Origin: Perkinsus olseni
Lineage: Eukaryota
Assembly: GCA_013115125.1 (NCBI GenBank)
Contig: JABANN010000217.1
Span: 1-52,246 of the forward strand
DNA length: 52,246 nt
Direction: 5' to 3'
Under the pieces are notes generated by a model. That model saw only the letters and a program-made list of their open reading frames with translations, ran no database searches and was not told where the DNA came from. Position numbers and translations under genes: made by a program. Positions 1 to 52,246 of this stretch are shown here, piece after piece. Position 1 is the stretch's first letter. Every line of letters starts with the position of its first letter.

Positions 1-296
1 CAACGGTATTCTCAAAGACATCTAGCTGTCTACAAACGGTTCTCCGACGGAGAATCTCCGTGGTCCAACGGCCCGCTAGGTTACGAAGGTCTTTCTCAGT
101 CGGACATTAAACGCCGGCGGAGATGAGTCTATGGCCATCGTGAGCGCTCTGCTGAGCTAGAACGAACCGAAAACCAGAGCAGCTCAGGTTGACGAGACGT
201 AGCAGAGTCCCCAAGGCATTGACAAAGCACTCAGCTAGAGTACTGCGCATTTTTGGGCGAGCGAGATCGAATACGCCACACCTTTACACGTGCCAC

Positions 297-320
297 CGTC
301 ACGGCGTCACGGCGTCACGG
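297..320. repeat. Tandem CGTCACGG x3 upstream of the first gene
   Basis: cgtcacgg cgtcacgg cgtcacgg read directly. Confidence 0.9.
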
Positions 321-552
321 TTGCACGTTAGGGTTGTAATAAAAGCTGTCATCGTTAGCTACGTACATGTACTCGGGCCCGTAGCGCTATTCTATTCCTG
401 CTCTATTTCAATCTGCACGAATATCACCGAAACAAGCAGCGATCAGAGAGAAAAGCTTACCTTGGTGGTCCACGGTGGTCTACTCTCGTGGTCTACGCTC
501 AAAAGTTAGGTTTTCTAGCGAACAAGAGAGCGTTTTCCGAACTTTTTAGGGT

Positions 553-585
553 ATTGAAATAGAGCTTTTTCAGCTCTATTTCAAT
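553..585. repeat. Perfect 14-bp inverted repeat, 5-nt loop, ~70 bp upstream of ATG 653
   Basis: ATTGAAATAGAGCT-TTTTC-AGCTCTATTTCAAT; a further copy of GCTCTATTTCAATC at 400-413. Confidence 0.9.
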
Positions 586-652
586 CCTGTCTTCGCTTTT
601 TTTCGGCCTCTTTTTCGGTCAAAAAAAGTTTACTTATGGTCTACGGGTCAGA

Positions 653-3600
653 ATGTCGCTAAGACGGCGAGAGGTCTCGAGTTCAATTCTCGGCACAGCC
701 CTTATATTTTTGGTCTTGGCAACATGCCAGCCTTCTCGTTTGTACTCTGATCTTTGCCAGATACTGGAGCGAAGCGTATATAGATGCCATTTTCCCGACA
801 TCTTATCCATGGTCCATCGGAAAGGGATTCGCCTGGGTCACTGTGGTAGGTTGAGCTTGATTACCATTGCCGCACAGCTGTTATCGACCGTGTATCCTCG
901 ACAGGTTGGTGAGGACCTGCCTTACACCCACCCTCCCTTGAATTGTTCCTTTTACGCCGGTGTCCAGCGCGCTCTGGCTACTACGCTTTTTAACACTACG
1001 CACGCCAAAGTGCAGCTGCGGTCTCCTGGGTAGCATGGCGACAACCGCGAGCAGCCATCTCAACATCTTAGCTGCCCGCCAGGTTCCCTGTTGTGATAGA
1101 TCAGCTTGAGCTCCGCTGCTGGGAGTCGAACGAATTAGTCTCAGCTGAGGGAGTAACAACACCAGCCTTCAGTTGGACTACCGCCCCGATGATCCAGAGG
1201 ACTTCTCCAGGTAACTCTGTACAGCTCGGCCAGGGTGCATTCTCTGATTGTACCACCGTGGATCAGATACTGTTACGTTCGAGAGTGATGTGAACGTGAC
1301 TGTCATTGGAAGGAACTTTTCGGACTCTGAGGCGCTCTCGTGCATGTTCGATGGAAGGTGTTAACACAGGGTTCGATTCCTCGCGGTATAGATCTCCTCA
1401 GGTACATCGTAGAAGCTGTTTTCCTGAACACATCAGCATGCATGTGTCAACTACCGCCTGGAGTGGGTTCAAGACCAGGGTATGGGCGAGGAACTTTGAC
1501 AGTATCGCTAGAGAAGGTGGGAGACCTTACAGCAGCGTTTCTCTAGAGTAATCCTTGCAGGTGCATTGGGCACTGCCTGTCGATATTGCGATAGTTTACG
1601 AATCGGTCTTCCCTCCCCTGCCAGAAGAGCCGCCGCCAGTTTGGCCTCCGGTAGGGCGCAGCCGTAACCATACGTGAGTTTTCCACTCACATCTTGTCAG
1701 CTTGCACATTCAATCCGTGCACCGTTCAATCAAACGAGCTCTAACATTACTGGTCTACAAATGTACAAGGCGAGTGCAATGGCCGCGAACCTTCTGCCGA
1801 CTTTGATAAACTCGAGTCGCATTTTGCCTATGCTGTACAACAGTTGGCCAATTGACATCTCCCAGTACCCAGTTGTACGCTGTGAACCTTCGATGGGTCT
1901 GATTGGTGGTAATGCCACGGTGCATCTACACACGTCGGGGCGAAGCGGCTTCCCGGGCAGAGCTGATTTCCTGATAGTCTGTCGTTTCGGCAGTGTAGCT
2001 ACTCCTGGGAGGTGGAATGCAACTCACCGCACCATTGACTGCGAGGCTCCGCAAATGGAGGCTACTGGGACATATGACGTCCAGGTAGCTGCTCCTTGGC
2101 GGCGTTCTCCTTTTCGACACGATTCTCGTTAGGTGAGCATGGACGCGGGTCTGACATTCTCTCCCATCACCGATAGAACTGCGACCTTTTGCTACCACCG
2201 GCATCCCGAGTTCAGCCTCATCTATCCCCCACTCGGCTCCGTCGTTGGCGGAGGTTCGGTCACGGTATCCGGCCGCCATTTTCCGAACGTCTCTGCCACC
2301 GTCATATGCAGATGGAACCAGACAGTTGTTGCGATTGGTCGCTTGGATTTCGAAACGTCTTCATTTCAATGTGGAGTGCCGTCAAAGTTCAGGGTGCTGC
2401 CTTTTCCGGCTAGTGAAGCCGAGGCGCCGGGCACTGCGCTGACGCTGGAAGTCTCCTTTGCGAGAGCGCCTGCGGCGTTCTATAGCGTACGGGCGCCGGG
2501 TGGATTCAGTCAGCATGGACTGATATCTGCACGCGAGGCCCACTACGTGCTGTCTCCGAGGCAGACTTTGGCGTCCCTTGGTGGGGCTAATGTTACGATC
2601 CGAGGAACAAACTTCGTAACAGAACTCCCAAGAGGATTTGCGCTATGCCGGTAGGTATAATAACCACGATCCTCGCCTCTCACGGTCGTATCTGAGATTT
2701 ATCGAGTCGCTATCGTTTAGTGGTTAGGACGTCACGTTGTGGCCGTGACAACCCCGGTTCAAATCCGGGTAGCGACTTTTGCGCAGTGGGCTGTGAGGGA
2801 TCTTTCATACAGGTTCGGGACCGTGGAAGTAGTGGCATATGTAGCCAATTCGACCACCCTTTGGTGTTTGGCTCCTCCCTTGGCCGAAGTAGGCTACTCA
2901 ATCGCCCTCGTACCTCACTGATTGAATCAGATTGACCTCGCCGCATCGGCACCCGCAGATGTTCTCGTACAGCTGTCCTTCGACCTTGGCAACAGCTATT
3001 CCCCGATTTTGGTGAGTCTTTCACTCGCTATGGCGTTAGTCGTCACTCCCTTTTCCTTCAGGCTGCATTCTCCTATGTCGAGGATTTCGTCGTGGATGCT
3101 TTGTCGCCCGATATGGCCATTTCGGGAGGGGGCACTTTGATTCTAATCATTGGAAGCGAATTCACGGACTCTCCCGCACTCGGGTGCAAGTTCGGCAATG
3201 AGACAACCCCAGCGACTTTCATATCATCGCAGGTCAGTGACGATTAGTACAGACCCTCTGCGTTACGAGATGCGATCGGTTGTTCGCTTTCTCAGGTTAT
3301 GCAGTGTACGACGCCACCGTTAATGGTCGGAGTTCATCCCTTCAAGATGACTCTTGACGGAGTCGAGTACTTCGACACAGGCAAGAGTGTCACAACCCTT
3401 CCTCCATCAACGCTTCTAAGTCTTTACCCGACGCGGGGATACTTCAGCGGCGGTACAGAAATCCTCGTCAATGGTGAGAAGCTGCTGGCATTATTTGTAA
3501 GGCGAAGATTGGTTCCTATCAGGGACGAATCTGGTGAACTCAGTACTTCTGCAGTGCCAATTCGGGCAGGCGCCGCTGGCAGCTAAGGACTGGTTCGACT

Positions 3601-6600
3601 CTGAGCATATCCAGTGCACTGCACCGCCTTGTGATGTGGCGATGGGGGGCCAGTCTCGCGGGGAAGAGTGCGAGGGGACCGTACAGGTGGGCGGGCACCT
3701 TTGGGCCGCTTTCTGGTTAGCCCAACATCCTGTCTCTGTTGCGGTCCTGTTCTGATGTACTTTTCGCTAGGTCATGCTATCCTTCAACGGTTTGGACTTT
3801 TTCGGCAACCTCACTTACGAATACGTCAGACGGCAGAGGATCGTTGACGTGCTTCCCTTCCCAGCGGGGAGATGGGATGAGCCGATGAACGTGACTTTGC
3901 TGGGCACCGGGCTGAGCCCGCCAGTGTACTGCCGCTGGCTCGATCTGGGAGTGACTCCGGCGTTGGAGGTGGTCGCTCGTCTGAGCTTGTAGGATGAAAA
4001 AGTGTTCATAGTACAGGTTGGTATCTCCACTGATCCATCATCGCCGGCGGGCTCCTACGCTATTTGTACCGCCCCAGCCTTGCCAGAAGAGCGTCGTCTC
4101 GCTGGTGGCGTCGAAACGGACGGTCTTTTAGGGTGAGTCCGCAGAGCGTCCATTCGTTAACCTTTTCCGCTAATTTCTATTCGAGTGCGTTGCTGTCGCC
4201 AGTCGGAAGCGTGTTGATCAGATATCTCGAAGTATCAGCGAATAGCATCGACTTCACCAGCGACAGGACTCAGTGGTTCTTCTACTCGCCGCCGGCCGTG
4301 TCGAACATCTCACCTTCCCGGGTGAGTCGATACCTCTGCGTTGCCACATCGGGCTTCTAGGCACGTGATTCGCCAAGTCGCGTTCAGGTGTGGCACAGCC
4401 TCCCTCTCCAAGGGAGCCTTCTCATTCACGGTACTCGCTTCCGAGTCATCGCACCTAGCCAGATCACCTGCAAATGGTGGTAAGCGCAGTGGAGGACGCT
4501 CCTGTCGTACGTCTGACAGCCACTTCCACGCCACTGTTGTTGCCTGCTCTCGGATAAGTTTCTGAATCGTGGATCGTCTTTACTTTTATGTACGACTCTG
4601 ATGGGCAAGCGCCAGAGGTCGCTACTGCCTCCTACCTTTCACGCAACGTTCTGAGTTGTAAGCCCTTGAGCCCTCCAGTCTCTCCTTCGGAGGCGACAGG
4701 GGCCATGGCTGTTCGAGTGGAGGTTGGTCTCACTCCGGAGGTCTACTCTGACTCTAACAAGACGATCTTAGTAGGCAGCCGCTCCTCTTCCTGCTAGTGA
4801 TGTCGAGTGAATCCTTTAGGCAACCAAGCGTCCACACGTATCGGAGATTTCGCACGACTCCGGACCATTCCTAGGAGGAAACGTTCTCACTTTGCATGGT
4901 ACGGGATTCTGGAACTCACAGGACGCTACTGAGGTGAGCTGGTCGCGTACCCCGCATGGACTTCATCGTTCGCAATGTCTACAGGCGAACTCCTCGTCGA
5001 CCGACACCCTTTATGTCATCATCGGTGACACACCGGTTCCCGCGTGGCCAGCTTCCATCAACGGCACGGTGGCCACGGTGCGCTTGCCAGCAGTACCACA
5101 CTTCACCGGCTCTCCAGCAAAGTTCGATATCAGCCTGACTCATAATCTGCAGGTAGACCAGCGGTTCTTAGCGTAGATTTCTAGCTTGTCGCCGGGCCTT
5201 CTGGGGCTTCCATATTGGTAGTACCAATTCACCCCTTAGGATCGACTTTTCACTGGCTTGGTAGAGTCCGGAGGGACAGAAGCGGAAGTTCTGAAGGAGT
5301 AGGGGGTTTGGGTATATGATTATAGGTCGCGGCAGACCTATGTACAGATATGAGTATCTCGACGTGGCGATCGGGAAATTCTACCGTCCTGAGATTCATC
5401 AGGATGGGGCGCCGAAGGACTGCCCCCAGGGTCACTACTGCAAGGGAGGATATGCTCGGAACCTCACGATCTCTCCAACGGCCCCCCAGTGAGACCGGGT
5501 CCAACAAAATCCAGGATGGATTGCTGCGGTTGTTAGCGTCATTCGAGCCAGGTCCGCCACACCCTGCCCCTCGGGTTACTATCAAAATCACACCGGCAAC
5601 TGGTCGTGTGACATTTGCCCGATCGGATCCTGGTGTGATTCTAACGCCGCAATTGCTCCGGGGAAGTGTCCAGATGGGTGAGATTGGCTATCTTCCCGCA
5701 CTTAACGATCATAAAATTTTCTCCTAGGTACGTATGTTGGGGAAAGGAGGGCTATGACCAAGACGTCCCATTGTGTCCGCAAGGCCTAATATGCGTGGAG
5801 AGTCTTGCCACTGCGAGGCCAACCGTTGTGAGTGTATTGGACTCACCTATTGCGATCAATCCACGTTTGTTCAGGTGAGAGCCGCTCGGCGGAGACTGAA
5901 GCTTCGGCGATCTCGGCGAAGGCTGGCAGAGGTGCCTGTGACTGTGGAGACCATCGAATGTCCGCCGGGCTTTTACTGCCCACCTGGAAGCGTGGCAGCT
6001 CGGACGGAAGACGGCAGTATTATGATGAGCGACAACGTGAGCAAAGTTTGAGAATTTCCTGGCGCGTGACGTTGGTGTGAAGGTCCCGGCATGCTCAATT
6101 CCTGGTATTGTTTGCACCGAGGGCTCGGCAGTCCCGCTGGCCGTGGACACTCCTATCACTGAAGGCTTCTATGTCAGCGAAGATGGCAGCCAGCTGTTGC
6201 CCTGCGTTCCAGGGTAGCCGCAGCACTCCAATAGCGAACGTCGGGAGAAGCTCGATCTCAGGTTTTCGTGTACAACGACTCGATCTGGAGGAGGTTATCC
6301 TCAGCCATGTCCACCCGGTACGTACCAGGTATCTCCTGGAAGCTCCCTCTGCAGCACCTGTACTGCTGGTAAGCACTCGCTCCTGGCGGCTGGAATCGAC
6401 TCCGGCGTGACTAGTTCGCAGCCGATTGGAACAGCGTGGGTTTTCTAGGTACCATGTGCGCAGCAGAAGGATCGGCCCTCCCGAACCTGTGTCCAGCCGG
6501 GCGAGTATGTGCTCACGCTGGTCGATCGCAGCCAAGCTACATGTGCCCCGCTGGGAGCTACTGCCTGCCTGGTGTCTTCACGCTGAACACTTTGGCCGGG

Positions 6601-9600
6601 GTTGACCCCCTGTGAGCCAGGCCGAAGCGCTGACATCTGAGGCATTCGAGGCTCTCAGGTACCTCCCAACAATCTGTGGTAATGGGACGTATTGCATGCC
6701 TGGAACGACAACGAATGAAATCAACGACTTGGACCCGAACGCGCCACGGAAATGTGTTGAAGGGTAGCTGGCAGGGGGACTTCTTCTGGACCTGCAGCTA
6801 GAGAAGGAAGGCCCTTCTTGCCTGCAGGTACTTCTGCCAAGCTAATGAGACCACATACAGAGGGCAGGGTGAATGCCCTGTAGGGCACTACTGTGTACGA
6901 GCCAGCCTCGAGCCGGTGCTGGCTCCCAAGGGGTAGGCATCTATAAAGATGCACTGTCTACTACTGAACTCCCCCACAGTTACTTTGTGGACTATACTGG
7001 TGCCTACACACCGTCCAGATGCAAGCCCGGTACATATCAGGACGAAATCGGGCAGGTTACGTGCAAGGCCTGTCCTGACGGCCACGAGTGCACGCAAGAC
7101 GGTGAGGTTCGAAGTGGATGACCTTCCTGCTCCGCTCGCTGAATGCGTTCTAGGAACACTTTAATAGTATCCTCTGGTGTGATCGATCGAGTCGTTTTGC
7201 TCCTAATGAATCCGTCGTCCTTTGATACTCGTCCTGGTGTCGGAGAGACTTGAAGCCTGATTCCACATAAGCTCACGACTAGCGGGTCAACGTGTTTTGC
7301 ATGCAAGCTCAATTTTTTCCACCGTTGCCTCGGCAAGTCTCGTCGCCTAGAGGGAAATTATGTATCGTTCGCTACTCCTCGGCGAGACAAGGTGCAAGCA
7401 GGCACATGGAAGCCGGTACCCTGCAGACCAGGAACGTACCGTTCTATCGGCGACCCAAGCTTCACAGAAGAGGCCAACATATTTTGCCATCCTTGCCCAC
7501 AAGGGACGTGGAATTACCGGGGGCAGCTGACTAGCGAGCTCATGTGCGAGAACTGCCCGAGCCGGTAAGTCCTTGATGTCCCGCTAGAGTGATAAACAAG
7601 TACGCTCAGGTACGTGTGTGCTAGAGAAGGCCTTACTTTGTTTGCTCCTAAAGAACAGACAGACTGCACTCCTAATGAGGATGTAAGCTTATCGGCCTTC
7701 GGTCAGCAGGGTCCGCCCCTCTGGGGTGCTCGAGGTCTATGTGGTATTTCTCAGGGTGTGGCGCTGTGCTATCAGCTTTCCCAAGCCAATGACTGCCCGG
7801 AAGGCTTCGCTTGCGGCGATTCCACTACTGCCTACACACAGTAGTGTTTCTCCCCTCTGGAGCTCCCTTATCGGTGCGTCCATCAGGTATGATTACCCGT
7901 GTGAGCCGGGCTACTACTGCAAGTCCCTAACAGCACTGCACGAGATGAGGTTCTTGCTATGCCCTGCGGGCTTCTACTGTAAGCAGGCCACAGGAGCCAG
8001 CAAGAAGGAAGCGAACACTTGCCCTACTAACTGGTACATCGGAAAATAGATATATTCCTGCACACGCTATTACGAGCTGTCCACCATAGGTACTGTCCGG
8101 AGGGCACAAGCGGTCTGGATTTAACGAATGGTACGGAAGTCGTCCTAGATCTGAAAAACGTTCAGTCGTGGATCGTCTTGGATGCTGGAGGCAACGCCGT
8201 GCCCAAGTGAGCCAGCCAGTGAGTCGGTACGGAAGGCTGTACACGGCTGACAGGTACGTGCAACAGATGGATCCGGAGACGGGCTCAATCTGCAAACGAT
8301 GTGATGATGAAACCTTCGTGAGTCTTTGGGTACTTTTGAACATGTCTTCCTCCGTTGAACCTCAAGATTCCACCATCGGCCGTGAACACGTCCGACTGCC
8401 TCCCCTGTGGAGTGCCACAAGTGGTCGATAATGCAGGGGGTGAAGTATGGGTTCCTAGTGAGGAGTGGGCGAGCCTCAAGTGCCCAGAAGGTAGAAATTC
8501 TATCTCTCGCGGGTGATGTATATGTAGGTTGGAGCTGGGACGGACGATTTTGTCTGCTCTTGGGACAGCATGCCATGCTTTCCAGGTACTTCGTCTATAT
8601 GGAAGTCGAGTAAGCCGGACGATTGCAAGCAGATAGGTGTCGTGATCGCCGTTGTGAATCTGTGAGTCATGGACTTCTCGACAGTCAATCGCTTCCATCG
8701 AGTTTCGCCATTTCGTGTAGATAGAAAAGCGCGTCCCATCGCTTCCCATGGTCCGTTATTTTTCTGTGCTATGGCAGACGTTGCTGTCCTACGTCAGATA
8801 CGCCAATGACACCGTGACGTATCCTGGCACTGGAGAGCAAGTGGCACTATGGAATCCTGAAAGAGAGTTGAGATGGATGGACAGCGGATCCAGTGAATAC
8901 CAGTCGAAGACAACATACAAGTGGGCTCTGGGGATTAGCCTTCCACGAAGGCTTGCGTGGTGGGGCGGCAAATGTTGGTGCTAGAGTCCAGCAGCTAGAC
9001 TATTGGGTGAATCCGACGGCATTAGTGTGGAAGTCTAAGGTCTGCTTTGGCCAGAGCATGAGTGCTGTTCAGCTTCCTGTCTGACTTTACCTTATCGGCC
9101 CAGCGTCCTGCTACCTTAGATACGGTCAGCCAATTAGCAACGACGATGAGACTCTGGTCGAGTTCATCGGCTTCGATCAGCGAAAAGACACGGACAGGGG
9201 TACCTTCCACTTCACCAACCTCAAGCTCGGAGCATTCGACATTGTAAGCTGCAGGGGCACGCCCTAGCTTGGGTGTCATTGTGCCGATTTCGGATGGCTC
9301 AGCGTCCATCTGGAAGCCTATCAGGTGCATGTATACTTCGAATTCTCGAAGATCGCCTCTGGTACTAGGCTGAGCACTAGGCGTAGCAGCGGTCACTATG
9401 ATATCGTCATAACGTCCAATAAGCTGGGTCCTCTGCAGCAGGAGATAGGCTACGACCTGCCTAACCATCTGGAAGAGAGCGATGGGGTAGGCAATCTTCG
9501 TCCGTCCTATTTCACTCAGGCTGCATCTGAGTCTTGTGGTAGTGCTGTGAGAGGTGCTTCAGCTCTGCTGTCTTAGGAGATATTCCACGATTTCGAACTC

Positions 9601-12600
9601 AAGCTCCTGGCTTTGGAGGAGGACGTGGTGTTCAATATATCGCTTAACCTCTTGCACGGTAGTCACTTGAAGAATCTCCACTACTTCAACGAGACAGTGA
9701 GGATGAATATAATGCGTCCCAATAGAGCGGACTGGGGTAATCAACAGGGCACGGGCGCCGGGCTCTCCGATCGTCTTCATTTTCAGGGCAACCCAAGACA
9801 TTCCTGGCTATTCTGAATCGGGAATTACTCAGCGGAAAAGGCTTCGAGCTTCCGTGAGCCGTCTTGATCCTCCCTGCTTCGATGGATTCTGGGCAATTAG
9901 CTCTCGAGCTTTCCAGGTACAACATGCCTCCTGGATTGGCCGACACTCCTGGCGACCCGAGCATGGTTGTGGATATGGCTAACGAAGGGAACATCGCTGA
10001 AGACCGGACCATAGCCAGCAATCAGATGCCTGGAGGTAATGTTCGTCGGCCTTATTCACTGTGCTTCTTAGCCTGTCGTGTCTGACGTCGGCTGCGCTAC
10101 CTGCTGAATCTAACTGTTCAGCTACGGCCTTGACTGATCGGGTGCTTCGCGCTTCACAGACCTCGCTGAGAAGATCTGACACCAGTGGTAATGTGAGCGC
10201 CTGCAGGTACGTTCTGGAACGTGATGCAAGTTGAGACTGTGGCTCTACCCTGGCTACCTTTCTTCTCGAGCTGTGACTATTTTGATAGCCACATAGTCAT
10301 TTGGGACTTACTCGAGAACCCTGACAAGCCCGCGGAGGCAGGAACCTGCAAGATACCTAATAAGGAGGACGTGAAGCCGGTGAGGCTTGTTGTTCGCATC
10401 TCGCGGCTGATGGGAGCCAAAATGATGCGGGGCGCGTCACCGAAAAGAATAAGAAAAATCATATGTACTCAGCCCTGCGCTCCAAGAGCATTTATCTATA
10501 GTGCTGGGAATGATGGGATTATCGGCGTAGCGAATTCTTCTCTTCGCGCCGAGGTTGGCTTGGCTACGTTTCTTTCGCCGGGACGAAGCAGGGTCCGGTG
10601 AAGAGATCAGAATGTGTATTCCTCCTGCAAGCACTCACCTCACTTCCCAAGCACGCACTTTACTTCCTGTTGCAAGTGCCTTCAGTAAAGTATTTTCGGC
10701 GGGGCAGTCCGTGGAGGCGGTAGTCCCTCTACTGTGATGAGGGCAGCGTCTCAGGTTCCCCCGTTATTCATCGACCTGTCGACCCTAGAAGTGACGATGG
10801 AAGCAAACTCGGACGAGTGTAGTCTGACTATCCCCTGCCGCTACGAGGACCCCATGGTCAATCACCTGAACACCCCCTGGATGTCGGTAGGTCGCAAGGT
10901 CCGGTATCATGTGAGTGCAAAGCAGCCTTGTCATCGCAGATCGATGAGGAGACCAAGCTCTACTACCTCACGCGGGATCCACGCTCCTTTGAAGACTTCG
11001 CTCGGGGAGCGGACCTCTTCGATTCCCTAGTTGGCACTGATAATCTCGTCGGTGTCACATTTGTTTCGGGAGAACGGGAAGGTGGTGATGAATCGCATAA
11101 ACGCTTATCGTGTGCGTGAGATAGAGAGGTCCTTCTCTCAGGCGCCTATCCCCGCTCCGTAAGCTTAAGTATAGCCTACAAACAAGAGGGGACGGAGTAC
11201 AAGAAGATCGTTGAGGCTGGTGAGTTGGAGTACCGCCTTTCGCCGTACTCACCAGCGACCAGCAGGTATGGAAGTGAACGATTTCGATGATGACTTCCGT
11301 CGGCTTGACTACAACCTGACAATTGAGTACAAACCGATGGTTTGGTCCGAGCTGATGAATGCCTTCCAACTGCCGCTTTCCGTGTAAGGGCTTCGCATTC
11401 GTATGCCGCTTAGTCGGGCTACGGTGCCCATTCCCGTCACCTGATTCTCATCCTGCTGGGTGGAGCTCTGTCGCTGAAGGTACTGCGTCTTATTTGCCCT
11501 GATCGGTGCCCTTGCAGTGGTCGTGACTTGGCTATCTTGGCTGGTCATGCGCATTGGAGTGAAGCGTGTCCAGGTATGCGTATCCATCACATCCTTCCTG
11601 CTCTCAAAGGAGGAGGGCAATTTCCGCTCCTCGCTTTCAGTCCCCTCGCTTCCAACTGGCCGAGTGCTTCGAGTTCATGCTGCTGTGGCCCATACAGGGC
11701 GTCTGTATAGCATCATTGCTCGTCGTGGTGAGCACCGGCCGCTATCACTGCTTCTGGTGAAGACTATGAGTCAGGTTCTATCGATAATCATAAAGGTCAC
11801 CTTCACTGACTTCGCGGACCCTTTCCAGGTAGGCTGGCGGGCTTCGGTAAAGGGCGGACGGATGGTGCGACTTGCAGGGAATCGGCTGCTCATGGCCTCA
11901 AGCGGTTGGCACGAGTGGAGCTGCCGAGGAGATGGACACGGAGACTTGCAAGCAAGCCAGAATGGGTGTGTGTCTTTCTGCGGCAAGGCGGAAGCAGTGG
12001 TCTCCGGCAGGCGAGTCTTTTCTCCTGGCTGGGTTGATGATGCTGTGGTCGGGCTCGAAACTGATGGTCCCGAAGCTCCGTGACGTTGAAGTGAAGTTCC
12101 TCGTACAGAGAAAAACGGATGACCTGCAGCAAGAGGTGAGTGATGCGCTCTGTGTCGTCTCACGGTCATTTACGAGTGAATTCAAGTTCGTGAAACTGTT
12201 TGAGGAGGCCTAGCGAATTTGCTCCCAGGGGATCCCCATTCCGGCTTCCCGTTCGAAGATGTCCAAGATAACGAGCTTACCAGTGAAGTGGAAACGCTTC
12301 CACCTTCTGTGGTGCTCTATTCTATTGGTCCTGGCTCTCATGGTCATGATGGAGTTCTCGTAAGTCTTCACGGTGGCTCACTACTGAGCGCTTTTTCCAG
12401 TGGCCCTTCTGGAGAGTGCGTATGATGCTTCCTCGGACGGCTCTCGTTGTTAGGGCCTTTTCTTTCGAAGGCCGAGCCATGCATTTACATTGGAGTGAAT
12501 TTACCTTGTACTTCTTCACTGTTCCAGGTACTCGGATTTTTTTGGTACCAATAACGTGAACTTCATTGTTGGCTTCACTTTCATGATGATGGCCGCAGAA

Positions 12601-15600
12601 GCAGTTTTTGCCCGAGCGGTCCGCGAGACCCTCCTTCTGATCCCGCTCCTCGCTGCATGCGAAGTTGTGAGTCCACGTTGCGGTGTCCGACGGCCTCTCG
12701 TACGTTGCGGCGCTTGCATGATAGTATTAGGCTTACCCCAGGTTCTTTTCATCGCTACTATGGGAGCTGATAACTTCCAAGACTTCGCAGAGTCGTTCTT
12801 CGTCGAGCTCCTACTGAAGATCGCTGATCGCTTAGTATTCGGTTCAGTGTTCCAATGGATCGATTACTACGCCGCTGCCACTGTGGAATGGCTAAGTGAG
12901 ATGACATGAAACTGGCGGCCCGCCAGTGGCGGGCGTTGATGTCGTTGCCACTCTTTTTGCTGTTTCCGTTCCCTTCGCAACTATGCGCACAATCTCTGTA
13001 TCGAACCGACCGTCAGCATGCCGCAACGAGTGTGTCGCCCCTCCTATCACCTTCAACCGTAGCCGAGAGTTACTCTGCTTCTGGTCGCGCTGCGGCGAAT
13101 CGGGCTGACTTCCCTTGAGTCTCAGGATTTTCGCTCACTGGATATAACTTCAATTCCTCGGCACAATATGTATCACTATTTCTCGCGTCCGTTTACCACA
13201 TGATGATGAGATTATCCCGGCTCCGTAGGAACTCGCTCTTTCCTCTGGAGCGCACTTCTCGCTATCGGAGACCCCAGGCGCAGCAAAACGAGTGTCAAAG
13301 CGGCTGACGATATCGGTCGAGAAGTTCCAGGATTGAAGTTTGCTAGTCGCGCAGGGAAGTCCACGCAGGGTAAGAGAGAGCTTGCTCCGTTTCTTCTGCA
13401 TATTTACCTTTCTTCAGCTCAACAGGCCACACCTGCGGAGAACGCTTCTCTCGGTGAGAAGCAAGACGAAGGACACGAACATCCAAGCGCCATAGAAGAG
13501 GCTATAGAGGAGCATGTCAGGGGCGGCAGCACAGCAATGAGTAAGCTGGCAACTTGTGTGAAGAGCGCAGAGTTGTTGGTGCGACGAATCATGGATCAAG
13601 ACGAGCGAGACACTCGTCAGGGCAGCGACACATTGATCTGACCATTGTACAGGAGATGGTGGCGAACTTCGTAGCGTGTGATAGAACAAGCTACGGGTTG
13701 GTCCATCGTCAAATGGCTTTCGTGACGATTCTTCTCTCGATACATAAGGAGTATTCAACTTTTCCTGGAGGGTGGGTTAGCTGATGTATCGTCGACAGTT
13801 TGGCCGAGTGGTCTAAGGCGCTGGCTTAAGGCGCCAGTCCGAAAGGGCGTGGGTTCGAACCCCACAGCTGTCAGTCTTGTCGCATTCTCGTTATCGTTTT
13901 CATTATGATTCTAATTCTTGATGAGCACCCCGTGTAAATGTCGTTGTTTCTCATTCTATCATAGGTAGAGACGGGATGCAGCTCGTGCCAGGTACCATCC
14001 TGGCTCCAATGGTCATAGCCTTCATTATCGCCTTTCCCACAGCCACAGAGGTGCCGCAGCAATACGATATTCGCAATGGAGATCTCATGTGAGCCTGCCA
14101 CGTCTTGACGCTCGTCCAGGGCCATGCTTGCTGTAGCATCCGAGTAGCGTATCGTACTTCGCGGTATTGCTGACTGCAATAGTGTGCTGGCTCAGAACTA
14201 CTAATGGTTCCATTCGGACGCTGATTTGGTCGGTATTGGCCAGATACTATATGCTGTTTGGTGTTGTTATCGTCCCTTTCCAAGTCGGAATGGACATTCT
14301 CATGAATCATGCCACCGAGCTAGCCCATGGGGTAAAGTACAGTCGTGCCGCTCCTGCTTTCCGGTTCGGGCACGTGAGCATGGCCATCACACTGCTGTAC
14401 CAGGTGAAAATCTACGACTATATGCTCTATGCGAAGTGGAGATGGCGCAATAGATTAACTAGATGGCTTTTTGACGATCCCAGATTCGACCAAAGCATCG
14501 GAGAGCAGGTGAGCGTCTAAGGAGGAGTTGACGCGGCATACAATTTCTGAGGTTGCACAAGCTTCGTTTTTATGAGTCGCATACGCAGTGGTTGAGCAAA
14601 AGCTTCACGGTGTCTCAATTTCGAAGAGCCGGCGCAGGCAGCAGCTTCCTCTTGCTAGGTTCAAGGAGTCAATCATCTCTGCTTCTCGCCCCAGTTCTAC
14701 TTTATAGTAGCCTACTATACCTGGGGTATGATCATGACCTTACTCGGTATCACTACCTTGCTGAGAAAGCAGGCAAATCCTTTCGAGGTGAGTTCACGAT
14801 ACTCTGATTGACCGTCTTCGGACAGCGAATGATTCCTTCTCGGACGTTTATAGAAGTTGACCGGAATTTAACTGTGATCGGAATTTAAGGTCAATTTTCA
14901 GGATCCGGCATTCGTTTACTACATAGCACAGCAATACATTGCGAATAGGATACTGGATAGCACAATCAGATGGATGACGTTCCACGTGAGTTGAATGATG
15001 TTGAAGGGCCTGCTTGGACCTGACGCGGTCGGCGGTCTTAGTGCTCGGCCAGCTGAGCTGGCCCAGCTCTATGCTTGCTCGTCTTGCTTCATCCAGTCTG
15101 AGTGTGCCAGTTGTTGTGGAAGCCCCGGGATAACGCCTCGGCCAAGGCCTTTGCAGCCAGTATCAAACTCGGTCTCAAACAAAAGGAAATGCAGACTCGT
15201 ACCTCAGAATTCAGGTAGCTGATCCGCCATGCTGCCGTTCGATCGGATCGGGAGCTCTTAACTAGTCTTGTCCTAGGGAGAACTTTTTCCACCGTCATAA
15301 AGAGTGGATTCTTTCCAATGTCGGTCTAATATTCACGCCGAGACACAGTCGTCAGAGGTGAGATCCTCGTTGGGTTTGGTTACCCACCTGCCAGGGTAAC
15401 GTTCTCATTCTCAGGTACAGGGCACAGCTCAGTGGGATGTACCAGAATCTGCTCAGTCTGCAGAGTCCTTTCGAGTAGGCACCTCAAGGGCTGCAACCTC
15501 ATCGGAGTGTCCTCGAAAAACAAGTGCCATGGTCTTCCGGGGTTCAGGTATCGCATGCCAGATGAAGACCTTCTGGCGGGTCGTATTCAGTCCGGGCTGC

Positions 15601-16501
15601 CAGGTAGGCGGCCTTCGGCGCACTCGGAGCTGAAAGCGTCACCGTCAAGCTCGTGAATTGGTGAAGATGGGCGAATCGTGGTTGTACCTCAGGAGACGAA
15701 GCGGGTGATATTCTCCCAATTGATGATGGCGAGGAGAGTGATTATGAGCTACTCGGCGATGCATTGGTGAGTCGCCGTCATTTGGCCAAGTGCAACGTTC
15801 TCTGCTGAGTGACCGCGATGACCGAGCTTGGCCGGCAGGAGCTCGACAATCCTCTATGAGCCTGGAGTTTCTGTCGACGCGTTGAGATAATTTCCCCAAC
15901 TCGCATCCGTGTCGCAGTCGCGAAGCAGGTAACTGCTGGTAAGAGGCTCACCGAGGACGAAGAACGCAGAGCTCAGCGTCTAGAGGATGAAGCTGTCAAT
16001 GAGGTCCGACTGAAGCTCCCCCAGGGAGTAACCACGCTCGGCTGGGCTGCTCTGGAGAGTTGGTACACAGTCGCACGGCAGAGGATAAAGGTGAAAAAAT
16101 TTAAATGATATTGGCTAACGCTTCCAGTTAACCCGAATTTCCGCAGGGCGGCGTCATTTCCCAGCGTCTTGGACTGCCGTCCGCGTCACGGTCGAAGTAT
16201 CAACCAGGTGGGAGCCAGCTTTTGCCGCCTGCAATTATAGCGGAGAACGACGAGGTGAACTTTTTCGTGCGAGAGTCGCGAGCGAGATCGCGGTCTTTGT
16301 ACTCCAGATCGCGGAACTTGACCCTTATCCAGATTGGCTGACGGCAAATATCACACTCGCGTCGAAGGAGATGCTACTACATTGGGCGAAGGAAGCCCGG
16401 TAAGCACCGTATATAGCCGTCGTATATACCGTAGCTGAGGATTTGTTATTTTGTTCACTGTTATCAGTGCTCGTCTGAAGAACCGACATCGAAAGTCTTG
16501 A
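653..16501 (+). CDS. Giant multi-exon membrane protein: signal peptide, several IPT/TIG repeats, cysteine-rich (GCC2/GCC3, ephrin-receptor-like) repeats, C-terminal multipass TM region
   Basis: Hydrophobic N-terminus (ILGTALIFLVLAT). IPT-like exons (PPLGSVVGGGSVTVSGRHF; LGGANVTIRGTNF; YPTRGYFSGGTEILVNG). Cys repeats (ECPPGFYCPPGS; CKPGTYQDEIGQVTCKACPDGHECT; PCEPGYYCK; CPAGFYCKQATG). Hydrophobic exons at 11480-14420. Dozens of GT-AG introns join these in frame; last exon reads ARLKNRHRKS-TGA(16499-16501). Could be two genes. Confidence 0.7.
2706..2777 (+). tRNA. trnH-GUG: tRNA-His(GTG), nested in intron 2651-2812 of the first gene
   Basis: Acceptor GTCGCTA/TAGCGAC; D-loop AGTGGTTA; anticodon arm TCACG-TTGTGGC-CGTGA; T-arm CCCGG-TTCAAAT-CCGGG; followed by a T-run. 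Confidence 0.95.
13794..13873 (+). tRNA. trnL-AAG: tRNA-Leu(AAG), nested in intron ~13772-13964 of the first gene
   Basis: Acceptor GACAGTT/AGCTGTC+A; A-box TGGCCGAGTGG; anticodon arm CTGGC-TTAAGGC-GCCAG; long variable arm TCC-GAAA-GGG; T-arm GTGGG-TTCGAAC-CCCAC. Confidence 0.97.
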
Positions 16502-16816
16502 ACATGCTGCGGCACAAACGCCTGTGATTAGACATCATTTGACCAGTCGTTCTATACATACCGTTCTGCGTTAGTCTGCGTTCAATCGGAAGTGTGTATC
16601 ATACTTTACGGGTTTCCGCTTTCCGCTGCTTCACATGGAAAAACTCGAATTAAATATTATCAACGCCCGAGTGCTCTCTGGGAAGTTGGTTGAAGCCGGG
16701 AGGATAATTGAACGATAGAGTCCTGAGAACCTATATGCAGTCAGGTCTCCCTGAGGTTCATCAGTACTCTGCAGTTGATCGACGCTTGTCATTGAATCCC
16801 CCTCCGTTCTGTGATT

Positions 16817-19090
16817 ATGACCGTGGGTGACATCGTGGTGGATCCAGAAACCATGAGGCCTAAGGCTGGTGAACAGCATATCCAGCTAGTTGGGCTGCTC
16901 AAGCAGTCGCTGAAATCGGGCTGGTCTCTGCCCGTATTGAAGACGGTAGATGACGTCACTTTCGCAGATGCCGAATCTATTATGCGTCCCGCTGCTGGGT
17001 CGCTGGACGACGAGCCTAGCGTATCAGGCGTCGTTCTCGCGGTTACATGCGCCCTGCGGCCTCGCGGGAGTGCGGGCTCAGTTGTGTGGGTTCTACATCT
17101 TGCCGATAGCGACGTTCCGGTTGCTTTTAAAGGAGCCAGCAATATCGTGAACCGCAATTGTCTCTGCCCAGGGTCTCCGGTCGAGATCGTTGGGGCCCTC
17201 AAGCGAGGGTCTGTGCCCGCAGGCGGGCGAAGGCGCGATATACACTTGGCCGAGTCGAAGGTCTCGATTCGTCGTCTAGGCGATGGTCATGTTGGATTGA
17301 AGATAACAATAACTTATGTTTTGCCTGGTGGTGCTGTCCTGGGGAGCGGTCCACACAACGAGTTGACTTTGGTGTGCCTCCATCAATGGTGCCGCTGCCA
17401 GAGCGAAGTTTTATGTCCCAAGATGGTTATCGAGTGCTACGGTCTAACCGAGGTTCCGAGCAAATCGTCGCCCGTATCGAGAATTCTGATGGCGGATATT
17501 CACTCGACGGTCATTATGCGATCGGTAGATGATGTTCAGGAGAGAAGGGCGAAGCTTGACCCGCTCTACAAGCTAGTAACAGGGCTCCCTGCTAGCGTTC
17601 ACGAGGGGTGCCCATTGCATGCGGCGAGAGCTCTGTGTCACCATCTGGACCCTCACATTAATAGCGGGCCGGCATCTAGAGGGTCGTGTACAAATCAGGC
17701 CCCGGCATTAGGTTATGCTTCTCTACTATCGCGACCCGAGCCGGTCCGTCCTTCGTGCGATATTGCGCCAATCACTTTCCGCGAGCTGCCTGCTTGCTGG
17801 CGTCGGCAGATCTTCGAGTGCGCTCGAAACATGATGGCACAGGAGCCGTTCAAAGTTGCTCGGGCGCCCTCAGTGAGCACCTACAGTCTAGCTACTGGTT
17901 TACCGTGCCGGAATGCTGTAGGGATACATGTTGGAGGGCCCGTGGTCGTGGGGAGCTGCGTTCCCCCTGATGCCCTCACTGACAAGAACGGAGTGGTGGT
18001 ACGTTGTGCGAAAGGTGTCTGCTACTTCCAATGCTCTGACGGGACGTTAGGACACAGCAAGGGGGACCCCCGTCCTGCGATGTCTGTCATCGGTCGGCTC
18101 TCAGACCAGGAAGAGAAGTTGGCATTATCTCACGCAGCTTCCCTTCATCCGCTCCTTGATACAGTGGAAGAGGTCTCCCGCATGCCCCCCTCGTCACCGT
18201 TCACTCTGAAGGCCGTGGTAATTTGTGAAATACTGCACAGAAACTTGTCACGTGCCCCAGACGTTCTTCTCGCCAACGTGAACGCCGAGGGATGGGACGT
18301 GGCAATTCAAGATGTAGCACCTACTGGACGGCTGTTGCGAGTGTGGATCTCGAGAGCTCAGTTGAAACGGGAAATTCCCGTGCCCTCCCTGGTGGACATT
18401 TCAGATGCGGTCTTACTCATGAACGACTTTGTACCTGAGCGGCATACTGCTGGGCCTTTCCGCCCAGTTTTCGCAATTCTGTTGCCAACTGGCTTCGTTG
18501 ATCTGCGATGGCCTCGACTTCCTCTTGCGATGTTCCCGCATGCGTCGCCTGAGGCTTTCTGGGTAGCGGGGCGAGTGTCTTGGCTGAGAGAGATCGACGC
18601 GTTCACAACTTGTTGTAACTGTGGGGATAAGATATATCTCCTCTCTGCTTGCTCATGCTCCAGAATCCGTTTGGTATCGGTTGCGGACCTTCCCTTAGAC
18701 AACTTGGAGATATCGTGGGTTGCCAAAGGGGAGATTGAGAACGACATGGGTTTTTGCTTCGAAGCGACCTTCGTCGGTGAAGCAGCTCTTGCGGTCTGTG
18801 CCGACTCCTCCCTCAGTGAATCGCAGAGCGATGGGATCAAGCGTTTTATCGTCGCGGATGGGGGTGGGACTGCGGTGCTCGCCAGTAGAGAGTCGAGAGA
18901 ATCGAAGTGGGACGCAGAATACCTGGGCTTCACTTTTCCCGAACAGATTCGAGGGAAGTTCTGCTTTAGAGGTGAGCGTCGGGAAGATGGTCTTTATGTA
19001 GACCGATCGAAGAAATTCGAGGCGTATCGGGGAGGTACCTACGCCAGGCTTGAGAAGAATTGCTTCCGTATGTTGGAAAGGGTGGAATAA
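16817..19090 (+). CDS. Intronless ~757-aa protein, probably multi-OB-fold; CTC1-like (CST complex) candidate
   Basis: Uninterrupted 2.27 kb ORF (first ATG 16817). C-terminal GRVSWLREIDAFTTCCNC...CSC...EISWVAKGEIENDMG matches the OB-fold + Zn-ribbon pattern of CTC1/RPA1 C-termini, by visual comparison only. Coding status is secure; identity is tentative. Confidence 0.6.
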   Translation: MTVGDIVVDPETMRPKAGEQHIQLVGLLKQSLKSGWSLPVLKTVDDVTFADAESIMRPAAGSLDDEPSVSGVVLAVTCALRPRGSAGSVVWVLHLADSDVPVAFKGASNIVNRNCLCPGSPVEIVGALKRGSVPAGGRRRDIHLAESKVSIRRLGDGHVGLKITITYVLPGGAVLGSGPHNELTLVCLHQWCRCQSEVLCPKMVIECYGLTEVPSKSSPVSRILMADIHSTVIMRSVDDVQERRAKLDPLYKLVTGLPASVHEGCPLHAARALCHHLDPHINSGPASRGSCTNQAPALGYASLLSRPEPVRPSCDIAPITFRELPACWRRQIFECARNMMAQEPFKVARAPSVSTYSLATGLPCRNAVGIHVGGPVVVGSCVPPDALTDKNGVVVRCAKGVCYFQCSDGTLGHSKGDPRPAMSVIGRLSDQEEKLALSHAASLHPLLDTVEEVSRMPPSSPFTLKAVVICEILHRNLSRAPDVLLANVNAEGWDVAIQDVAPTGRLLRVWISRAQLKREIPVPSLVDISDAVLLMNDFVPERHTAGPFRPVFAILLPTGFVDLRWPRLPLAMFPHASPEAFWVAGRVSWLREIDAFTTCCNCGDKIYLLSACSCSRIRLVSVADLPLDNLEISWVAKGEIENDMGFCFEATFVGEAALAVCADSSLSESQSDGIKRFIVADGGGTAVLASRESRESKWDAEYLGFTFPEQIRGKFCFRGERREDGLYVDRSKKFEAYRGGTYARLEKNCFRMLERVE

Positions 19091-19254
19091 CACGGACTGA
19101 CAGAGTTCGCTAATTAGTTTCTCTGACCCTGCTCGGCTTGGGTGCTAGTGCATAGACTGGGGGGAGGGATAGAGGGGAGCTGCTCCCTGGGAGCAGGAGA
19201 CAGGGAAGGGAAGGGTGGAAGTAAGCCCGATATTCATCAGACTCGACGAGTCGA

Positions 19255-19869
19255 TCAACGGAAGTCCCGTTTGAACGTCGATCTCGTTTGATCTTTGCTT
19301 ACACAAAGCGAGCCGTCCGCTCGGAGCGGATTACGGAACCCAATCTGGTCAATAATAAGACCGAAAGCAGACCGCAGGAGACGCTCAGGGCTGTCAAGTA
19401 CTGCTTGTAGCAAGCAACAGCAACAGGCCTTCAATATCCAGATATTTCGTGAGCTCACCACGTACTGAAGGACTGTTACAGGGCAACAGATACTTTTACT
19501 AGTTTCTGGCAGATGACCCATACAACTTAGACAGCTGTATCAATTCCCCAAAGAGATAAGAAATAGATCGTGCCTCACTGCGATCCCTGAAGCACTGGGC
19601 ACCAGCTGGCAACGGAAGAGTACTCACAGGTTTGCTCGAGGTTTGTTAACGGCGCGAACGTCATTAACATCGTCAGGATCAGTACTACCGCCAAATAGAT
19701 GCACAACACTGGAAGCATGCACCTCATGATTATCTGAATCAGGCAGCAGTGTGATATCGACGATATCATACTTTGCCGCTCGGGACATTCTCCGGAGAAA
19801 GATCCTGCCGGGGAGAATGGCGTAGAATGCAGTGGACATGCGGCCACAGTCAAAACGGACCATCACCAT
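19255..19869 (-). CDS. Possible small spliced hypothetical gene or relic
   Basis: Protein-like ORF 19624-19869 ends at a GTGAGT donor; downstream ORF 19255-19521 has CAG acceptors; no recognisable domain. Confidence 0.3.
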
Positions 19870-20110
19870 AAATTGCTGAGACTAATACGTCCGACAGGAG
19901 TCGAATGATCCATCCGCAGACTGTTAAACTTTCCTTCGTCGCTCTCCATCGCGTCCTTCATCCAAAGATCCATCCAGATGATGAGGCGATCCTATTCGCC
20001 GCTATCGAGTTACACGGTAGACCGACTCGCGCCACCGACATGCACATTAGCAGGTGAGATAGTTTTCCACTGGTAGCAGGAGCCTCCCCTATAGCCTACA
20101 GCGGCAGGAA

Positions 20111-20376
20111 CTGATCCCTATAGCCTATAGGGATCAGGGCCTGCCGCTGCGCAGAAACCTGCTTGAGAGGTTCCTGAATCTGTGCCCGGGGAGATCGACA
20201 TCGCGGTTCGGCAGCCGAACTTCGGCTTGCTCCGCCTTGAAGCCCACCCGCGGCGGGTGACCCGCCCTCGCAGCGAGTCTCGCTTCATTGCTCTCCTACT
20301 AGGAGAGCAATGAAGCGAGACTCGCCGCTTTTGTAACAAAACTTCCTGCTAGGAGACTCCTAGCGGGAAGTTTTGT
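20111..20376. repeat. Cluster of long palindromes with single-nucleotide spacers
   Basis: 13-bp arms at 20111-20137; perfect 26-bp arms at 20273-20325; 20-bp arms (1 mismatch) at 20336-20376. Confidence 0.92.
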
Positions 20377-23300
20377 ACGTTCAACGTTATCATATGAACG
20401 CTAGAAGAGGAAGAATGGCGTGACTGACCGCATTCGGCTGAGTCATCGAGATTGACCACCGTGGGGGAGGGTGACTCCCGCCGTGATTCTGGAGCATTGA
20501 GGCCGTACCCGAAACAAGTGGTCGACTGTCGAGCCTCGCCGAGGCTGCCTCGGCACTATGCAATCTTACTATGTTTCAGCCAAATAAATTCGAGGAGCCC
20601 TTCAGAAGGGCTAAGAAGGGCCCCTTCTTATAGTCCCAGGCGATAGTGGTTTCGTCGAACAGTTGTGTTGCCTAAGGCAACTTGCCTTCAGTTGTCTAGC
20701 TCGAAAAGTGAAGCTCGATTACTGTAGACGACAAGCCATAATAATTTAGCATCTGCATGTGGAGCTCCAAGTCGGGATAGACTGAGAAAGTCCCTGAAGT
20801 TGAGGGCCGCAACAAAGAACTATGTCGGGCCTGTGATTTACACATGCCAAGTCCACAGAAGAGTGCGCGGCGTGCTGAGCAAGACGTAGTAAACCTCGTT
20901 TAACAAAGGTTGATAACGTTGGAAACGTCCAACATCCAATGGAGAGTGACTCGTTGATATTGGGGTTTCCCCGAATACCCGAGGGAACCCCGATCAGATT
21001 TTGAGCACCCACTGGGAGACAACCAGCTAGCGCATAAATTTCACGAGAAACAGCAAGTCAAGTACGAGTAAGACAATCAGGACATGTTGGTGCTCATCGT
21101 GTTTCTTGTAGTAGATATGTTATTAATGGTCAATATTATCGTATAGATCGTTGTGATACATAAGGACATGAAAATATACAGATAAACATATGAATATATA
21201 TGAAAGGACATTAACTCCTACATTCACAATACTCTGAACACGAGACCACCTGAGATAATTAATGATGCGTCTCCTCAGGAGACTCTCTTGTACGACATCT
21301 AATTATGTGTCTGATAAGACCGAAGAGCTTAGATTTCCGGCTGCCCGTGTCCTCTCAGCATTCCGCGTAAAGCCGCATGACCGACTCACGTTCCCTCCCT
21401 CAACATTCCGGGTTGAACGGCTCGACCGACTGTTAATATTAACAGTGGACCTAACTAGATTGCCTGGTTACGGCATACATAGACGATGTAACATCGGAGG
21501 TCAAGCGTTGAGGATTGACGACTTTCATCTGCGGATGTCCCACCAGGAGGGGGTTTCTCAGAAACCGTTTCGGCTCCCAGGATCTATTCATCAAGTTCGT
21601 TCAATGATTCATGATGGGCTAGGATGAGCGACGGCTATGCCAGATAGAATCCCGGAGCATCAGTTTCGCATGTGCTATAGTTAGTTAACGGCTGCGTAAC
21701 ACCGCAAGGCTTAGTTGCTGCACACAAGGTGTGCCTTGCGTGCTCGTTCGCTACCCATTGTGAAACCAAGGTCTCTACAGGTGCCGCACGTTAAGACACT
21801 GTGCTTAAAACGACGTATGTGGTGCCGTAGCATGTGAGGCTGTTCAGCAGAAGTTGGGGCACCGTCCACTTGAACCGGCTCCGTTAGTTCAGTAATCTCA
21901 TACGCGTTGCGGACACTTTTGTGGCCTACAATCGAAACTGGGTTACTAGCCGTTAACCGCCGTTATCGCAGCCATTACAACTCATGGCTGTATCTGATTC
22001 TAGCGCTCGTCGCTAGCTATAGCATTGAATCAATTGAATCGGTTGAAGTACCGCATTCCTCTTCGCGCAACCTACTCCCGCGGACAACTCTTTTTGTGCG
22101 CGCATAATCTCTACTTGGTAATGCTCGCTCACGCCGATCCTCCTGCGTAGGACTACTACCAAGCATGTTGCGATTCACCATCACGCCAACTACGTTCTTC
22201 CGCTTGCACGATTGTTGCGCCCCTCACTTGCAACCCGTCGCATTATAATAGTATATCTCCGGTGCTAACAATTTGCTTCAAATTTATCAAATATTATCCC
22301 TTCCCGAGTGGTTCCCAGTTGCCACTGGCAACTCGCCAGTGATGGAGTGTGTAATTCTTCAGACTGTCTGCTCTGGAGTGGGCGATAAAGCCGCGTTTCC
22401 AGCAGAAGTGAAGCCCGACCTTCACCGTAAACGGTCAGCATCTACTAACACTCCCAAGAGTAGGTCCCTCGAATGCCACTGCCGTAGGTGAATAGCGGTT
22501 ATCGTCGGCACCATCGTTGCACTGAGTAGTACTACTAAAACGGCTACTACAGTAGTAGCCGATCAGCGCCGTACGAACATTTTCAGTTGCGTAGATTATC
22601 ATCACGCCAGCCGCCTTGCTGCTACGCACCGCTCTTGTTCGTAGTCTTGAATGAAGGATCTTGATGACGGCTGTGAGGGTTTGAAGATAATGCGACTGGA
22701 TCACGGATGGCAAGTATGTAGATGATGTTTTGGGTCAACTGCAGACTCCGAATCCAGTTCCAATGTCAGCTCACCACCCGTGGGTCCTCGCCGAGGACTC
22801 CTCGGCTAATGAGCACTTCATCGAAAGAAGTGGCGGAGTACGTGTACTGCGGCAGTGCTACTGCCCGCATAAAGCGCGAAACGACGATTTCCGTCTCTGT
22901 GAGCCGGTGACGGCTTTGCTCCGTGCCGCCGTAGCGAGATCGTTACAGAAGCTGGGCACGCATGGCCGGCGGCTATTGCCGCGGTTTAAGTGGGAAAGCT
23001 GCCCGTCGGGCATAGAGATGGTCGAGCTACCTGAGCGAATGTATCCGTCTTCCACCGGAACCTGAGCGAAACTTCGACAGGCGTCAAAGGGCTCTGCGAC
23101 GGGCTAAGAGGGCCAGGGCTAAGGAGCATCATGCTCCGAGCATGCACGCAGGGAGCTCGGGTATCTGAAGACTCCCACCGCAGCGTTCGAATATTATGCA
23201 AGGTTGATAGGAAGACAAGGCGCAGCCGAAGGCTGCGATGTGTCGGACTATCAACCGGTCAAAACCCGCAGAAATCAGGACGCTTCGGGGACAGCCTCCC

Positions 23301-24491
23301 CGTACATTGCGCGAAGGAACACAACGTGACAACTCGCGCGCCCAGTGCTCATTACTATGAAACGCTCGGGCCGCCGGCCCGGGGCCGGAGACATGAGTAT
23401 CGCTGGGGGCGCCTCCTCAGGAACGGTTCCTCGGCGCTCGATTGTGTGGGCCACAGAAGCTGCCTGCTCAAGTTGGTAGGGTGGGTGTCTGGCTCAATCA
23501 GCGGTCAGTGACATCGCCATCCGTCAGTCATCACCCACCAAATATGGCCACCCGCTCGGGTCGCGGTCTGTCCGCCTCTCTCTCACCCATTGTTTGGACA
23601 GTTCGTGATTTCGTTGCGGGTTTTGTCGGGGATGGCGTGCCGCTCGACGACAAACAATTCATCCTTTCCTCCCGGCAGAGGAAGTCGCGGACGGCCGATT
23701 CCCCACGGAAGAAGGGGGTCTCCGGGGCAGGCAGCCACGAGGAGGGGGATAGGCCGACGCGATAGAGGGGCCCCCACTCGCTCTCACCGTGGTTGAACCC
23801 TCCACCGAATCAGAGCTCTTGGACAGTGCGAGAGGAGTGAGGACATCATCATTTCTCAGATTGAACAGACTCGGTTCCGGTCACCGCAATGTAACTCACG
23901 ATAGAGAGGGAACCGCAGGACTTGCGTGAAATGTTCACTGGCTGATGTGAGCCAGCCCGACTCCTTCGGAAGGAGTCGGGAAGCTCTATCAGCCATTCGA
24001 CGGAGTCCTTCCATGCCTGGTAGGCTCACAACCTTCACCACCCCCTGGAACTCAAATAGCTCAGTTGGTCATGACGATTGCTGCACACGCGGTATGCCCC
24101 CGGTTCAACTCTCGGTTCCAGTAAATCCGTTGTGACGCGCTACCCATAGGCATCTCGGGTTGGGTTTTGTCGAATAAAGACTCGGAACATTAGCAGCAAC
24201 GATTACACAGGTGCTCAGGGGCTGCTAGTTATTCTTCCGACGAAGAAGTACAACAGAGACCATGAATCGCGCGGCGATCTGTGTGCCTCGAATCGACGAG
24301 GATTTCTGCAGTAGAGTTCGCTAATGAGCGACGCTCACGCTTGCCTGAAAAGCCGCAACGAGGATAGTCGCCGATCTGGTTCTCGCCGAGTGCCAAGATT
24401 GCCAGCTCTCCGCCACTGCTTATTCGTTCGACTGTAGCGCAAGTCCATAATACAAAGTCACAACCCCATCATTGCGGTGTATTCATGTAGC

Positions 24492-27400
24492 TCAATCATC
24501 CGTCAGAAGCAAAGCCGCCCCCGCGAGAACCCAGCGAGCCTCAGTATCGTCGGCATCCATTCGAAGATTGGCCTATCGTCAATTGATGATTAGCTACCTA
24601 TCGAGTCGGAGAGACTCACCTGGAACACGTATGTCGGCCCACGCATGCTGGTGATGAATACAGGGCAGTGATACATGCCCTCCCACGACATCTCATCGAC
24701 ATGGACGGCATACACGTTCAGCACCGGCATAACCGGGTGGAGCTCCTTCAACCTCGAGTCCGTAACATACCTGATCCGAGTCACCAATTTTTTGCAGCTT
24801 TGTAGTGGAAGCGCTGTAACGCAGCGGAACCCAGAGCAAGAATGGTCGAGCAGAGCTACCCTTCTTCTTCTCCCTTGCCGAGCTCCCATCCTGCACCTTC
24901 TAAGAAGAACCCATGACAATACCTGCAGGAGTAATACCATGGCGCTATGGATGGCGATCTTAATCAACTTACACTCCCTGTGCAGGCACGTTGCTCGATC
25001 CAAAATCACCCTCTGGATTGGTGAAGTTGGTAAAGAGACAGCGGTTGGTCATGTAGTCCAGCGGAAGGGAGTGTTCTCGAGCTGTTACCTGGGGGAAGCC
25101 GAAACTAGTCAGGGCCGGCCTCGTCATTCATCTCGGAAGCTTCGAGGAATCAATTACATACTTGCATCACAGCCGTGAGGAAACTCATCGGATTGAATAG
25201 GCCAGATATCCACAATGACTTCAATAACGACAACTTGGTAGTCCACTCGTTCAGCTGAGCGACGCGCTGCAGCAAATCCGCGTACCAGCCTGAAACCCGC
25301 ATGCTTCTATCAACGAACTACGATAGCACCCAACCTGCTAAGTTCTTGAGGCTCCAATAAGCCCGTTTCTCCCAAGCCGGATTGACTTTGTTAAGAGAAA
25401 GATTATTCGCCAAAGTCTCCATCGCATCGGTCACATTGAGCGCGCCGCTGAGACCCATCTCCAGCTCGGTTAACGAGCGTCGGATTTCGCTCAGAAGAAC
25501 GTTCATTCGCTCGCTCTCCTGCAAGCTGACGATGATATAGGGAGTCCACTCAGTGATGTTCGCTCTGATCTCGATCATGTCTAGGTTCTCGGGCAATGAC
25601 TCGAGGTACGTGGTGATAATCTCGCCCACTCCAGCCATCATATCACCCGAGGAGCCACCACCACTGCCACCCTGCAGCTCCAGGATCGTCTGGAAGGTCG
25701 CAGCACCCTGGGTTGTGAGATACCCGATCTCAGCGTTCGGATGGAGACCGAACATTTGGGGCGCTTCGGGAGGCATCCTTTCATCGATGTATTTTGTGTA
25801 GGCCAGGTAGTCTAACTTATTGGAATCAGGGGACTTGAAGCCGGGGGCAAGATTCATATTCTGCAGCAGCTCTGGAACGATGAGGGTGGCCAAATAAGTG
25901 TTATTGGTTCGCCTATCCCACTGGTCGGTGATGTGACCACCATACATGATCTCGCCGAAGATGTAACGGAGATCGGGCCAAGGAACTTGCTCGTATCTAC
26001 AACAACAGAGCGAAAAAATGAGCATGCTCCCAGAAAACGAGACAGACGAGGCCAACCGCGCCTCAGGCAAAGATCGAGAATGATGTAACGATCGTGAGTT
26101 GCGCGAAACGCGGGTGGAAAGCGAATATAGGCAGGCCCTCCGTCTTCAAGTCTCCACAGGACGTTCCGGCTTGTCTATATTCGTCGATCGATATACTTCG
26201 GATGACTCACTTCTCGAGGTAATTGTTGAGAACACTTCCACAGATCGTCAAGTCACCGTCGTTGAAAGGGTAAGCTCTGCTCCATCCCTGGGGTCCGAAT
26301 CGTTTACGACCGACGACCAAGGCGTGGAAGAAGCACAGAGCGAAGAGACAGCTCTTGAATTCTCGCGGCTTCGAGCTGTTATCGAGCTGCTCTTGATTGA
26401 ATTTAGACCACGCACGACGAATGTTGGACCTGAAGCAGTCAGCAACCAATATACCGGATTTTTCATAATCTCTCAGAACCAGAATGCGAGTGGTTGTCTC
26501 AGGCCCTATCGTGATTCTTGTAAAGATGGCACACGCATGGTAACCGAGACCGAGTGCGACACTTGCGGAATCACAGAATATAAATATATCGCTACCACAT
26601 ATAGCCGCAATCCCGTCACACTCAGGCGATCAAAGCACGAAGCCGTTCGCGACTGGCATGATCCACATTGAATAGAGGGAATCCCGACGGAGACGACTGA
26701 CGTACTTGAGATCCTGTGGAGCCTCGTCAGCAATCTTGATGCACTTCTGCAACACACTCTCCGGCACGAGGTCCATCAGAGGGAACATAGCCGGTGGCGG
26801 CTCCGACGTGATGATGCAACGGAAATCTTGATGGGCGAACTCTTCTACCACTTCAAGAGCTCGTTCGAATGACTTCAACCACCCTTGCATCAAGTGGACC
26901 TGGTCGGGATGGGTGTGTGGCACGAGCCCACAATCAAGTGACACTATCACACAGAAGAGAGAGACCACCGTAGCTAACAGCAATAGACCTCAAGTTATTT
27001 TCGGAACAATTCGTGCAAATCTCCTAGGGAGGACACTCCGCTCCGGTTGATTACATTTTGCAGCATAACCCATCCACCTCCTTCGGCACAGGAATTCAGA
27101 GCGTTCACCGCGATCTGTTCCTGGCCTTGCCCCATGGAGATGTTAACGAACATTCCGTTAGCTTCAGTGATTCCGATCCTCTTCGCCGCCTGCTCGACGG
27201 TAGGGGTTGGATCAACACCCGGGAATAGAACCTGAACGAATCACAATCCGCTTGGACGCTTCAATCGGGATCAGCAGCTCGGATCTAGACGAGTTAGGAA
27301 GCGTACGAAGAATAGCGGGGTGAGGTTGCTGCTTTCCGCTAGAGTGGCTTCCATATCGAAGGGGGCTTGCTCAACGAACTCCGAGCCCAGATTGTCGTTC

Positions 27401-30400
27401 ACGAACTGAGTCAGAGCAGCCGAGAGCCTGTCTGGTCGTAGCACTCTCAGCAATATCTGAGGAAAAACGTCACGCGCCAGGAAATTATACATTACCACCG
27501 TGTACCAGGCGATGGAATGGCGAGAGGTCTCTGAAGGACCGGGGCAAATCGGCTATCTCCGCTGCAGCCTCAGCATACCTAACAAAAACTCCAGTCTTCA
27601 AATCTTATGAAGACGCTGAATTGCCACTCTCGTAGCTTTCAGGTCGAAAATCATCGCCGCGAAGTGCCGAGCGGACCACAGAGAGCTAGCCTGTAGAATC
27701 AATAGGATCTGTCAGCTCTCACCATCTCTTCCATCCCAGGGAGTCCTGTTCGATGTTCTGTGTCAAGGCCCCTGAACTAGAGCTCTTAAAGGCAGGTATA
27801 GTCTCAACCGTCTTCAGCTGCTGCCATATAACTGAACAGGGCGGGTTGTAAAAAGTCTGTAATCCAATGTGAACTCCACCGACATTCAGTTAACCAGCTC
27901 TTCATCTGGCTCGGCATCGGAGGCGCCGCGGGATCCGGAGGCGCTCGGATTAGTATCTTCAAGTAAGACCTCGCCGAATTTCGTGGCGCGCGACATGTCT
28001 TCTTACATCAACCTCGCTCTGAGTGATGACTTGATTCCTTACTAGTATACGGAGGCACAGCAGACTGGCCACGATGAGCTTGTGCTTATCGAAGAGGCCT
28101 CGCCGTGTGTAGTTAAAGGTGAAAATTGTAATCACTTGCATCAACAGCTCAACCCGATGAAGCAAATCCTTCCCGGTGAGCTCGATGACCTACACAAAAA
28201 CCGGCAAATCGATCAGCCAATCGATTTCGGCTTCTCTCACCTCTTCCTCTTCTTCCGCCACTTCCTCCTCTGCCGCCACGGCATCTGGCTCATCATCGTC
28301 ATCGTCATCGTCATCATCCATTCCTGCCGTCGCAAAGACTGAGCAACGCATAGGGAATCCACGCCGTACCGTCCTCAGCAGCCCCAGCAGGTTCGCCATC
28401 TTCCTTCGCGTCTTCGACCTCCGCCTTAAGACTTGCCGGATCGACCTTCGGTTTCCTCAGAGATACCGAATCGACGGCTCTCGTCACAACTTGGACGAAC
28501 GCGTCCAGTGAATACCTGAAAGATCGACTCTCTGTCGGCTATATCACATCATAATGGTTTTATTGCCATCAAGTGCGCGAATATCCTCCTATCATCATCA
28601 CGAGAATGAACTCACTTGTAGAAGCCATGGACTTTACAGAGGTCCATAAGCAGGAAGAAGAGCAACGCTCCCCGGTTGGCTGATGGGCGGTAGTTCTCCG
28701 AGGTCTCATTAATACGGGCTTCAGTGTCCTGCGCCACAACAACCTTCTCCTTCACTTCATCTGATGTCTTCTTGGCTTCCTCCAATGACAATATCAAATC
28801 CACATCGTCGAGGATATCGCCTAACCAAAGATACCATTCTCGCAGTCTGGTATTAGAATCCTCTCTCCGTTCATCCTCAAAAAAAGAAGCAGAGTATAAA
28901 TTCCCGAGGGATTCAGCACTTTGGTTGGACGCTAGAATATAACTGTCATATATTCCACAATCGATCAACCGTTTCAAAAATGAAGAACATCACACACCTT
29001 CAGAATTCGCTAGTTTTTCCAGCAGCAAAGCCTCCAATTCCGCCAGCTTCACTTTGAACTCATTCTGCTGTACTATTAGGTCCGCCTGAGATCGATGAGA
29101 GTTCGGGCATTTTCGTGGCGCGATGAAGTTTTACTTTCTGCTTGGCAAGGTCTGGTCGTTCCAGTCTCACAACCAGGAAGAGGAGCTGGTCTTCGAGACC
29201 TTGCTCGGTGACAGTGAAGTTAATTATCGTACCTTCATCGACAAAAGCTCCCGCCACGGACGCGGGTTCGATCCCCGCATGCGTCATATTATTGATTCAA
29301 TTCGACGAAAAGGCGACGACCGCATACTCACACTCAGCCTGGATCTCAGGGGGGTAGTGAGGGTTAGACAGCTTCGTCTGCATGAACAGGCGGAAGTTGG
29401 GATTGTAGTTGATCTCCTTATCGCCCAGTTTGATAAGTCGATTCTTTCCCCTGCGAATCGTGTTACGGCCAATGACTGGAGCCAGCACTGCATCAATCGA
29501 CTCTCCCATATTCTCAATCAACACCTGAGAACAAGCCATTCACAAGCAGAGACGCTGATACCTCGTCTGCAAACTGGAAGACTAGTAGAGAAGACCCAGT
29601 CTCGCATTACACCACGGAAGCCTCCAAGATAAGGGAAAAGGGCGGTACGTAATTCTCCCTATATCTAGCTGCTTAACCGCAGCCCGTACCAAAAGTCTTC
29701 CATACCACGACAAAAAAACAGTCACTACAACTCACCGTTTTGCCCTGGTCCAGAGAGGCTTCGAACGTAGCAACCATCTTAGGCCTGCCCATCCGCGTGA
29801 TTTGCAAGTTGTTGCTCGCCTCCTTATTTTTGATCCAGGCAATGCCTTGCAGCTGGGGATCGATAATCAAGCACCATCGCTCCGAGTTCGTCATGATAGC
29901 TCCGTTCTCGCAGGATACCCTATCGGACGGCAAACCCTGTGTCGCCCAGCCAGCCATGTCCGCCTCGGAAGCCAGGATAGAAAGAGGGTCGCATTTGCCG
30001 CTCAATGGGACGTTGTTTTTATTCAGGAACTCCACGAAGGTATTGATGCAGTCCTCTCTGTACTGGCGAGTGAACACCCCCACGTAGCTGACGAAACTAC
30101 AGGCGACCAGCACATCGCCCGGCATAACTTCCAAATCCACGGCAATCTGGCTGACCGTTTGCTCCCAAATGACGCCATTGGCGCCTAGGGCCCCAATCAG
30201 CCTCTGTGCCATCTCCAATTTATTTTGGCACTTCTGTGCTTCGGCCATCACCGCGTCCTTCTCCGCAATGGCCGCATCGAATTCGGCAACTAGTTTGGCC
30301 AACTTCGCCTGCAGCTCGGCTACTTGCGCTTGGACGATTGCAAGACGCTCGTTGGCCCCAGCAAGCATCTCATTGGCCTCTCGCAGTGATTGCTTCTTCG

Positions 30401-33400
30401 GTTCGACTGTTATGACCACGTCATAGTACCTATAGAGGACAACCGCTCGATCGGAGAATCGGAAATGGCTTTGGTATTTCGATAATGGAGATGAACCCGA
30501 TGCATGGCAGGTGCGTTCGAATTCAATAAGATAAAACTACAATAGTTGGACGTCTTGCGGGCCGTTGGACTGCTGTGATTGCGTAGTCACACAATTCACC
30601 TGTCCCCTAAGGCTAGCAGCATCTACGCTTCCGACCGTATTTTTAAAAAACCGGCGTCTATCAGTATCACTCATACGTGGTTTGGGTGGAAACAATTACC
30701 AAGGCTATCAAGGAATGGGTGAGATTTCGGGAGCTACCATCAAGAAGATTACTGGGCCGGCGTCTGTGAGGGTGTACGACGCCCGACGCAGTGCATATCC
30801 GATACTAATGCCGGTCATTCGGTTCACCCGGAAAATCTCACAGCGTCCTTCGAACCTAGAATGCCCATCCCCAGCCCATCTTACATAATAATGTTGATGA
30901 CCCATTCACAGAGACCGGCAGCTGCAGCAGATTTTTTCTTCATACTCTCAACAGTGAAGTCCTCCGCCTCCGTCAGCGGCCTCGCGCATGATATGTTCTG
31001 GCCCGGCACGTTGCCATCGTCAATCTCTCCCTTGAAGGCCTTCAAGCTCTCCAGGAATTTCTCAGGATTTCCCATCATTTTCGTGGCCCCCTTCCAAGAA
31101 GTATCTTTAACCTTGCCTTTCTTGTCAACCTCAATGCTAGGATCAATGCCGGCCATTAGATGCATGCAAGCCTCGCAAACTTTATCGACCCCAGCCGGCG
31201 GTTTCGCGAACGACTTCAACTCCTGGAAGTCCTTCTTATTCAAGACATCGAGAGCCGCCTAAAAACAAATTCTTGCATTCTTGCACATCCTCGCATTTCC
31301 TCAATTATTACCTCAGCCTTCTCCACCAGAGGGATAGCCTTGGCCAGGTCCTCTTCGCAGCTCTTCTGTTGGATCTTCACGTTTTTAGCGATCTCTTCGC
31401 ATGCGGCGGACTCTGCGTTGGCCTTCTCTGCTTCTGCATTGACTTTAGTCTTCTCTCGCCCAACTTCCTCTGCAAAAGCATCTGCTTCCTTCGCCTTCTG
31501 CTCGACTACAACCGCCTTCTCCTTCAAAACCTCCTCGAGACCTGCACAGAGGAGCCGGGTTCAATCCCTGGTGAGCGCATTTCTCCACGAGTGTCCGGAT
31601 AAGATTTGCTTTGACCTGCGACTTGTTCTGCCGTTTCCTTCAACTTGTCGAGTCCGTTAGACAATCTGTACTGCTTGTCCTCCAACGCCAATAGCTTCTT
31701 GCCAAGCATGGACGTATAGAGCTTGATCAACTCCAGGAAGGACTTAGGCGTAGTATACGCGAATCTCCGCTCCACCTCGATGAACTTTTCACTCTGATGG
31801 CCGACGGCTTCAAATGAGAACGGAAGGAAGTCGACCACGCCCGCCCGAAGTGCACCGTCAGCCGGCCCGAGTTGTTCAACCTGAGGATATCCGGTATCAT
31901 GGCTGATCGCGAACGCGAGAAAACTGTGTCACTTTTTTCCAGAAAATTCTTCAAGGTAGCAAATGCCATGAAATTTTCTGAATTTTTCCTCCAATATATG
32001 GCAAGGACCTTGTCCGCGAAAAAATTTTCGGTGATTCCAGTCGTTTTCCGGTAAGATCGCCGATTCCTATGCTCACCTCAGCAAGGAATTTCTCGCCGAC
32101 GGAGCGAAGCGCATCCTTAGGCCAGGGCTGGAACCAGTCAATGACGGTACAGTTGACCAGAGCCGGGAATTTCCTGGCGCGCGACCTCATAGCGTCTCCA
32201 ACGGGAGAGAAGCAGATGCTCATATGCAAATTCTTCCGGATGCGCGAGAGGAAGAAGGACCAAAGATTCTCCGGCGTATCCGGAATTCCTGCGCCTTTGC
32301 ACGCACTCCGGACACCGTTACGGATCACGTCCTTGTCCTCAGACGCGTACCTACCAAGCGGAAAGATATTCTTCGTGGTGCGCACAAAGATACGCTTACA
32401 GATCGGCAATGTCGCCACTAGCGAGAAGATCGTTGATGAAAACCAGAAATTTCTCGTTCGTGATTTGACCGTCGGTGAAAAGGAACATCACTCCCTCGTC
32501 TTTGATGCCCGCCTTTGTATACATGGCTTGCAAGTCCGTCCGCAGATCGTTCATACTATATTTTCCTGACAACGTTGAGGAAATGCAAGAGTGCAAGATA
32601 TCCTAGCAATCTGAAGCCCTACCTGATATAACGATCATAACTGTCGTGCATTGGCCGATGAATGCACTGAGTCTGCTCAGACTCTGACGACCGCTACCAC
32701 CCACGCCCACCAGCAGCGCATGGCCGCTCGGAGCGGAAATGATTCTCGTTATCTTCCCCACGTGCTTCATGGCTTCCTCGAAGAGGACCAAGTCCATGGC
32801 AGCATTACTCTCATTGTAGTCTCTCAACGCCTCAGTGAGCAGTTCTGATAAACGGTCCACGCCCGGAATTCTATCATAGCAAGCCTCGTCAAAGCCTTTG
32901 CTGAAGGGCGCGAAGACCAGCGGCTCGGGATTCTTTTCTTGGAAGTATCTGACGCAGGGTGTCAGCTAAAAGAAAAGTAGTTGAGATAGCGCTAGGTGCA
33001 TTCCCCTGATCCCATCTCCCTCCGATAAGAAGCTACGCCAAAGTGGCGGATGACAAGAAAACAGCAGATGGAAGATTGGATTCCAGACGGCCGAACCCGA
33101 GCGTTGTGTCCTCAATGAATCGGTTTCCGACAATAGTCATCGACTAGTTCTTATAAATGTAGGGGTGATCGTCAACAATCCGCTGCTCACTTGGCAAGGT
33201 TGAATTTCCCAAACATTTTCTTGGACAACTCCGCAGCAAGCCCACGATATTTCCGCAGGTCCCCAGCAGACACTAGACGATCGCCATAGATCCTCTCGCT
33301 CTCGTGCAGCCAGAGCAACACCAGCTTCTCTGGGTCGGTAAACTCGGCCGGCTTAGCCTGCAGGAGGCCACCAAAGACTCCAGCGAGATGCCTGATGTTG

Positions 33401-36400
33401 AATTCGTAGTGGAAGTTGGCCGCAGTCTTCCTGAACGCGGCCGTGCAGCTCCCGTGAAGGGACAGGGCAGCCTTGATAACCGAAGAGATTATTTCATTCA
33501 CTGCTGGTTTGAATTTAAGCCGTTCAAAATGGCCCTTCATGTAGGTTGAATAAATGGTCTGCAGAGCACTCTGTTCAGGGAACGGCACAGCGCAGGTCCA
33601 GAAGTGGCGCTGCAGTCTCGGATTGACCGTGAAGGAACCAGCAGTCGGGTTCATGCAGGCCAAGTATTGAGTATTCCCTATGTCCTTCAACGTCATCTTC
33701 GACCTGTCATAAATGTGCTTGTAGTCCTGACATTGCCGCAGCAAGGCAATGGCGCTCTGGGTGTTGTACGGGTCCAACGCGGGCATGTTGAGGTCATCTA
33801 TAAAGTAGATCATGTGCAACTTGCCAGGCGGAGCGAAGAGCCTTCCCGCCTTCTTTTCGAGCGGAATCTCCATCATCGTTTGTAAGAGCATGCTGTCCGT
33901 GTAGTAGTTCATGTTCATCATGTGGGAACAGAAAACGTCGGGTTCGAGGCTCCGCAAAAGACCGTTGCACATGGCCGTTTTCCCGCACCCAGCGAGGCCG
34001 ATGAGCATAACGGGTTGATGAACCTTCATAAGGGCCTTCATGAAGTAGCTAGTAGCCACAGTCTCCGAGGTCGGCACAGTAACCTGAGAAAAAGCAAGAT
34101 TGAGCAAGAGTTCAAGTTGAGCACGATTCGCAATCGCCATGCCCACATTTTTCACCTTCTAAGATATCAATCTCACCTGGTTCATTGGGACCTCCGAGGA
34201 ATACTCCAAAGCGTCCACTATAATGGACCACTCCTCCATCCGAGCGTCCTGTACGAAGTAGTCAAATACCGTGCCCTTGCTGGGGAACTTGATAGTCTTC
34301 ATCTCCTGTTTCCACCAAGTACTGAACTGCTTGCGATAGTCGATACCATCGACCTCAGCCAAACAGCCGCCCACAGCCCAGACCATGCAGAAACAGAACC
34401 AATACTCAAGAGCGTCGAGCTCGATTTGGGGAGCATCCCTAGAGTCAGTCGAGCCACCTCCCATCAGGGACTCCATCAGGAGACAGAGGGATTGTATCAT
34501 AGAGATGTCTACGAGAGGTACCTGAGATAAGACGAAGTCTCCATTGAACCCAAAAATTTCTTGATGGATGGACGACTTCACCAACGGTGAAGTCGCCTTT
34601 CGTCCATGAGTGTGGTGAATCACCATGGACGCAGCCAGCATAAATTTCTAGTGAGCTACATAGCTATCAGGTAATTTCGTGGCGCAGTGACGGTGATCTC
34701 CCCGCCATAGTTACCTGTATCTTGCAGTGCTTCAACATGTACATAAGCGTATCAGGGCAGTATTTATCAAACAGCTTCTCCATCTGTTCCTTCACCGAAT
34801 CAACAACCTGTAGCTTCTTGATCCACGAGCTTTTGTAACTCCTCCACTGCACTCCCGCGTAGTCAACCATGAAAACCACCCCCGCTCTGGTGACGGTAGC
34901 CGGGGTAGCATAGGCCAGATCCCTGATCTCGAATATCATTTTCATGTGCGCCTTCAGCGGTATACGCTCATTCGAGGGCAACGTCAGCAACCTGTTGTCG
35001 TCCATGACACTATTCATGGATTCAATCCAGTTCGCATCGAGATCGCCGTCCAGGATGATCCATTTAGGATGAGTGTCCTGGATTTGGCCCAGGTATCGCA
35101 TGGTCTTCGACAAGATTCCATCCTTCCATTCACGAGTTGCCATGTTAACATAACCATACAACTCGTTGGTTGAGATACTCTTCGGGTTGAGGTCGATCCA
35201 CGTAGTCTTATCTCCGACCTTGTCCTTCGCCTTTGCTAGAATCCTGCAAAAATGTCACAATTCTTAGCGGAGCGAAGCGCTGCATCTTCTCTGAAATTAC
35301 CTCCACACAGTGGACTTAAAGCTGCCAGGGGGGCCCATCAGGAATATACAGTGTCGAATGACCATCAACTCCACCAGCTGCGTGATCTTGAGCAAAAGAT
35401 ACCCATCCGGGTCAGGGGTGAGCCCGCACTCTTCCATAGCTTGCACTATGATCTGTCACAGAAAAAAGGATACGCCTAGCGAGGGGGCGTACCGAAGCCA
35501 TTACATCTTCGAATTTGTAATCTCTGGCGCGTGGCACGTCGATGCCGGGGAAGAGATCCCCGAGAAGGCCCATGAAAATCTTGAGGTCATCACCGTCAAT
35601 CTTTGCTACGTTAGTATCACGCAACGAACGCATGAGTACCTGAGGAAGGTCGTCGGTTCTATCCCCAGGACCTTAAATATTAAAGCCTTTCACAACCATA
35701 GAGAATCGAATCTTACCGCTTGTTCGGATAGATCAGGTTCTGCCCGTTTGAAGCCACCAGCCACGACCAAGACGGACTTGATAGCCCTCATTCCCCAATC
35801 ATACTGAGGGGCCTTGCTGAGCAAATCCTGGCAGAGGAAGTAGAGCGTCGAGAATTTCTTAGCCAAAACTTTCGCCTCCAAGAAGCCCTCAGCCATGAAC
35901 ATATTTTCCATAATAAGCGCGAAGTCTGGTACCATAACAGTGATGGGTCGGAAGAGCGCCTTCAGGCCCTCGGGGAGTTCACTACGGCCAAGATATCCAG
36001 GATTCATAGTGATGAAGGCTCCACAGGACGGGTCAAGGGAGATCTCATCACCTTGCAGTACAAACACCTTCGTCCTCGCCTTAACCGCATCGCAAACTGC
36101 CTTGAACTGGACTGTACACACAGACAGCACCTCCGGGACCAGACGATTGAACTCATCGAAGCAGCCCCAAGTGCCCGAGCTGGCCAGCCCCTTGAAAATC
36201 GCTCCCATGGTTCGATAGTCCATCTCGGGACTAGCGTTAAAGACAAAGCAAGCCTTGGCAACAGCGTTGGCGAGATCCTTGGTCGTCTCAGTCTTGCCCG
36301 TACCAGCAGGCCCAGCGGGAGCGCACCCCATGTTCAAGTGAAGGGCCTGCGTTGCAGTGACGTAAATTCTATCGGTAAGGGGAGTCACCACAAGCCTTGG

Positions 36401-39400
36401 ACCATTCCCGAGATATTCATAGCCGTACCAAAAGGCCGCATCAGCGATCTTCTGTCGGCAATCATCAGCTTCCACGTCCCAGTAGGCTTTCAACTGGGCC
36501 TGCCACTGGAACGCGTCGGGCGTGGTGACACCTTCCTGGGCGAGCTTCTCGGTGATATCTCGGTTATGAGCATCCAGGGTAATCATACACATGACCTTCA
36601 TGCGCTGTGGCTTGTCCAGGGCAGTCTGGGTGAGTCTGATGAGATCTAGAAGAAGATCCGACACGCGCTGCGAAGATTTTTGCACAGCATCTTTGTCCCC
36701 TTCGTTGTAGGCATCGAAGGCTTGCTCGATCATGCGCACCCACATGATCATGTTGACCATAAGGGCACACTGGGCAGCTGTGACTTCCTTCACCCATTCA
36801 CCACGGCCAGAATCTCCAGCCTGACAAAAATGCCCTAGGGGGGATTCGAACCCGGGATCTCAACTAACCTCTTCGCAGTCCAACAGGGCCTTCTTGGCAT
36901 AGTACTTCAACGCTGTGCGGAAGGCCTCTACGCATTTTTCCATATATATTTCCACCTTTCCCTCCAGCGGAGTAGGCTCGGGGAAGGGCACATACCTGAG
37001 TCCGAAAGGTCGCCGGTTCTATCCCTGCACCCTGCACTTACTCAACACCGACACAGGACTCCATACCAACAGCATCGGGCCTCTGATCCTTCCCATTGGG
37101 ATATTCCAACTCGTACGTCTGCACCGCCTGGAAGACCTTCGACAGATGGGGCATGACCTTGGCTGGGGTGTTGCCGTTGGAGAGAATATCGAGGAGATCA
37201 CTCGTGGAGACGAAGTAAAATCGTGGGAAGGCTCGCCGCTTTCCGTCCATGAAGTCATTCAGTGCCTGACAATAGCCAATGATTAGACTGCGATGCATCA
37301 AGTTCAACAACAAGACGTAGCGAAATCGAAGCTCGGCCACCTCAAGTCGGCCAAGCTTCGCGCGCCGCGAAATTCCAAGTAGGCACATACACAGGTGTCC
37401 GGTATGAAAACACAGAGCGATTTGACGTAGTGAAGACGTAGCTCGGCCAATTCAGACCCTCCCAGCGTCGCGCGCCACGAAATTCACAACCACTGCTGAG
37501 ATTTCGATTAAAACAACTCACCTTCTCGCAAAGGTTGAGCTGACTTTGAGCTGTCTCCAGTCTTCCAAAGATGCCATCTTCATTACAGAAGTCTTTACAA
37601 AGCCTCAGCTGCTCTCCCTTCTTTAATATCTCCTTCACGTCCATGTCAATACCAACAAACCGTTCACTCTCATCTGGCAGCTCTTTCTTAACCTCCGCGC
37701 TATGGATGAAAAGATTCTCTAGGAAGCTCCAACTGCGTTGAACCTCGCTGAGTAAAGTCGACACCTCAGCGACATTGGCCAGACTTTTCTGCCAGAATGT
37801 GACCTCGGTCTCGAAGGTGGACAGGAATCTTGAAGCAAACATATTCTGAACTTGGACCTGGTGTTCTTCGAGCATCTCGAAGTTCTCGTCGGAGATCTTC
37901 ATAAGCTGGATATCAGTGTCCTTGTGCTGGACGAAATCATACTCAACGCCAGCCCAAGTCTCAGTGAGCTTAGCGAGCGTCTTCTCCATCTTAGCCTCTT
38001 GCTTAGCCTGGTCGCCTATCTCCTCAACTGCCTCTGAGAACCTGATCAGACACACATTCCGTCACGAGGCCCTCTAGCTTCCTGCATGCCGGTGATTCCA
38101 TGACCTCCAACGTCTAGGCCTCACTCAGTCTCCTCGTGTGTTCCCTAGAGGGCCGTGCCGGGAATTTCACATGCTGGCCCGCATACGCACGTACCGTATG
38201 AGAATCCAGAACAACACGATGGCTGATCGCCCATAAAAATTTTAGGAAATACGCGGAAATTGAGATCAGCATTCTCAAAACTTATACTCTAAAGATAAAA
38301 GATACTGAAGAACGCGAGTGGAGCTAAAGTGGCGATACGCAAAGATTCACAGAAGATATGTAGAAGATATTGATGCAATATTTCAAGTTGAGATACGCAT
38401 GCGGGCCGAACCAACTTCTCGAGTAGCTACGGACTCTACGGTTGATTTCATACTGTCATGATATTTGCCGCTGTGTATCAGAGGCATCCCAGCGCAGGTC
38501 ACCGTGTGCGCGTCCGAGAAGTTCATACCACTCCTCTCACAAATCACACTCACTTGTGTAGCTCCAAATTCCACATGTCTCTCAGCAATATATTGGGAGA
38601 CACTGATATGTTCTTCCCGCAGAGGTCCATGAGAGCCGACCAATGCCTTCCACGCATGGCGGGATCCCGAAGCTCAGCCACCAGAGGGCAGAACGTCGTC
38701 CACTTCCTCATCACGTCCTGACAAAGACACGTCGCACGAAGATGCGTATCGCGCACAGCGAAGAATTCAAGTCGGGTGATGTGAGATTTCTGAGAAGCCG
38801 AGAAAAGAACCTCACCTGCATGCCCAAGAAGGCATCCCTCTTCTTGTCAACCTTAATCTCTTTCAGCTGCTTGAACATCAACTTGATCTCTTCCTCCATC
38901 TACGTGTAGAAAAAGCAAGTCGTAGCAAGATTGCAAGATGCATCCTCACCTGGTCGGGTACTAGTTCCCCCCAGCGCAGGACGAGGAACACCTCTGTGTT
39001 CTGGATCCGAAGGTCCTCAAACTCCCACAGGCTCAACATAAGCGCGACATCTTCCCGCATGGCTGCCATCAGTTTCCTAGAATTTTTCAGCTCCTCAGGG
39101 TATTCGAAATTTTCCGCGATATGTCCCAAATTTTCCATCTCCTTGTCGAACTCGTCCAAATCCGCAGTAACAGCCGCAATTCGCTCCATTGCAAGCTCGA
39201 GGCCCGACTTGTAGAAGTAGTAAGCTTCCTTCCTAAGGCCGGCCTGATACTCTTTGAGGCCGTTCTCGAACTCAGCGATCTTGGCTTTATAAATATCGGA
39301 CTCCTTCTGGACCATCGGCGCTATCTCCTTTTCCTTTTGTTTGCACGCTTGCTTTACAGTAGCTAGGGAGTCCCATGTCTTCTTCAACTGTTTCAATGCC

Positions 39401-42400
39401 TTCTCGTTAGGAAGACCCTCGCGCTGGATAGCCTACAAGATCGAGCGAATATCTTTGCATACTATGGGATAATTCAGAACTAAAGATACTCCACGATTTC
39501 AGCAGTAACTCCTGACCGCCCATCACAGAAAGCAGCAAATCCCTCCCGATTTATTCGTCCGTGATCTAAACGACAATTGCGCGCGAAGACATGACGGTTC
39601 AAATAGTGCAGCGTAGCCTATTGACACTCGAGGTAGGCGGCATTTACCATAGAATGACAATTTCAGTGAGGAAGTAAAACCTCCAACTTACCCCCAAGCT
39701 CTCCAGAATCTCGTCCTGTTTGAGTATCAGATTAGCTTCTTCGTCGTACATCGTCTTGATATAGTTCTTCACCTTAATCAACGCTCTCACATCACCAGCA
39801 TTCAGCTTAGCACTGATGCCAGCATCAGTCGACTTGAGGAACTCCTCCAACTCCTTCACGCTCTTCGTTATGAATCCTGTCATCAGCGGGCCAGCGTACT
39901 CGTTGGCCCTCGGTTTCGCCGTCTCGCAGCAGGTCGCGGTGAATGGGGATCCTCTAATCGGCCTCTCTTTATTGTTCTCATCGACCAGGTTAACCTTTAT
40001 CGTGATATCACCAGCGTCCGCTTTGGCAGTGTAGGTCACTTCATAACGACCGTTATCGAAATCGTGGAAGCATGTGGCCTCGTCGTAGAACTCCTCGCCG
40101 CCTTGCTTGACCGAAATGACGAACTTGTCAGCCCCGGAGGTTCGATTCTCCCCTAGGTTATTTCTCCCTTGTATTATAAATCTATTCACTTTGCCAGCCT
40201 CTCCTTCATTCAGCAAGCCAGGGCCGTAACATAGAGACTTATCAGCAATGGTGTTGAGGAAGTAATCGAAGTGAGTCAAAGTAGTCGTAAAATCTTTCAC
40301 CTGAAGAATTCACTCTTCCGGATTGATCCCAGGCGACACGCGATGGACTGAGCATTCAGACTCTCTCATAAGACTGAGAATTTTGGAAAATATCGCCTCC
40401 ATGTTCGAGAAGCCTCACAGGACGAGCTCACGAACTTCTCTATCCGTAACGTCCCATCTCTCCCGGCCCACTTACCCCTACTGCGAATCGGACGTCGCAC
40501 CTTTTGGGACCTATCGTCTGCACAACAGCCGGAGTGAGGCACTCAATGGTGTTATCATCTATGACTGTGCCTACAGATCGTCACGCAAAAATTCTTCCTC
40601 GACGTGGAGCTGGGGATACGATCCGTGTCGCGCCCCACGAAATTCCCACCAGTCATCTACTATGCTGGTTACTGCAAGGAAGGCCTCAAAAGACAGGGCC
40701 ATCTATTATGCGAAAAAAGTCGACATACCGGAACTGTACAGTTGTGCTGCTTCTCTAATGTCGCTCATTGGCAAGGAGGGGTGACAGAGACTTCTACGCT
40801 ATCCGCGAGTCTCGAAGTGACCCATACGAGCCGTGCACGCATGCACACGAAGTGATCAGCGCATGTGTATAGATTGGAACTTACCAACTGTGTCGGCGAA
40901 GTCCTTAGCCGTGGAGAACCGTACCGTCACTGTCCCCTGAGTACTGGTAGCACCAACACCGCGGATACGGATGAGCTGATTGCCGGTAACCGGACCTGAG
41001 AAGTCGCTGGTTCGATCCCCGGGCTCTCCATTTCTCATTACCGAGAGCTGGTTCCACCTTAATGATCGCGTAAGGCGGCCCTACAATAGAGCTGACGTTG
41101 ATCTGCCAGACGTCATCGAGCCATTTATTGGACCATCCGCCGAAGACTATCAACCTCGACTCATCCGCCTCGTAAACGACCGAGGCGTGCTCCCTGACAA
41201 AAGATACGCTTTTCCGCAGCGGTAAGAATCTACCCACCTCGCTGAAGGCATGAACGTATCCGGCATCTGGCCGAGCGAGTTGGTTTGAAAGTCCTCTTGC
41301 ATTTCACGGAGAGCGGTACCAGGCGGAGCCTCCAAGCTCGGCTCGGACCACCGAAATTTGTCCGCCAAGTCAAGGACACCGATGCGCTGATCGAACGCCC
41401 CAAGGGATCGGCCGCCGCCCTCATTGTCACACGCACCACCGAAGACAAAGACCCTCCAGGAAGGGATAGCGTGGACGAGCTGCAAACTGAAGTTCCATCG
41501 CGGGGAGCTCCAGCCGAGGTCGAGATCGGTCCAGTCTTTGTTCTCAACGTCGAGCATGAAAAGATCGTTAAACTGCTGTTCGTTGTTCCAACCGCCAAAG
41601 ATGTACAAATTACCATCCTTCGCAAAGGCCCCGTGACCAGAGCGAGGAGCAGGGGGATTTCCCTGGCACTGGAGTTCGATCCACCTATCGTTGTCCAGGT
41701 TGAGGACATGCACGTCATTGAAAGGCCGTCTGCTGTAGCCCTGTCCACCATGACCACCAAAGAGAACTATACTGTTCTCCACTAGAGTAGCCGTATGATT
41801 TGCTCTCGGGGCTGGCACGTTCGGCGGCTGCTTCTTCGACTCCTCGTCTTGATTCATGAAGTTGCTGACCAGAGTCACAAGATCCTCATGAAAGGCGTCG
41901 TTCTCGTCCGTCAGCACTCCGTTAGAAGAGTTCTGTCCACCACCGGCAGCCTTCTTCGATTGACCACCACTCGGCATGATCGATTTCTTCGGAGTAATTT
42001 TGTTCTGCAAAATGGACTTCCACGTTTTCCGCCTTCCTCCACCCATGATGCTCTTGTTGCCACCAGCCACAACCTTCGCCGCGGTCCCCGCCAAGTCCGC
42101 GAAGCCGACGATTTTGGACGCCCGACCAGCGAACATCGATGGTCTGCCGAGCCTAGAGCGACCACCACCCGCAGCGTTGTGAACCACCTCTTCAATGAGA
42201 CCAGTGAGCCTGCGGACACCGGCGCTCTTCTTGTCGGTCTGAGAAGCCTTGAAGACGAGCTTCTTCCACTCCATACAGGAAGCGTCGAGTATCCAACCGT
42301 CGTTGAGACACTGGTAAGGCGTGGCACTGTGAATGCCACCGAAGAAAAATATCTCATCGTCAGTCACGCAGGTGGCCGTGTGAAGCGTCCGGCCAGGTGG

Positions 42401-42637
42401 AGAGCTGCTGCTCGGGTCCAACTCGACCATTTGCCACTCGTACTGATACTGAGGATGCAATTTGAGAATGTACAAGTCCGAATTCGGAGCGGGGTTGCCG
42501 AGGTCGTTCCGACGGCCGTCCATGCCGCCGTAGCAGATGAACCCGTGGGGAGTGGCGGTGATCGTGTGACCTGACCGCGGTGACACGCTGGTGCCGCCCG
42601 CGTTCTTCAAGCGCACCCAAGCGTAGGGTTGGGGCAT
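24492..42637 (-). CDS. Axonemal outer-arm dynein heavy chain with N-terminal kelch repeats, IPT and filamin-like domains (Chlamydomonas alpha/ODA11 type), multi-exon
   Basis: Kelch repeats ([30 protein letters not shown] motifs); filamin-like [12 protein letters not shown]1 GPAGTGKT and [12 protein letters not shown]2 [23 protein letters not shown]3 [11 protein letters not shown]4 GVGGSGRQS; stalk [12 protein letters not shown]5 [11 protein letters not shown]6 [12 protein letters not shown]-terminus [13 protein letters not shown]-stop. ATG at 42637. Confidence 0.95.
29262..29286 (+). other. Orphan tRNA 3'-end-like / B-box element in dynein intron 29233-29331 (antisense to host)
   Basis: GCGGG-TTCGATC-CCCGC-ATGCGTC-A-TATT; perfect T-arm; no 5' half. 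Confidence 0.75.
31555..31582 (+). other. Orphan tRNA 3'-end-like / B-box element in dynein intron 31542-31615 (antisense)
   Basis: CCGGG-TTCAATC-CCTGG-TGAGCGC-A-TTT. Confidence 0.75.
36826..36855 (-). other. Orphan tRNA 3'-end-like / B-box element in 48-nt dynein intron 36821-36868 (sense)
   Basis: CCGGG-TTCGAAT-CCCCC-CTAGGGC-A-TTTTT. Confidence 0.7.
41006..41033 (+). other. Orphan tRNA 3'-end-like / B-box element in 46-nt dynein intron 40996-41041 (antisense)
   Basis: GCTGG-TTCGATC-CCCGG-GCTCTCC-A-TTT. Confidence 0.7.
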
Positions 42638-43558
42638 TGAGAAATGTTAAACTGATGAGGACGCTGATGACGTCCACGAGGTGACCATCAACAGATCAAG
42701 TTTAGTTCAGGGAAACCGCTGCCAGGCCTCGAGCAGGCCTGACGGAAATGCGAGTAGATCTATCGGAGTCATGTTACATGACGGGAAGGGAAGGGCCTTC
42801 ACGACCTCCTTTGCTACGCACGATGCCCGGCTGCTATATCTACCCGCTTCAAAACACGAGGAGAACGCCGATTTCGCGCGGAGCGGTAGCAGAGCATCAG
42901 AACAATGGGCGAGCGGTAATCCATTACGCGCGGCTGTAAACTGCGCGCGCCATTATGATCGATTTGTGTTCAACCTTCGATCCATTGATTGGTGGAATTT
43001 TTAGGTGCTCAGCGGAGGTTCTACAGACCATGCAGTGAGCCTGAGCAGCTCCTGATAGATTTTTCAGGAGGACATCTCTTCGCTGACAGCATTTCGGGTA
43101 GTCGATCGCTGACAGACACACCGCACTCGGCCGTCCAATCCGCGTGCTCAATAGACTGCCTCTCCTGAGTTTCAACATCCCTCCGAGGATCGCCTCATGC
43201 ATGTTGAATTAAATCCTGCGAGCTCTCCTAGAGTCAACCCATTGAACAACCCCGGCAATTTGTCATAGGCGACAGCATTTGCAGTCTGGAAGGGAACGTG
43301 CAAAAGTGAGGCCGTCATGCCACGTAGCACGGAAAGGGTCGAGCAGCTTTGATCTAGGTCGCTGTTGCAACTCGGGCAATCTATTAACCTCGCGGACCAA
43401 TCCCCGACACTAGCTGTTCTGGGGGGGTATTTGCCTATCGGGTTTCGGAGGTATCACTCGCTGATTCGTCATAGGTGGCGACTTGAGTGCCGTCATCCGT
43501 GTTTCAATCGCCGAAAACTGTAGTGCTACAGCAGTTCTACGTTAGAATTCAGAGAGAC

Positions 43559-46500
43559 ATGTCTCCTAGTCCTGCCCCGCAGACTTCGACGACTACTACT
43601 ACCAACATCGCCAGGACCATACCCCGCGCTGGACCATGGTCCGGCTCGGGAAGGGGAGCCTGGGGCTCGGATACCATATCGGCCCAGCAGCTTATGGCAG
43701 TAGGCGCTGATGTTAGCGGAGAAAATCTGTAATAGGGCTGGACGGGCACGGGCGGATCAACCGGGCCAATCTCTTGGTCACCGTGAACTTGCTGGAGCGC
43801 ACTTTGAGCGTGGAAAAAGGAATTCCTATTTTGTTCTCTTATACGACGGTTTTTCTGAAAGGATTTTGAAAAATTCTTTTTCTCTTGAGAAAGCTCTTTT
43901 TGCTGGTTTCGTTTGGGAAGTTTGCTGCGAGCATGCTCGTATGCTGTTCGTTTTGCTTTCTGTCGTCAATGACAGCACTGCAGTGACACTACCGTCGAGA
44001 ATTTTTCGTGCTGACTCATCCGTGCCTACTTTCAGGGCAAAATTAATGGCATTTGAGAAGAAGAAGGACGATAAGAGCGCAGCGGTGATGCTGGCTGCTC
44101 TCTCGGACCCGGACCTAGCCGAGCTCAAGATGCGCGCTGTTAACTCCTTGGAGTCAGTCGTGAAGGATACTTCGCAGGTCGGACGGAGACAAGACGCTGG
44201 TTGAGTTGACTGCCGCGTATCCTAGGTTCACGCACGCATGATGAAGCTTGAGGGCAGCATCAAGGCCTTGGCGGCCGAGGCCAAGTCCCAGCAGAAGGAG
44301 CATGAGCAACCTGGGCGGACTGCCTCGAGGGGAGCTAGTGCTCATCCTAGCACCAAGAGGTGAGATTCACACTGGAGTAATGGTAGTAGTGAATGGACTA
44401 GGCTCATAGGGGAACTTTCACAGGAGAGACCCGAACCCGAACTTTTCTCCAACCCCAGTGTCCCGGTGTCACTTCACGGAAAGCCGATTTGTTCTCAAGA
44501 AAAGTGGCCTCATCCTCGAGGAATGACGCTATGGGATCAGTAACCGTACTGATGCGTCCGGTCTCCGTTTCACGTATACGAGACTTGTTCTTCTAAGGTT
44601 CGGAATAAATGAACCGCGGTTATATTTCTGTCTTTTCTGTGCGCTTTTTCGTCCGCTGCAATTGAGTACGGTGTACTTTTTTCCCTTCAGTCCACTTGGA
44701 TACCAATTCGCGCGCTTGTGTCGCACTGGTAGGTCTAGCAATGAATTCCCTGGCTCCATTCGAGATCAAAGTTTTCGCCCAACCCCGTGTGCTTCAACTA
44801 GCCCAGTGACGGTAGCTGTCGACAAATTCGACTACCATGCAGTCGCAAGCTCTACCGGGCTTATCCCGCTCTTGCCGCATTTTGTTGTTTTTCCATCAGA
44901 AGTGCCAGTCGCTCCATCGGCCCCAGCATTGGGAGCAAGCTCAAGGACCTTCAGTTGGAATTCTCCAAGCTGGGCAACAAGAAAGGTAATGATGCTACTC
45001 TCGGCAATTCTTGGCAATCTTGCTGTTTCCCAACGCTCAGCTGACTGTATCGCTCACACTCGAGCTCTCGAAATCGCGAAGAAGACGGTGGAGGACGAGG
45101 TGAGATCTTCGTAGCTTCGCTCCGCTAAGGAGATGTTTTTTCAGCTGGACTGCCGGGATACCTGTACAGCATTGAAGCTGCCACGTACACGATATGAGGA
45201 GATGAGACTTGCCATCCCGGCGGAGAAGGTTCAGCGATCTCGAGGTGAGGTTCGATGTAAATTAGGATATTTCAAGCGGAGCGATGCAACAGTTGAGATT
45301 ACAACGCGAGAAGAATGGTAGCGACTAGATTGTAGTTTCTCTTTACTCTACCGTCCCTTAGTGACCTCTCGCTGGAATCTTTCCGGTGCGGGTGCGTGTC
45401 GTCGTGATCAACTGCTTCATCACGAACCGATTGACAATGCGTGCAAGTTGCGCAAAATGTTCTATTCAATAGTGAAAGACTAAAGCAAATTTGCACAAGA
45501 CTGTGAATTTCTGGATTCACGCTGGTCGACGATATTTCTCCCTCAGGCCGGAACGGCGCGAATTTCCGACGCTTAGCGAACCAGTTTGGGGTGTTGGTCG
45601 ACGAGGTCGAGCAGCAAGCGCAGTACTCCCAGAGTGATGCCACTGGGGGAAGTGGGGATGAGGACGGGCCACTCACCGTGAAGATAAGGGGAGAGCAGAA
45701 GCGCGTGTCTGAGTGCTATGCTGAGCTCAAGCATGAAGTTTGTGAAGAGGTACTAGGTTTAGGGATCGGAAGGTTGTGCGATCGAATCCTGGAGAGGGTA
45801 CTTTTCTAACTTGCCGCCTTTTGCAGTGTCTGGGCGGTGTAGACTACACATAGTGAAGAGGTTCGCTCGATGGTCAGCGCATCGTGCTGATACTCCTCAA
45901 TACTCCTGTCATCCGTGCTTGATCATGGCGCCAGTCGGACGCAATCAACGCGCTTTTCTACGTGCGGGTCTATCCGACCATTTCTGGACCCTCGTTCCAT
46001 TTTGATCGTGGAGTTATCACGGTGGTTGATGTCTTGATTCAATCAACCCGCTCGGGATTCCCGACAGAAATGTGACAGGGGATGTCCATTGAGTTGATTG
46101 TGAAAATTAGGATCGACTAAGGAATCGCATTTTACGTGTGAAGATCATTTTTAGCTGAGGAGGGCTGAGTCAGGCTGCATCCCCAGCCGTAAAGCTTTTC
46201 ATACCGAAAGGACTCCTTCAGTCTGCTAGACGATGCGGCAGTGGACTATCAGATACGATACTACCGCGAGCTGGACAACTCCCAGCTGCAGGCGATGGCC
46301 TTCTTCGCCAAGTACATCGAGAAGGAGATGGAGGAGCGGTATAGCTGGATTAGCTGCCGGCTGGTTGTTATGTTCAAAGAGAAGCAGGTAGTATTGGGTG
46401 CTTCGCTCCGCTAGAGTTACCAAATTCTCGTAGGTATTGATGAAGCTGGCGGACATGGGATCTGAGGAGAAGCAACAGCAGCAGCAGTCGAGCGGGAGAT

Positions 46501-49500
46501 CTGACCCGAAGCTCCGAAACGTATTCGATAAAGTGAAGAGGGCTATCGCCGATCGGTTGAACGGTAATGATGGGAAAAGCTAGAGGTGTCAGAAAATATG
46601 GGAAGTATTGGAAGACTGGTTGCATTGGGTGCACCCGTGAAACCGTTTAACGCATGAAACGCGATGTTGGTGACATCACTCGCGCGTTGACGCACACAAC
46701 ACTGGTGCAATTCCATGAACTTGATGAGGACTTTCGTCGAACTTAGACCAGTCTTGCGGAGGCTAATGATATCTTTTAGAAGCCCTGCGCGAAGTGTGAA
46801 ATATCGAGCTCTGTTTACCCGTGCAGACGTGTAGAGCGCTGGCCCGATCGTGGTCTCGATCTCGTGAATTCACCTCTCGAGTGAGCGACCGTACAACGAG
46901 ATCTCGACCAAGCTGGCGATGCTCCATCTTGAATCGTCTTGTGACCATGGAAAGCGTCGAAGTGCTTGTGTGCCAGGTTACTCTACTGTTGCGCTTACTG
47001 CCAAGAACCAAGCTAGCGTCATTATCGGCAAGGGTGGTCAGAATATAGACAAGCTCAGGGTAGTATGATATAATTTCGTGGCGCGTGACGAATCTGAGGG
47101 GTGCCTTCAGGCGGAGACTGGCTGTTTCCTATATATTGAGAATCCTTCGGGAGTGTCGACGCGGCAGTCTTCTCCGAGCGTTGAGGGTGACGGCGATGAT
47201 GATGCCGTTAACGAAGCTCAGTATGGGTCCTTGAGGATTATCGGCAAGAAGAGAGAGTAATACTGGTCGGGGGCATGAGGTTGTGAAATTAACTGATTCG
47301 ACGGCTCTGTGGACTTTCCTCGATATTGGTTTGAACGAATTAGCAGACGAAGTTGGGTCGTGAAAGGGGGGCTTAATGAGGATTCAGTTGTTAGACTCAT
47401 TGTGGCGAGTTGGCCGTATGCACTTCGAGAATATACCGAGTGCCGGGATCGATCCTCCGCCCCTCGATGTCTCGTCTTCCGCTCTCAGTCTCAACGCTGC
47501 CAAGGAGACCGTCATGAAGTTCGTCGAGTCCCAGAAGAGGTCTACTCTTGTGTAAGTCACAGCGGATGCCGTTTGCCTTTTTATTCTACTGCCCCGCGCT
47601 GAGCGCCTTCTCGAGCGTATAAGGTTCTAGGTGGCGCATTGACGAGGAGACTGATGCAGAGGATCTGATCGAGTGCATCTGGGACAGGAGGACAGTTAAG
47701 CGTGATCCGGCTCTCGGAAATGTCGGCCGGGCGCCCCAAGTGAGCATCAGAAGCAACAGAATTCCCCTCATCACCATTCGCATTTTTCCTCAGTACGGCC
47801 TGACTGGTTATCGCCGTCGACTGAGAGATGCTGGTTTTATGCTGAGGGTTGAGCTGGATGATGGCAGATTCGGCAGCGGCCGTCGTCAGGCTATGCATAC
47901 CGGAGATCCGTCCAAGGATGCTGCAGCGAGCGGTCATGTCGAGGTGGTATCTTTCGACCTTGAGAAAAGCAAGCATGGAAATTGTATGACTTTCTCTCAG
48001 TTGATTTTTGAGTGCTATCCTGGCGAGTTTGAGGGAGCTAAGAAGGTCATGTATGATATGATGGAAGAATGGCGGGAGCTCAACTTCAGGTAGTAACTGG
48101 CTCCACCGCCCGCTCCATCTTGCACATCCGCTGCTGCTGATCGTCTATGGGGATCTCTGCGATTGACGTGAAAAAGTGCGACCACTCCGTCCTCCTCGAA
48201 AATTTTTGCTCATGGCGAATAGCGGAGCGAAGCTCGACCAATATATCTTTGAAACATGTATCGAGCTACACTTAGATTATCATCCTGAAACGCGTAGCCC
48301 CTTTAGGAAAATGCCTTCCAGAGTTGGACAGGGGATGGTATGGGACGCCCTCTAGTCAGTTGTGCTATACCTAATTTTTCGTAACTCCTGATGACATGTC
48401 GTAGGTGCACGATATCCCTTCGTTCGGACCTTTCGAAGCAGCTGTTGAATCTCGGAAGAGGCGGACAGGGGCTGCAGAAATTCCGCACTCTCGCCAGGGA
48501 GAAGGGCGTAGAGATCAGTATCAGGTAATAACGGGGTGAGGATCAGCTGAGTTTGAGATGAAGGATGGTATCGGGTTCGAATCTCCGCAGTAAAGTCCCC
48601 TTTACATAATAAAGGGGACTTTATCCTGCTTGCGTGATGCCCGGCGGCTTCAGGCGAGGTAACCCCGGACACGCGCCGAGCCTGGACTCCAACGATGATG
48701 CTGACGAGGAGGAGACTGGATCCTGCCCGACTATGGTAGGTCTCTGCACCGGCCCTGTCAGTTTCCTTATGCTTCCACAAGGTGCTATCTGGAGTAGAGG
48801 CTAATGTGCTCGAGGTTGAACAGAAATGGATTGACCGGTTGGAGAAGTTCAAGCGAGAGAACAAGACTTCCGAGGTTTGTGCATCCGAGATGATTTCGGT
48901 TTGGAGTGGTACGTATTTTTAATTAGTTGACGCTCTCGATTGTGCATTTGTTCGCCTTCGGGCTAACAGACTTGACGCCGCCATCACCGTCGACTTCGGA
49001 AGATACCCCGACGAAGGAGAATGGGACCAATGCTGCTGAGAAGTAATGAACCAGGGCACAGTGATAGGTTGTGGGATCCTTTACCCTGACGGTGCCGTCT
49101 TCGGCTTCAATAGCTTCCACCCGGGTTCAATTCCCTGTAGCGGGATTTAGTAAAACCTCGTGAAATTTACTCTCGCGATTAGATACGAGACACTGGTGGT
49201 CAACTGCGGTCCGAACGCCGTTGAAGATGCTACTAGGACCCTGTTCAAGCACGTTAGGTCCAGTCCTGGACCAGAGGATGGTAAGAAATGCTTTCGCTGG
49301 GGGTCGAACCTGCGGCCTTTCCACGATTATTCATTCTTAGGCGAGAACGGTCCGCTATCAAATACTGGCAGTGTGGATTTCTCTAAGGATGCTTGCGGAA
49401 CTGTGACCTTGCATTTGCGGGGTACCGAGCAGTTCCTTGGCAGAATGAAGGTGATAAACTCGATTGGGGAACCAACCCGGCGTGTAACGAATCATCAACC

Positions 49501-50630
49501 ATCGGAGTCACTATGAAGTTGCCGCGGATTTTCGCTGGAATTCTTCCATCAGGCGTCCGCGATATCCGAGACAATAGAGAACGGAACGTAAAAATTCTTA
49601 ATTTCTCGCCAATCGAAATTTAGCCGCCTATTCTTCGCCATCCGAAAGATCTTGCAAAAGTTGAAAATCTCATTTTCTCGGCCGAAATCATACGCCTCAA
49701 TGCAGAATGAACTCGCGAGATTTCTTTAATTTTAATTTTGGAAAAATTCCGAGATTTTCTTAAAACTTATACGCCTAGCCGAGGCCCGTCCAACTCGAAA
49801 GAATGAATCAATGCTGCGTCTTCCTCAGGACGCTGTGTCTCGCTTGCTCGAGTCATTCAGTGCTACCAACCTCGTGGTTGGTGTCCCTGCAACCTCACGT
49901 AAGCCAACGGTGGCAAGATTTCTCCGGTATCCGCTGGTCCCTTCAGTAGCGACGCTGAATGAGGAGGTGCTTAGCCATTTGAGGAGCAGATATCATGTGG
50001 AAGCTAGGATTATTAAGAACCCCTACGAGGTGATTGAGGGGAGCTACGTCGCAGCGTCTGAAGGGGTCAGTTGGCACTGCTCTCAGGGCGATGATTTCGG
50101 TCATTACTTGCTGGTCACAGCTGAGTCGAAGGAGGCCGAGATGGGCGGCTGCCGAGAAGAAGTTACTCGTATCATCAACAAGGAGTGAGCTCACGCTGAT
50201 AGTAGTCTGCTACTGTATTTCTTTCGCCCTAGGCCGCCTCAAGCAACGGCTGGTCCTGAGCTCGGTGCAGGCCCACGGGCTAGTAAGGTTTCGATTGATG
50301 CAGTATTGCCCCACTCTTGCCCCTCAGTGTCCGCGTCTACTACACCGCTGCCGTCGGGTGATGGCGAGGTGGCCACTGTCGTCACTCCGGAGGCTAGTCG
50401 ACCAGATGCTGCTGCCTCTACCTCGGCCGCGGCTGCTGCTGAGCAGATGCGACGATCTTCGCAGATAATGCAGATGTAGGACTGTTCGGAGGAGTTCGGT
50501 GCCTTAGTTGCCGAGATTCTTGTGGCTCTTCAGGGCACCTCAAATGACGCAGCAACAGCAGTACGCTAACGCGGCTACGGCCAATCAGGCCAACGCGGCG
50601 TATGAAGCGAGCGTGGCGATGTGGCAACAA

Positions 50631-50665
<35 letters not shown>

Positions 50666-51073
50666 ATACCAACAGTAGGGTGGCGTCGGTCAGATCATCA
50701 GGGTCGAGCATCGGCGTGATGCAGGTATTACTACCAGCAGCAGCAACAGATGGCCGCCAATGCCCGCATGCAGCAGCAGGCTCAGCATCAGGCGGCGGCA
50801 CAGCAGCAACACGCTGCTGCGGCAGCTGCTGCCGCTGCTGCTCAGCAGAATGCTATGTTCCAGCAGCAGCAGCAACAGCAACAACAACGTGCCGGGCTGA
50901 TCTGGTGAGGACTGGTCTGGTTGAAGGGGTCTTAGCCTTCCTTTCTTGTCCTTCTTATCCTGTCCCATTTTTAGGTACTACATTGATGATGTTGGTAACA
51001 TTCAGGGTCCGTTTACTAAGGTGAGTTCAACTAGATGAGTCTAGTACCAGATGGTCTCCTTCTCTCAGGCTGA
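43559..51073 (+). CDS. Multi-exon KH-domain (putative RNA-binding) protein with Gln/Ala-rich C-terminus; start uncertain, may be more than one gene
   Basis: KH GxxG loop SVIIGKGGQNIDKLR|AETGCFLYIE at ~47015-47140; a KH-like tail LTVKIRGEQKRVSECYAEL at ~45670; many GT-AG introns; polyQ/polyA exons at 50540-50900; plausible final exons W-YYIDDV-G-TGA ending 51073. Confidence 0.55.
47072..47090 (+). promoter_or_regulatory. Consensus copy of recurrent intronic motif AATTTCGTGGCGCGTGACG
   Basis: In intron 47060-47110; related copies at 6053, 27468, 27977, 29109, 34673, 37357, 37466, 40627; function inferred only. Confidence 0.6.
48591..48623. repeat. Perfect 14-bp inverted repeat, 5-nt loop, in intron 48568-48653 just after a B-box-like sequence
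   Basis: TAAAGTCCCCTTTA-CATAA-TAAAGGGGACTTTA. Confidence 0.9.
49121..49148 (+). other. Orphan tRNA 3'-end-like / B-box element in putative intron ~49043-49182 (sense)
   Basis: CCGGG-TTCAATT-CCCTG-TAGCGGG-A-TTT. Confidence 0.65.
49286..49313 (-). other. Orphan tRNA 3'-end-like / B-box element in 60-nt intron 49281-49340 (antisense)
   Basis: GCAGG-TTCGACC-CCCAG-CGAAAGC-A-TTT. Confidence 0.7.
50625..50888 (+). repeat. Coding CAG/CAA and GCT/GCC repeats (polyQ, polyA)
   Basis: caacaacaacagcagcagcag... and gctgctgcggcagctgctgccgctgctgct tracts. Confidence 0.85.
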
Positions 51074-51599
51074 GCTGGCTGGCTGGTATTGCAATAGATG
51101 GCTGAGCGAGCAGTTGATGGTGTGCAAGTCTCTTTCGTGGCCGAATCCCCAGACGTCACAGTTTGCGCCCTTGAGAGATTACCTCCACGAGATCCTCAAT
51201 TAGAAGTGCGCAGTCCCTCCCCGACAGGCTTGGTGTATGACGAACCATTCTTGTGCTTCTATTTGGAGTCTGACTTGTACATTTTCATAGGGGACAGTAC
51301 CACTCTTCTCACGTCTCGCCTTCTTACCTTCTCCAACATACGATGTGATTTATTTTTCCTTGCTATTAACGACTGTAGTACCGAGAACGATCGAAGCCTC
51401 TTCCAGCGATGTCTATTTTGTTCCTGCCAATTCTGGCTCTCCCCTCATTAGTATGAGGGCACTCACGACGATACTCATGTACTGCACTATATACCGCCCG
51501 GTATTTTCAGCGGCAATATTTGCCGTCGTCATCATCACCACCGTGTTGTGAGGTACTGGTAGTGCTTGCTTGCGGCGGTTATACGTAGAATTCTGTTGG

Positions 51600-52246
51600 C
51601 TATTGGTAGTAGCTCGTTGTCATCTGTTGCGTTGCTAAGTGGATACTAGGTTCCGTGGGTCGCAAGGAATGACAACTTTTCCGCTCGATAATAAGGGAGA
51701 ACCGCCATGAGTCTGCCATGCTACCAACGATATTGTGTCGTCTTCTGGTGGTCGGTGTTGCACGTTGCGGATAGCTCGTGATTTTGGTATCGTTCTTCGA
51801 AAACGGGCCAGACCGCGCGAAACGACGCTTGCGAACGTACATTCGCGAGCGCTAGTATACCGGGATATCGGAGTGTTGTCAATATGGTGGTGAAGCATCA
51901 CGCGATGACGAGGCTGAAACGTAGTCATAACCATGCTCGGCTTTCTATTGGAAGGAATCACCTGAGGAACATCGGTGATAGAACTCACTCGTTAGCGCAA
52001 GCGGCGAGGTCCACAACACAAGACGTTTGGCAAGGATAAAGCACTACTTCAACGTTCATGCTGATGGAGCTGGACGGGAAAGTGTGGGGCCGCACGAAAG
52101 AGGGACACCGGTCGGAGACATCAGCTGACACAGTCGAGGCTAGAATGAGTGTAACACTCCCTCTAGCCACCACAATCATCATACTTGAAGCTTGTTACTC
52201 ACATATTTACCAAGTATGCCCCTCTCTCGTAGCAACAGTGGGAAAT
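51600..52246 (-). CDS. Possible 3' part of a spliced hypothetical gene running off the window
   Basis: Minus-strand ORFs 51985-52182 and 51635-51988 with a GTGAGT...CAG intron-like gap at ~51962-51989; no domain recognised. Confidence 0.25.

Follow-up and report, generated by a model that had tools for sequence, protein, structure and literature searches.

The origin of new spliceosomal introns is a long-standing question, and the documented large-scale source of such introns is the transposon-like introners. A stretch of 52,246 nucleotides from Perkinsus olseni (contig JABANN010000217.1, assembly GCA_013115125.1; the whole of it hereafter called the window) raises this question in a particular form. 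Introns of two of its genes carry short modules that resemble the 3′ ends of tRNA genes, and one may ask what these modules are, how they came to lie in introns, and whether they have a role there.

The modules were recognized by the pattern GGTTCRANYCC-N9-SA-TWT, which has six exact matches in the window (29265, 31558, 41009 and 49124 on the plus strand, 36828-36852 and 49286-49310 on the minus strand) and none in 100 dinucleotide-preserving shuffles. The initial annotation of this DNA had proposed the motif at six sites, together with a comparison against shuffled sequence. All six sites are real matches and all are intronic, its positions lying 3 nt outside the motif matches because the T stem had been included, but its count was too low: ten copies are present once degenerate ones (35655, 37015 and 48574 on the plus strand, 47455 on the minus strand) are added. 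A scan of the window allowing up to two mismatches gave 11 matches against 0.89 expected, without any copy carrying exactly one mismatch, and the motif had 0 matches in 80 metagenomic dynein loci. One match was rejected as a module:

40139-40163, plus strand: non-module look-alike, a two-mismatch match in a coding exon (filamin repeat of the dynein gene)

This segment is coding sequence, crossed by 23 HSPs and conserved in homologues among the matches listed, and can be taken as a chance match, since about one such match is expected (0.89).

The two genes that hold the modules are neighbours on opposite strands and, as had been claimed, unrelated:

25318-42634, minus strand: host gene 1, a dynein heavy chain with N-terminal Kelch, IPT/TIG and filamin repeats
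46470-50190, plus strand: host gene 2, highly covered, with KH-like GXXG motifs

About 39 introns were modelled in the dynein gene, of which six carry modules; these introns are predicted by a homology-guided gene model and are not RNA-based. In the second gene, contigs support 15 introns between 45100 and 49828, four of them with modules; taken together, roughly a fifth of the modelled introns (10 of 54) contain a copy. The ten modules and their introns are as follows:

29257-29289, plus strand: m29265, with variable loop, intact T arm (GCGGG/CCCGC), acceptor strand ATGCGTC, A73 and TAT; antisense in dynein intron 29248-29331 (84 nt)
31550-31582, plus strand: m31558, T arm paired 5/5, TGAGCGC, A, TTT; antisense in dynein intron 31542-31615 (74 nt)
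35647-35676, plus strand: m35655, degenerate, T loop TTCTATC (family D5); antisense in dynein intron 35640-35716 (77 nt)
36828-36860, minus strand: m36852r, CTAGGGC, A, TTTTT; sense in dynein intron 36821-36868 (48 nt), laid out as 8 nt, module, GTCAG
36999-37036, plus strand: m37015, class-II variable arm AGTCCGAAAGG, T loop TTCTATC, ACCCTGC, A (family D19); antisense in dynein intron 36996-37041 (46 nt)
41001-41033, plus strand: m41009, GCTCTCC, A, TTT; antisense in dynein intron 40996-41041 (46 nt), which splits a conserved IPT/TIG motif
47431-47463, minus strand: m47455r, degenerate, GGATCGATCC, ACTCGGT, A, TAT; antisense in gene 2 intron 47257-47488 (232 nt)
48566-48595, plus strand: m48574, weak, B box intact, tail not; sense in gene 2 intron 48525-48653 (129 nt)
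49116-49148, plus strand: m49124, TAGCGGG, A, TTT; sense in gene 2 intron 49043-49182 (140 nt)
49286-49318, minus strand: m49310r, CGAAAGC, A, TTT; antisense in gene 2 intron 49281-49340 (60 nt)

The modules are confined to introns: all ten copies fall within modelled introns (intron fraction 0.327, p = 1.4e-5). The four module introns of gene 2 are skipped with GT..AG ends by transcript-like contigs of runs X7 and X10. In the dynein gene, homologues are collinear across the module sites, and the Perkinsus olseni proteins P0001 and P0029 are without the 9 residues that would remain if the m31558 intron were shorter. As to age, diverged DNA contigs (~3% different) cross three module introns without gaps, those of X8 and X9 over 36522-37148 and that of X9 also over 49176-49564. 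Seven copies are antisense and three sense to their host; for the six exact copies the split is four to two, just as first reported.

The module introns are in part very small. Those of the six exact copies measure 84, 74, 48, 46, 140 and 60 nt, and it was remarked at the outset that some (46-60 nt) are too short for a tRNA. Three introns, 40996-41041 and 36996-37041 (46 nt each) and 36821-36868 (48 nt), consist of fragment plus splice sites only, with just 5-8 nt left on each side, so that in three of ten copies the fragment is co-extensive with a predicted minimal intron. In 6/10 copies the distance from the variable loop to the intron end is 5-9 nt. In the m37015 intron the 5′ splice site GTAAG directly adjoins A73, and the bases immediately 5′ of the variable arm, read as their reverse complement, give the 3′ splice site CTCAG. 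In the m49310r intron GTAAG, again the 5′ splice site, directly adjoins the reverse complement of A73 and TTT.

Each module corresponds to the part of a tRNA that starts at about position 35-39, takes in the variable loop or arm, the T arm and the 3′ strand of the acceptor stem, and ends with A73 and about three Ts. The T-loop/B-box consensus, the acceptor strand and the discriminator stand at tRNA spacing, as in a fragment derived from a tRNA gene, and the module consensus AAGGTC 5′ of the T stem resembles a tRNA variable loop. The A falls at position 73 when the T loop is numbered 54-60, and the base preceding it is C (C72) in five of the six exact copies. At the level of sequence, these features establish tRNA descent and a content limited to the 3′ half. 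No whole tRNA was found at any module by ARAGORN or Rfam (gathering threshold, or E up to 10), and neither A-box nor D-arm motifs exceed expectation in the window (A-box-like motif: 5 found, 7.61 expected); neither the full cloverleaf nor, over the copies as a set, the paired T stem of a functional tRNA gene was found, and introns of only 46-48 nt leave no room for a full cloverleaf. Across the ten copies, 36 of 50 T-stem cells are paired (72.0%, against 69.9% with shuffled partners), and each of the three outer pairs is broken in 4-5 copies. Outer pairs are broken in four of the six exact copies (8/18 pairs) with all 16 motif positions kept, and the B-box consensus GGTTCGANNCC is present in seven of the ten copies and deviates in three. 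The initial annotation had thus rightly described the A at position 73, the C before it in 5/6, the partial loss of T-stem pairing and the missing D-arm and 5′ half; its terminator-like tail stands only in part, for T tails are present but short as terminators. Four or more Ts occur in only one of the six exact copies, and four of the six have exactly TTT followed by a non-T. Nascent Pol III RNA ends in UUU-OH, and this end suits the TTT-ended tails better than would a DNA terminator copied along with the flank that follows it.

Which tRNAs the modules came from can be approached in two ways, by comparing them with each other and with the only two whole tRNAs, His and Leu, that ARAGORN and Rfam detect in the window:

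2705-2778, plus strand: intact tRNA-His
13794-13873, plus strand: intact tRNA-Leu-AAG, the in-window reference for the tRNA origin of m37015

The acceptor 7-mers, which had been listed as all different, indeed show 26% pairwise identity, the random level, and with their unrelated flanks they point to different source tRNAs. m37015 has 22 of 27 bases in common with the tRNA-Leu-AAG of the window (family D19 alignment), and its variable-arm segment AGTCCGAAAGG is identical at 11/11 positions; among the ten copies, homology that goes past the universal tRNA positions and points to one specific tRNA was found for m37015 and partly for m35655. These two agree at 19/20 bases over variable loop and T arm and have the same non-consensus T loop, TTCTATC, with T at position 57, so that at least some copies arose either from one another or from a source that is non-canonical. 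Judged by their letters, the modules are 3′ halves of many different nuclear tRNA genes and not one SINE family, the view already taken in the initial annotation. They have no A box, no shared flanks and no flank repeats above null, the longest flank words shared being 3-6 nt against a null mode of 4-5.

On balance, we favor the reading that the modules are 5′-truncated copies of Pol III tRNA transcripts, which were inserted into genes and survived as introns. The P. olseni genome would repeatedly receive copies of tRNA transcription units; full-length copies would remain tRNA genes, possibly exemplified by the tRNA-His, and 5′-truncated copies would be dead fragments. The intermediate would be a nascent Pol III transcript ending in UUU, on which reverse transcription would stop near position 37/38. 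Coding genes would tolerate only copies that lie within introns or can be spliced out along with a few flanking bases, which would explain the confinement to introns, the occurrence in both orientations and the whole introns of 46-48 nt. We infer insertion rather than decay in place, an RNA intermediate, and the creation or replacement of introns. Of the two readings offered initially, introns gained from tRNA 3′ fragments is the better fit, three introns of 46-48 nt holding nothing else. Against insertion stand the flank repeats at null level, with no target-site duplications, the odd T loop common to m37015 and m35655, and the failure of all ten copies to match the 3′ end of tRNA-Leu-AAG, the type with the greatest amplification in P. 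marinus. An intact motif beside broken outer T stems is likewise not predicted by simple insertion followed by uniform neutral decay.

This last contrast is what would be expected if the fragments were retained as B-box sites through TFIIIC binding, with or without Pol III, a reading that we regard as rather unlikely. Six copies combine a perfect B box, A73 and T tail with the loss of 8/18 outer T-stem pairs, single-mismatch copies do not occur, ten copies lie in ~21 kb of two genes, and they are orientation-independent, as for a DNA-level site; the T run may terminate short Pol III transcripts, which is compatible with any origin. However, the contrast is partly one of ascertainment, the copies having been found via the motif, and each of the four further copies has a B-box or tail defect, the two related ones sharing their odd T loop. 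The scarcity of tails with at least four Ts (1/6) also argues against this reading, and selection on the B box would leave both the stop at A73 and TTT and the filling of minimal introns unexplained. The perfect B box and tail beside broken outer stems nevertheless leave some probability to the dense TFIIIC-anchor system proposed at the outset. Alternatively, whole intronic tRNA genes could have lost their 5′ halves in place under pressure for short introns. The intact tRNA-His has the sense orientation in a 163-nt segment with GT..AG ends (2651-2813) that separates two exons coding for IPT/TIG domains, an intron predicted from sequence and TIG-motif continuity; and because Perkinsus introns are mostly under 100 bp (PMC3101222), shrinkage pressure is plausible. 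Decay in place is nonetheless unlikely, as 10/10 remnants are 3′ halves and 0 are 5′ halves, the A-box motif not being enriched; the same half is kept in both orientations, so that retention of the host's branch or 3′ region cannot explain the bias, and the three introns trimmed to 5-8 nt on both sides would each require two precise deletions.

A mobile intron (introner, MITE or SINE-like) built on a constrained tRNA-like core could have spread between introns as a single family and diverged outside the core; this would account for m37015 and m35655, which lie 1.3 kb apart in the dynein gene and share their 3′ splice region in addition to the bases and T loop given above. Other short cores also recur in introns of the window, GAATTTCGTGGCGCGCGAC (8 copies against 0.01 expected) and AGCTTCGCTCCGCTAAG, and a pair of introns from different genes (I1) shows similarity along 35 nt when read in host orientation. 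Yet the acceptor strands agree only at the random level, there is no shared body, terminal inverted repeat or target-site duplication, and the match of one copy to a specific class-II tRNA arm is not expected of a generic core; we hold a single family to be quite unlikely. Very improbable is a DNA-level origin, in which pieces of tRNA genes were copied as filler into double-strand-break repair junctions without an RNA step: it would suit the absence of target-site duplications and the 46-48-nt introns, in which the fragment seems to replace the interior rather than add to it, but predicts random end points, and those seen are fixed at A73 plus ~3 Ts and, on the 5′ side, at about 35-39.

The evidence from the window points to recurrent seeding or invasion of introns by tRNA fragments in the P. 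olseni genome. The raw material differs from that of introners: tRNA 3′ halves of many isoacceptors, found in about one fifth of the introns of two genes and making up the entire intron in three. If this held genome-wide, intron insertions or gains could be followed as a datable series with sequence tags, in an alveolate noted for extensive recycling of cDNA, and orphan B boxes within Pol II genes would be available as a natural set. A wider reading, tentative and in our opinion doubtful, would join these elements: Perkinsus would make spliceosomal introns from 3′ fragments of nascent Pol III pre-tRNA (~38 to UUU) copied into coding DNA, a transposon-free, introner-like process yielding a sizeable share of its short introns, and the leftover B boxes would load TFIIIC in genes. 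With a length of ~39 nt, the fragment could then be removed straight away as a minimal intron, whichever its orientation. We found no published description of tRNA 3′ halves in introns as here; the known systems that the modules most resemble are the following.

In budding yeast (ETC sites) and fission yeast (COC sites), isolated B boxes occur without a tRNA gene; they are defined by measured occupancy of TFIIIC, bound without Pol III, and are mostly located between genes. The modules resemble them in the B-box consensus (7/10 copies), but are candidate sites by sequence, carry an acceptor strand, A73 and a T run, and are intronic. Dispersed dead copies of Pol III tRNA transcripts are known as tRNA-derived SINEs and tRNA retropseudogenes, including the mammalian 'tailless retropseudogenes', and truncated retrocopies are expected when reverse transcription starts at the 3′ end. 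The modules likewise look like truncated, dead copies of tRNA transcripts; however, SINEs have A and B boxes in a 5′ head, a body and a tail, whereas the modules are bare 3′ halves ending at the terminator. Nested intronic tRNA genes, of which the tRNA-His at 2705-2778 is a case, share the intronic location, but the modules have no 5′ half and eroded T stems and are not genes. In the same genus, P. marinus has hundreds of near-identical tRNA genes (e.g., 349 tRNA-Leu-CTT), and Dada DNA transposons of 4.7-11 kb insert into its tRNA genes, with the target-site duplication TAGCTC in the A box in three families (PMC3706591). The Dada elements show that tRNA genes are very numerous there and act as hubs for the activity of mobile DNA, which leaves tRNA gene fragments behind (PMC3706591), but the modules have no Dada element next to them and lie in protein-coding genes. 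Introners, described in Micromonas, Aureococcus and dinoflagellates, as introner-like elements in fungi, and in Amoebophrya (PMC7789003), form near-identical families, often with inverted repeats and target duplications; neither repeat type was seen here, the modules have in common only what all tRNAs share, and within this one window only m37015 and m35655 look related. Like introners, the modules occur in many introns, in unrelated genes, and are spliced whichever way the insert lies; the insert can also be co-extensive with the intron, as found here in 3/10 copies (46, 46 and 48 nt) whose introns come from the homology-guided model.

Ten intronic modules, each resembling the 3' half of a tRNA (variable loop, T arm with B box, acceptor strand, A73 and T tail) and named here by coordinate, are found in two genes of the window. 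The motif GGTTCRANYCC-N9-SA-TWT has six exact matches, at 29265+, 31558+, 36828-36852 (-), 41009+, 49124+ and 49286-49310 (-), and none in 100 dinucleotide-preserving shuffles of the window, which bears out the six sites of the initial annotation. Its description of their layout also holds: with the T loop numbered 54-60, the T stem is followed by seven acceptor-like bases, an A at position 73 and T-rich bases, C precedes A73 in five of the six exact copies, and all seven-base acceptor strings are distinct. With up to two mismatches, 11 matches are obtained against 0.89 expected, namely the six exact copies, two real tRNA genes, 37015+, 47431-47455 (-) and 40139; at up to three mismatches the search is at noise level (24 matches, 11.35 expected). 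The match at 40139 is not a module, as it is coding, falls in a filamin-repeat motif conserved in homologues and is spanned by 23 HSPs; since 0.89 matches are expected, it would be the single chance one. Two more modules, 35655+ and 48574+, came from a repeat search and from a covariance model based on the copies.

Gene 1 and the module introns of both genes (gene 1, homology-guided model; gene 2, GT..AG segments skipped by contigs)
25318-42634 (about 25.3-42.6 kb), minus strand, gene 1, dynein heavy chain with Kelch, IPT/TIG and filamin repeats
29248-29331, minus strand, gene 1 intron with 29265+
31542-31615, minus strand, gene 1 intron with 31558+
35640-35716, minus strand, gene 1 intron with 35655+
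36821-36868, minus strand, gene 1 intron with 36852-
36996-37041, minus strand, gene 1 intron with 37015+
40996-41041, minus strand, gene 1 intron with 41009+
47257-47488, plus strand, gene 2 intron with 47455-
48525-48653, plus strand, gene 2 intron with 48574+
49043-49182, plus strand, gene 2 intron with 49124+
49281-49340, plus strand, gene 2 intron with 49310-

A partial Perkinsus olseni protein, at 95% identity, is the best match of a dynein exon, and the window is accordingly treated as Perkinsus DNA; the N-terminal Kelch, IPT/TIG and filamin architecture is common to many stramenopile and alveolate matches. The dynein introns come from a model of our own, in which a dynamic programme chose among GT..AG candidates with the tblastn coverage of 163 homologues as a guide; it has 39 introns, several with weak splice sites and possibly wrong. 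No joint in this gene is among the 15 contig joints listed out of 56. Alignments to homologous proteins, and to 80 metagenomic loci, run uninterrupted across the six dynein module sites, where the flanking residues form conserved motifs, e.g., AVGMNACVGKEYVPFPEP of a relative. These 80 loci (at most 71% identity to the dynein exon) are cDNA-like or intron-free at the module sites and uninformative on intron gain or loss; the motif is absent from them, and ARAGORN found no tRNA in the 54 of them to which it was applied. Gene 2, on the plus strand, has KH-like GXXG motifs, and a 27-residue exon of it matches KH_1/KH_2 under the Pfam cut-off. At least 15 segments with GT..AG ends are skipped in gene 2 by contigs of sequencing runs X7, whose RNA label is a guess, and X10, which has no label; both were taken as transcript-like evidence for this gene alone. 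The DNA-like runs X8 and X9 have no such joints. The transcript-like contig covering gene 2 begins about 2.9 kb upstream (43561-46450, +) and crosses another open frame ending near 45800, so that the contig has either a spliced leader region of great length or a second gene besides gene 2. Modules occupy 10 of the 54 modelled introns of the two genes, and all ten are intronic against an intron fraction of 0.327 (p = 1.4e-5).

The 5' half of a tRNA is missing throughout, as initially described: the A-box-like motif is not enriched in the window (5 found, two of them in real tRNAs, against 7.61 expected), and ARAGORN and Rfam report no tRNA at the modules even with E up to 10, the only whole tRNA genes of the window being His (2705-2778) and Leu-AAG (13794-13873). 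In six of the ten copies the intron boundary lies 5-9 nt past the variable loop, corresponding to tRNA position 35-39, and in the 37015 copy the first base outside this boundary is already conserved coding sequence. On the other side, a splice site follows A73 by 5-11 nt in four copies. With boundaries this close to both fragment ends, three introns are nothing but the fragment, and the earlier remark that some host introns are too short for a tRNA is confirmed by modelled module introns of down to 46 nt.

Minimal module introns
40996-41041, minus strand, 46 nt, GTAATGAG, AAAT, reverse-complemented acceptor, T arm and variable loop, then CTCAG
36996-37041, minus strand, 46 nt, same build as 40996-41041
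36821-36868, minus strand, 48 nt, sense version, GTTAGTTG, module, TTTTT, then GTCAG

Published Perkinsus introns start at 39 bp and mostly stay below 100 bp (PMC3101222), which makes the fragment about the size of a minimal intron. Relative to the host, seven copies are antisense and three sense, and no flanking direct repeats or target-site duplications above the random-pair null were found around them. A k-mer search of 44 module-free introns gave no clear branch-site consensus; that the near-palindromic T loop might serve as a branch site in both orientations is speculation.

The sequences of the modules show that they come from tRNA genes. A variable-loop-like AAGGTC consensus lies 5' of the T stem in the copies, and the 37015 copy shares 22 of 27 bases with the window's tRNA-Leu-AAG (repeat family D19). 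This match covers the entire class-II variable-arm segment AGTCCGAAAGG, which is not universal among tRNAs. The 35655 and 37015 copies are identical at 19 of 20 positions over the variable loop and T arm, both having the odd T loop TTCTATC (family D5). The acceptor strings share 26% identity over 45 pairs, i.e., the random level, and the flanks of the copies are unrelated to one another. This speaks against a single recent family, in line with the initial rejection of one SINE family, and the copies look like pieces of many isoacceptors. The covariance model (R1) gave only three further matches at E <=0.02 in the window, of which 45762-45809 (E 0.018) lies inside an exon and is probably due to chance.

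Further R1 matches
663-710, E 3.8e-5, tRNA 3'-half-like, AGGTC, TCGAG TTCAATT CTCGG, CACAGCC, then a T-rich tail
24085-24132, E 0.002, T-arm-like

The former lies outside both host genes and 3' of a hairpin of 16 nt, at a place where the searches gave no whole tRNA. The A-box-like TAGCTCAGTTGGT, 30-45 nt upstream of 24085-24132, includes TAGCTC, reported as the target duplication of three Dada families of P. marinus (PMC3706591); together they may be a broken tRNA gene. A weaker match at 1353-1400 (E about 1), which stops 10 nt short of a CTCAG|GT site, may represent a further copy in the TIG-domain gene described below.

Two observations sit badly with the origin proposed below. The initial annotation had remarked that T-stem pairing is partly lost in several copies where the B-box bases are kept, and this stands: in the six exact copies 8 of 18 outer T-stem pairs are broken while all 16 motif positions are unchanged. 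Over all ten copies 36 of 50 stem cells are paired, which is no improvement on shuffled partners (72.0%, against 69.9%), and the window holds no one-mismatch copies of the motif. Motif-based ascertainment accounts for part of this contrast, not for the empty one-mismatch class. Two explanations remain. The B box, A73 and T run may be under constraint, as in the initially proposed reading of these introns as candidate TFIIIC sites, or the copies may have been born with unmatched stems, either as chimeras joined in the conserved T loop or because their source genes were non-canonical. This second explanation seems to suit the 37015/35655 pair, whose members agree 5' of position 63 and differ 3' of it. 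The other misfit is that the Leu-AAG type, the most amplified in P. marinus, has its 3' end matched by none of the ten copies.

Nascent Pol III transcripts end in UUU, and near tRNA position 37/38 reverse transcription often stops and tRNA halves are cut. The 3' end of the copies, fixed at A73 and followed in four of the six exact copies by exactly three Ts and then a non-T, looks like such a transcript end rather than like copied DNA. The genus is rich in tRNA genes, with hundreds of near-identical ones and, in P. marinus, 349 tRNA-Leu-CTT and 116 tRNA-Gly-GGA (PMC3706591). An intact tRNA-His (2705-2778, sense) lies within a 163-nt GT..AG segment (2651-2813) of a third gene (+), with an IPT/TIG-domain exon on either side. 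Given this transcript-like 3' end, a 5' end near 37/38, the tRNA-rich genus and the intronic tRNA-His, the modules would most likely be 5'-truncated by-products of a process dispersing tRNA transcription units. Gene-borne copies would persist only when inside an intron or when splicing removes them as one. With only about 10 nt of non-tRNA sequence, none of the three minimal introns can be an old intron plus an insertion, and here the insertion would either have created the intron or replaced the interior of an existing one. DNA contigs diverged by about 3% span 36522-37148 and 49176-49564 gap-free, so at least three module introns are older than this divergence.

The tRNA-His segment also lends plausibility to in-place decay of whole intronic tRNA genes, which is nevertheless unlikely, as it leaves unexplained the survival of one and the same half in either orientation, without 5' halves. 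Filler DNA captured at break repair is very improbable, fixed end points not being expected from it. A single introner-like family, contradicted by acceptor strands at random-level identity (26%), is quite unlikely. Intron-to-intron copying does seem to occur here: besides 37015/35655, two other short cores, GAATTTCGTGGCGCGCGAC and AGCTTCGCTCCGCTAAG, recur in introns, and introns 27457-27505 (-, 49 nt) and 47060-47110 (+, 51 nt), which belong to different genes, share 83% identity over 35 nt (family I1). Their similarity is in host-sense orientation, takes in the bases that follow the 5' splice site and looks like such copying.

Other recurrent cores
GAATTTCGTGGCGCGCGAC, at 6052, 27469(-), 27976, 32167, 37357(-), 37467(-), 40627(-) and 47071
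AGCTTCGCTCCGCTAAG, at 35244-35300, 45100-45144 and 48090-48404

The eight GAATTTCGTGGCGCGCGAC copies (<=3 mismatches, 0.01 expected) have unrelated flanks and are mostly intronic, in both orientations; that at 32167 is coding (dynein SRARKFP). The AGCTTCGCTCCGCTAAG core, of 16-17 nt, is shared by three introns across the two genes, one of which has it as the reverse complement. Like a primer-binding site, TGGCGCGCGAC would be the complement of a CCA-bearing tRNA 3' end, and the GAATTTCGTGGCGCGCGAC motif also resembles an E2F site. At 20099-20376, three near-perfect palindromes lie side by side, their arms being 25, 29 and 20 nt long and 92-97% complementary, with 1-nt spacers.

All results on the modules come from one 52-kb window. 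A full-text search of the accessible literature gave no account of intronic tRNA 3' halves in Perkinsus or elsewhere, and each of the closest known systems differs from the modules in a defining feature. Introners form families with repeats, whereas the modules have neither; tRNA-derived SINEs and retropseudogenes possess an A box, a body and flanking repeats, which the modules lack. The B-box sites of the ETC and COC type are defined by occupancy. Nested intronic tRNA genes are whole genes, whereas the modules are 3' halves only.
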